From Psammoneis japonica (lineage: Eukaryota), in NCBI GenBank assembly GCA_008632985.1, contig QPGO01000010.1, forward strand, positions 496,001 to 560,000: 64,000 bases of DNA, written 5' to 3'. The position numbers were made by a program, and so were the translations under genes. The notes beneath the pieces are model-generated. The model saw nothing but the letters and a program-made list of their open reading frames with translations, ran no database searches and was not told where the DNA came from. Positions 1 through 64,000 of the stretch are shown here, one piece after another; within the stretch, counting starts at the first letter, position 1, and every line of letters begins with the position of its first letter.

Positions 1-269
1 TTCTTTCGGGGGCTACTGATCGTGTCCTGCTGTGAGTTCTCTATTGACATTGCTTCTCTCGCCCTAGCTGTCGATAGAACTTGATCTAAATACCGCTGCC
101 ATTCGTTGAAGAAGAGTGACAATTGCGCTGGTTTCGTCACCTCCTTGTGCGCACGAAACTCGCTCTTGACATAGGCGTCGCCGAGTTGTCGCATTTCTGG
201 AGGCAAATGCTTGGCATGAGCTCGTAGCAACGATCGATACAGTGATAACACTTCTGTGCGTCCCTTCAT
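1..269 (-). CDS. SDHAF3: Succinate dehydrogenase assembly factor 3 (ACN9/LYR-motif protein), 3' end runs off the window
   Basis: Manual translation from ATG at 269: MKGRTEVLSLYRSLLRAHAKHLPPEMRQLGDAYVKSEFRAHK...; LYR..LRAH..LP..MR.LGD.YVK.EFR.HK is the ACN9/SDHAF3 signature. No stop before position 1, which explains its absence from the ORF track. Confidence 0.88.
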   Translation of the reverse strand, partial: MKGRTEVLSLYRSLLRAHAKHLPPEMRQLGDAYVKSEFRAHKEVTKPAQLSLFFNEWQRYLDQVLSTARAREAMSIENSQQDTISSPRK

Positions 270-470
270 TTCCGCCTGTTGCGTCGGTGTCGGGCGCCTG
301 ACTCAATGCTTAGAGAGAACGCCGCCATTGGCCATTTGGCGGAAAGCTAAAAGCTAATTACAAAGGATGTTTGTTTGTCTGAAGAATTGGCGTCTGCAGT
401 GTGGCCAGCTTCCTTGGCCGGTGGGAATAGAGCAGAGGGCACCACTGGATAGAGTGAAGCTCTTTGGACT

Positions 471-790
471 GTTGTTTCAACACCTGCCTGTTGAGTGTTT
501 TGTTGCATCCGGGAGATGGACGCCGGCTCTCTCAATGCCCACCAATGTGGGTGACCGATGGCTTCAACACTCTGTTTTTGAGTGTGTGCACAGGGAGACA
601 GACCATTTCAATGTCTCTCAAACATGCACCCCGGTGGGTGGATGGTTTCAACACCCATCCCCCCCCCCCCTCCCCCAGGAGGACGTGGGGATGGCTTCAA
701 ACCCTGTTGCGTGCACATGCCAGGGGATCAGTGGTTTTTCAACACATGTGTCAAACATGTGCCCCAGGGGACAGACAGCTTCAGCACCTG
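471..790 (+). repeat. Degenerate ~40-45 bp minisatellite, core GGAYRGYTTCAACACC (cluster 1)
   Basis: Core copies near 471, 558, 640, 690, 731, 775. Confidence 0.7.
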
Positions 791-949
791 CACTGAGTGT
801 GTGTGTTGAACCAACAAGACAATGTTGCCAAAAGGGAACCCTTTGAGGTTTCCTGTGCCACTCGTCACACTTGTCCTGGTTGCTCCTGTGGTCTGCGGCA
901 GCCATGGTTTGCCTGGAAGTCCTTGACAAACTTCAATCTTGCAGTGCAA

Positions 950-2430
950 AAGCTGCCTGCTGACACCACAGTGCAATTTGTGCAAACCAGATGATTCACT
1001 CCAAAGAGTGAGAAAAAAAAGGTTGGTGAGATTGGCGATGAATGCACACTCGCTGGTCCGGTGTTGCCAAATCCACCATGTCAGGATCCAAAGCATCTTC
1101 TCTTCAACATTTCCACTTCTGGGTTTTTTGCATTTCCTGCTCATTCTAGATGCTCCAACAACACACTCCTTCCACTTGGGTCAATGTTCAGAACACTTGT
1201 TCATGACACACAGGGGAAGGCCCCTCAGGCATCCACACACAGTGGGTCTGCTGGCCCAATCTTCTTGAAAGTTGCTGTTGCGATTCACATTGGAACATTG
1301 CCAGTTGGCATGTCACTCTTCATTGGCAAAATCCAACATCTCATTGAGTGCATCCATTGTGCCTTGTGTGCACTCCATGAACTTGCCAATGCAGGCACAG
1401 CAATTCTGCTCCACCAAGTTCATCATGTGAGGACCAACCAACCACCAGCTCATGATCTCCAACCATTGACCACTTCAGGATCTGACACAAAGAACCCCAT
1501 GCTGTGACAAGCCCACTTGTCCGGGGTCTTGCCTTGTTGATGTTGCAATCAACAACAGTGCTGGCTTCAGCATGCAGAAGTCAAGTCCATTCTTGTCTCA
1601 CACCTTTCGCAATGGACCTTGCCACACTCATCATCTCTCAGACTGTGCATCATGAGCGGGCCACAAACCCCCTCATCATCCATGCCATGTGCAGGACAGC
1701 TGATCATTGGCATGTCCGTCAGTGCTGCAAGAACATCTTGTCTGTCCAGTGTGAGTTGAAGATTCCCATTCCTGGATCTGGCAATTTGTTGGTCCTTCAA
1801 ATTTCTCTCGGGCCTCCCATGTGCCATTGTCAATTTCAGCAACATGTCTTGCCCTGCAACTCAGCATCAAAGCCAATCATTTGCCAGTGCTCGCTGTTCT
1901 TGTGCACATTCATTCTGTGCAGCTCAGCATCTTCTGTCACCATGCTCCCATCAGCATGTGTGGAGAACATCAGTGCTGTGGCAGTGGACACACACTTTGG
2001 CTGACTCAGTGTCCAATTTTTCACAGTGTCATCATGCAACTTTTTCATGGTGCTTTGTCCTGGCTTCTGCAATTCTGTCCATGTTGGTTCAAGTGTCTCA
2101 ATCTCCACATGTTCCACATTGGGGCCAATCATGTCATTCCTTTCATCTGAGTTGATCATCAATTGGCGCAAATTCACAGTGTCCTGTTGCAAGTGTGTGT
2201 CGACAGTCAGCAATGTCCTGTTGCTCATGAGCCATTGCATGAGTTCTTCTCTTGCATGTGGAAACTGCACTCCTGTCATCACCTTCCTGCTCTGTTGTGG
2301 GATGATGTCCAGCCCACTCATCACCTCGGTCACATGTTGTTCCAGCATGGAATGGTCCAAACTGTTGAACCATGTCTCACAATCACTTGGCCATTTCAAT
2401 GTGATCAGCTCAAATGTTGCCCATTTGCAA
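950..2430 (-). pseudogene. Decayed protein-coding sequence of unknown family
   Basis: Chained minus-strand frames (ORFs 1836-2399 and 1567-1845, plus a frame through ~1500-1000) read as natural protein if C/H are reverted to Y and TGA to CGA, e.g. LVEQNCCACIGKFMECTQG, RPTVCGCLRGLPLCVMNKCSEH. Confidence 0.45.
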
Positions 2431-2562
2431 TGACAATGTTCTCATCTACATTCATTGCTTGTTGACACAACCAACATGATGTGCACTGCTCTCAAGGCTC
2501 CTGTCCTTGCATCACATTCACACTGAGCATTGAAACTTTCATGGATCTTTCACCCACATGCA

Positions 2563-5500
2563 TCAGAACTCTCGTGCTTTTGTTTGACAGCCCACAGTGG
2601 CATGTTTAAACTTTTGGAACTTCTTGCCCTGTGATGGCTTTGTCATGAAGTCTCCCAGCATGTTGTTGATGGGACAATGCTGTGCTTGTAAGTTGCTCTT
2701 CTTGATCTGATTGTCAACAAGAAGTGTCAAACATTGAGTGCTCGTGACTGCTTGCCAGCACTCTTGTGTGCCCATCAGTTTCCAGCATGATGGCACTCTT
2801 GCTGTCCTGGTGCAAGACATTGTTGTCAATTGGATGCCCTTGGTGCTCCATGAACAGCTTCATCCACAGTGTCATGGTCATGGCATCATTGACTCCAACA
2901 AGCTCAGCTTCTGTGCTGCTGCGGGTGTTGAGCTTCCTGGTGCTTTGAGATGGCCTTCACTGCTCCTTTGCCAGCTGTCACAACTCCTCCTGTGTGGCTC
3001 TTGAAATCTGGATGTGCTGCAAAAAACAATGCACCCACATGCCACTTGATGACTTGGAGGTCCATCACACCTCACACTTGATGCAGCAGCAGTGACTTTG
3101 TTTCTTGTCTGGTGGCTCACATGCTTGAGACAATGGACCAGCTTCTCCCAATCCTTGTTGGTGGGAGCTCTGGCTTGCATGCATGATGTGGCAGATGTGT
3201 GTCCATTTGGCCTCTCTTGGACAGGAGCAGTCCCTTGGCCACCCATGTGCGGAAGGTCTGAGCCTTCATGTCTGACAATCTTGTGCTGTCGGAGTCAGAT
3301 GTCTGCTCTCTGTCTGCTGGTGTCACAGCAAAATCCACACTCGTCAACTTTTCCAGAATTTTGATTGATCATCTTGCAAGCACAGTCTGCCATGTTGACT
3401 TTCACTTTGCCCTTCTGGCTGAAGTCCTGGGTCACACCAAGACAGTCATGTCTCTTCCCCTGCACAGCAATGACTTCACCATGGCTGCCATGCTGCATCT
3501 TGTTTAGCCAGCTCAGGAACTTGTCATTTGCTTTTAGGTCATTGTGGCTCAACAACCAGTCATCCACATGGAACCAAATCATGCGCTGCTTGCGGTTGAC
3601 TGTTTGACTGGCATTGCATGGATTGCATGGGTTGAACTTAAAGCCTGTCTTTTTCAAGTCTTTCCAAATTGATTGTGCTGCAGCAGAGCAGCGGTCAGCA
3701 TGCCGGAGATGGCTCTGATGAGTCAGATGCAGAGGACTCTCTTGCCTTTCTCTGGGACCACACCATGAGGTCCGCATGGGGTTGGATTGATGCTCACTGG
3801 CATGTCCACCAGCACTCCTGCAATCTTCATCACAATCCTGTCTTTGCCTTCTCCAGGCTCTGGCATCATTGTCTGCACAAATGCACACGGAACATCGGTG
3901 CTCATTTCATTGCAGCTTTCATGGGCATCAACAATCACCATCATCAATGTCCCCTCAAGGGATGAAGTGGGGCTGGCTGACTCATCTTTGTCTGGTCATT
4001 TTTGGGTTGGGTTGTCATTGCAGACCATTCACCCTTTTGTGCAGCCATCTCATTTTTTGGTGAGGAACATCAAGGCTGCCATGGGCTTGGTCCTTTCAGC
4101 CAGAGTCATGTTCTTGGCTGATGCTGGTGCAAAGCACACTTGGTCATGCAACTTCTGCTTGATTTCTTTCTCTGAGGCATTGCGCCCCTTCTGGCCAAAT
4201 GCTTTGAGGCCTTTGTGGAGCAAATGTTGTTGGGCAAAACATGCACCCTCTCCACTTTGGAGTCGGTCATCAATCTCACATGAAGTGTGCAAGCAACATT
4301 GCTGTCTCCACTTTGTGCACAATGTTGCCCTTTGGTGCTTGAGCTTGTGTTGCTCCCTTGCCACTTTTCTGGCTTCTGCCACTCCTGCAAATCAAACTTT
4401 GTTCTTGTCTTTGTGTCCATGTGACTTCACCTTGAATGGTGCTTCACTTCTTGTGACTCTGCTTGGCGCAGCTCTTGTTTCTTCCTCCAATCATTTGCAA
4501 CCCCCATCTTGTGTCTTCCTGGGGTTCTTCATCTTGTTTGGACTCTTCACTCTCACAGTGTTCATCATCATCTGGGTCTTCTTCTACCTTGTGCTCTTCT
4601 TGAGCTTTGTGCTGTTGATTGGGGCTGGACCTTTCATTGGCTGACACATCATCAGCTTCTTCATGTTCATCATCTGAGTCAGGTGTGTGTCTTTGCAGTC
4701 TTCAACTTCTGACTTGGTTGGTGGTGCAGTTTTATCATCATTTTTGCTTCCTTTGCTTTCATCATCCCTGTTGCTGTCGCTTTTATTTTTGTCATTGTTT
4801 GCTCCTGCAGTCCAATCAGCATCACGCAAATTGTCTCTGTGCTTTCCTGTGAACTTGAATTCCTTGATGCCTTGTTGGATGGCCACATCCCTGACAGCTG
4901 TGACATGTGTGTTGGTCAAGGATGTGGAGGTGCACACTTGCAGGGATTCAACAGCTTGCCCATGTGCAGGTTCATGGCACAGTGTCCACCCCTGGGCAAA
5001 TTAAAATGTGGTCACAGGCAAATGCTGTCAATGCTGCACACTTCCATGGGGTTTGTCTTGTTGTTTGTGATGTGGGAAATGACAAGTTTCCCAAACTTGA
5101 GCTGGACATGTTTGTTGCAGCCAAGGTTTCTTTGTTGCACAGCAGTGTGCTGTGGACTGCAAGTGTCAGAGTGAAATCCTTTCTTTTTGCAGGTGCACAT
5201 TCAACATGACAGGAGTGTTCTTGATCATGGCTTGCTTGCACATCAACTCAGGTGTCATCTTGTGTGGCATGTGATGTGCAGTGGCTCTGGTTTGCTCCTT
5301 GATGGTCTGAGTGCTTTGCTCATTTTTGGGAAGATGGTCCTTGGCATTCGTGGATGCAAGTTCTAGATTCATGCCATCAGCAACTTCTGCCAGCATGTCT
5401 TTGAACTCAGGATCACACCCAATGAAGTCAATCTTAAATGAGGCCATGTTGCGCTGTCAGAGAATCATGTCCAAGGCTTTGCAAATGTGTTTGTGCTTCT

Positions 5501-7350
5501 TGGACTTTCACCTCACACTTGATTGATGCTTGATTCTTGTCTTGTCAACTGCACGGGCATCTTGACACTGCATGCTTCCACAATGTCAATGCAGAGGGCA
5601 GAGGGCTGCACCTTCTTTCTGCTTGTTGTAGATTTCAGGTGGAGCTGCAACAGTGATGTTCCTCTTGCAGGAATGGTGTGCATGCTTGGTCTTGTCTTTC
5701 AGTGTGTTCATGTCACCACATCCTGGCACAGTGCAGTCTCCATCCAAAGTGTCCACTCCTGCATTGGTGGACAGAGATCAATCTTGTTCCTTGCCAGTTC
5801 TTGCACTTTGTGCACCAGTTTCTGGCTTGCTGTCATGATGCTGAGGGCAGAACCATCATCAAGGATGATCTCATCTGACTTGATGCCAACATTGGCTGGG
5901 ATCAACCTCATCTCTGGCCTGTCTTTGGCCTGTTCAACTGCTTGGAACCCATGCCACAAAATGTTTCTCTTGCTCTTGCTGGAGTGTGATGACTGACTTG
6001 ACCTGTGGGTGTCTGTGCCAGCATTGATGCTGCTCACTGACAAAGTCTGACAGTCTTCTTTTCTCATCTGTGCATGACTCTGTCCCCTGGTGTCAAGTTT
6101 CCTCCCTGCTGGTGTTCTTGCACCAGTCTTTCTGTGGGATCTCATCCTCACATTTGCAGTGTGAGGACTTGTGGTTTGCTCACCACAGCAATGGCACACC
6201 ACAGCACCATGTTTGCCACTCTGGGCATGCTGACTTTGGTCTTGCAGGTTCTTGGACTTGTCATTGGTCTCATCTCCATTCTTGTCTCTGGGACAACCAT
6301 CATGCTTCTTGCTGCATTGCTTGCATGGATTGATGTCTCCCTTGGGTGGTTCAGCAACACATCCAGCATTGCCTTCTTGAGAGTCTTTGGGTGTGAGTCA
6401 CTTCCTGGGTTGCAATCTCTCATGAGGCTCCTCTCTTGAGGTTCTTGTGGAAATGGTCATCACTGTTTTCCACTGACATGCATGCAGTCCATGTCTTGCA
6501 TGCAGCATCTTTCAGCGCCTGCTGCACTGCTTTTGTTTCTGCCACTGTGCCAGTGCAGTCCTTGCACTCCTTGGCATTCTTGACAAAACCATCCAGCATC
6601 CCACTGTGGAGAACATTGCTTGCAGCATCTCATTGATTCTTAAATCTTGACAGGCAGTCATTCAGAGTGACTGGTTCTTTGTTGTTGCACATCCAGCACA
6701 TGCTTCAGAGACTTGGCAAGTGCACGGAATGGGTGTCAACCTCTCATGGAGTCAAATGTCAGTGACTGGATCAGCTTCAACAGCTCAATCAGGTCATCTC
6801 TGATTTTCTCACAACTGGGTTCAGCTGGCACTCTCTGATTCACAAGCTTGGCAAAGCAATCATCCAGGATCACTGAAAATGCAGCAGTCTTGTTTTCCTC
6901 AAGCTTCCTCACTTTCTCATTGCAGCAGTGAAATGCAGCCTTGTGCTGATGTTCCAGCTCTTTTTCTTCTTGTGATCTTTTGTCTGCCATCTCCTGGTGG
7001 TCTGAGGCATCTGCCTTTGGCATTGCCATCTTTGGTGAGCCCAGAGTGAGTTTCACATCATCAGATCTCTTGTGCTTCATGATGTCCGTTGACCTTGCCT
7101 CAGGTGAACACCCTGCTTGACCACATTTCTTTTGCACGTGGTTGATGACATTCATCTTGACATCCTTGCATGTTGCATTCCATGAGTCAATGTTCATCAA
7201 TGATGGACAAAACTTCATCTCTGGCTTCTTAAACCTCTTCTTTGGGCCAGTCTTCTTGTTCTTGTTGTAGGAAAACTTTTGGCCTCTGCCACCTCTGCCT
7301 TGGTCATGTCCTCAGCCTTCACCACTCATCCCACCTCCTCCTCTGCCACT
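2563..7350 (-). mobile_element. Ty1/Copia LTR retrotransposon internal region (gag-PR-IN-RT-RNaseH), degenerate; no LTR pair recognised
   Basis: Minus-strand order: gag (ORF 6736-7218), zinc knuckle CHCCG (~6190), protease IILDDGS (~5860), integrase CDPEF...PKNEQSTQTIKE (~5300-5420), RT STDVPCAFVQT, FNPCNPC, WFHVDD, KRHDCLG, RNase H end HCPINNMLGDFMTKPSQGKKF. Integrase upstream of RT is the Copia order. Many stops and frameshifts. Confidence 0.9.
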
Positions 7351-7439
7351 CACAATGCAGCTTTCCTGTGTCAGATGATCAAATGGAGGTTGGCACCACA
7401 TGCACCAAACACAGTGCTTCTGACTCATTTATGCACTCT

Positions 7440-7520
7440 GGGAGAAGGGCAGCTTCAACACCTGTTCAATGCACACCCCATGGGACAGATGGTTTCAAAC
7501 TCATCAAATGCACACCCCAG
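7440..7520 (+). repeat. Minisatellite cluster 2 (same TTCAACACC core)
   Basis: ggcagcttcaacacct (~7449) and gatggtttcaaactc (~7488), each followed by a TGCACACCCC-like tail. Confidence 0.55.
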
Positions 7521-9100
7521 CATCTGCAGCATGTTTTGCTCTTGATGAGAAGATCAGTTGACAAGAAAAAAATTTGCACCTGTGGCTGCATTCTCCACAC
7601 AAGCATTGCAATTTTTCAAGAATTGACCAACAAGGTGGTCATGGCAACTGCAACTCTGAACAATGTTTTGATGCTGCTTCATTTTGAGTCACAAATCTGG
7701 AGTTGCCAAAGCCATCATTTAGGCTGACACAGTCAATTTTTCCAACAACAGTGGTCACAGGTTTGCAGTGTTTTTGTCATTTGTGGTGCAGTGATGCCTC
7801 ATTCAGAGCTGACCCATTTGTTTGGGAGAGCTTCAATTTGATTGCCCACTGCATGTTGCATGTTTTTCAGTGCTCCTGCCATGTTTGTCTCTTTGTTGCA
7901 TCCTGCACTGCACAACTCAGCCACCAATCTGGTGTTGTTTGCATGACACCAATGGCACACCCCTTTTGCGACCCAATGTGTCCCCTCATCACATGTTTGA
8001 CAACAATGAGAAAAGGCTCTCCTTTCAATGTGAATGTCTCATTGAACCAACCCCCTGTTCACAGACAATGCCATTACAAGCTTGAGTCCTTTCCTTCTGC
8101 CCAATGTCAATTTGCACTCCAGAGCCCAACTCACAATGTCAACCAATCACTGCAATGTTTGTGCCATCATTTGATCCTGGTCATCATGCTCATGCTTCCT
8201 GTTGCCACAATGCTCATCAACCAGAATTTGACTTTGTTTCACACCATCACAATTTGACAAATTCCAACATCAACCCAGATTGCAGTGTGGATCAATCTGC
8301 ACTTCATTCAGCACCACTTTGTGAAGCTGTTGACAGACAACAAACAATGCTGCAAAACCTTTTTGGGGTGCCAAGTCATCAGGGCCAACATGGCTGCAAT
8401 TTGATTTTGTGGATTGTTGTGGTCTGTGTTTTGCACACTGTTTTAGCTGCTGTGGCAGTTCATTTCTGCTGGCCAGCACCAAATCATGTTCTCTGTCTGT
8501 GCATGTCTTCCTTCTTTCTCTGTGAATGCAGCAGTTCTCATCTCTTGAAGAAGATTGCACAGGGTCATTTGGATGCCTTGTTGGAGAGAAAGATGAGCAT
8601 TCTCCGTGCACCCAACTCCAGGACCCAGACTGCATGGGTGGCAGTTGCAAGCACCAAGGCTTTGGTGACAGAAAACTCATTTGACATGTTGAGACTTTGT
8701 GCATGGGTCTTCATCATCAACCAGATTGGCCACAAAGACTTCTCACTTGCTGACTCCTCACAGCAGGAAAGCTTGACAAGGCTGCAAGCCTCCACAAAAT
8801 GTGCATGGCATGCAACCAATGAAGCTCAGGGCCAACCCCACATTTCTGACTCACATCCCAACCAATCCTCTTGCTAGATCCATTCTTGCTTGAACTTGAG
8901 ATCAGGATGAAATGGCTTGCCCATGCATCACAGTTCTTCATCACTTCCAACAAAGAGAAACATGTTTAAAAAATGCTGCCACAAACTTCTCCATTCTCCT
9001 CAAGATGTTTTGCAGTCTCTGGCATTCCCCATGCATTTCTTTTGGAAGTTTTGTGCACCTGCTGCCACTCAGCAATCAAACCTTTGAACTGGTCACTCTG
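7500..9100 (-). pseudogene. Decayed protein-coding sequence of unknown family
   Basis: One minus-strand frame over 8280-7500 (IWVDVGICQIVMV*NKVKFWLMS...TGGWFNETFTLKGEPFLIVVKHVMRG...) is interrupted almost only by TGA, as expected from CGA->TGA decay. Confidence 0.4.
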
Positions 9101-9119
9101 GCGGAGTTTAGAAATTCGA

Positions 9120-10460
9120 GTCTGGCTTGCTGCTGTTGTTGGGGACAAGGCAAGATGGGGCCACAGTGCCACAAGATCAACCTTGCAATGCTCAACCACA
9201 GTTCTTAAAGTCTCTCTCCTGGGGCCCACCAGATGCTGCCAGCACCCTCATCCTGCAGTTGTCAGGTTTGGTGGCACTGTCATGGTGGGGTCCTTTCACT
9301 CCAGAGTTCTCAGGAAAGTCAAGTCTCTGTTGCTGCAGGGAGAAAGGTCACATGGGGCCACAACACCACAAGATCAACCTTGCAATGCTCAACCACACTT
9401 CTTGGAGTCTCACCCAGGGCCCACCAGACACCACCAGTGTCCTCAACTTGCTGTTGTCAGGTTTGTCAGCACTCCCCCTGCCATGGGGTCTTTTCACTCT
9501 GGAGCTGTGAAAGTGTCACATCTGCTGCTGTGGGGGAAATGTGACATGTGGCCACAAAACCACAAGATGATCAACCTTTCAATGCCCAACCCAACTTCAG
9601 CTTGCTGTTTTCAGGTTTGTTGGTGCCATCATGGGGTCCTTTCACTCTAGAGTTTGAAAACTCAAGTCTGCTGCTGTTGGGAACAAGGTGACATGGGGCC
9701 ACAATGCCACCAGATCAAACCCCAGCAATGCTCAGCCACAGTTCTTGGTCACATCTTGGGTCTGCCAGACACCACCAATGCCCTCAGCTTGCTGTTGAAA
9801 TTGGGTCACAACTCCACAAGATCAACCTTGCAATGCTCAACCACAGCTCTCAAAGTGTCACCTGGGGTCTGCCAGAGACCACAAACACTCTCAGCTTGCA
9901 GTTGTCAGGTTGGTTTGCACCATCATGGATCCTTTCACTCTGGAGTTGGGAAGTTCAAGTTTGCTTCTGTTGCAAACAAGTTGACATGGGGCCACAAGAA
10001 CGCCACAAGATCAACCCTGTCAACAACCAACAAGAGTTCTCAAAATGTCACCTGGGGGGTCTGCCAGATGCTGCCATTGTCCTCAACTTGCAACTGTTGG
10101 GTTGGTTGGTGCCACCATGTGACCCTTTCACTGTAGAGTTGGGAAGTTCAAGCACACAAAACAGGCCTTGCACTGCTCAACCATGGTTGCTGCAGAGTCA
10201 CCTGGGGTTCACAAGAGACCAGAAGTTTGATGTGTGCTTCTGGCAGATGGGACACAACAGGGTGCCACAAATGCTCAACACTGGTCTCACACACTTGCTC
10301 AGTTCAAACCACTGTTCTCAAAGTGTTGCCTGGGGTCTGCCAGAGACCACACCAGTGCCCTCAGCCTGCTGTTGCTTGTTGGGTTGGTTGGTGCCATTGT
10401 GGGGCCTCTTCACTCTGAAGTTGGTGGGAAGCTCAAGCCAGCACCAACTTGCTGGAGACA
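9120..10460 (+). repeat. Degenerate tandem repeat, ~8 units of 100-195 bp
   Basis: Anchor CACAAGATCAACCTTGCAATGCTCAACCAC-like at ~9171, 9368, 9562, 9711, 9816, 10005, 10155 (weaker ~10300), usually followed by CCTGGGG...CCAGA and CCTTTCACTC. Confidence 0.85.
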
Positions 10461-12199
10461 AGGTGACACAAGGGAGTCACACAACAGCCATGACCACATT
10501 GGCACACAGGCAACTGCTTGTTGAGCAGGAGAAGCATTGGCAGGAATTGACACAGCTGCAGTGCTCCATGTCTGTGGGGGCTGCTGCTCTGGCCCTTTGC
10601 TGGCTGGTGCACATTTGGCATGGTGGTGGCTGTGCTGACCCAGTCAAACTCTTGCTTGACCAGCTCCCTGTCTGTGACCACCTGCATGACCAACTCCACA
10701 AACCTTGTCTTGACCCAATGCCTGCAAGGGACAAAAGTTGTTGTGCATGTGCAGATCAGCAGCAAAGATCAGCTGTGCAGCAGCAAACTGCATGGTCTGA
10801 CACAAATGTGTGAAAATTTCATTCTTGACAAGGGCTGATTGAGGTTACAAAAATTGAGACATCAATCTTCTTTGAAAACAAATGTGCAGCGCATCTGGTT
10901 GAAACAATGTCTCAACATCTGACTGCCAAACAAATGAGAGCTCACAAGCAAAACACATCAGCAATGAAGACCAATGTAAAATGACTCATGCAAAAGTTGA
11001 TTCAACCAATTTAAAACTTCAAAAACAAGTGCAACAAAAGGATTTCTAAAAAAATGAGACTGCATGCAAAATGATGCAGGCAATGAGATTGCCAGGCACC
11101 AGCTGGCTTGGCTTGTGGCAAAAAGAGGCGCATCGCTGCCACACAAAACAACAAAAAAAGCACAGGATGCACCCAAGCATCCCACAAACAATGACAACAT
11201 TGCAAGAGGGCACCAACAAAGCCCATGACTCTGGACACACCAACACAAAGAAAGGCCATGGGGAAGGCAAGAGATTGGAAGTGCAGCACGGGAGCAGGCA
11301 GCTTGCAGCAAACAAAACAAACTGATGCTTCCCCTTGCACTTTTTTTGTTTCTTGAAACTCAGACAAGTTGACAAAAATGGCCAAGGACAAGAAGCAAAG
11401 TGCTGCAATGTCACACACAGGTGGGCAGAAACAACAGCATTGTGCCATGCTTGACAAAGAAAATGCACCAAACTGACAACTTCTTTGCTGTCTTCTGCCA
11501 GGGATTGCTCCAATGTGTCTCACAATGAAAAGCCGTCACAAAAACTGACTCTCTTTGAAGCACCGACAAATGAAACATGATGTGTTGCCAGTGCAGCCAA
11601 GAACACCAACAAGATGTGAGACAGACTGTTGTGAGAGGAGACAGTGGGGGAGACAGACAATGGGGCGGCAGCTTGAAGCACAAAAGGAGCAAAGGCAGCA
11701 GAATGAAGGGTGGAACAAGAGCATGCACCAAACATCAATCATTGCCAGGGTGGAAAGAAAATGATGTCATGGTTTGCTGGAAACCAAAACTGCAAAGTGC
11801 GCAGCACCAATTGACAAATGAATGAATCAAATTGTTGGTGTGTTCCAGCCGTCAATGAACAACAACACAATTGATGAGATTGACTTGGGTGCATGTGCAC
11901 AGAAATGAACCATGCATGTTTCATTCATTGTCATTTTCCACTCCACTGGCTTGGCCAACAATCAACACTCCAACACCCACAGTCGTTGCACTGTGGTTGA
12001 CTTTAAAATGAATCTTGTCAAAAGCCCAGCATGCACTGTTTGGAGACCACCAAATTTCCTTTAGCCTGGTTTCCCACTTTGCTGATTTGGTCAATTGTCA
12101 AATCAATTTGTTTGTGATCAGCTTGGTCAGAACACAGGCTTCTTGTCAAGCAAGCTTTAACCGCAAACAAGAGCAATCACATTTTCCAGATGAGGGGAT

Positions 12200-13090
12200 G
12201 GTGACAAGCCTGGCAGTGCCACTGAGTTGCTGCCCATCCTTTTTCCACTGGAGCATCTCCAAAGTGAGGAGCTTGAGTCTCCAATGACAGCAAATGAATT
12301 GGAGGTCATTTGCCAAGGGGGAATGAGCACAGAACAGTCAGTCATTTGAGGAGTTGCACATGTTTGGCAATGCTTGGGTGACTCCAGCCACACCAAGATC
12401 ACTGAGGCCAGAAGAGAGCACCCCTGAAAGGGTCTTTAAACCCTGAACAACATGCACAGAACAAACATCAGAGGAGCAGCAATCTTGAGGGTGCTCAGGC
12501 AGCTGTGCCAAGACTGAGGCCAAACAGAAAGCACTGAGCTGGTCGGATGGTTGTAACACCCATTGAACCTGCATCCCGGGGGGAGGGGGTTGGACAGTTT
12601 CAACACCTGCCAAACATTCATCCCAGGGGTTGGATGGTTTCAACACCTCCTGTCAAACGTGCACACGGTTTCAACACCTGTGAAACTTGCATCCTGGGGG
12701 ATGGACATTTTTACACCTGTTAAACTTGCATCCCAGGGGAGGGTGACAAGCCTGACAGTGCCATTGAACTGTCCATGCTTCTTCTGCCAGAGTGTCTCCA
12801 ACAAGGAGCTGGAGACTCCAATGGCAGTGAATGGGTTGGAAGCTGTTCGCCGAGGGCAATGGGCACAAACCAATCATCTGAGGAGCCGCATGTGCTTGAA
12901 AATGCTTGAGCACTTCTTGCAATGCCAAGACTGAGGCCAAACAGAGAACAACTTTAAATCCCGAACAATGAGCACAGAACAATCAGTGCTGTAGAGGAGT
13001 CGCATGCTTGAAAATGCTTGAGTGGCAATGCCAAGACTGAGGTCAAACAGAGAGCACCAAAATCGGACTATAAATCCCGAGCAATAGACT
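12200..13090 (+). repeat. Local duplication plus ~110 bp repeats
   Basis: GTGACAAGCCTG... block at ~12201 and ~12743; CCAAGA...CTGAGG-type units at ~12393, 12507, 12924, 13030. Confidence 0.75.
12541..12745 (+). repeat. Minisatellite cluster 3 (GGATGGTTTCAACACC core)
   Basis: Five core copies near 12545, 12592, 12632, 12664, 12703; same orientation as cluster 1. Confidence 0.75.
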
Positions 13091-13301
13091 AGACCAGATC
13101 AGATTTAAGAAATAACGTTGTAGCATGACAGATGAAACACCAACAAATGCATTCCACCTGCATCGTCGCATGAAACTGCCCGGCATACTTCATTGCTAGA
13201 GCCAGGATCGCAGACAATGGCTATCATTCCTTCCAAATCTTCTCCATCACATAAATCTCTAACCACAGTCTTCTTTATACTCAATCAATGGAATATGGTA
13301 C

Positions 13302-13988
13302 TCAGGAGGAAAATACCGACATGTCGTTGTCTCGAAGCATACAGACTGATGCGTAAATGCCAACGATGGGAAAGAAGAACCACAACGAGTTGGCGAATCC
13401 TACAAAGCCCCAGGTTTCAATAGGCTTCCTTCCTTGATATCTTCGATTAAACACAAACGACAGAATGTATATGATTGTTCCGTACATGACTTGCCAAAAG
13501 TAACAAAGACCAACGCATCCAACCAAAAGTGGAGAAGCTGAGAAAATAATCGCATAGTTCCACAAGATCCCCGGCGGAATTGTGGACCAACCATTGCCGA
13601 CATCGATAAAGAACCCAAAAGATTCATGGTTCTGGTAAGAAGGATCGTATAGGGCATAAGTCGACCACATTTTACCCCAAGTTCTACCGTCAAACAGCGT
13701 AGAAAGTGAGAGCGGAAGGGTCAAGTAACTCAAACATGCTTCCCATTCACGACCCTTGTATTCTTCTTTCAGTTTCTTGTAGTCGTCCTTGATGAACATT
13801 ATGTGGTTTCCAAGCGCAATTTCACACAATGCAATGAGGATGTTGAGATTGTTGAAGAACAACAGCGAAGCACCGACTGCGTTAGGTCTCGTGGCACAGA
13901 GACTTAAACAACCACCGGTGGTGCCGACGAGCCAGAAAATTATGGCTGTCATAACGTTCAGCCCAGGCAGTCCCTCTTCCTTTCTCAT
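13302..13988 (-). CDS. Multi-pass membrane protein, EXPERA/EBP-like
   Basis: Intronless ORF from MRKEEGLPG; several TM helices; W..YALYDPSY and N.LW..FP motifs resemble EXPERA (sterol isomerase-like) proteins. Confidence 0.6.
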   Translation of the reverse strand: MRKEEGLPGLNVMTAIIFWLVGTTGGCLSLCATRPNAVGASLLFFNNLNILIALCEIALGNHIMFIKDDYKKLKEEYKGREWEACLSYLTLPLSLSTLFDGRTWGKMWSTYALYDPSYQNHESFGFFIDVGNGWSTIPPGILWNYAIIFSASPLLVGCVGLCYFWQVMYGTIIYILSFVFNRRYQGRKPIETWGFVGFANSLWFFFPIVGIYASVCMLRDNDMSVFSS

Positions 13989-14494
13989 CGTCGAGACAAG
14001 AAGTTTGATTGCCACCAATGCTTATCGGCAACGTAGTTTCAAGTTGACTTGTCAGTGGGAAGTAGCAAATGCCGAAGAAGTGAGAAAGTGGAAAGAGACA
14101 ATCGCATCGCATGTCGCATGCGTCGGCATTGGTCGTTGTGTTCTTGTGTCTGTCTCCTGTGTGTGCTTGCAACCGAACCGAAGAGCCGCGACAGCTACAA
14201 ACTCCATGCGACGGAACAGACAGTCCATGCCTTTAGCTGGATGGACCAAACTGGAAACCTTTGAATGACGAGAGAGTAGGAGGAGGTGTCTGATGTACTA
14301 CGCGTTGAGGGATGCTTCATGGCGAACGCGGGGCTCGTCTAATAGTTTATTCTAATATAGTAAGCAGTTAGTACCGCATTCAAATTATGGTAACTAATAG
14401 ACTTTTATAAGAGGCAAGAGTGGAAGATGAGATAATGTGCGACAGATATCGTCGTCACTGGAATGAATTATTTGTCTTTCTAGCTTTTGAAAGC

Positions 14495-15752
14495 TTAGAG
14501 AGATGACATGCCCATAAGTACACGAAGCTGCTCGAAGATAACGAGCTGCACAGTCGTGGTTGGTGCGAATCGTGACCAAATAGGCATGAAACCACGCCAC
14601 AATGTGGTTGGTCCCTCATTCTTGACAATCTTCATAAAGCAGTCAAGAGCATTGTTGTAAATCTTTGCGTCCGCAGGTTGGTTCATGAGACGCGTCCTGA
14701 TCATGTCAAACGGTGCCACTGTGCACGTCATGAAGAAACCGGCTGTCACAGCCGACAGGAACTGAGTACCGAGGTGGTTCTTGGGCAATCCAGTAGCAGT
14801 CACAACGTAACCCTTGGCTTGATCGTACACTGCCATCTTTGTTCCGTTAAGAACCATTGCGCGAGCAATGTTAGAGTCGATACCACGGTAGAAACCACCA
14901 ATACCCTGGTTGGCAAGAAGTTCCTTGGCAGTGCCGGTGATTGATGGCACACCCTTCCCTTCGCTTGTCATCATCTTGGTCTTGAGCACATCGAAGGGGT
15001 TACCAGCCAGAGAACCAAGAGCACCAGCGGCACTACCGGCAGCAAACTTCTTAAGAAAGGTAGTCGATGCCGGGTCTGTGCACCCAAAGGCAACCTTGCA
15101 TGGCTCGTACAAACCGAGACGAAGCGATGTGTACGATGCTTCGCGAAGCCAGGCGGCATTTACACCCTTCCACAGAGCGAAAACACCCTCACCACTCACA
15201 ACCTTCTTCACTGTACCGCCCATTCCAAGCTTGCCGTATTCTGTAGAAATCTGGATACGAGTCTGTCGGAGAAAAAGAGAGAAGGACGAACAAAATAATC
15301 TTAGCAATTCAGCAAACGGGAAACCCAATTTCAGTTGTCGCTTTGAACAGTTTGTAATGATTTCGCCTTGGCATTCCTCTCAATGGCATAATTGTTCGTC
15401 GTCGCCTCGTGTGTTGGAGACATAGGCAATGACTGTCGCTCCTTTTTTGAATGTAAAAAGTCAACCTCAATTTCTCTGTGATATGTGGTAGCTCAGTCTG
15501 ACCAATGTAAACCTGCCTTTCATTTTTACTTGCAATCACTCCCACGACTCCTCCAACTAGAAATCGTCTTCAAAATTCCAAAAGCGGTAAAACACGATGG
15601 GTGATACATACCTTGACGACATCGATGGGATGGATAAAAGTGACGGTGATAACAGCAGCAGTTCCGGCCATACCGACTTGTTGAAGCAAGCTGGGACCGG
15701 CATCCGAAGTGGCCAAGAGCGGACTCTGTTTTGCAGGCGAAGAGAGACTCAT
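14495..15752 (-). CDS. Mitochondrial carrier (SLC25; UCP/dicarboxylate-oxoglutarate type), 2 exons: 15752-15612, 15262-14495 (~302 aa)
   Basis: Three PxDxxK/R motifs (PIDVVKTR across the intron, PFDVLKTK, PFDMIRTR); GT-AG intron 15611-15263 preserves frame. Confidence 0.93.
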
Positions 15753-16262
15753 GGTGTTGGTAACGTAGTCGGTATTTTGTGGGTGGCCTGTGGTTTGATG
15801 GCAATAACTGGCGAAGACGACAACACGTACTTCGCCGCGTTCGATCGCAACGTCGCACAACCAAAATGTGAAGGTGCGGATGTGGAACGCTTTATTCCTG
15901 ACGTCATAGCAACCCACGTGTGCCTGACGTCATATATCTAAATTAAATGTCTGTTTATAAGTATGCACGTGTTGTGTGATTGTGCCCGTTTGGCGTCGTT
16001 CCCGCTCTTGGGAGCATCCTGTCCTTGCGTCGACATGAAACTGAAAACGCGTCTGTGCTTGGAGATGAGATCAGATATCAGATAAATAGAACCCAAGCAG
16101 CGAGAGAAGCAGAAGCAAGAAAGAGGAAAGAGGAAAGTGGGAGGGTCATGATTCATGAAATGACAGCATGACAGGGGTGAAAGACGCCGCGCCGCTGCTG
16201 TAAACTCTATAAGGCTCAACAACGCCCACTCATACATAGAAGGCCCACTGGACAGAGTATCC

Positions 16263-18121
16263 ATGATGACGCCCCACACTCCCACTTCCATACCTTCCAA
16301 AAGATCTGCTTCCGAAGAAGACGAAGTGTCAAAACCACTGTTCATTCGCAATCCGAATACGAACGATGTGCTCTTCGGGCGTGGCATACCGTGTCGAGAG
16401 CACAGTGGTTCTAAACAGTACCATGAAATATGCAAGCTATTCAGAGAAGAGTACAGATCAACGTCCAGTCGAGAGGCGAAGAACATCATTTCATACAAAA
16501 TTATTAACGCAATTGGTTCACTAGTTCCACCGGGAAGGTTTCTGCAGTTGATACCGAGGGAAGAAGCGAAGACGAAGGGAATATTCAAAAGCTGTCACGG
16601 CCATTTCAGTATCTGGGAGGAAATGGACAGTATCAGTGCTCTCACCAAAGTGAAGCAATCGCTTCGTGATATCTCTCGACAACGTGACCACTCGAGTTTC
16701 GCAACGCGTCCTATGACTATCACGTCTGTCGTCTCTAGTGCTGGTCATATTGGAAATCTTAACAGGCCCGTGCCAGTTACCTCCAATGTATCCATCCGCT
16801 CTTCACAAACTAACGAATGTAACAGCGATCAACTGGGTCAAACTGGAGAACGCGCTAACTCCCTGCAAGTGCAAACACGCATATCAAATTCTGAGAATGA
16901 GACATCGAACGCCTCTGGTACTGTAGATCGTTCGTCGATGGAAATCGAGAGACAGGATGATGAAGATGAAACAGCGGAAGATATATGGAAGGCAATGGCT
17001 ATGGATGATGCACCGAAAATTACGGAAGAAGAAATCAAGAGCGAGAAGGAATCACTAACGGAGGTAGAACGAATGTCAGTACTTCAAGATTTGTTTGGCA
17101 AATCCCTGAACATCAGTGCTCCTGCGAAGAAACGATTGAAACGATCTGACCCGGGCTCCATCACTAGTCTTTTGCTAGAAATGAGAGAGGCAATCGATCT
17201 GTTTCCTAAAGACGAGAAGTCAGCCGTTTTGGACGCCAGAACAAAGGCCGACGCGAGCGAGTTCAGCGACGATCGGCTAAAACAATTTCTTCTTCGAGAG
17301 GACATGGATCCTCAGGTACATCATTGTTATTTCTGTCGTCCTACTGCTTTGCTGCAATCCCATCTCACGGCCTTTCCTATCATTCCGCAGAAAGCTGCGC
17401 AGCGTTTTGTGACTTATTGGTCGGAGCGACGCCAGTTGTTTGGTCCAGAAAAATATTTAATGAACATGACGTTAGATGGAGCATTACGAGATGATTTGCC
17501 TACCCTCAAGGCTTGCATATTTTGTTATCTCCCTCGTCGTGATTCTTCGGGAAGGAGTTTGATCTTTATGGAGCAGTCTCGTCGGAACCCTGGTAAGCAC
17601 ACGCTGGATAGCATGGTGAGTATATCTGTACCTGCCGAGTTCTTGCGCTTAAGAACTTGGTTCAAAACTTACCTTCATTCCTTTTTTGTAAGCTACGAGC
17701 GTATTGGTATGTTCTTGAGACAGTTGTTAGGGTGAACACTGGAAAGGAAGCTGATTTCGTTGTCTTGACCAATGAGAAGAACTTGACAATCTGGGATTAT
17801 GATCAAAGGTTGCAGAAGCGTATATTAGAAATGGAGAACAGCATTTTTCCTGTTCGTCTGAAAGCCGTTCATGCATGCTTCATACCGAGGATTACACAGC
17901 TGCTGCTTAAGCCTATCTTATTTGCCGCCCTGAGCAAGAGAGAACGGCAGCGAATTGTCCTTCACGATGCAACAGAGAGCGAACTTCCGGAGGTGCTGGC
18001 AAGAGATTTTGGACTTCTCAGAGACATGCTGCCAACGGAAATGGGCGGAACAGTCAAGCTATGTGAGTGGATTGTAAGACAAGAAGCACTCGAATCAGAA
18101 GGCTCTGAGGAATGGCTTTAG
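16263..18121 (+). CDS. DUF6824-like N-terminal domain + CRAL-TRIO-like C-terminal domain protein, copy 1 (exons 16263-17315, 17391-17615, 17693-18121)
   Basis: NDVLFGRG...GRFL...KVKQSLRD is the diatom-expanded DUF6824 pattern; AA.RFV.YW..R..LFG, RD..GR, PVRLKAVH and LPTEMGG are CRAL-TRIO/Sec14-like. GT-AG introns are at the same positions in all three copies. Confidence 0.8.
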
Positions 18122-18204
18122 GCATCGAGGGCTTGGTCATGCGTCACGCCCCATCGAAAGAAAGGTTGCATCTTCTTTCGTTCTCCCAGCACCTGGTATA
18201 TTCG

Positions 18205-18385
18205 GATGACTTACCCAAGTTTCACAGAAGAAGAAATCAAGAGCGAGAAGGAATCACTGACAGAGGTAGGGCAAATGTCAACACTTCAGGATTTGTTAGG
18301 ATAATCCCTGGATCTCAGTGCTCCTCCGAAGAAACGCTAAAACGACCTGCCCCGAGTTCCATCGCCAGTTGTTTGCAAGAAATGA
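18205..18385 (+). pseudogene. Short degenerate fragment of the tandem gene family
   Basis: Aligns by eye to ~17005-17185 (gaagaagaaatcaagagcgagaaggaatcact...), with stops and indels. Confidence 0.75.
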
Positions 18386-18527
18386 ACGATGGAATTGGCA
18401 TGCTCTAGAAAAGCCTTTACTCTGCCGTTCAGTGGACTGGTAGTCCACTGGCACACTGATGATGCTCCTACCACCTCTTCCTATCTTTTGATGTCACTCG
18501 CGCATCTGCTTTAAGTGCTCGAGCTCA

Positions 18528-18823
18528 TCTCTCTCTCTCTCTCTCTCTCTCTCGCTGGAGGGAGTACAGCCAGTTAGTAGCTACGTACTGTATTAGAGAC
18601 TACCGTAGAGAGAGAGAGAGAAACTGGCCAGAGTAGAGGTGGCGGGTGTACGACTAGCTCTCTACTAATAGTATGTACTACAGTAGAGTGTAGAAGGCCC
18701 ACTTCATTCGTAAACTAGCAGCCCGCCCTTTGCTTGGTAGCCTACCTTTTTTAATTTCTTTTCACCCCTCGTGGCCGGCTCTAAGCTACCGGTAGAGCTA
18801 GAGAGAGCTACGGTATGGATAGC

Positions 18824-18855
<32 letters not shown>

Positions 18856-18990
18856 ATCTAGTAGTAGATATCTACTCTCTACTCTCTAATAGAGAGCTAG
18901 CTAGAGTACATAGTACTGTAGTAGCTACCGGTAGAGAGCTCTTAGCGTATGGATAGCGTTATTAGGAGTAGGGCCTAGTTAGTTGCCCGT
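18528..18990. repeat. TA-saturated low-complexity island with (CT)n, (AG)n and (CTAT)n
   Basis: (CT)~13 at 18528-18553, (AG)~7 at 18607-18621, (CTAT)~7 at 18825-18855, two copies of AGCTACCGGTAGAG (~18784, ~18923). Confidence 0.8.
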
Positions 18991-19280
18991 ACGGCCTACA
19001 AGTATGTCCGTTTGTCCTTTATTTCCTCGCATCACGCACGCATTCTGAATTCATCCAATGACGACGACTCATCACAACGACGCACTTTTCATTTCTTGCG
19101 CGCGTGTCTGACAATCGATCAACAGTCATCATCAGCCTCCGGTTTTCTGTGAGAAGTGAGAACAACCAAGAAGAGGGAAAGTGCAAAAGACGCACCTTGT
19201 GCTGACTACCGTAACGCGACGACAGGCGAACAATAAAGACGACAGCAGGCAGCAGGCACAATAAGCGGCATCGATACAAC

Positions 19281-21173
19281 ATGACAATGATACAACACAC
19301 TCCGACCAAACGAGTCGCAAGAGTGGTATCTGAAGATGACGAAGGAGGGGTGAAACTCCAGGTCATTCGAAAGCTGAATAAGAACGATGTGCTCTTTGGG
19401 CGTGGCACCCGTTTTCGAGAGCACAGTGGTTCGAAGCAGTTTCGTGAAATTTGCCAGTTATTCATAGAAGAGTATTCCTCAACTACCAATCGAGAGACCA
19501 AGAATATTGTCTCATACAAAATCATTAATGCAATTGGTGCTCTAGATCCTCCGGGAAGGTTTCTGCAAATTGTCTCGGAGAAAGAGGCGAAGAAGAAAGG
19601 GCTTGTTCATAGCAACGGCGATTGCGACAACATCTGGCAGGAAATGAGCAGCAGCAGTGCTCTGAGAAAAGTGAAGCAATCGCTTCGTGATATCACTCGA
19701 CCTACGCATGCCAATGAACGAACAGATCTACAAACGACCTCCTCTGAGAACACCGTCGGTGTTGACCGCGAACGAAAGCCCGCTGAGTTGGAAAACTTGA
19801 GCTTGCCACAGTCAGTACATTTGATCAGCGCTGGTAGCTCTTCGGATACACAGTCTGATGCTGAAACGACGATAATTGCGGAGCTTGACCACGTTGGTCA
19901 CAAAAAAGAGGATCACAGTATTACGATGCCTCTGCAGACGCCTCTCAACTGTACAGGAGACGAGACATTGGGTCCTAGAGCTGCTGATCAATTGCTGGTG
20001 AAAAATGAAACCTCAAACGAATCTGATACAGCCGAAGACTTTTGGGAGGTAGCAGCGATGGAACACGTACCTAAATTTACGGAGGAGCAAGCTAAGAACG
20101 AAAGGGAATCTCTAACAGACGTCGAACGGGTTTCCATTCTCAGGGACTTGTTTGGGAAATTGGATGTCGGCTCCCCTGCTAAAAAGCGCGTGAAACGACC
20201 TGCACCGTGCTCAATAGACTCTCTTTTGAAAGAAATGCGAAATGAAATAGATCGTTTCCCTGCAGAAGAGAAGTCATCGGTTTTAGAAGCCGAATCAAAG
20301 GCAGACTCGAGTGAGTTCAGCGACGATCGCCTTAAACAGTTTCTCTTTCGAGAGGATATGGATCCTCAGGTATGTGCGGTTCCGCTGATGTCCTTCCACG
20401 CTTTTTTCAATGATCTCACGGCCTTCATCTTGCAATCCATATCCAAAAGCGAGCTGCGCAACGCTATGTGACTTACTGGTCGGAACGACGACGGTTGTTC
20501 GGTCCGGAGAAATATCTAATGAACATGACATTAGATGGAGCATTGCGCGATGATATTGTCACCCTCAAGGCTTGTATATTCACTTTCATCCCTCGTCGAG
20601 ATGCTTCAGGAAGGAGCCTTATCTACATGGAACAGTCTCGTCGAAATCCGGATGAACACACGCTAGATAGCGTGGTGAGTTTGCTTTTTGTCATCCCTTG
20701 CTTAGGAGTAATGATGAAATATTGCTCACCTGCTTGTCTCTCTTCCCTAGATGAGAGGTTATTGGTATGTGCTTGAAACAGTTACAAGAGAAAATTGGGG
20801 TAAAGAAGCTGTCTTTGTTGTGTTGAACTACGACAAGAACTTAACAATCTGGGACTATGATCAAAGAATGCAGCAGCGTGTACTAGAATTTGAACACAGC
20901 ATTTTTCCGGTCCGTCTCAAAGCGGTTCATACTTGCTATCTTCCGAGGATCGCATTGTTCATACTGAAGCCTGTTGTATATGCCGTCTTAGACAAGAGGG
21001 AACGGCAACGTTCCATCATTCACGATGCAACAGGCGACGAGCTCTGTGAGCTGTTGGCAAGAGACTATGGACTCTTCAAAGATATGTTGCCAACTGAAAT
21101 GGGTGGAACAGTCAAACTTCGCGAGTGGATTGCAAGACAGGAAGGAGTTGGATCAGAAGGATGCGAAAGCTGA
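19281..21173 (+). CDS. DUF6824-like + CRAL-TRIO-like protein, copy 2 (exons 19281-20369, 20450-20674, 20751-21173)
   Basis: Paralogous motifs and intron positions match copy 1. Confidence 0.8.
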
Positions 21174-21826
21174 GAATGCCCTGAGGTGTAGTGGATAGAT
21201 CCGACGACATTTAGGGTTTGCTATTTTGGACGTAAGGGTGATTCTGCTCCGCAATGACGGTGTCTCAATTAGTCTCGCTGTGTTGAAATGATGCGGTTCT
21301 TCTGCTCATCGCGCAAGTCTTCATCGACTTATTAAATACTTAATCGAGTTGTTGCATTACCTTTTATCATTATAGCTTTCGGGATTGCAGAGGCTATCGC
21401 TGTTCTTCTTCGCAAAGGTGTGCTGTCAATGGATCATGACCCTGGGGCCTGGGGTGCATGTGTGTCGGTTGATGCTGAGATGATCTCCGTTGGCAAGCGG
21501 CAACCCAATCTCTGAGGATCCACAGCAGCGTGGCCATCAATTCTCTTGACTGATTCGGCACCATCCTTCTCTCGGTAGGTCATGGTCTGCCTTTACTTGT
21601 GGTGGATATGCAACATTAAAAATGAAAAAGGCGCGTTCTGCATCGGCCTGGCCTTCACTCGCTCCGACCACTGACACGATCGCGCGAGGAGCAACGAAGA
21701 ACGAAGAACACGGCGCTTCAACCCGAAATGTTCGTGCGGGCGCATTCGTTTTTTGTTTGAGGTGAAGGCAGCAAGTATTTTGGGCCTAAACACCGCATAG
21801 CGGCTTGCAGCAATCAGCAAATCACC

Positions 21827-23775
21827 ATGACACCCCACACTCCCTTTCCACCACCATCTAAAGGGTCGGTGTCCGAAGATGACGAAGGGATGACACCCCA
21901 GATAATTCGAAATCCAAATAAGAACGATGTGCTCTTCGGTCGCGGCATCCCGTGCAGAGAACACAGTGGCTCAAAGCAGTTTCGTGAAATTTGCCAGTTG
22001 TTCATAGATGAGTATTGCTCAACGAGCAGTCGAGAGACCAAGAATATTGTGACATACAAAATTATGAACGCTGTCGGTGATCTTGATCCACCGGGAAGGT
22101 TTCTGCAGATGATACCGGCGAAAGAAGCGAAGAAGAAAGGGTTTGTTAAGAATGGAGAAGCTTGTGGCAGTGTCTGGCAGGAAATGGACAGCAGCAGTGC
22201 TCTGAAGAAAGTGAAGCAATCTCTTCGTGACATATCTAGACCTACACAGGACAGTGAACGGCCAAGTCTTCAAGCGATTCCTCCACAACATCCCTCCTAA
22301 GGGCACCAAAGCCGACCCTGAAGAAACAAGATTCGCAATGGGAAAAAATACGGGATTGTCGCAGCTGTACATTCCATCAGTGCTAGCAGCTCTTCAGAGA
22401 CCTCGTCTGAAACTGAAATGCCGAAGAACGAGGAATATCACCAAGTTACTATCACCGAAGGTGCACAAATCATGGTGCCTCTGCAGACGCCACCCAACTG
22501 TACGAGTGCAGAAGACGAGACTTCGGGTCTTGGAGCTGTCGATCAATCGTTGATGAAAAATGAAACCTAAACGAATCTGATACAGCCGTCGATTTTTGGA
22601 AGGTGGTGGCAATGGAACACGAACCTAAATTCACGAGAAGAAGCTAAGAACGAAAAGGAATCTCTAACAGAAGTCGAGCGAGTTTCTGTTCTCCGAGACT
22701 TGTTCGGAAAGTTCATGGACCTCAGCTCTCCCGCTAGAAAACGCGTGAAGCGACCTAGTCCCGCCTCTACAGAATCTCTTTGCGAGAAATGCGACTTGAG
22801 ATCGATCGCTTCCCTGCAGAAGAGAAGGTATCGGTCTCAGAAGCCGAATCAAAGGCAGACCCGAGTGAGTTCAGCGACGATCGCCTTAAGCAGTTTCTCC
22901 TTAGAGAGGACATGGACCCTCAGGTATGTAATGTTATTCGTGACAATTTTCTACGTTTTGGGCCATAATATCTCACTGACGTTTGCTTTTCATAACGCAG
23001 AGAGCTGCAAAACGCTTTGTAACTTACTGGTCAGAGCGACGACAGTTGTTTGGTCCGGAAAAGTATCTAATGAGTATGACTTTGGATGGAGCGTTACGAG
23101 ATGATTTACCTACTATGAAGGCCTGTATGTTTTGTTATCTCCCTCGTCGAGATGCGTCAGGAAGAAGTTTGGTGTTATTTGATCATTCTCGTCGTAATCC
23201 CGATGAACACCAGTTTGATAGCGCGGTGAGTTTTGGACTCTGTTGGCTGATTCTCGATGAAGAAGTCTGAGCATCGTACTTACTCTCTTGTGTTCTTCCT
23301 TCTAGCTGAGATGTTATTGGTATATTCTGAGACAGTTGCAAGGGAAAATTGGGGCAAGGAAGCAAACTTTGTCGTGTTGGATTATGAAAAGAACGTGACA
23401 ATCTGGGATTATGATAGGAAATTGCAAGAGAGAGTCGTTGAATTTGAAAACAGCATTATGCCTGTTCGTCTTAAGGCGGTTCATGTGTGCTTCATCCCTT
23501 GGATTGCGCAGTTGCTACTCAAGCCTATCATATTTGCGGTCTTGGACAAGAGGGAACGGCAGCGAATCGTCATTCATGATGCAACCGAGAGCCAGCTTCC
23601 AGACGTTTTGGCGAGAGACTATGGAATTCTCCGAGACATGTTACCAACGGAAATGGGTGGAACATTTCACCTATTTGAATGGGTCTCCGCTCGAGAAGCA
23701 GCTGAAGCAAAGGTTTTCGACTGCGGGAGAAACGGTCTCTCGCCATTAGCGAATGGGCTCACCTTGAGAAAATGA
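21827..23775 (+). pseudogene. DUF6824-like + CRAL-TRIO-like protein, copy 3; frameshifted (pseudogene or assembly indels)
   Basis: Clear paralogue, but with a stop at 22300 and several small deletions relative to copy 2 (e.g. gaaacctaaacg vs gaaacctcaaacg). Confidence 0.65.
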
Positions 23776-24942
23776 TGCGGGAAAGTTTGTTCTTACCGTA
23801 TATGCGCCTGCTCCCCTCCCTCAATCTAGAGTCGAGTCGTCGCCCACAACATACAGATGTACAGTATAGTTTAAAGAGTAATAAAAAATATCGTTCTATT
23901 TGTGCGAGCAAGCCGCGTTTGTGTGTCCACTTAGAGTGGGTGCTATGAGACATCATTGCAAGCCCCTTACATCAAGTGTATTATGGCCAAGTCCAATGTC
24001 ACGTCCAATGGAATCTTTAACGCTGGAGCAAAATGAGATGGTTCAGGTAGTACTTTCTCCATTTGCTCTCCCAACTCGAGTGCATGATCAACTAGATCAC
24101 TGATCTCATTGTCGTCCATATGAACATGTTTTCCGAACGGATTCCGTATTATCTTTCGGTTTTGTAATTGTGCCATTTCTGAAGCAGCATCAACTGGAAT
24201 TCTTTGCATTGTTTCAGGACTGGTCTCAAGCATTGTCGACATATCAAAAGATTGTGTTATCGGAGGAGACGGATGAAATGTTCGTGTAGAAACGGAGAAA
24301 ATGCGGCGGAAAGGGACTGGTGCCAAGGTCCCACCGCTGTTACTATCAGGAGGCGCTTTCGCTGGAACTTGACCATTGTGTAGTTGTTGATAATGTATAA
24401 CTGATCAAAAGTGTTTTCGGAATGATTTTTGTGGGATATTTCGTGAACATTTAGATTGATTATAGTGCATGCAACATGCAATTGCACGGCACCTTGGTCA
24501 AAATGTGGCGAGAAATGATCAAGGAACAGAAGGCGGGGTTTGAAATGTCGGAGCGGTGGTAAATACGTCATCATTGACATGTGCCAGATTTCGAAGACTG
24601 TCTATGTTACGAAGCACTCTAGTAGTAGATGGCATAGTACAATGCAGCACCAGTTGAACAAAACCGAAGGGCAATTTTACATTTAACGAGATGAGGCCCA
24701 ATCGTACAATTTCAACGCAAGTTTCAACGATGATCTTCCGGAGGGACGGACCAAACGACAAACAGTCTTGTCACGACGTGAAGCGCACGCACCACGTCAG
24801 ATTGGATAAAAGGATCTTCTGCTTCCGCCATTCCTCGTCCTTCCTTGAGGCTCTTCTTCGTTCCTTCCGCTTTGCCACCCATGGAGTCGAGTCCAGCCTC
24901 CATCCGGCAACTCCATCACTCCCCCCCCCCCCCCCCCCCCCC

Positions 24943-25217
24943 NNNNNNNNNNNNNNNNNNNNNNNNNNNNNNNNNNNNNNNNNNNNNNNNNNNNNNNNNN
25001 NNNNNNNNNNNNNNNNNNNNNNNNNNNNNNNNNNNNNNNNNNNNNNNNNNNNNNNNNNNNNNNNNNNNNNNNNNNNNNNNNNNNNNNNNNNNNNNNNNNN
25101 NNNNNNNNNNNNNNNNNNNNNNNNNNNNNNNNNNNNNNNNNNNNNNNNNNNNNNNNNNNNNNNNNNNNNNNNNNNNNNNNNNNNNNNNNNNNNNNNNNNN
25201 NNNNNNNNNNNNNNNNN
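24943..25217. other. Assembly gap preceded by poly-C
   Basis: Run of N. Confidence 1.
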
Positions 25218-26690
25218 CCCTTTGTGACATTTAAAGGCTGCAACACGTCGCCGTGATGCATCAACTCTCATTGGCAACTGTGTGTTGCACTCCTCCCCAT
25301 GTGTCGCGCGTCCATGCGGCTCTTTGCTGACGTGCGCTGACACTGCACGGTTTTGGCGGAACAGTGTGGGTGCACACGAAGGAACATGCAGAACTGCACA
25401 GAGTTTTTTCCGCATTCGACAGTGATCAACGTTGCTGCAGACAACTCCCACTCAGGGTTTCGAACCCCTGGCCTCCTGCCTGATGGTTGCGATGAACCAC
25501 TCCGCTGTGAATTCACAACGCAGCATGCATGCAGACAAAAGGTCATTTTTGTCACACCCTTTGTGACATTTAAAGGCTGCAACACGTTGCCGTGATGCAC
25601 TGGCTCTTGTCAGCAACTGCACATTGCACCAGCCCTCCTCTCTCTGCCCATCTCTTGCTGCTTCTCCAGCACCCAGCTTGCCTCTGCTTGTGCCATTGCC
25701 GCTCAGCACAAGCTCTGCCTTCCGCCCTGCCGCTTTCCTTTCTTGCCTTGTTGGCGCGCCCCTTGCTCCTGTGGCCACGCCTCCCTTGAAGCCTGCAACA
25801 ACAACACCTTTCCTTGCCAGCATGGCCGCAGATCAAAGCTGTCCAGCAGCTTTTCTTGTGGTGCCATCTTGATCTAATCTCTCAGATCCTGTGCTCTCTT
25901 GCCAAACTTTGTCGCTTGCCCAAGACAATGCTCACCTCAAGCATGTGAGCCTCGCCCCTTTCTGCTCACTCTTTCATTCCACCAAAGCTGGCATGATCTC
26001 CTCGCCCCTTTCAGCACCCCTTTCCACCCCCTTCATCATTGCTGCACCGCTGCTGATGTCGCTGTTCTCAAAGCTCCCTTGCTCTCCTCCCAGTCTTCCT
26101 CTCCTGTTTCAAGTGAGGTGTGCCACTCGAGCGCGAGGCCGAAGTTCCTTGGACCTTCCAACCCTTTGACAGACGGCTCCCTTGCTGTTGAGTCTCTCAA
26201 CAGTGATGGGATCTTTGTTCTCTCCTTTGCAGTTGATCACCTCAGAGGTCTTGGACTCTTCTGTTGTCAGCTCCTTTTCAGCTCTTTGCTCTCATCTGCT
26301 CCTTGTTCCCACCCCAAGACCCCTTGGACATTTCCTTCTTCTCGTCACAACTCCAATGCTTCCTGCTCAGCTTTTCTCCATGCCCCCTTGCTTTCCCTTT
26401 GGCTCCTGTCCTTCTTTCTGCTGACTTTGTTTGGAGTCGCCTCTCCAATGAGTGCTGTGGTCATGTGCACCCCTCTTCTTCCCTGCCCCAGTGGGCCATC
26501 CAAACCCTTGGCAGCAACGTCACCCATCGTTTTTCTTCCCATGCTCTGTGATGTTTCTCTTCCCTCCACACTGAATCCTCTCTGCCCCATTCCCTCACCA
26601 AGCACCCTGCACGCTTCGTCATGCATGTCCCTTCCACTCCTCTGCCTCAACAACAACTGCACATCAAAAGTTGTTGGTTCATGAGGCGCA
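25218..26690. mobile_element. TpA-depleted repeat domain 2 (unclassified element; 43 bp direct repeat with 339 bp period; strong pyrimidine skew on + strand)
   Basis: 25218-25260 matches 25557-25599 except one CG->TG change; TpA nearly absent while CpG is common. Confidence 0.55.
25446..25512 (-). pseudogene. tRNA-derived sequence (SINE head or tRNA pseudogene)
   Basis: Minus strand TTCACAGCGGAGTGGTTCATCGC...CAGGGGTTCGAAACCCTGAGTGGGA: A-box-like CAGCGGAGTGG (25507-25497) and B-box GGTTCGAAACC (25466-25456) within a T-arm-like hairpin; anticodon arm not intact. Confidence 0.5.
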
Positions 26691-27122
26691 TGCATTGTAA
26701 ATTGGACAATAAACTAGTTTGACCTTTCTAAACTCAGAGTGCAGAGAAAGGAATGGCGCAACAATCTCACCACAGCAGTGAAGGTATGAGCTACGAGTTC
26801 AAAATAATGTTGCCTTTTCAACGTATTGTCTCAGGCTACTAAAGCCTAAGATAGACCTCTCTCTAGAGCATTGCTTCTCAACACACAAGACATAACCCTT
26901 TCCACCATGCATGCATCATAGGAACGTATAAACTAATGTTACGATAAGACCTATGAAACCCACACTCTAGCGTCAACGCTACCTCGCCGTAGAGGTGTTA
27001 CCCTGTGTCCGCCTCTGTTGTGTTTTCAATCGATGCCCAAAGTCAATGCATGCAGCACAAGTAAGTGTCTCGGTTCGTAAGAAGCTCTTTTGCCTGAGAC
27101 ACACACGCATACCTATCTTTCT

Positions 27123-28346
27123 CTAGCGAGTGATCAAATCAGGATTCCACTTCATGACGGGTTCATCGTCCCGAGCCGTCAGAATCTCATAGCCCGTCTC
27201 GGTGACCAAGAATGTGTGTTCAAATTGGGCACTCCGCTTTCCGTCCGTGGTGACAGACGTCCAATTGTCTCCCCAGGTGACATCGGCGTGAACGCCCAAA
27301 TTAATCATGGGCTCCACGGTAAAGACGTGTCCGGGCCTCATGGTTCCCTTGGCCTTGTTCTTGTGATAGTGAGGGACATTGGGAGCGGTATGGAACAAAC
27401 TGCCAATGCCGTGTCCACAATAAGTCCGCACCACGCTGCACTTGTTCTTGGAGGCCACCTTGGAAATGCTGGTTCCCAAATCGCGGTAGAGCGTACCGGG
27501 ACGAATCATGTTGGCCGCGGTCGACAAGCAATCGAATGCTGTATTAACAAGCTTCTTGCCATCTTCGTCCACATTGCCGACACAAAAGGTCTCGTTCAAA
27601 TCACCATGATAGCCCCCCTTGTTGTAAGTTGTGACATCGATATTGACGATATCTCCGTCTTGCACTTCCCTGTAATCCGGAATGCCGTGACAAATAACTT
27701 CATTGACAGACGTGCATACACTTTTGGGAAAGTTATAATAGTTGAGAGGCGACGGATAGCAATCTCGTTCCATACAAGCTTCATGTACCACACGATCAAT
27801 CTCGTCCGTCGTGACACCTACGCGGAGTGCCTTGCCGGCAATATCCAACACTTCACGTCCCATACGACACGCATGCCTCAATCCCACTTCTCCATCCAGC
27901 TCTTCCTTCGTATAGACACGAATGGCATTGTTGGTGGTGCGGTCTCGTTGTTCGGAATCCGACACTCCCGACGGGTGGTTGGCATAATCGGGTTTGCGAA
28001 TGCGAGACGGGACCGTCCGACGAGGACTGTACAGCGTGGGACGGAGCGAACCCGTGAAACGAAAGTCCTTGGCCCAGCGGGGTTGACTGAGTTTTAGAGA
28101 GTCAGGCGCGGTCGTTTCACACGAGACTCCCGATTTAGGAGGAGTCTTGGAGTGTTGCTGATTTCCGAGAATCTGTTTCGCAAGACTGTGAATCGATTTA
28201 TGAGACGCATAATTGCTTTTGAAACAGGCCTGACTGCAAAAGTATGTTGGAGCAAGACCAAGCTGCATGCATTTGGGACACGCCAAACGCTGCTCGACGA
28301 CCTTATCGCATCCCGGTGAAGCACAAGCGCCGGCGTCCGGTGTCAT
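27123..28346 (-). CDS. MAP1: Methionine aminopeptidase 1 (cytosolic, N-terminal zinc finger)
   Basis: From MTPDAGACAS: CPKC...FCSQACFK zinc finger; CTSVNEVICHGIPD, DIVNIDVT, HGDLNET, GHGIG..FH, FTVEPMIN, SAQFEHT. Confidence 0.96.
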   Translation of the reverse strand: MTPDAGACASPGCDKVVEQRLACPKCMQLGLAPTYFCSQACFKSNYASHKSIHSLAKQILGNQQHSKTPPKSGVSCETTAPDSLKLSQPRWAKDFRFTGSLRPTLYSPRRTVPSRIRKPDYANHPSGVSDSEQRDRTTNNAIRVYTKEELDGEVGLRHACRMGREVLDIAGKALRVGVTTDEIDRVVHEACMERDCYPSPLNYYNFPKSVCTSVNEVICHGIPDYREVQDGDIVNIDVTTYNKGGYHGDLNETFCVGNVDEDGKKLVNTAFDCLSTAANMIRPGTLYRDLGTSISKVASKNKCSVVRTYCGHGIGSLFHTAPNVPHYHKNKAKGTMRPGHVFTVEPMINLGVHADVTWGDNWTSVTTDGKRSAQFEHTFLVTETGYEILTARDDEPVMKWNPDLITR

Positions 28347-29036
28347 GGTTGTTGCTTTCAGCTTGCTGTTTTTGCTGTGGTGTGTGGGGAGAGGAGACTG
28401 GAGAAAAAGGAGGGGGCGGCGCAGACAAAAAGGAGTTGAAAGCTTTTTGCGCGAGCAATTCACACACACACGAACACCCAAACAAAGAACCAGAGCAAAG
28501 AGGGGCCTTGCGATTGCTGCATGCCGCATGTAACATGCTCAAGAACCAAAAACTTGAGTGCATGTTATCAGAAATGTTGTTAGCAGGCTACTGTAGTCGA
28601 ACCTCTGTACAGTCGTTGTTGTTGCTTCGCATGAAATCATGCTGTTAAGCAATCACACGGCAGCCTCGCGAAATCACCGGAATCACACGAAATCACGCAC
28701 TCGCGCTGACACTCGCCTCGAAATCAAACTCCCCTCGGTTCGTGTACGAGTGTGGGAGAGACGATTCCGTTGAGCGGCGAGTGCAGATTACGCGAGGAAT
28801 CAAACAGCAACAGTGCAGGAGTTGTTTTTGTCAAGGGAATTCGTTGAGCACAAGTGTTGTTGCTGTTGTTGATTGTTGATTGTGGGCGTTTTTTTTGCAT
28901 GCCAATGACTGGCGCTCGCAACGGTCTGACATTTGTTTTTGAAGAATCGGTTCTTCACACATTTGTTGCTCTCACACTGAACATTGTGATTGTTGATTTT
29001 GCTCCACAACAGATTTGACAGTGCTGTTTGTGAAAG

Positions 29037-31466
29037 ATGAATTTTGAAGAAGAAAGTGGCTTTCATCTGCCTGATCATTCTTCAAGCAGCTCGTCTGAAG
29101 AAGAAGAAGAAGACAAACAAGATGCCCCGCCACTGATGCAAAACACGGAAATGGCAGTCAAATCTCTTGTGGGCTTGCACAACACATCAACATCCAATTC
29201 TGTTGCTCCACCTCAAGCTGGCTGCTTTGGCTGCAACGACAATGCTGATGGATGCCACGAATGTCAGGGGAGCAACGGGTCGTTTTCATGTGCCAATGCC
29301 AATGCACCAGCGGCACATGCAGCGGCACCAACAACAGCTGTGGCACCCACTGCTGCACCTGCTTTGGAGTGCAATGATGAGCAAATGTCGAGAGAACTTG
29401 CTGAAAGCCTTCACTGCGGGACGTGTTCTGGCTCAGATCTCACTGCGCAAGAAATGCCAAACATCAAGAAGGCTTCCAGTGTTTCAGCTTGGCATTTGAA
29501 TGCAAGAGATGAGTTGGAGGTGCACTTTTTTGCAACAATGGAAGAGTCAGGCAGTGAGAGGCTGCAGCATCTTCTTGAGGAAATTGAGTCGGAAGAGTCC
29601 GTTGAGACTGTGCGGGTTTTCTACAAGACACTTGCGGGAGAGAAGATGCAACACAAGCATGAGATTTTGAATTTCTGTCTTGTTCTCATTGTCCATTGCT
29701 GGCACAATGTAAAGACTGGTGAAATGCATGAGCCATCCATGTTCACCCAGTGCGCGAAGCAACTTTTTCAAACCTTTGCGAGACACGGCATTCAGCACAA
29801 GTGTGATGACAAGGAATTCAAACAGAACGGCGGCTGGTGCTCCATTTTGGAAGATGAATGGAAGAAGCAGCAAGAGGAGGACAGGTCTTTTGGCATTGGC
29901 AAGAACAAGTCACACGTCGACATCAGGGCAGATCAGAAGACAGCGGCAAAAATCTGTGAAGGCAAGTTTCGACCCATGGAAGACTGCGAAGACATGACAC
30001 CTGCTTTGATTTTTGTGCTGGGGCGCCATTTTGGGTTGCGTGGCAATGAGGAGATTGCCCATCTCACATGGGACAATGTGACAATGGGCAAGTGTGAATC
30101 TGGACCGGATGTCAGGAAGTTGCAAGTCAGGGTGCAACTTGATGAGGACAAAGTCAACAAACTGAGGATCAAGAGTCCCATGCTCCAAAAGCAGCTCCTC
30201 GATGGAATGCATGTTCGTGAAATGCCCATGAATCCCGTGTGTCTGCTCAAGCTCATTGCTGTGTGTCAGACTTGGTGTCCTCCGGATCAAGAGAGATTTT
30301 TGCACCAAGAGGTGATGAACAAGCAAAAGCAGCAGCACAAGCTGGATGGTCTGGCCTGTCTTGCAAGGCCTGGAAAGACTGCGGGTGTCATTGGCGTCAA
30401 TGTTGTTTTGGACAAAATGAAGTGCATTGCTCAGCTGCATGGTTTTGACAACTGGGAGCAAGCGACAAGCCACAGCAACCGTGCATTGATGACCACTTTG
30501 TTGGCATCTGCTGACTTGCACCCAAAAGAGATGCAAACTCGTGTGAGGCACAACTGGTCAGAGAGCCAGTTGCTGCATGTTCGTCAAAGTGATCTGCTTG
30601 ACCATCAAGTGCAGAACGCGCTGGCTGGGAATCAGGGCGCGTCGGTTCAGAGCTTGTTGGTTCAGGACGCATCGGTTCAGAATGCATCTGTTCAGAATGT
30701 GTCCGCTCAGAATGTGTCGGTTCAGGATGTGTCAGCTGCAGCCACCTTTGCGGGTGGAGCTTCTGTTCCAGCATCATCTGTGGCAACCTCAGAGTCCAAC
30801 AAGACTGCATCATTGAGCGATCATTCCGCGCCATCCTCGGAATTGGGGAGTTTGCACACAGAGAAAATGGAGCCAGAGTCTGCTGTTCAGATGCTGGAAT
30901 CTCAAGTTGCTGATCTAGAATCTGCCAATGCTGTGCTGAAGTTGAAAAACAATGACCTTTCTGAATCAACATCTTTGGTGGAAAAGGAAAATGCTGAGCT
31001 CCGGGAACTGGTCAACAAAATGAACATGAAAGATTCGATCATTTCTTTGGAGGATCGCGTTGGTCACTGCAATGACTCCATTGAGAAAATGAAGAGCTCT
31101 GTTGAGACAATGGACCAGAAGTGTTGTGACACCCAGAAAGAGACAGTGCAGCTGCAGTCGAATCATGCAACTTTGGAGTTGAAGCTTGAGACTGTGCAAG
31201 GAACAATTCAAAACCCATGTCTGACCATCAGCAACCAAGATCATCAAGAGATCCGCCATCTCAAGGACACCATGGCACAAGCAGATGTGAAATGTCAAAC
31301 CCTCAAAGACAAGGTTGCTCAATCTAAGCTCCAAGAAAAACAACTCTTGGGTGAGTTCATTTTTTGGAGGAGCGAATTCAAGACTTCAGGGGCGAGAAGA
31401 GGAGAGCCGCGGCGGGTGTGGGATGATGTGGGACAATGTTCTTTTGGACAAAATGGGGAAGGATGA
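29037..31466 (+). pseudogene. Tyrosine recombinase (Crypton/DUF3504-like) with C-terminal coiled coil; open frame but predicted catalytic Tyr reads His
   Basis: GEMHEPS (cf. Crypton G..YEP), FGLRG.EE (R at 30039), HSNR (30471-30482), RH.....SQLLH (CAT at 30576-30578 where Tyr is expected). Only one Tyr in 809 aa. Confidence 0.75.
30639..30728 (+). repeat. 15 bp coding tandem repeat x6 (ASVQN-like)
   Basis: gcgtcggttcagagc / ttgttggttcaggac / gcatcggttcagaat / gcatctgttcagaat / gtgtccgctcagaat / gtgtcggttcaggat. Confidence 0.9.
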
Positions 31467-32842
31467 TGTGACAGTGTCACCAGTGTGTTGGCATTGCCAG
31501 CATTTTAGTGTTGCCAGTGTTTTAACTTGCTGGACGGCAAACAATGCCACGATCCAAAAAGTGAGCTGTGGTGTGTTTCGAACATTGTCTTCCACACTGT
31601 TTGATGTTTGAATTTTGTCATTCACAGGTGTGTCTCGCATGTGTGATGCAATTCACCCTTTTGTGTAATTCTGAAAATGCCAGGCAATGACAATGTCGTT
31701 TGCAATCTTCAGGACCTCATGAATCTGAACACATGATGTGCTGACCAAGCATCTGGCCGTGGGGAGTTTGGGGTGGGGAGGAGGGGTCGGGAAAATTCGA
31801 GAACCTGATGGATTGCCCGACGTAAGTCCTGCGTGTTTTTCACATTGGCGAACTTCAACCGTGGTGATTTCTGGAATCACCGCGCTTGCCGTGTTGTGAT
31901 TCTGGAGTCGGTCACGGCTCCGGTCACCGCGCCAATTGCTCGCTGATTCTCACGACACGGCAAGTGTGTCATGGCCAAGACTCCAAGCCCAGCAAGGAGA
32001 GAACCCTCATCCTTGGCTGGACCGAGAGTCACCACGCAAAAGCAGGAGTGAACGGGTGAAGGAAGGATGACGGATGAATGACAGACAGATGATGGACAAG
32101 ACGAGCGAGCAAAACTGGCCCTGACCCTCATTGTCTGGCAGGTTGGGAGACACCACGGAACTGTCGGGGCGTCTCCAAGGAGATGCCAACGATGAAAATT
32201 GAAAACCCTCCACTCCCAATCCCGTCAGCACACAGCGAAAAGGGAGCCAATTGCTTGGCACCAGCGATTCCAAGCCTGGCCCCACATCCCAATTGCTTCA
32301 CCTGCTGGCGACCATTTTCATCGTGCCAACATCATGAGTCTACATCCGGCTGTGAACATTGCGGATGTGCTGGACCATCTCCACGAGTTGCATCGATGGA
32401 CTGGAGTCGCTTGCACTGTGCCATGTCATCGGAGTGCTGACAGCCGAGGCGGCGGCAGGGAATCCGTGGGATTCTCGCGTGACTGGTTTTTCGGTCATTG
32501 TTCGTGCACCAGTGAAATAATGTACTGTGATTTCACGTGGCTTCTACGTAACGAAAAGTCATAATGACCCTTTTGATCGTACATTCTACATGATTCCCGT
32601 ACAAAACCAATGACTGCACAGTTGCTGTTTGATTCCTTAACAAAATGACTTTGCAGTGAGACGGACAGACGACTATTCGTTACTGTAGGGCGGGCAGGCG
32701 GGGGCGCGCGCCAGCGAGGCGAAAAGCGAGCGTGCTCCAGTGCGCGCCAGCGGTCATACGTAGGATTAATACTGCATTCTACGTGGAAGGCACAACATAC
32801 CGTTTTCCAGTTTTTCTGCACATCAGGCATCAGGAGGCGACC

Positions 32843-35800
32843 ATGGCGTTGGATGAGTTTGATTTTGACGGTGATGCCAGTCTGATTGGATCGGCCACAT
32901 CCCTGTCCTCACCTTCCAAAAGTAGTGTGTCTTCGTCGTCATGTCGAAACTTCGGTAGAACTCGTACCAAACGTCAACGACAAAAAGCAAAGAATGCGGC
33001 ATTATCACAGAGTCAACAGAGCAGCAAAAGCGGAATTTATCAAGAAGAACAAGACGAATCGTTCTTGAGTCAAGAGAGCCGCGATAGCAGTATTATTAGT
33101 CGACAGAACGCTCTCATGGCGGTTCAGGAAAACATACAAGAAGATCAGTCGACTGCTAGTACATCGAACAGTCCAGAAAAGTCGGTACGGTTCTCGCTCT
33201 CACCCGAGAGGTCCGTGGGAGCGTCCACCGTTTCGTCTCTAACCACAACGCAGCAACCAAGACGAACAAAGAAAAGGAAAATAAGTCAAGACGAATCTAG
33301 CGTTGTCTCGTCGTTGCCCTCTTGTTCTCAGGACTCGTATGCGAGTGCTAGTTTTGATGCGGAAGATGACGTACAATGCGTTCAACAACAACAACAACAA
33401 GAAGATGCAGACTCTTGCTTAACTCAGAGCCCCAGAAGCAGCAGTAGTCGATCATCAAGTCGCACCGGATCTTATCGGTCATCTACTTCGTCTCTCCGTC
33501 GTCAACGTCGTCGTATTGGAAATTCAGCCTCTACATCGTGGATGAAATTTCATAGTCAACAACTACAAGAGCAACACTCGACGAAACCGATTCGCGGTGC
33601 GGGTATTGACGCCTTTGCGGTGCAGGATGCGGGATCCTTTCGAGAATTATTTGACGACTTGTCCTACAAAACGTCTGCCATTTCATCATTGAATAGCAGG
33701 GCAGCAGCGGGGGCCGCGGGGGAATTGGCTCTCGTAATGAGTAGCAAAAAGAACCGATCCATATTGTTTGCCAAGGGCAACACGGCGCTTTCGGCAGTGT
33801 TGGATGCAGTTGCTTGTGCATCTACTAGAGATACTGTGGAACAGACAAGCGACAAATCTGGAGAGAATCGAGCCAAGACGAGAACAGCTCGCAAAAACAC
33901 AAGCAGGGGCGCTTCAAGAAGCAAAAAGGGAAAGGCAGAGTTGGATTCGGCACTCGCTTCTACCGTACACTTTCTATCGTGGGATTGCACCACGAATCAA
34001 CAGAACTCTTCATCCTTTCCGTCTGCGGCGATGGCTCGGAATATTCGTACACAGCTTTTGCAGCACAAGGGTGCCATGAAGGGTATTTCAAACATGATTA
34101 TGGCTGATCCTATCGTTGCTAGCATTCTGCCTTCACGTGCTTCCGCAACAGAAGGAAACGAATCTTGTGAACTGAAACCAAAAGGCACCACTGATCCTTC
34201 GAAGGGAGATGAAGAACCACCATTATCGACCGAGAGAAAGAACGAAAATGCTGCTTCCACTTTTGGTAAATCAGAAACCCCTTCGCCCGCAAGACGCGAT
34301 CCAACTTCGGCTGGTCGAAGGCGCAAGAAACGGAGACGTTTGTTGTTCAACCAGGAAAGCTCGCTCGAACCCATCCCGGAACAAAACGAGGAGACTTGCA
34401 TTGATGCGTTCCAAGGTGGATGTTCCCAAATGAGCTTTACATCCCGGGACGATGACGACGAAAGCAGCAGCATGGGGTATTCGCCTCGAAAGCGATCCGC
34501 CCGTCGTGGCGACGGCGACGACGACTCTTCAGCTGCATCTGTCAACAGTTTGTCTGACCGTATCCAAAACAACTTGCGTACTCTGAGGGCCAAGGTTGTC
34601 TTTCCAGAAGAAACTGCAGACGAGACTGATTCGATACTGAAATCTGATTGCGCCCGTTGCAGTGAAGATTTGCAACTGTCAACGGATATCAGATTCCCTG
34701 GATTGGTTTCGTTGGATGCCATGAGCCGAATCATTGCCGGAAAAGAAGGAGACGAGGTTTCGTGCATGGATGAAGAGGAAGAGAACAATGGACGAAGCAG
34801 TCAAGATGAGCAACACATGAGTGAAGAGGAGGAGCATGCGAGGAATCCACTCTTGGTTACCAACCGATTCTTGCTGGAGAGTGGCTGCCTGCCACTCCTC
34901 GCTCGTGCCATGGCGGAGACGCTTGAAGCTGTCCTTATTGTCATTAGAGAAATACCACCTTGCGAGACGTGCCTGGGTCACCTGCAAAGCCGGGTCTCGA
35001 GGTTAGCGTCCGTGATTGACGGTGCGTGCTGCTTGTCGCCCGAGAACCGACGAGAGTTGTGCAAAGGTCCCGATGCGGGCTTGATCCCCAAGCTCTTGCT
35101 TGTGCTGAAAGCTTCAGCCTCCGATCGTTCTACACTACTTGACAGTAACGACGCTGCAGCGCTTTCGCCCGTGTTGGATGACATCGCACTGTCATCGATT
35201 CGGACACTCACGAGTCTTACTCATGAAAACCATGTGGCAGGTGATCAACTTATGCATTCGTACAATATCGACGCTGCTGATTCAGCCGGTGAACGACAAT
35301 GTGGTCTGTCTATGTTAGCGCAGATCTTGTACACGGCTGTAAATCATCGTCAAGATTTGGTTGGAAGCGGTGACCCGCAGTGCTGGAAAAAGTCGTCCGC
35401 ACAACAACACTGGTACGACCTTGTCATTTTCTGTCTCAATACCTTGACCAACGCTGTGGAAACCAAGGGCGTCAAAGGGTTTCTTGCTAGTCTAGAAATC
35501 TCTAGCATCAGCGGCGAACATGTCGCGGCGAGGATGGCTCTTTCTTGACGTGGTTGTCAAGGTGGCTTGTGGCGCAGACAACGACCTTTCGGGACGCCGT
35601 CATGGAAGGGAGCTTTGGGCAAAATACCAACTCGACTGATCGAGATTTAGAAAGACATGAGCAAGAGCACCTTGTCACAGCAGGAAATGGGTTTATTCTC
35701 CTAGCTTGCCTCATGACAGAGTCGCCATCAAGCCTTGGAAGCGACGCTACAGATCAGCAGGATTTGATGGCCCGGATTCGAAGTATTATTCTTTCGGAAA

Positions 35801-35973
35801 TGCAGGTTGGCGAGAACGAAAGACAAGACGGGGTGCCAGGCTCTTCGACAGTGCTGATTCGAAACACCCTAAAGGCATTTTGCAACTTTTATCATTATTC
35901 GGTGGGGGATTTGAGTGTGGCGGTTGTGGCTCCTGTTCGAAAGCTCATCGAACAGCTAGAAGCCATCATGTAG
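32843..35973 (+). CDS. WAPL: Wings apart-like (WAPL) cohesin release factor, probable frameshift near 35525
   Basis: Long Ser-rich disordered N-terminus, then GSFRELFDDLSY, IRTLTSLTHEN, IFCLNTLTNAVE and LVTAGNGFILLACL, resembling WAPL helical-domain motifs in the expected order. Confidence 0.65.
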
Positions 35974-36774
35974 GTGGTCAAACGCAAAACCATAGTTTTT
36001 TTTCAGAGGAGAGCAGCTAACGACCAGTAGTAACCTAATGGTACTTCCTACGACAAAGTGTTCAACGACTGTCCTGTAGTCGTTTCTACTCTGTCGTGTC
36101 CAAGCTTTCCCGTTTATTTCTCTAAACTTTTCTGGGAAAAATCATAGCAACCAAATGCAGGTAGAGGTCGTCAGTTCCGGTCGTCATTTCGAAGGCCGAC
36201 CCGGAGCAACGCCACAGCGTCAGTAATAGCCGCACCACTACCAGATTAATCGGAAGACTCCTGCAGCGAGATTGTGTCAGCTCTCTTGTTCCCGACAAAT
36301 CTCCAAGTGCTTCATTCATCATTTCGTGATAACGTGGACCTGCAATGTCAAAGCTTCAAGTCTCTAGAGATTCAGCTTCCCATTATTGGATTGCTATAAC
36401 GACGACGACCAGGAATTGGTTGCATTTGACAGCCTGAAGTTAAGAGTGATCTGTAATAGTGTTTGCTGGATAAGACCCATCAACAATAAAGAAAACATCG
36501 TGCAGCGTCGTCCCAGACGTCACTCTTTCAGTCCACAAATGAGCCGGCTGAGTCAATAATGCCTTGCGTTCTTGTGTTTCTTCATCTATTAGCCAGGAGA
36601 ATGAATGATCTGGGTTTAGATTACAATTTAAAAGAAACGCCATGTACTTGAGAAATTTGAAGACAACATAGTTTCGTTTTCTCAAGCTCCAAAGCGGGCA
36701 AACCGCACTGAGCATACGATGCCTGCTGCGCAATAGAAGTGTAAATAGCAAGTGTGACTTCTTCTAGTGACAAA

Positions 36775-38370
36775 TCAACCCCACGCTTCCGACGCTTCCT
36801 CGTTGCCGCTTGCAGACGAGTCAAACACAGACGCCGTACTCTCGGCGGACTCTTTGCTTTGTTACTATAGTCGCACAGCATTGCCACAACGGTAGTGAAA
36901 CCATGAACATGAGTACTTCCTCCACCCAAGCCGGTGCCAAACCCTGCCAACCCACAGGACCAATCTCGCCGTTGGCGAAAAAGCCGGTAACTGGAGGTTG
37001 TGAAAAGGTGGCAGAGGTTCCTTCTTCACTACTGGTAGAATTCACGCCCGAAAACAATTTCTGAGACTGTTCCAAGTCAACGTTGGGGCGTCCAAAGAGT
37101 GACTGGCCACGTGCGACGCAAGAGATCTGTAGTGCAGCGAGCGGTAATCCGGCCTTGTTATCATGTCCTTCCAGCGAAAACAAGCGTTCTGTCTTGTACC
37201 GCTGCACCATGATTTCAAAATCTTGCTGTGCCGCGCTCGTATCGCGTACTTGGAATCGAAACAAATCCCCTACACTGACGGGCGTTGCAATCACAATGGC
37301 ACCCTTGTTCCCACCGTCACCCCCACTACCTTCGTTCATGCGAGGCTGAAATCCAATAATTTGTCTAGCGAGAAAATCTTGGTTCTTGTCACCTTTGTTG
37401 TTTGAAGATGGATCTGCAATGACACCGCCCAACAGCCCACCTTTTTGGATTATCGCCTTTTCTTGCTCTGAAGCTTCTTGAGCCACTACCTGCTCCAGTT
37501 GTTCCAGGGCAGACAAACCACTGAGTTCCAAAACCACATTGTTGGCAGCAGCAGTCACCACAAATGTTGGTCCGACGGGACGGCATCCTTGTGCAACAAG
37601 CGTTTGAATGCCCACATTACCCTCCAGTTTGACACCCACAATAGAACCAAGGGGTAGGCATTTGTTGTTGTATGCCACGGAAGGATCCGTGGCGCCCGTT
37701 GGACACGATATTCCGCCGACAACGACAACCGAGTCGTCTCCGTCTTTGTTTGCCGCATCGATTTCCTCCAACGCTTCACTGGTTGACGCCCACGGATCGA
37801 CAAAAAGTATATAGGACGGAGAGCGGCTATTGTCGTCATGACTTAGTGAACTCCAGGGCATTTTCTTGTTGTCCTTGGCTTCGGATTCAACGCCAAACGT
37901 TGTCGCTGTGGATCCGGCTGGAAGATCCCATACAGTATGGACACGGAAGGTTTACTCTCCATTGCATCCACTTCTATTCCGCCTCCAATTACGCCGCCAC
38001 CAACAAGCGCTAGTAGCTGATACTTTTCTTTCGAGAGAACTTCATTTGCGGCTTGGACCATGCTACCAAAGCTCTTTGAGTGAGCACGATTGGCAAACAT
38101 AAACACAAGTCCGTCCCCGTCGGATTCTGCATTCTTCTCGAGAGGCTTCAACAATTCTTTCACAGCTTTGATCCCATCGGCTTCATGCGATATTCCAGAT
38201 GTCCAACCAGTAATCATGCTTAGTTTACTTTCACTCCTGCGACGAGCTGGAGCATTGCAATCAGTTGTTTTCGGTGCCATGACAAAAGAACGTGCTGTGT
38301 GTAAAACGAGAAACACCAATAGAAACATAACGCTCGTAGCTCTAGCGTTGCCACGTCTCCATGGTAGCAT
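36775..38370 (-). CDS. FIST (N and C) domain protein with predicted plastid-targeting presequence; frameshifts near 37900, 36950, 36850
   Basis: Signal peptide ending ARS-F; GGGVIGG, VAQGCRPVGP, FQVRD, SCVARG..LF, GFFANGEIGP, HGFT. Confidence 0.8.
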
Positions 38371-38823
38371 TATTGGTTTGTAACTATGGTTGATGATCCA
38401 ACAGAGTGCGAGGCGAGCTTACAAGGCATGTGGGGTTCCCCTGCTTTAGCTCATCGTGTGAGGTGCAACAACGCAACGAAGAATTTGGAATTTTTTGAAA
38501 GATTTTGCCATGTCATCACTTTCTGAAGAGACCCGGAAATCAAAGTTGCGCTCCGAGGTCCATAAAAGTTTGGGTATCTTTGCCAAATGCCGATGACGCC
38601 GCAATGACCGACAACAAGAACAGACCTGCCGTAACTCTGTTTGTATGCGTGCAAGAGCTGTCGTCTCTTTGTCTCGACACCTTTATTACAACAGGTCATT
38701 CATAGCTTATATATCAGTCTCTTGGGCACAGAAATACATCAACGAAACTCACAAACAGAGTTGATACCCGAACGCTTACACCCTACCCGTAGTTTTTCTC
38801 AGAAAAAAAGATTTGTTTTCAAC

Positions 38824-39991
38824 ATGACGCAAGGCATCTCGTTTGAATTGCTGCAAAAGCAAAACGCTGAAACCTCCAATGCAATTATGGAATTTCTTAA
38901 AGACTCGCCAAAGTTTCAGTCCTTATCGGCTCATGAAGGCAAGTTGACGGTGGATCGCGATGCCGAGGACGATGCGAAATTGGACGTTGGTATTCAGCAC
39001 GCCAAAGACAAGGGGTCTTGGATAAGGACTTTAAACCACAACCCTATCATGTCATTGATGTTCTTGGAAAGACACCAGCTGATGTAGCGAATGAAATTAT
39101 TACTCAATCGAAATTGGGAGAAGAACATGACGGTGGATCTGTGATTGTCTTGTGTGGCTTGTCTGGTACGGGAAAGGTTAGTTGTTGAGGTTACTTCACC
39201 CGTTTGTTGTGGTAGAGTTTGAGAAAAAAGTGCATATCTGACGAGTACACATGGATTCTCTTTCTTCATAGGGTACCACAACTGAAACGTTGCGTAAGAT
39301 GCTGCAAGAGCAAGGCAAAGAAATCGTGACGTGGTCCAACGGTAATGTCTTTCGAAGTGTCACGTTGCTTGCCGTGACATGGTGTGAACAAGAGCAGGGC
39401 GACAATATAGATATCCAAGCGGCTCTTACCAAGGAAAATCTGGCTTCTTTCATGTCGATGCTGAAGTTTGATGAGGTAAGACATTGTGCGTCGTGCTGCA
39501 TGTTGTGTTGTGCGCAACGAAGATGAAGTTCTGTGTTCCAATTCTAACCGTTGGCGTGAATTCAACATAGTTTGATGGCAAGTACGATATTCGTATCAAC
39601 GGGCTGGGCTTTGACAATGTCTTGGTATCCAAAATTCAGAATACGCAGTTAAAGTCTCCCAAGGTGTCAAAGAACATCCCACTGTGGCGCAGGCTACTCA
39701 GGGTGAAGTCATCTTGTTTGCCGCCGCGGCCATTGAGATCATGTGCAGCTCATCCAACAATATGGTTGTGTTGTTGGAGGGTCGCGAACAAACCGTCAAC
39801 TACGTAAGGACACCTCATCGCTTTACTCTCATCTTGTCGGATGAAACTCTGATTGGTAAACGACGCGCTGCGCAACGACTCATGGCTGCGGCACTCCACG
39901 ACGTGAAGGAATCAAAGGAACAGGACAGCGATGCCGTTGCAAAGGCTTTGCAGGCAAACCTTGACAAATGGCTACCGAAGTTCAACATTAA
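38824..39991 (+). CDS. Cytidylate kinase-like P-loop protein (introns ~39177-39270 and ~39476-39570; frameshifts)
   Basis: VIVLCGLSGTGK|GTT P-loop split by an intron; WSNGNVFRSVTL; VVLLEGRE (cf. CMK V.EGRD). Confidence 0.65.
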
Positions 39992-40071
39992 TTGCTCTAA
40001 ACTGTAGAGGAATAACTAGAAAAGGTTTTCTTGAAATAGCATTATTTCTGAGTAGCTATTGCTATTCTCTA

Positions 40072-41937
40072 TTATCCATGCTTGATCAGACCAAAGATAG
40101 CTTTGATCTTTCCCCACCAACTTTCATTGTAAAAGAGATGAAGCAACGCCGACCCGAAAGGTAAGCTTTGCTCCTTGGCAATTGGATAATCAATTGGCGA
40201 CGGGATGGTTGTACGGACACCAGGGATTCGATCCACGACAACGGCCCGTTCCAAACAGCAGGCACGCAATCCTTCGGGGCCCGCAAACCGATCAAAGCCG
40301 CTTTCACCTACGCCACCAAAAGGAAGTGACTGGATCAAGTAATTCACACCAAAGTCGTTCACGTTACACATACCGCTACGGATCTGGCGAGCCAGTGCCA
40401 AACCGCGAGCCTTGTCGTTGCAATACACGCTAGCTCCCAATCCAAAGCTGCAATTGTTGATGAGGCGGATGCATTCATCATCGCTATCATTGGGAACCTT
40501 GGTTACGCTCATGACAGGACCGAACACTTCTTCCTGGCTAATTCGCATATCACCAGTGATGCCGGACAAGAGTGTCGGCTCGTAAAAGTTACCGTGTAGC
40601 ATTGATGAATTGCGCTTGCCACCACAGTGTAGCGTGGCGCCCTTGGCTACAGCGTCATCTACCAAGGCCTGGATAATGTCAATTTGACCCGCCATCACCA
40701 TGGAAGCGCAATCGACGTCACCCGTACCACCGCAGGTTTCCAACGGAATTCCCTGTCGCAAGGATTTGATCTTTGTTGAAATGGTATCAATGAATTCATC
40801 GTGCATAGATTCATAGCAAAAGATACGCTCGACTCCACAGCAGTTCTGTCCGCAATTTTGAAAGCAGCCACGCATCGCCCAAGGAACAATATCCTTGATT
40901 TTCACATCATCACAAAACACCATTGGATCCTTGCCGCCCAATTCCAGAATAACCGGCTTGACGAATTTGGCCGCACTCGCCATGACGTGACGACCAACTC
41001 CAGGAGAACCCGTAAAAATAATCTTGTCGACATTCGGATTTGCCACGAGAGCCTGACCGGCATTGGCAAAGCCAGTCACAGTTTGTACGAGATTCACGTC
41101 GTGTCCGTGAATTTCAAGAGCGGCAGAAACAATGGATCCAAAGTACTGTGCACTCCACGATGTGTGCTCCGACACCTTGGAGACAATGGCATTACCCGAA
41201 AAGAGCCCCGAAATGACGTGATTGAGGAAATTATGAAAGGGATAATTCCATGGCGCAATAATTCCAAGCACACCAAAGGGAACGTATTCGACAGAGGCAG
41301 TCTTGTGAATCATCATGGGTCCAGTAGGACGGTACGACGGTTTTAGCCACAGCTCACCGTTTGCATTGATGGTCCGTATCTTTTCACATGTAGTCATGAC
41401 TTCTCCCAACAAGGCGTCGAGTTTTGGTTTTCCCGAATCGCGCGTAGAGACACGGCAAATCTCATCAATATGAGTCACAATGTACTTTTGAATGGTTCTC
41501 AACACGAGACGTCGTTGCGCAAAGGTAGTTTGCGCCCATTTCTCTTGCGCCGCTTTTGCTTTTTCACACAAGGCATTGACATCCTTCTCCGTCATGGCAA
41601 CGACTTGACCTAAATGCTGTGCCGTGGACGGGTCGTAACATTGAATGAAACCGTCGCGTTTTGGATCCTTGAGTGCGGTGCTCTTGCTCGGTTCAGACGA
41701 AATACCATTGTCCTCTTCTTCGGCAGCCGTCAAGGGAATATCAAGTGTTGGAACACGAACAAACGAGAATTCCCATAGAAGCTTGAGGTTGTAGAGAATC
41801 ATTGGAATCTCAGAAACTACTTTGACGACAATCCATAGCAAGACTGCAGCTACAATCATCACAACTCCAATGCTGAAATCATTCGAGGAACGATCCAGCA
41901 AGGACATGAAACTGGTCAATTGACATTGCTCTCCCAT
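40072..41937 (-). CDS. Aldehyde dehydrogenase, ALDH22/Msc7-like with N-terminal TM segment
   Basis: PWNYPFHN, FTGSP, LELGGKDP, GQNCCG, EEVFGP, LPFGGV..SG. Confidence 0.93.
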   Translation of the reverse strand: MGEQCQLTSFMSLLDRSSNDFSIGVVMIVAAVLLWIVVKVVSEIPMILYNLKLLWEFSFVRVPTLDIPLTAAEEEDNGISSEPSKSTALKDPKRDGFIQCYDPSTAQHLGQVVAMTEKDVNALCEKAKAAQEKWAQTTFAQRRLVLRTIQKYIVTHIDEICRVSTRDSGKPKLDALLGEVMTTCEKIRTINANGELWLKPSYRPTGPMMIHKTASVEYVPFGVLGIIAPWNYPFHNFLNHVISGLFSGNAIVSKVSEHTSWSAQYFGSIVSAALEIHGHDVNLVQTVTGFANAGQALVANPNVDKIIFTGSPGVGRHVMASAAKFVKPVILELGGKDPMVFCDDVKIKDIVPWAMRGCFQNCGQNCCGVERIFCYESMHDEFIDTISTKIKSLRQGIPLETCGGTGDVDCASMVMAGQIDIIQALVDDAVAKGATLHCGGKRNSSMLHGNFYEPTLLSGITGDMRISQEEVFGPVMSVTKVPNDSDDECIRLINNCSFGLGASVYCNDKARGLALARQIRSGMCNVNDFGVNYLIQSLPFGGVGESGFDRFAGPEGLRACCLERAVVVDRIPGVRTTIPSPIDYPIAKEQSLPFGSALLHLFYNESWWGKIKAIFGLIKHG

Positions 41938-42432
41938 GATTGTATTCCAACAGAAACCGCAAAATATTTATGTAATTCTTACGGGTCGTAGCGTAGCTCT
42001 TGTTGAAACAAAGGCTACGCTGATCTGTCTCGGCTTTGGCTTGTCGGCCTTTGTTTTGGGTTTGCCATTGCTGGTCGGCAAAATTGCTTGGGTGCGTGCG
42101 CCACGTCAATGGCAAATGTATATAAACTTCATTCATGAAGAAAATGGTATGAAATTTTGGCGGGAAAAATAAAGATCTGTACGTGTGGCGTCCGTTTGGA
42201 TACGACGACGTACTGGCACCGCGTGCGACGTGCGAGAGCAGGAAGGCAAAGCTCAAAGCTATGATAAGCAGGGAAGAAATTTACATGTGATTTTTATGCT
42301 ATTTCTTAGAAACAGTCCGCAGCCTATTGTTTTCGGGGTTATCAGAGAAGATAGGTCCATCTGATTCTGTTCGATTGCTCGTCTTCGCTGAAACACAGGA
42401 CACTTTCCATCGCACTTCACACTACTGAAAAA

Positions 42433-43552
42433 CTACATCATAAACTTTGTTTTCATATCCATACGATGGCCTGTCGACATCTGAGGAACCTGAGTGTATT
42501 TCCCATGCAATAGCTTGCGAATGTTACCAAGTAATTCGACGTAAGTCTGATTGAATCCATGTTGACTGAAGGCTTCTCGAAAACTCCAAGACATGGCACC
42601 CGTGGCCTCTCCCTCAATGTGTGCATCAGCCGACGTTTGCTCGTCACGGCATCCCGAAAACTGAATGACATCGGCAACGGCGGAGCGAATCTTGATTTGG
42701 CGCTGACGAGCCTCTTCGTTGGGAGCAGAGCTTGGGGCATAGTACAGCGACACTGCTCGGATACCAGACGTGAGTGCACCCATCTTGTCCCCCTTCATAA
42801 GAGACATGCCAGCCGCCAAAGCAGCGTTCATTGCCTCTTTTCGATTATCAACCTCTTGAATTTCCAAATTACCATCAATGTTGTAGGTGTAGGGAAGGTC
42901 AAAGACGGAACCGCTGTGGCAGCAGTCCATGATTGCCGTAAGTCTTACGCCTTCGGGCAAGCCAGCCACTAAAATAGCGTGAATATCATCGTCGACTATT
43001 TGGCCATTCTTCTCATAGTCCACAGGAACGAGAGTTTCGTCGTTTCCATCAACTTCATCTCCACTCGTATCTTTCTGGTTTGCTCCGTGTCCGCTGTAAT
43101 GGAAAAACAACGAGTCACCGCTCTTTGCGTCTTGGACAAGCCACTTCATGGCATTGATCATATTGTCTCTGGTCGGCATATTGTTTGGATCCTTGTCGGT
43201 AAGTGTTTTCATGTGCGCCTCATCGGTGGGGAAGTGAAATTGTCAACAAGGAACTTCTTCATATTCACAACATCGTTGAGGCAACCGCGTAGCTCGGCTC
43301 GGCTTCCAAAGTAGTTGATCCCAACAAAGAGAGACTTCTTGTTACCGTCACACGTAGAAGAGGAATGTTTGAGCCATCGTCGAGATTTTCATCGTCATTT
43401 GCTCGTGCTGAAGATTCGGGGCGGCTTGATGCGGTGTTACTTTGTTCGTTTTCCTGACCTTGTTGGCTTTGCTGCTGTTGTTGGTTCTGTTGCTCCGCCA
43501 TCACATCGACCGCCACTGCAGCCGCTTGTTTCAAGAAATCTCCAAACGTCAT
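42433..43552 (-). CDS. Type I metacaspase (Gln-rich prodomain; apparent frameshifts near 43360 and 43225)
   Basis: [18 protein letters not shown], catalytic HYSGHG and [23 protein letters not shown]. Confidence 0.92.
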
Positions 43553-43759
43553 GTTCCAAGTGGCTTTAGTTTAGACGACGAAACGACAAGTTCAAGCTGG
43601 GAAGTAACAAAAACGCTGCCAAAAGCAACTCTTGTTACTATGATACGTAAGGCCTCGCTCTCTGTTCGCGACCTTCGGGTCGTCAACGCAAGGCAACAAC
43701 CAAAACCGGAGGGAGCGTGTTCGGGGTCCGTGCTTCGCTCTTTCTCGTCCTGGTGTTGC

Positions 43760-44358
43760 NNNNNNNNNNNNNNNNNNNNNNNNNNNNNNNNNNNNNNNNN
43801 NNNNNNNNNNNNNNNNNNNNNNNNNNNNNNNNNNNNNNNNNNNNNNNNNNNNNNNNNNNNNNNNNNNNNNNNNNNNNNNNNNNNNNNNNNNNNNNNNNNN
43901 NNNNNNNNNNNNNNNNNNNNNNNNNNNNNNNNNNNNNNNNNNNNNNNNNNNNNNNNNNNNNNNNNNNNNNNNNNNNNNNNNNNNNNNNNNNNNNNNNNNN
44001 NNNNNNNNNNNNNNNNNNNNNNNNNNNNNNNNNNNNNNNNNNNNNNNNNNNNNNNNNNNNNNNNNNNNNNNNNNNNNNNNNNNNNNNNNNNNNNNNNNNN
44101 NNNNNNNNNNNNNNNNNNNNNNNNNNNNNNNNNNNNNNNNNNNNNNNNNNNNNNNNNNNNNNNNNNNNNNNNNNNNNNNNNNNNNNNNNNNNNNNNNNNN
44201 NNNNNNNNNNNNNNNNNNNNNNNNNNNNNNNNNNNNNNNNNNNNNNNNNNNNNNNNNNNNNNNNNNNNNNNNNNNNNNNNNNNNNNNNNNNNNNNNNNNN
44301 NNNNNNNNNNNNNNNNNNNNNNNNNNNNNNNNNNNNNNNNNNNNNNNNNNNNNNNNNN
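43760..44358. other. Assembly gap
   Basis: Run of N. Confidence 1.
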
Positions 44359-44376
44359 CGATGAGACTTAAAAGTG

Positions 44377-46203
44377 ATGGGTACGGCATCTCCGTCGCTT
44401 ATAAGTAAGACAGAGGATACTCTTGACCAGTTAGAGACATTTGTAAAAGGAAGTGACGTCTCTCTCGATGAAGACTTAAAAGGACGAATACACATCTGTC
44501 ACAGTTGCGGAGGCCAACACCGTGACGCCAGAAACGAAGCAGGAGAATCAGCCTCGTCATCGCGTTCAAAGTACGAGGAAATTATTGATGCAATGCCACT
44601 CAGTGAAACGGATGCCAAAATTGTCTTGGCAGGAGGACAGCTAGGATTGATTCACGAAGTGTTGGCACTTTGTGCAATTCAGGCAAATGATTCTACGCCT
44701 CTCATGATTTACAAGTCCGAAAAGAAGACTCTCGAATGTCAGAGAAAGTTTTACCCGGACGCTGAAATCGATGACACCAAATCGGTTGTTATGGCAAACT
44801 TGTCTGCATACTTGTATTGGGATTATGCATGGAACTACCACAGAAGACATGTAACGCGAAGAAGATTCGAAAACCTATCGTTGCGCAGTATGGATTACGG
44901 TCAGGACTGTCGCATTTGGAAATGGTCGAATGATGTGGTCAAGAGTCACTATGAATGGTGCCTTAAGCGCGATATCAATGCTGCTGCCGTTCGAAAAATT
45001 TCCGAGAAGATTGACAAGGCCATGGCGGTGTTATTTGAAACGCGTTTTGAACCAGAGTGGCTGAAATGCGCGGACCCTACACCGGTCTGGAGGAGGTTTA
45101 GTGCATGGAAAGGAGACTGGGAAAGAGATGATCATTTCATGCTGGGGCGCGTCTATGGGAACTACAACGTTCCGATTTTGTCAAACATTCTTGACAAGCT
45201 TTGTGAGACTGGTGGAGATATCAAGACAGTGTACATGTCTGCGCTCGAACTTGTTGCTACCAACGGAGACTGGCAGGATTGTCAAGTTGGAGTCAGGACG
45301 AACGTTGTTGGCGAAAGGATACAAGAGTTCATTTCAAACAACTCTCGCCTTGCGAAATTCAAGGAATGGAACTCCATCCGAAACAAGCGTCCTTCCTCGA
45401 AAGACTTTCTTCAGGGGACTCGCGCCAAAGGTGGAAACTACGTGTTTATGCATGACACGGATACCATTGGCTTGCCCTTGGGAGACGATTCCGACGCGCA
45501 CAACCGTAAAGGATTCAGCGCGGTCGCTCCCTTACTTCCTGGACCTGTATTGAACGGAGGAGCCTACTCTTGGTTTTTGCGTAAAGCGGAGCATCTGGTT
45601 CTAATTGGCGAGGGTAACTTTACGTTCAGTGAGTCTCTCTTTACGCTTGGTCATCCTGCGTTCATATCATCGACCAAGGCAAAAACTGCACCCCCAAGAA
45701 AGAATCGAAAAGGTATCTTCTCTCAGTCTGGCTTTCTAAAGAAAGCATTTACCGAGCCCCGCCGCATGACATCTTTGGATGCCACTCGCGTTCATAGATA
45801 CAGCAAAATTCTGACAAGGGTAGAAAACGGGCACGCCCGAAGCTTTGCATGGAATTTTCCATTCAACAACGCCAACCCCAAGGATTCGGCTCAAGAAGAC
45901 ATGATCCAGAGCACGTTTTCCAGTCTTGCGACTCTTTACGATAGATCTATGGAGTACGAGCCTGACATTCCTCATGTTGCTAAGCACCCTTTCCTGTTCG
46001 CTCTGACGCTTCACGACGATCAGTTTTCGCGCTGGTTCGTTCTCAGGGCAGGACTCCGTACAGGGTGGCGACTTCGATCTTGGTGTCCTTTTGACTACAG
46101 CCAGTTCCCGGGGTATACGCCATGTGGTGAAGACGGGCAGCCCCTCCAAGTGAAAGAGGCGAGATTTTATGTGTTTCAATACATGTACTGCAACGTTCTC
46201 TAG
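44377..46203 (+). CDS. Protein with HA2-like (helicase-associated) N-terminal segment and BMT5/DUF2431-like methyltransferase C-terminal domain; 5' end may lie in the gap
   Basis: MPLSETDAKIVLAG...EVLALCAI resembles HA2; LIGEGNFTFS, LDAT, WNFP and FPGY match DUF2431. Confidence 0.6.
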   Translation: MGTASPSLISKTEDTLDQLETFVKGSDVSLDEDLKGRIHICHSCGGQHRDARNEAGESASSSRSKYEEIIDAMPLSETDAKIVLAGGQLGLIHEVLALCAIQANDSTPLMIYKSEKKTLECQRKFYPDAEIDDTKSVVMANLSAYLYWDYAWNYHRRHVTRRRFENLSLRSMDYGQDCRIWKWSNDVVKSHYEWCLKRDINAAAVRKISEKIDKAMAVLFETRFEPEWLKCADPTPVWRRFSAWKGDWERDDHFMLGRVYGNYNVPILSNILDKLCETGGDIKTVYMSALELVATNGDWQDCQVGVRTNVVGERIQEFISNNSRLAKFKEWNSIRNKRPSSKDFLQGTRAKGGNYVFMHDTDTIGLPLGDDSDAHNRKGFSAVAPLLPGPVLNGGAYSWFLRKAEHLVLIGEGNFTFSESLFTLGHPAFISSTKAKTAPPRKNRKGIFSQSGFLKKAFTEPRRMTSLDATRVHRYSKILTRVENGHARSFAWNFPFNNANPKDSAQEDMIQSTFSSLATLYDRSMEYEPDIPHVAKHPFLFALTLHDDQFSRWFVLRAGLRTGWRLRSWCPFDYSQFPGYTPCGEDGQPLQVKEARFYVFQYMYCNVL

Positions 46204-46391
46204 AAATTGAGATGAGTAGATAGTACACGGCTTTAAGCTCTTTAGATAGTTAACCATTAAGATTCGGCATGATACAGATCAAAAACAAATTTTGGTCGAA
46301 CCATGAACTGAAAGTCTACTCTAGATGGCATTTTTGCTTCTCGTTCATTCTTCGCAGTCCAAATTGAGGTTGTTCCGAAAACATAATAGCG

Positions 46392-47300
46392 TCATGCCTT
46401 GGGTGGGAAAATTGGTACGCCCGCTGCGGTCGACGCCACAAAAATACCAAACGACATGGCTGCTAAAGTACCGCAGAAGTTTGCGAGAAACACCAAAAGA
46501 AACACAGCAACTCGCCTTGAGACTTTTGCTTTGCGTTCAATGTACTTGACAGCATTGTCAAAGTAGCGAGAGACACCCGCCGACAAGGCGAAGCGAACTG
46601 GCCGAATAAAGTTGTTGAACACATAGAAACCAGCGTAGATTGCCAGAAAGTTCTTCCATTGACCCGGAGCCAACGGACTCAACCCCGTCTACAGGGGAAA
46701 AAAGGCGTTATTTTGAATAAGAAGCCCTACCCGCGCAAAACAAGGTGATACACCGCAGCTACATCAAAGAACTACAAGGACGTACCTGCTTTGAGAAAAT
46801 ATACCAAGCCAGGGAAACAGTCACCGAGTAACTCATATTAGACACCCATCCGTACGACAAGGCAACGGATAGACCCGCCTTGGCGAGTTTTTGTTTAAAC
46901 GTGAGGCCGTCATCCTCCTTTTTCGTTTTGAATGAATTTTTTATCTTGAACCACAGAGAAGTTTTTCCTTCCTCATCTTCGACCACTTCCTTTGATTCAG
47001 ATTCTTCGTTTCTTCAGTAGTTTCTTCTTCTCCACTTTCCTCAGTCTCATTGTCGGATTCTTCTGATGATACAGCCTTCAACAAATAAGAAGGGCAGCGC
47101 TGCGGCTTATGCGGCCCACACAGTGATGATGTTTGTGGAATGACGAGTGATGGCAAACGACGACTCCTTTCGTTATCTCTTCTCAAGCAATGAGTCTTTC
47201 CACCATAAAGTGGTGTAAAGGCATAGCATGGACTGCAAAGAAGCAGCCAGAGTATCGCTATTGCCTGGTTTGATGCTGACAACATGGCTGCGTTTCTCAT
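46392..47300 (-). CDS. Conserved membrane protein (DUF1279-like), predicted plastid presequence; intron 46785-46689, frameshift near 46990
   Basis: Signal peptide CYA-F; GLSVALSYGWVSN and FLAIYAGFYVFNNFIRPVRFALS. Confidence 0.65.
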
Positions 47301-47641
47301 GGTCGGTTTTTGTGTGTTGCTTTTAGCGGCGATTGTCCTGGTTGAAGTCGGGTTGTCGGACGGACTGCGTATCTTGTTCACGAGCCTGCGAGCTCAAATT
47401 TTTTCCGTTGCGCGCACGTTCAATACTGACTTCTACAAACTCGTAGATAATCCATGTTTACTACAGTATTTACTTTTTTGAAAGGATTTGAATTCTGACA
47501 CGCGCCAAAAAGCCAACCGACAAACTGCCGAAAAAACGGCAAACAACGAAAAATCGCGAATGCGAATGGTCAGTCATCGGTCACACACATCACAGGGGAC
47601 AGGGGATACGGTACTGTAGGTTGTACAAGCAGCGAAACGGC

Positions 47642-48552
47642 ATGTTTGTCAACAAGTTGACTTACATTCAAGCGATTGCGCTGCTCTGCAGTTTGACTAG
47701 TGTGTATGGAGAAGCGCATCTCCGTCGTTTAAGGATCAAAGAAGAATCGGCGTTTGGTGATGAGGCGATATTTGCTTCTTCTGAAAACAACGAATTGCTT
47801 GTTGATGATCGAGCCTTGTGGGAAAGGCTTCTCCAAGCGTCATCCATGAGTATGAGCATGAGTGTGTCTATTTCCTCTTGCGTCCCTGACGACGTTCCTG
47901 AGTTCCAGATTGACGACAACGTCAACATTGGAGACGTGCTTTCTACGCCGGGACCTGGATTTGCAGAGAGTTGTGGTAAAGACTGCATCACGGTCAAGGA
48001 CAGCGGTACGAACGCTGACTTCGACCCAGAAGCTGGGGACACGCTGCGCTTTGCTTACAAGAGGTTTCTAGTAACAACTTCGTGATTCGCTCCCGCGTTT
48101 GTGGGGTGGACTGCGATGGAAGCGACGGTTTTGATGGCCAGTTTGGGCGCACTGGTCTTATGGTGCGGGAAAGCTTGAATGCATTTTCCAAGAATATTTA
48201 TGCTTCTCATTCTCCCTTTGGTCAGGCTGACTGGTCCTGGAGGCTCGAGACGGACGGAGAAACGATTGATGGTTTTGATGGAAGTCCGGATGTGGAGTGT
48301 CTTTGGATTACCTTGGAACGAAATGGCAACGATTTCACATACTCGTACGCCTACGAATCAGATGATGAAACATGTGAGCTTGACGATGAGCTGCTGGTAG
48401 ATTTGACTCGTACCGTTACAATTGACATGCCTACGACAGTCTTGGTTGGACTCGGGGTGTCCACTGCCTTATCCCGCCCTTCTGCCAATTCACGGAAGCA
48501 GATTTTAGAGACATTGAATGCCGTGGTTGTTAGGCCCGGATATTTACAGTAG
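47642..48552 (+). CDS. Secreted protein with DUF1349/ConA-like beta-sandwich; frameshifted
   Basis: Signal peptide; GLMVRESL, WITLERNGNDFT, IDMP..VLVGLGVS. Confidence 0.55.
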
Positions 48553-48642
48553 TAGAGACACAGATAGAGACGTGGGGTGTAGGTAGTTATTTTAACCATA
48601 ATTCAGACTCCCCTATGGTAACAATATGGCAAGAGGGACAAA

Positions 48643-49000
48643 TTATTCGCTCCCGCGTTTGTTTGCGGACTGCGATGGAAGCGACGGCTTTGACGGTACC
48701 GGTACTGTAGTTTGGGCGCACTTGTCTCTTGGATGAAAAATCCAAGAATATTATGCTTCTCATTCTTTCGCTTTGGTCAGATTGACGGGTCCTGGTATCA
48801 TCTATCTGATGATGGCGAAAGTGAGCTCTACGGCGAACTGCTGGAGGAGTTGACTCGTACAGTGACAATTAATATTGAATATGCCTACATACATCAGTCT
48901 TGTTGGACTCGGTGTGTAAACTGAAGTATCTCCCCCCTTATGCCATTACACAGAAGCGGAATTCAGAGACATCGAATGTCGTGGCTATTAGGCCGGGGAA
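48643..49000 (+). pseudogene. Degenerate partial duplication of the preceding gene
   Basis: attcgctcccgcgtttg...gactgcgatggaagcgacgg, tccaagaatatt and ttgactcgtac repeat the 48085-48540 segment with internal deletions. Confidence 0.8.
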
Positions 49001-49170
49001 TTCGAGTAGAGACTTGGTTGTGCAAATTGCCAAAGTTTTTTTTTACTTTACGACTGCCACCCTTTCTGTAGGTAAGGTATCTAGCCTACGGTAAGAATAT
49101 GACAAGATGGAACGAGGACTCGAGCGAGAATGCAGTATCAAAATGTGAGGTGGTGATATGGGCTACAATC

Positions 49171-49908
49171 TTATCCACAAATCCTCTCCCACTCTTCACG
49201 TCCAATTCCAGGCCGGTAGGCTTCTCGAAAGTCCTGCCAGTCAATGCCATCAACACACCAAGCATTTCTAACCTTGATAAAAGACCAACCAATCGCTACA
49301 AGCAATTCATCTTTTTCTAGTGAACGAAGTCGGCACTCAATCCACGCTGTGCCATCCTCGTAGTCGATCGCCTCGGTAGGAAATACAATTTCATACGGAT
49401 TGTCTTCGAGGCCGACAAGAATCCGGAACTGATTGCTGGGTCGACTCATGGCTAGTTCCAAGGAGGAAGCTACTTTTGAAACTGGCGAATCCAGAGGAGC
49501 TCCCACAGATCGAAACAGAAACTCTCGCCATGGCGGGGTGGATGCGAGCAACAAGGTCGTAAAGCCAAAATCCTTACAGGGCGAGTGTGGCTGCTGAAGT
49601 CCATTCAAAAGTTCTGTCACCACTTCTTCTGGAGACAGGGCTATATTAGGAGGTCTCCGCTGTTGTTCTTCTGATATGATTGTCTCCACCGCTGACTTTC
49701 TCCGCCGAAAACGTTCGAGGTAAAAAGCATCCGGGTTGTCAAAAAGTACAGTGTGCTTTTGTCTCGTTCGCTTAGCGACCTTTGGTCTTTTTGACTCGAT
49801 ACAAAATGCATTTACTTTTCCTTTTGACTGTTTTTGATACAGTGCGCTGTACAAGGACAAGCAAAGAAACGTGAACACACGGTTACGGCTGTGACGACTC
49901 CTCCTCAT
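49171..49908 (-). CDS. Conserved hypothetical protein (~245 aa), possible signal/plastid presequence
   Basis: Likely start MRRSRHS at 49908; globular C-terminal half (W..DGIDWQDFRE.YRPGIGREEW). The longer upstream extension lies in mutated repeat DNA. Confidence 0.65.
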   Translation of the reverse strand: MRRSRHSRNRVFTFLCLSLYSALYQKQSKGKVNAFCIESKRPKVAKRTRQKHTVLFDNPDAFYLERFRRRKSAVETIISEEQQRRPPNIALSPEEVVTELLNGLQQPHSPCKDFGFTTLLLASTPPWREFLFRSVGAPLDSPVSKVASSLELAMSRPSNQFRILVGLEDNPYEIVFPTEAIDYEDGTAWIECRLRSLEKDELLVAIGWSFIKVRNAWCVDGIDWQDFREAYRPGIGREEWERICG

Positions 49909-50029
49909 CGTCGTGGGCCCAACCGTCTGTCGCATTCTGAGTTCGCAGGCTCGCAGGTCGCAGGCTCGCTGTCGCACAGAGCTGCTCACATTTTCGAGTG
50001 GAGAACGCCGCGCACCTCCTGGTTGATCG

Positions 50030-53000
50030 CTCTCCAGCAGGGCCAGGAGAGGTGGGAGTGACTGAGCTGTGTTGCAACCGGCAGCTTCCACATCTTGTTC
50101 TTGCTTGTTGGTCAATCTCTCCCTTGAGCAAGAGATCTGACTTCTTGATGAAGCCCTCAACTGAGGTGGAATGATCCCACCGCACACAATGTGCTCAACA
50201 TGTGTGGGCAGCTCTGCCTGCCTCTGAGTGGGCAATCATGGGGGTCTCCTTGATGCTGGCACTCAGTGACGGCAGCGCACATGAGCTTTGCACATCTGAC
50301 CAAAGCAAGCCCATGCCACTGGTGGCTGCATTTCAATTTGTCCAGCTTGGAAATTGTTGCCACGTGCATCTGAGAGCTGGGGGGTCAGAGATTGGCCACA
50401 TTTCCAGGATGTTGGTGGCAGAGGTCAGAGCAGCAACTTCAATGCTTTGCATTTGAGTGTGCAATGATGAGTTGCAATGACATGCTGAGCATTGAGCCTT
50501 GGCTGTGGTGATGACTCTTGAAGCTCCCACTTCTGTTGTTGTTGGAGAGCTTGGCATGTTGTGCTCTTGCCTCTTTTTGCTTTGTGCACCTGCAGCTGGT
50601 GCTGTGTTGCACTCTGCACCTTGGTTTCTGCTCCTTGACTCTGTCTCTTGCTTGCCAAACATCATGTCATTGAAAAGCATGAGCAGCCATGTGCAGATCC
50701 TCCTGTCCTTGTTGGATGTGCTCCATGTGGCTGTTGGAGCATCATCCAGCAGAGTGAGTGGGCAATGCAAGAAACCTGGAAGTGGGTCCATTGAGAAGAT
50801 GCTTCACATCCTGACCTGTTAAATCTGGTGAAACCTGACAAGTGAGTGTGCAATCATCACTGATCTTGCCAACCTTTTTTGTTTTGGTCATTTTGGAGCA
50901 AATCATCTGGTTCATGCAAACTGCATTGTGGCGTCAGCAGGCACCTTCGCACACAATGAGATCAAAGTTTGTTGTGAGAGCTTCCAGGCAAACCACAGCT
51001 GCCATGGCAACCAGGACAAGTGCAACAAGCAGCACAGGAAACCTTGGACAAGGACTCCTTTTTGGTGACATTGGCTTGTTGGCTCAACAGCAGCTGCGCA
51101 TGAGAAGGGCCAAGCACGTTGCAAACCAACAATCTGGGACACCAACAAGGTGCAATGACAAAAGGAGGTGTGCAACTTGGCTTGTGCTGCTGCAAATGTT
51201 TGTGAAGAGAGTTTTCTGTGCCTGCAGCATGCACTTGCACAAAAGCTGTGTGTTTCAGTGCCTGTGCTTCTTGCAAGAAATGTGGGAGTGACAAAGGAGG
51301 GAAAAAGAAGAAGAAGAAGACTGCTTTGGACCAGTCAATCCAGAAGATCTTGCTGCTGCAAATGACAACGAGAGCAACACTGATGTTGCAAAACAAAACC
51401 CTCCAACACAAACTGTGGAGCTGCAAAATCACAAGAACACAGCAACAAAAACTGAAAAGGAAATGTGGCAGGCTGTGGAAGAAGAGTGGGGCAAGAAGGA
51501 CACATTGCTGCAGAGCCCAAGTCCAAGGCAAAAAGAGAAGGTTGGCTCCTCAATCTTGCACATCTCATCCTCTCACTCCCCCCTGGAGCTTGGGCACAAT
51601 TGTTTTGTTCTGGTGCCAAAAATGTTGCTGAGTCATGTGTCTGTGGAATTTTCCCAGCATGTCAAAAAAACAGATGACAAATCACAGGGACATCAAGCAC
51701 AAAAGAAGGCTCCTGCATCACAGTGTGTTGCAGTGAGCTGCACCTGCTGGTGCAGCAGCACTGTCCTTTTTGGAAAGCTGCCGCCCCTGCAACAGCAAGA
51801 CATGCAGAGTTTGAGCCCTGCATGGCACAGCCTCTTCATGCATGAAATGTCAACCTCAGTGACTCTTGGTTGCTTGCAGCAAGAGGAGTTGTGCTGCAGA
51901 GTGCCAAGTTTGACTGTCCTTGTGCGCTGCTGCTGGGACTCAAACTCTGCATGTCCAGACCCATCTGTCATTGGAGCAGCAGTTTTTTTTTTCACAAAAG
52001 ACTGTCACAATTTCCAATCAATCAGATTTGTCACATCACAAGTGTGCCACTCTTTTGCTGCTTTGCTGTGTGGGGCAGTGCAAGGTGTGGCAGGCAGCAT
52101 GAGATGATTGTGCTTGCACCACACAGTGTTTTCAGTGCACACTCTCCTCTCCACCAAAACTGCACTGGATCACAAGCTGCAAAGGCCACCGCCAAGCTTG
52201 TCAAAGATTTGATGATGCCGAATGTGGACAAAAATGAGAATTGAGCAGAGAGCTCTTGCGGTGTCTGCTTCAGTCTGTGTGTTTTGGTTTTTTGTGCTTG
52301 TGTTGGCACGATCTCATGTGGGTGCCCAAAGGAAGTGCCAGATGACTGTAGACATCTGTCTTCTGTCTTTTGAGAGCTGTTTCTTTGAGACCACACAAGA
52401 CAGTTTTGTCAAATGACAAGAATCACATTGTTCTCATGTCATGTTCACCAAGACAACAAGACACAGCTGTTCAGCAAAGCACCCAATTTGGTGGTGAGTT
52501 TTTGAGTCAGTTGATCTGACCACATTTCAATGAAGCCAACGGCCAGACTGAAACCCTTCAAAAGCCACATTGTGTGTGTTGGGGCACACATGCGTTGGTC
52601 AATTTTTGAGAACATTCCCAGAAAGTTGGTTTGCCAAACATCAGTGCTTTGCATTTGAGTGTGCACCATGGTGAGCTGCAATGACATGCTGGTTTTTCTT
52701 GGACCTCAGCTGTTGTTGTTTAAGTTGGGTGGCAAACACCCCCCATTTGCTTTGGCTGTTTCTGCCGCACCACTCTGTCTTGATTTTTCTGCACTTTGAC
52801 TCTGCATCTTGCTTGCCAAACACCACATTGTTGAAAAGCAGCATGAGTGACAACAACACGCACAAGTTCTGTCATTGTTGAATGCTCCTGACATTTCTTG
52901 GGTTGTGGCTGGTGCATGCAAGGATCAACATCTGTGCGAATGTGCTTGCTGGTGGATGTCATGGCCAATGGCCAGCACTCAGATGATTGTCAGGCTTGCC

Positions 53001-56000
53001 TTTGCTTGGGCAATGGCGCCACATCCACGGGGTGCAAAGCCTCCATCTGGCATGCTGCTGCAGCTCCTCCCATGTTGGACTGCATTTGCCAATGCAACAA
53101 TTGGATGGAGTCCATTGCTGACATGACAGATTGGCAAGTGCACTGTTCTTTCTATGGCACAACTTGTTCATGAGCTCCTTCTTCCAAAAAAGAATGAGGC
53201 TGCTCATCAGTGCAACCCTGTCTGCCCTCACTCTTGCCTTTCTTGTGGGCATCCAATGGAAGACAGAGGGACTCTTCTCTGAGGATTGTGCAGGTGCTTC
53301 AACACAATGGACACTGTGCCTCCCTTGCATGATTTTCTTGTTTCACCTCTGGAATCATCATGGCTTGAGGGGCGGATCTCAGCCACCTGTGAGTCGGATG
53401 TTGATCCCATGCTGTGCTCACTTTGGCATGAACAGAGTGACATGTCAGATGGCGACAATTGTTCAATGATGTCTTTTGACACTGCAGAGCACTTTCCAGG
53501 AGATTCTCATGTGTGGGAGTCAGGCCTGCTTGTTTTTCAACATCAGGAAGACAATGCAGTGCAAATCAGCTCACATGTGTGGAGCTCATGGCAAGAATTG
53601 TGGGATGCTCACAACAAGAACATTCATGGTCACAATGCATCAAGACTCCCAAGTCTTCACAGTGTTGGTTGGAAGGAGGCTGAACCAACTGCTGCTGCAC
53701 ACAACAGATGCCAAGAATGCCTGGCTGAGAATCATGGTTGCTCTGGTGAAGGGTGTCAATGAGCACCTTGCTCACTCAACAACAAAAATGCAAAACTGGG
53801 CCTTTATGGTTGAACTGCACCTTGAGGAGAGTCTCAAAGAGGTGAGGCATTTCACCCTTTGTGGCACCACTTGAACCATTGTCACCTGTTTCAGTGGGGT
53901 GTCACCCTCTGACCCCTTGGGCTGGGTGGTTTTGCTCATTTGGGGATTCCCCAAAATGGCCAGGGTGAGAGGGGGTTGCCTCACCCTTTTGGGGAGTGGG
54001 GACAACCCAAATGAGGGCAATTTGGTGGGAACAAATGCCTGAAAAGGCTCGTGGGGAGGGGAACAAAAAACAAGTGGATCGCGGCAATTTCGAATTGATT
54101 TGGTTTGGGCGGGTGTGCTTCTCAATGCAACAGAGTCAAGCGAAGCTGAGCAAGCAATGCATCCACCAGCAGAGAACATCAATCACGCAACACTCTGCAT
54201 TTGGAGCTTGCCACCATTGCTGTTGCACTGTTGCACCACAGATCATTCTTCTTCACTGCTGCTGATGATGATGCCACTGCTGCTGCAGCCCATGAGAGTG
54301 ACAAAGGTCAGCGATCACCCCAGCAAGCATGGCTTTTGCACGTTGCACAGCTGGCTGATGGTTGGCCAGAAGTGGCTCCTCCTCCACCAGAGCTGGCCGA
54401 GCATGCCATCATAGATGTTTTTTGGATCTGCAGATGCACAGATCCAACAGCGCTGCTGCAACAGTGAACGGCGCTGCTGCTGTGCTGCCGCTTGGTCAAC
54501 AAAGCAGCCGCTGACGACTTGCTGATGGCCTTGGCAAAACAGCAACTTCTGTGGCAGCTAACGCTCATCTCTTGGCTGCCACTTGTTCTTGCAAGGAATT
54601 GTGCAGTCCACCATGACACCACTTGGCACAGCTCTGGGAGATCTTGGCATTGCAGGTCTTGACGTGCATCTTCTTGATCTTGCAGAGATGGGGGTGACTG
54701 CTTTCATTGCATTGGGCCCTTTGTGCGACTGCTTGCGCCAGCCACACATCCAACCAGCTGCATCTTTAGACACACATTTGTCATCTCAGATGCTTTTGGA
54801 TTGCTGCTGGGAGCTCTTCGTCATCCTTGGTGACAGCAGCAACACTGCAGTTGACACTCTCATGTGAGCATTGCCCTGCTGCTCTTTGTCACTCATGTGC
54901 CAACAAGCATTTTGTGAGGAAAAGTCAGCCCTGAAATGTGAGCAACAAAGATGAGGGTGCATGAAACTGAATGAAGAGGATGTGGGTGAGCACACAAATG
55001 ACAAGATGCAGCAGCAGATCTCAATGAAAAAAACATGCCGGATGCGCGGCATGAAAAACAAAGAAAGATGCAGCACCAATGTGGCAAGAACGAAAAGATG
55101 CTGCATCAAGGTGGCAATGAATGGAGCAACTGTTGAAGAGACAGCTGATGCAAGGGTTCATTGACTTGTTGGGTGTCATCTGAATGAAAAGATGTGGCTG
55201 CCACACACGTCACAATGAGAAACATGCAGCAGCACCAGCTGTGTGGCATCAGAAAAAAATCAGGTGGCATGAACATGGCAGCAATGAAAATCTGTTGCAG
55301 CTGTGGAGAAGCTGCAGCAGCTGCCATTGTCAAAGATTGGTGCTCCAAAGAACCATTGAAGCAGCAGCATGTGGAGGGTGATGTGTGATGTCTGAATGGA
55401 GCTGACAGCCGCAACATGCATCTGTGGTGCAAGTGTCAAATCGCACAGGGGAAGCACAGGGAATTTCCAGTGCACAAATTTTCATTCATGCATTTGGCAC
55501 CACGTGTGTGACAGAGCATCATTCATCACAATTTCCCAGGAATTGACACTTCCTGTGGAAATTTGTGGTGAAAGGTGGCAATCCTGGGGAACTTTGGGGA
55601 ATCCTGCAGCAAAAGGAACCAAACTGAGCTTCTGGCAATGCCCACACCGCCGGCTGGTCCATGTCAGCTCCCACCACATTGTTGGGTGTGCTGGGAGTGT
55701 GGGTCAACTGCCACCAACCTGGCTGGCAATGGAGAGGCAGCAGCACCAACAAAATTGGATCTGTCATTTTTGTCATTGTTGAATGCTCAAATGGCTGCAC
55801 ACAAACAAAAGGGCCAAGCAAGCAAGCTGCGATCAATGGTGTGGGGCACAGATGTGAGGCACAATGACAAAATGAGGCATCATGGCTTGGTTTGTGCTGC
55901 AGATGTTTGTGACAAGAGCTTCCCACAACTGGAGCATGTTTTTTGGCACTTGTGCTTGCAAAAATGGGGCTGAGGTAAAAAAAGAACAAGCCTGTTTTGA

Positions 56001-59000
56001 ACACTTGTCAAACCAAAAGATCTTGTTGCAAATGAGAAAGAGAATGATGCCACCAACACCATGAGACAAAACCCTCTGCACAGACTGCAGGGCTGCAAAA
56101 TCACAAAAGTGTTGCAACAAAAACTGAAAAGGAGGTGTGGACTGTGGAAAAGAAGAGTGGGGCAAGGGGAGGACAAAACAATGTTGCAGAGCCCAAATCC
56201 AGATTTGTTTTAGAAAACCTGCACCCCATCTTCTCCCCCCCCTTTTCCTCTCCTGGAGGAGCCAGCATGCACTTGCTGCTCTGCTCTTGCCAAAAATGCA
56301 GCTGAGCAATCAACTCTTTTGACATGAGCAAAAACCATTTTGCCAAAGAAGACTTTGCTGCTGTTGCTCATTCACAAGCATGGGGTGGAGCAGCCACTGG
56401 CCAGAAGAGTTGTCCATTGTTGTTCTTGATCTGCAGCTGCTGGACAAATCAGAGATTGAAGCCTGCTTGTGGCACTTTCCTGCTTTGACTGGCAACTTGA
56501 GAACTGGGTGTCATTGTTGGCAAGAGCTGGCCCATTGGTGGTGGTGGGCATGTGGGCAAATGAGAGCAAAATTCATGGACCACATTTGCCCACTTTGACC
56601 AGCCATTGAGACCAAAAACATTTCATCACACTTCATTTCACAGAGGACAATTGCTGGCTGTAACCACAGCACAGCAAACATTCATTGTTGAGCAAACACA
56701 GATCCTGGTGGTTGTTGCCTGGAACCAGTTTGCAGCACTGTTTGCTCTGCCACTGTTGTTGTTGTTGTTGTTGTTGTTTGGACCATCACTCTGCAATGAC
56801 CTTTGCAGGTGTGCAACACAGGGACTCTGACTTTCCTTGAATCTCTCAGCCTGTCACTTTCTCAAAAATTCTTTCCAGAAATCGTGCACACTGGGGAGGG
56901 TTGTCAGTGCTGCGTCTTGCCCTGCCATGCACTTGCAAGTTGTTGCCAAACATTGCCATGGGGGGTGAGCACTTTTTTCTTTTTTTGCTTTTTTTGTGTG
57001 CAGCTGGTGCTTTGCTCTTTTTTCAAATGGTGCCAGTGCCCACATTGACAGAGCTCCTGCTGTGTTGCACACTTGTCCATGTTGTTGGATGGCAGCTGTT
57101 GATCACATGCAGCAACCCTCTTGTTTTGATTTTGTCAACATCTGCAAGAGTGACACACCACTGTCTCACAAAAATTCAGCAGTCTCTCTGCCACCACCCT
57201 CTGGATCTCTTTCCTCTTTGAGTTTCTGTGCATTGTGCCTCCTCTCTCAAAGCTCTGCACAGTGGCTGGTCATGCACCCCCAAAACTCAATGCACCCATG
57301 TCTTTTTGAACAATTGATGAACTCCTTTTCCCACAGCAGGCTCCAATTTTCTCTCTAAAGTCACTGGTGAAAACATGTTTTTTGGCTCCCACCACCACAC
57401 TGGGCTTGTCCAGCCAGCAAATTGCACTTCAATGCAGCAACATTCTTTTGAAGCTTTTCTAAGTCCTTTTTGCACACAATCATGGCAGAGAGGAACTGGT
57501 GGACAGCACACACATTGGTGTCACAATGTCCTCAAGTCATGTTCATGGAAACAACAAGAGAGCTGTTCAGCAAAGCCGAGTGCAATCTGTGCACTGCCTG
57601 GCAGCCAGCATGCATTTGAGGCAGTTAATCTGATCAAATTCTCGTTGTGTGGCAACAGCCAGATTTGTTCAATGCTCTGTGGTGCATGCAATGATTTGCA
57701 GGAGAGGTGGTGGGAGTGACTGAGCCATGTTGTTGCAACCAAAAAGACTTCTTGATGAACAAGACCTCAGCTGAGCATGGATGATCGCGCAACATTGTGT
57801 GCTCACAGAGTGCACACCACAGCTCCTCTCAATGGTGGGTGACAATGCCTCCCCTCAATGCCAGCACTGGGTGATGACAGTGGTGTGGTGTGGTGGGTCA
57901 CTCACCACTCTTTGCTGTGTGTGTGCACACAACACAAGAGCTTCATGGGAGCCTGCCAAAGCAGACTGATGCTGCTGGCCACATGTTTTTTTTCTCAGGT
58001 TGGTGTGAGAGCTCAGGTCAATCATGCCATTTGCCTGAAAAGCCAGCAGCCATGATTCGATGCTCTGCATTGTTCATGCATGTGTGGCAAGTTGTGGCAA
58101 TGTGCCAAACACATCAAACCTTGGCTGTGGCAATGACTCTTGGAGCATTGTTGCCTTTTTGCTTTGGCTCTTGTTGCTGTTTCACTTTGTGTTGGTTTCT
58201 GCTCATTGTCTCAGTTTCTTTCTTGCCACACATCCGTGTTCTTGTTAAAAGCACACACAAGCAGCCACATGCAAATCCTGCCTCCTTTTTGGATGCTTTT
58301 GTTGCCAAAATGCAAAGCACTTCTTTGCAAATCAACATTGTGGGGCATGTTGCAGCAAGGCACAATGTGGCAAATGTGGCAAAAAGAGGCAGAAGACTTG
58401 GTTTGTGCTGCAACAGATGTTTGTGAAGAGAGCTTCTCTCTCCACACTGCACGTGCCTGCACAAAAAATCAAGTTCCTTTTAGCCACTGTGCTTGCCCAC
58501 AAAATGGGGCCAAGGAAAAAAAAAAGATTGCTCTGGGCTGCTGGTCAAAACAAAATGCTCTCCAGTGCAGCTGTGAAAAGGAAGTGTGTGCTGCACAAAG
58601 AACAGTGGGACAAGGAGGGCACACTGCTGCAGTGCTCAACAAATCCAAGAGCAAGAAAAGAAGGTTGGCTCTTGAATGTTGCATCTCACCCCCTTGCTCC
58701 CACCTGGAGCTTGTGTCCAAAATGCAAAATTGTTGCTCTGGTGGCCAAAAATGATGCTGAGTTGCTCATGTCTGAAAACCTTCACACTTGCATCATGTAA
58801 AAAAAAAACAGATGACAAATCACAACACCTGGTGCAGAATGACATGGTCTTTTTTGAAAAACTGCTGTTCCCACCACAGCTGATGGATGTGCAGACATCC
58901 TTTCAGCACCTGTGCTGGCTCACAAAATGGGGCCAAGGCAAGAAAAGAAGAACAAGACTGCTCTGGTCTTGTTGATCCAGATGATCTTGTTGCAAATGAC

Positions 59001-62000
59001 AAAGAGAGGCAATTGTGGCTGTGAGACAAAATCCTCTCCAGTGCAGACTGGCTGTGGGAGGCTGAACAGTCACAAGAGCAATGCAATGAAGATTGAAATG
59101 GAAGTGTGTGCTGTGGAAAAGGAGTGAGACAAGAGTGGGAGAGCACATTGCTGCAGAGCCCAAATCCAAGAGCAAGAAAAGAAGGTTGGCTCTTCAACAT
59201 TGCATCTCACCCTTGTTCGCACATGGAGATTGTGAGCAAAATTGTTGCTCTGGCCAAAAATGCAGCTGAGTCACTCATGTCTGAAACTCTGCCTTCATCA
59301 TGTCAAGAAACAGATGACAAATCACAGAAACAACAAGTGTTCAAGAGAAGGTTCTTGCATTGCAGTGTGTCACAGAGGGCTGCACACTTGCTGGCAAAGC
59401 AGCACTGTCTTTTGTAGAAAGCTGCTGTCTTGACAACAGAAAGACACACAGAGTTTGAGTCCTGGCACAAAGGCAGTGCTTTGAGTGCAGCTCCTGCACA
59501 GCCTCTTCATGCATGAAGTGTCAATCTCAGTGACTCTCACTTGCTTGCAGCAGGAGGAGTTGCACCGCAGACTGCCAAGTTTGACTGCCCCCTTCTTGCG
59601 GTGGCTGCTTCTGGGGCTCTCAAGCTCCACATGTCCAGCTGTCATTGGAGTGGCAGTTTTCCAAAAAAGACTGTCATGATTTCCAATCAATTGAACTTGT
59701 TGCATCACAAGTGTGCTGCTGTCCCTTTGCTGTGTGGGGCACCAGGGAGGTGTTGCATCATGAGATTGTTCTCAGCATTTTGTGCACACCTTGCCACCAA
59801 AACTGTGCCGGATCACATTTGCAAGCTGCCAAGGCCACCACCAAGCTTGTCAAAGAGGCCTGCAATGAAGCAAGATGATGCGAAATGTGGACAAAAACAA
59901 GAATTGTTCAGAGCTCTTGCATGGTGCCGTCTGCCTCAGGCTCTGTGTGTTTTGTTTTTTTTGTGCTTCTTGGTGGCCTTGTGTTGGCATGAGGATCCAT
60001 TTCATGTGAGTGTGTGCAAAGGAAGTGCAAGACAGCTGCAGATGTCCGTCTTCTTCAGAGCACTTCCTTTGAGACCACAAGACATTTTTGTCAAACAAGA
60101 AGAACCACAATGTTTTCTCATGTCATGTTCATGAAGGCAACAAGACACAGCAGTCAAGTGAAGCATGCAGCAATTTAGCAGCGTGCGTTTAAGTCAGTTG
60201 ATCTGAGCACATTCATGCAAAGTTGATTGCCAGACTTCAACCCTTTGATTGACTGCCTGACCACCTGCACTGACAACATTGGTGGTGTTGCTGTGGGTGT
60301 GTTTGTGAAGAGAGTTTTCCATGCCTGCTGCAGTGTGCTTGCACAAAAGCAGTGTGTTTCAGCACTTGGTGTGCTTGCAAGGAATGTGGGAGCACAAGGA
60401 GGCAAAAAAAGAAGAAGAAGACTGTTTTGGACTTGTCAATCCAAAAGATCTTGCTGCTGTAAATGACAAGGAGAATGCACTGATGTTGTGAAACAAGAAA
60501 ACCCTCTGGTGCAAACTGTGGAGCTGCCAAATCACAAGAACCCAGCAACAAAAACTGAAAAGAAAGTGTGGGCTGTGGGAAAGAAGAGTGGGACAAGAAA
60601 GGCACATTGCTGCAGAGCCCAAATCCAAAGCAAAAAGAGAAGGTTGGCTCTTCAATCTTGTGCATCTCATCCTCTCACTCCCTGCTTGCTGGAGCTTGTG
60701 CACAATTGTTGTGTGACAGTGCCAATGATGTTGTTGAGTCATGTCTAAAACTTTGCCAGCATGTCAAATGAAAATGGATGACAGGAAATTCTTTGAACAA
60801 CAAAAACAAAAGAAGGCTCCTGCATCACAGTGCACTGCAGTGAGCTGCACCTGCTGTGAGTTGAAGCAGCGCTGTCTTTTTTGGAAAGCCACTGCCCCTG
60901 CAACAGCAAGACATGCAGAGTTTGAGCCCTGGCACAATGACACTGCTGTGAGTGTGGCTCATGCACAGCCTCTTCATGCATGAAATGTCAATCTCAGGAA
61001 CTCTTGGTTGCTTGCAGCAGGAGAAGCTGTGCCACAGATTGCCAAGTTTGACTGTCCTTGTGCTGCTGGGGCTGCCTCAAGCTTTGCATGTCCAGCTGCT
61101 GTCATTGTTGGAGCAACAGTTTTCCACAAAAGACTGTCATGATTTCCAATCAATCTGAGTTGTCACATCACAAGTGTGCTGTTCCTTTGCTGTGTGGGGC
61201 AGTGTGAGGTGCAGCAGCACAAGATTGTGCTTGCACACAGTGTTTTTGCGCACTCTTTTCTCCACCACCAAAACTGTGCTGGGTCACATTTGTGAACTGC
61301 CAAGGCCATCACCAAGCTTGCAAAAGATTTGATGATTTTGAATGTGAAAAAAATGAGAATTGTGCAGCTGGCTCTTCCCCACTGTCTGCTTCAGTTTGTG
61401 GTGTTTTGGTTTTTTGAGCTTGTGCAGGCATGATCTCATGTTGGTGCCCAAAGGAAGTGCCAGACAGCTGCAGATGTTCATCCTCTTGAGAGCAGCTCCT
61501 TTGAGACCACAAGATCATGTTCTTGTCAAATGACAAGGATCACAATGTTCTCATGCCATGTTCATGAAGATAATGAAACACAGCCATTCAGCAAAGCACA
61601 CAATTTGGCAGTGTGCATTTGAGTCATTTGATCCAACCACATTCCAAGAACATGTTCCAAGGATGTGAGGCCAATGGCCAGACTGAAACCCTTTAAGAGT
61701 CACGCTGTGTGCATTGAGGTGCAAATGAGTTTTGGTCAATTTTTGAGCACATTTCCAGAAAGTTGGTTTGCCAGACATCAATGCTTTGCATGTTTGAGTG
61801 TGCACAATGGTGAGAGTTGCAAGGATGCACTGGTTGTTGGACCTTGGCTGTTGTTGTTGGAGTTGGGCAGCAAACACCGCCCCTTTGCTTTGGCTGTTTC
61901 TGCTGCACTCTGTCTTGATTTTTCTCCTCTTGCATCAGATCTGCTGTGTTCTTGCTTGCCAAACACCACGTCATTGAAAAGTGGCACAAGTGCCACATGT

Positions 62001-63850
62001 GTGCAAGTTCTGTCATTGTCACATGCTCACATTGCTGCCTGCAAACAAAAGGACCCAGCCAGTGAGCAAACTGCAGTCAATGATGGTGTGGGGGCACAGA
62101 CAAGGCACAGCAACAAAATGAGGCATCATGACTTGGTTTGTGCTGCAGATGTTTGCAACAAGAGCTTCCCATGCCCACAGCGTGTTTCAGCACATTTTGT
62201 CCTCTCACCCCCTTCTGGAGGAGCCAGCACACACTTGCTGCTCTCTTGCCAAAAATGCAGCTCAGCAAGTCAACTCTGCTCACATGTGCAAACAACTTTT
62301 TTCCAAAGATGGCTTTGCTGCAGTTGCTCATTTGCAAGCATGGGGTGGAGCACCAGTTGGGAGAGTTGTCCATTGTTGTTGATCTGCAAGCCTGTTCCAG
62401 CTCCAGGTGATCCACGATCCATCATGTGAGGTGCCAGCCAAAAAGTGCATTCAGCACAACAAACTTTTTTAATTTTGATTGTTTCAAAAATGGAAAGGTG
62501 AGTGCACATTAAAAAAATTGTGCACGCTCACCCTTCTGAAGTTGGAGTTTGTTGTGCCAAATGCAAAAATGGGACAGCGATGCATCGTGCCCCTTTTTTG
62601 GGCACCCCCTGGAGCTAGAGCAGGCCTGCAGCTGCACAAATCCAAAGATTGAAGCCCACTGCCAGCTGCAGATCCCTGCTTTAACTGGCAATTTTTAAGA
62701 GCTGGATGTTGTCACTGACAAGAGCCAATCCATTGTTGCTGGTGGCGGTCATTTGGGAAAAAAGAGAACAAAATTTATGGACCACATTTGCCCACTTCAA
62801 CCAGCCATTGAGACCAAAAGTGTTTCATTTGATGGAAGACAATTGCTGGTTGTGGCCACAGCACAAACACTCATTGTTGAGCAAATGCAGAACCTTGCCA
62901 TTGCCTGGATGTTGATTGCAGCACCACACACTGTGTTGTTGTTGTTGTTGTTGCGAGGGACCATCGCTCTGCAACAAGAACCTTTGCAGGTGAGCAACAC
63001 AGCCTCCCCTCCCCACTGCCACCTCTGCCCTCCCTTGAATCTCTCTGCCCGTCACTTTCTTAAATTTTTTCTGGACATCTTACCCACCTGGGAGGGTTGT
63101 CAGTGCTGTCTTGAACTGCCACATGCTTGCAAGTTGTTGCCAAACATTGCCACGGGGAGGTGAGCACTGGTTTTGCCATCTTTTTTGTGCAGCTCTGGCA
63201 CTTTTCTCTTTCTTCAAACATCGCCACATTGACGACAGAGGAGCTCCTCTCTCCTTCTTTTTTCCATGTGTTGTGCACTTGTCAATGTTGTCAGGTGACA
63301 GCTGTTGACCACACACAACAACTCTCTTGTTTTGATGTTGTCAATGTCTGCAAAATTCAGCAGCAGTCTCTCCACACCATGCCATGGGATCTCTTTTCTC
63401 TCTTTGAGCATGTGCATCATGCCTCTCAAAGCTCTGCACAGCTGCTGGTCATCTGCCCCTTGAAACTCAACACACCCATGTGTTTTTGGACAGCAGATGC
63501 ATTCCTTTGCCCACACAGGCTCAAATTGTCTCTCTAAAATCACTGGTGAAAACGTGTTTGTTCTTGGTCCCCACACCAGCACACACTGGGCTTGTCCAGC
63601 TATCAAATTGCATTTCAATGCAGCATGATTCTCTCGAAGCTTTTCCGAGTCCTTTTTGCACACAATCATGGCAGAGAGGAACTGGTGGACAGCACATGCA
63701 TCATTCATGGTGTCACAATGTCCTCAAGTCGAGAGTGCCGTTCACTTGGCCGAGAGGAAGCCGCGTGTGCAATCCATCCACTGCAATCAGCGTGCGTTTG
63801 AGGCAGTCGATCTAATCAAATCCAAATCACGATGGCACGCTAATGGCACG
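50030..63850. repeat. TpA/CpG-depleted domain 4: two diverged head-to-tail macro-units (~50030-57690 and ~57690-63850) with internal duplications
   Basis: 50045-50200 matches 57698-57810; 56220-57640 matches 62200-63825; a 1.2 kb block at ~51190-52450 recurs at ~58900-60140 and ~60300-61570. Confidence 0.8.
52888..55770 (+). mobile_element. 5'-truncated non-LTR retrotransposon insertion with 18 bp target-site duplication
   Basis: Identical TGTCATTGTTGAATGCTC at 52870-52887 and 55771-55788; single empty site at 62011-62028 in the second unit. Decayed C-terminal ORF motifs: LDCICQCNNW...TDWQVH, LVHELL..HQCNPVCPHSCLSCGHPMEDR, RWRQLFN, WQELWDAHNKNIHG. Confidence 0.75.
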
Positions 63851-64000
63851 ACATTGAACATGGGCACGCATCCAGCACAAAGCACAATCTACACTGAACA
63901 TTGTTGAACGTTGAACATTGAACCTTCACTGCGGCGGTTGTGGAGTCAGGGGGTCACATTGCCTCTCCTTTGGTTGTTACCGTTGTATTCTGCCTTGATT

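What the first reader, a model, noticed from the sequence alone, without database searches (positions are those of the whole stretch)
57400..63830. Paired copies polarise the mutation: edge copy keeps TA/CG, internal copy has CA/TG
Seen: gtccagcTAtcaaattg (63601) vs gtccagcCAgcaaattg (57415); gatcTAatcaaat (63813) vs aatcTGatcaaat (57631); cagCGtgCGtttgag (63791) vs cagCAtgCAtttgag (~57609); aaaaCGtgttt vs aaaaCAtgttt. Inference: the edge copy is closer to the ancestor, supporting both TA->CA/TG and CG->CA/TG at DNA level without relying on protein homology.
Basis: partly seen in the sequence, partly recalled or inferred. Interest (0 to 1): 0.75.

Follow-up and report, generated by a model that had tools for sequence, protein, structure and literature searches.

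The report
Diatom repeats lose TA after insertion

Summary
The quoted sites are real: the edge copy has TA/CG against CA/TG at 15 columns, the reverse at 1. But two copies cannot polarise. The edge copy is itself about 80% TA-purged; it abuts the promoter of a live Vma22 gene just past the window. Other evidence proves the direction. Dead Vma22 copies keep 1 of 21 TA and 0 of 33 CG sites. In 30 young Copia copies, 61% of TA against 4% of CG sites are lost at 0.7% background divergence, with 61 three-state TA/TG/CA columns. In 17 LTR pairs, 166 of 178 differences are TA/CG/CA/TG changes, so mutation follows insertion, on both strands, favouring TAY. The signature matches TpA hypermutation in Bigelowiella (bioRxiv 2026); I found no diatom report. 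The scan noted this process many times elsewhere in this genome. Likeliest enzyme: a TadA/ADAT-type DNA adenine deaminase (inferred).

The parts
62626..63821 (+). 'Edge' copy: old dispersed-repeat sequence running into the 5' flank of the live Vma22 gene; TA 8, CG 18 in 1196 bp
   Evidence: distant relatives L003, L004
56431..57639 (+). 'Internal' copy of the same segment; TA 4, CG 3 in 1209 bp
62209..62388 (+). Upstream part of the edge copy, matches 56247-56435 (83%)
62391..62625 (.). About 235-bp high-copy insertion with an 18-bp terminal inverted repeat (2 mismatches, one of them TA against CA), in the edge copy only; MITE-like (label is my reading)
   Evidence: (depth 317-394 against about 65)
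63729..63977 (.). Margin where CG is at genome level (51/kb) but TA is still purged (6/kb); holds the quoted sites 63791, 63795, 63813
   Evidence: change-points
63978..64000 (+). Start of normal DNA: 5' flank of the intact Vma22/CCDC115 gene, whose ATG lies 35 bases past the window end (G000:C6:560035-560616; TA 39.5/kb, CG 58.4/kb); source of the dead fragments below
   Evidence: (PF21730, E 9e-9)
51075..51526 (+). Dead Vma22 fragment, TA/CG purged (5' flank piece at 50589-50732)
55742..56230 (+). Dead Vma22 fragment, TA/CG purged
58111..59169 (+). Dead Vma22 5' flank and coding fragments in four pieces, following the internal copy in the same order as at the live locus
60289..60628 (+). Dead Vma22 fragment, TA/CG purged
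62001..62197 (+). Dead Vma22 fragment, TA/CG purged
60106..60214 (+). Paralog of 63712-63821 (outgroup c60): keeps CG at the columns of 63791 and 63795
61540..61644 (+). Paralog (outgroup c61): TG, CA, CA at the columns of 63791, 63795, 63813
52423..52510 (+). Paralog (outgroup c52): TG at the columns of 63791 and 63813
49884..63977 (.). Whole TA-purged domain (CG-purged 50028-63729) made of rearranged local duplications and repeats

Best explanation
The block 49.9-64.0 kb is a silenced domain of rearranged local duplications (old repeat + Vma22 5' flank + Vma22 pieces). The edge copy is the source locus, continuous with the promoter of the live Vma22 gene, and so lies in the fading margin of the domain. 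SHOWN: two separate processes act on chromosomal DNA after insertion or duplication, on both strands: fast TpA->TpG/CpA (about 23 times the CG rate and about 130 times background, my arithmetic; about 3 times faster at TAY than TAR) and slower CpG->TpG/CpA. INFERRED: the CG loss is methyl-cytosine deamination. The TA loss is A-to-inosine deamination of the A in 5'-TA(Y) by a TadA/ADAT-type enzyme steered to silent chromatin and fixed as G at replication, a genome-defence process like the one proposed for Bigelowiella. Direction and DNA level: about 0.97. Steering by silent chromatin rather than by pairing of copies: about 0.7. Deaminase chemistry: about 0.55.
For: Intact gene against dead copies: of 21 TA sites covered, 1 is kept in any copy and 16 show CA/TG; of 33 CG sites none is kept and 26 show CA/TG; of 67 CA/TG sites none became TA and 2 became CG. 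Top 30 of 42 matches of a young Copia: 61 columns hold TA, TG and CA, 34 hold CG, TG and CA, none mixes TA with CG. At 31 columns with Tyr in at least 70% of homologs the copies read C 324, H 180, Y 306, F 90, W 30 times; at 46 conserved H, C or W columns never Y. 60.6% of TA cells (80 sites) and 4.0% of CG cells (217 sites) are converted at 0.71% background divergence. 17 of 19 LTR pairs have a perfect 5-bp target duplication; their 178 differences are 102 TA~TG/CA, 38 CA~TG swaps, 26 CG~TG/CA, 3 other transitions, 9 transversions; 39 of 40 swaps (all 19 pairs) lie at columns where other LTRs show TA and never CG. AA>AG is not raised (0.45%; CA 0.28%, GA 0.45%). RTAY survives 0 of 140 against 638 of 2222 in gene DNA. 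TadA-derived editors prefer TAC (PMC8065034, passages). No MPG/AAG glycosylase match, control rang in 4 of 14. The live Vma22 gene and three tandem DUF6824 paralogs keep normal TA.
Against: Sequence cannot tell A>G on one strand from T>C on the other. No enzyme is identified: the 9 PF00383 matches look like ordinary deaminases, and ADAT2 is near-universal, so its presence is no evidence. PMC8065034 also says the base after the target matters less than the base before. Strand coordination, expected of a processive single-strand deaminase, is weak (57.6% against 54.4%, p=0.008 within 50 bp; none copy-wide, p=0.89). No methylation or chromatin data. Two Copia copies have normal TA right up to the LTR (L012, L020), which fits sequence-bound targeting as well as chromatin. 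The MPG blank comes from an exon-wise search of a possibly incomplete assembly.
Confidence: 0.55

Rival explanations
1. Same direction and targets, but the lesion is on thymine: T in (R)TA is modified (oxidised to hmU/fU or similar) in silent DNA and is read or repaired as C.
For: T>C at RTA is the same mutation as A>G at TAY, so fit equally. Thymine modification of repeats in dinoflagellates is recalled, not from a call.
Against: No Tet_JBP match, but that control rang nowhere, so it is weak. No known thymine enzyme of this specificity was found.
Confidence: 0.2
2. Error-prone repair synthesis (polymerase-eta type) around deaminated methyl-CpG introduces A>G at TA.
For: TA and CG loss share domains. 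Pol eta mutates WA, and TA carries a WA hotspot on both strands (PMC7884765, passages).
Against: AA>AG is at background. TA loss is 15 times more frequent than CG loss and only weakly correlated with it across copies (rho 0.29, p=0.12). TA-poor margins extend past CG-poor zones at 8 of 11 boundaries. Transversions are few.
Confidence: 0.12
3. RIP-like process: pairing of homologous copies triggers the mutation, with a new chemistry.
For: Host-gene duplicates are hit (Vma22 pieces; a C5-methyltransferase copy, L059). Some element borders are sharp. Several C5-methyltransferase genes are present (27 matches).
Against: The live partner gene keeps normal TA and CG (39.5 and 58.4/kb); margins spread past CG-poor zones at several boundaries; in Bigelowiella the main target is single-copy.
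Confidence: 0.1
4. Opposite direction (CA/TG->TA as in RIP, edge copy derived), editing of retroelement RNA/cDNA before insertion, or a base-calling artefact.
For: For this pair alone some edge TA/CG may indeed be newly made. 5 of 32 TA sites in 50001-63500 read CA/TG in run X1, a number that ordinary change from 3175 CA/TG sites can supply.
Against: Three-state columns, Tyr columns, intact-gene comparison and LTR pairs all point away from TA. Both strands are hit (889 TG, 559 CA on the sense strand) and non-retro duplicates too. X1 contigs reproduce the purged sequence at over 99%.
Confidence: 0.03

Closest known systems
TpA-restricted A>G/T>C hypermutation in Bigelowiella natans (Mettrop et al., bioRxiv 10.64898/2026.01.13.699255; read parts 1-3 of 5 plus a term search)
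   Same: TpA->TpG/CpA on genomic DNA, both strands, confined to regions, leaving TpA-poor, CpA/TpG-rich clusters tied to transposon domains; adenine deaminase proposed, not shown.
   Different: Here a diatom (stramenopile), not a rhizarian. Targets are LTR retrotransposons, other repeats and dead host-gene duplicates, purged to near saturation (rho TA about 0.03-0.05, against 0.45 in the Bigelowiella viral region). CpG decay runs alongside (CpG is not mentioned in that text). A 3' pyrimidine preference is measured here. Evidence here is comparative, there it is a mutation-accumulation experiment. Common enzyme untested.
Repeat-induced point mutation (RIP) of ascomycetes (details recalled; brief mentions)
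   Same: Permanent, dinucleotide-specific transition mutagenesis of repeats and duplicated genes in genomic DNA.
   Different: RIP is C>T and makes TA from CA/TG; this process removes TA. RIP hits both partners; here the live Vma22 partner is untouched.
Methyl-CpG deamination of silenced transposons (diatom TE CG methylation by DNMT5: PMC9998398, passages)
   Same: Accounts for CG->TG/CA here; C5-methyltransferase genes are present.
   Different: Cannot give 61% TA loss at 4% CG loss.
TadA/ADAT and TadA-derived adenine base editors (PMC8065034, passages)
   Same: A>G with preference for TA and TAC.
   Different: Natural TadA/ADAT act on tRNA; genome-scale natural DNA editing by them is not established here.

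Membership tests
Bigelowiella-type TpA hypermutation | A>G / T>C confined to TpA | tested here: met
   TA 60.6% converted; AA, CA, GA 0.3-0.45%
Bigelowiella-type TpA hypermutation | Acts on integrated genomic DNA, both strands | tested here: met
   17 LTR pairs with target duplications, 102 TA differences and 38 swaps; 889 TG / 559 CA
Bigelowiella-type TpA hypermutation | Confined to discrete regions | tested here: met
   TA 2.7/kb against 39.8/kb, sharp change-points
Bigelowiella-type TpA hypermutation | Targets DNA of viral origin | not tested
   No viral insertion examined; targets seen are transposons, repeats and host-gene duplicates
Bigelowiella-type TpA hypermutation | De novo rate about 1000-fold over background, varying between lines; same enzyme | not testable with these tools
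   Only a comparative estimate of about 130-fold (arithmetic)
Fungal RIP | C>T, CA/TG -> TA | tested here: not met
   Direction is the reverse
Fungal RIP | Both partners of a duplication are mutated | tested here: not met
   Live Vma22 gene keeps TA 39.5/kb and CG 58.4/kb; selection on an essential gene may contribute
Fungal RIP | Needs RID/DNMT4 and the sexual cycle | not testable with these tools
   27 PF00145 matches; orthology not tested
Methyl-CpG decay | CG -> TG/CA in silent repeats | tested here: met
   34 CG/TG/CA columns; 0 of 33 CG sites kept
Methyl-CpG decay | 5mC present at these CpG | not testable with these tools
   No methylation data
Polymerase-eta WA signature | AA as well as TA is mutated | tested here: not met
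   AA>AG 44 of 9690 cells, as CA and GA
ADAR/APOBEC editing of retroelements before integration | One-strand bias; two LTRs identical at insertion | tested here: not met
   Both strands hit; LTR pairs differ at TA columns

The most novel reading that the evidence does not exclude
Diatoms carry a dedicated 'reverse RIP': a natural DNA adenine deaminase, steered by silent chromatin, that edits 5'-TAY in any silenced sequence, including duplicates of host genes, within a fraction of a percent of neutral divergence, and that shares its origin with the Bigelowiella process, making genomic A-to-I editing an old SAR-wide defence and a source of a natural adenine base editor.
Probability: 0.35. Interest if true: 0.88.

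Novelty: new variant of a known kind. Interest (0 to 1): 0.6.

Why it matters
Targeted A:T->G:C mutagenesis of chromosomal DNA has one precedent that I found, a 2026 preprint on a distant alga. A diatom case extends it to a second lineage, to transposons and dead host-gene copies, and to organisms with gene knock-out tools, so the enzyme becomes testable. It disables elements in an unusual way (Tyr to Cys/His, stop codons erased, long Tyr-poor frames that mislead gene callers) and would distort LTR dating, since 166 of 178 LTR differences come from the two hypermutable steps. For method: a two-copy comparison in a purged domain cannot give direction, and surviving TA/CG there may be newly made.

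Tried and rejected
1) CA<->TG swaps in the pair (23 of 185 against 13 of 635 other double transitions, p=6e-8) looked like proof of ancestral TA/CG but a purged ancestor gives 16-20 by cycling: rejected for this old pair; valid for young LTR pairs. 2) X1 differences (5 TA>CA/TG, 1 TG>TA, 3 CG>CA/TG, 2 TG>CG, one TG>CA swap, 14 others) cannot give direction and may include assembly errors. 3) Distant outgroups L003, L004 are themselves purged and align poorly. 4) No intact source was found for 62626-63730 or for 59340-60214; six-frame translations showed no clear gene (not searched further). 5) None of 120 Copia homologs from other sources is Tyr-poor (3.3% or more, query 0.69%), so no sign of the process in other taxa from that set; only the best 120 of 1982 hits were seen, so this is no evidence of absence. 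6) Tet_JBP search uninformative. 7) No RNA holder listed. 8) First target-duplication count was mis-indexed; redone. 2 of 21 elements gave no second LTR and 2 pairs without target duplication were dropped. 9) Literature: searches (diatom + TpA + CpG + transposable; RIP + diatom; Bigelowiella + hypermutation + TpA; diatom + retrotransposon + hypermutation + dinucleotide; TpA depletion + A-to-G + genome defense) gave no diatom report in their listings; subscription papers are not covered. The preprint's supplements (mutation list with flanking bases) were not seen, so its 3' context could not be compared. 10) Endonuclease V, ADAR/ADAT1 and Y-family polymerases were not searched.
Full report
Setting. 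The window is G000:C6:496001-560000 of a 91-Mb eukaryote. 24 matches to the silicon-transporter family mark it as a diatom. Gene-rich DNA has 39.8 TA and 55.6 CG per kb; the blocks 750-12900 and 50000-63500 have 2.7 and 6.2, with CA/TG raised from 72 to 118 per kb. The finding lies in the second block.

Observation. All five quoted sites are present. Over 1144 aligned columns (80% identical) the edge copy has TA or CG opposite CA/TG at 6+9 well-flanked columns and the internal copy at 1+0 (p=0.0005 together, 0.125 for TA alone). The edge copy is nonetheless mostly purged (8 TA in 1196 bp), carries a 235-bp inverted-repeat insertion that the internal copy lacks, and has CG where the internal copy has TA at two columns. 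Logan contigs of run X1 (platform not on record, possibly the source sample) reproduce the block with 27 listed substitutions in 15 kb, none at a quoted site, so the purge is not peculiar to this assembly.

What the pair is. 35 bases past the window end an intact Vma22/CCDC115 gene starts (ATG at window-equivalent 64035; PF21730, E 9e-9). Nine dead pieces of this gene and its 5' flank lie in 50.6-62.2 kb, and the internal copy is followed by such pieces in the same order as at the live locus. The block is thus a set of rearranged local duplications, and the edge copy is the source locus, running into the promoter (inference). Change-points put the end of CG loss at 63729 and of TA loss at 63977. 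Three quoted sites lie in this margin; two (63553, 63601) lie inside the purged zone.

Can the pair polarise? No. Outside TA/CG/CA/TG columns the copies differ by 49 transitions in 501 columns, enough to re-create TA and CG from CA/TG. Simulated histories (25 runs each; rates set by me, partly from the Copia estimate) gave, for edge TA, edge CG and swaps: normal ancestor 4.0, 19.6, 48; purged ancestor with partly shielded edge 4.6, 7.1, 16; observed 6, 9, 23. Most of the segment was probably purged before it duplicated. Three short paralogs help at the distal end (order edge, c60, internal, c61, c52): 63791 reads CG, CG, CA, TG, TG; 63795 CG, CG, CA, CA, TT; 63813 TA, TG, TG, CA, TG. These favour CG, CG and TA as ancestral. 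At 63553 the one usable outgroup has CA and at 63601 none aligns. At 63808 and 63646 the internal TA is most simply derived.

What does polarise. (1) Live gene against dead copies: 1 of 21 TA sites and 0 of 33 CG sites are kept in any copy, 16 and 26 show CA/TG; of 67 CA/TG sites, 54 are kept, none became TA, 2 became CG. (2) A young Copia element 2.5 kb past the window (PF07727) has 42 matches (40 of 1000 candidates scored); I used the top 30, ranked by likeness to one mutated copy, over 3001 bp. 61 columns hold TA, TG and CA, 34 hold CG, TG and CA, none mixes TA and CG. A CA/TG->TA process would not give three states. (3) At 31 columns where at least 70% of 60-120 homologs have Tyr, the copies read Cys 324, His 180, Tyr 306, Phe 90, Trp 30 times; at 46 conserved His, Cys or Trp columns never Tyr. 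(4) Of 21 elements examined, 19 gave two LTRs and 17 a perfect 5-bp target duplication; of their 178 differences 102 are TA~TG/CA, 38 CA~TG swaps, 26 CG~TG/CA, 12 others, and 39 of 40 swaps in all 19 pairs fall where other LTRs have TA and never CG. LTRs are identical at insertion (established knowledge), so the changes arose in the chromosome afterwards.

Properties. On 80 TA sites (19 of 99 dropped as ambiguous) 60.6% of cells are converted, on 217 CG sites 4.0%, at 0.71% background divergence: about 23 to 1 in rate, and about 130 times background (my arithmetic). Both strands are hit (889 TG, 559 CA). Mean hazard by 3' base: TAC 0.96, TAT 1.14, TAA 0.33, TAG 0.35; in saturated blocks RTAY is 0 of 140 and YTAR 88 of 140 surviving strand-counts. 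AA, CA and GA show 0.3-0.45% A>G. TA and CG loss per copy are weakly correlated (rho 0.29, p=0.12), strand coordination is slight. TA-poor margins exceed CG-poor zones by over 100 bp at 8 of 11 boundaries, about zero at 2, negative at 1. Of 27 Copia copies with long flanks 22 sit in TA-poor DNA; of the other 5, two have normal TA up to the LTR and three a margin of 300-1000 bp. Three tandem DUF6824 paralogs (72-76% identical) and the live Vma22 gene are untouched.

Mechanism. Shown: direction, DNA level, both strands, context, separation from CG decay. Inferred: CG loss is methyl-cytosine deamination (diatom transposons are CG-methylated through DNMT5, PMC9998398 passages; 27 PF00145 matches). 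Inferred: TA loss is adenine deamination at TA(Y) in silent chromatin by a TadA/ADAT-type enzyme; TadA-derived editors favour TAC (PMC8065034 passages) and no MPG/AAG match was found. No enzyme is identified: the 9 PF00383 matches include TadA-like (L044) and ADAT2-like (L047) frames and a deaminase joined to a 2OG-Fe(II) oxygenase (L046) (the labels are my reading). A thymine lesion gives the same spectrum. Polymerase eta (WA hotspots, PMC7884765 passages) is disfavoured by the flat AA rate.

Comparison. The signature is that of Bigelowiella natans, where 230 of 231 mutations in two viral insertions were A>G/T>C at TpA and an ADAT2 was proposed (bioRxiv 10.64898/2026.01.13.699255, parts 1-3 of 5); that text names no diatom and no CpG. 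I was led to it by scan notes. It works like that process; membership by enzyme is untested. It is not RIP: direction reversed and the live partner spared. Five searches listed no diatom report. The scan has noted this process many times in this genome; those notes are not independent evidence.

Verdict. Observation confirmed; interpretation partly supported (right direction, insufficient argument). The underlying process is real and striking, a new variant of a kind described once; this pair is a weak witness to it. Interest 0.6.

Noticed in passing
window 29034-31466 +: 810-codon frame with one Tyr by eye in a TA-purged block; no Pfam match; tyrosine-recombinase-like motifs, Crypton label recalled and also in note e1-7690837.
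   Followed up: partly
L059:1069-2163 - (G000:C301): TA-purged, Tyr-free dead-looking copy of a C5 DNA methyltransferase gene with CG largely intact; intact relatives L055, L056; further broken matches on C297, C10, C28.
   Followed up: partly
L046:313-1785 - (G000:C79): One open frame joins a CDA-fold deaminase domain to a DIOX_N/2OG-Fe(II) oxygenase; probably small-molecule metabolism, but worth a look as a candidate.
   Followed up: partly
window 16164-23775: Three tandem DUF6824 paralogs, 72-76% identical, with normal TA and CG: duplication alone does not trigger the purge.
   Followed up: yes
L005:3500-9196 (2.5 kb past the window end): Copia element with 276-bp LTRs and a 5-bp target duplication, shorter than most family members; TA purged inside, normal TA in the adjacent flank.
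   Followed up: yes
window 62391-62625: High-copy 235-bp element with 18-bp terminal inverted repeats; one arm has TA where the other has CA.
   Followed up: partly
window 25251-26700 and 31787-32517: Stretches with TA nearly absent but CG partly or fully kept.
   Followed up: partly
window 9093-10438 and 12193-13085: Tandem-like repeats of about 200 bp and a duplicated 350-bp piece at a domain edge.
   Followed up: no
L042/L043 (G000:C41, C317): The same dCMP-deaminase-like gene scores identically on two contigs, suggesting uncollapsed haplotypes in the assembly.
   Followed up: no
window about 24940-25220 and 43760-44360: Two runs of N (874 bases in all).
   Followed up: no
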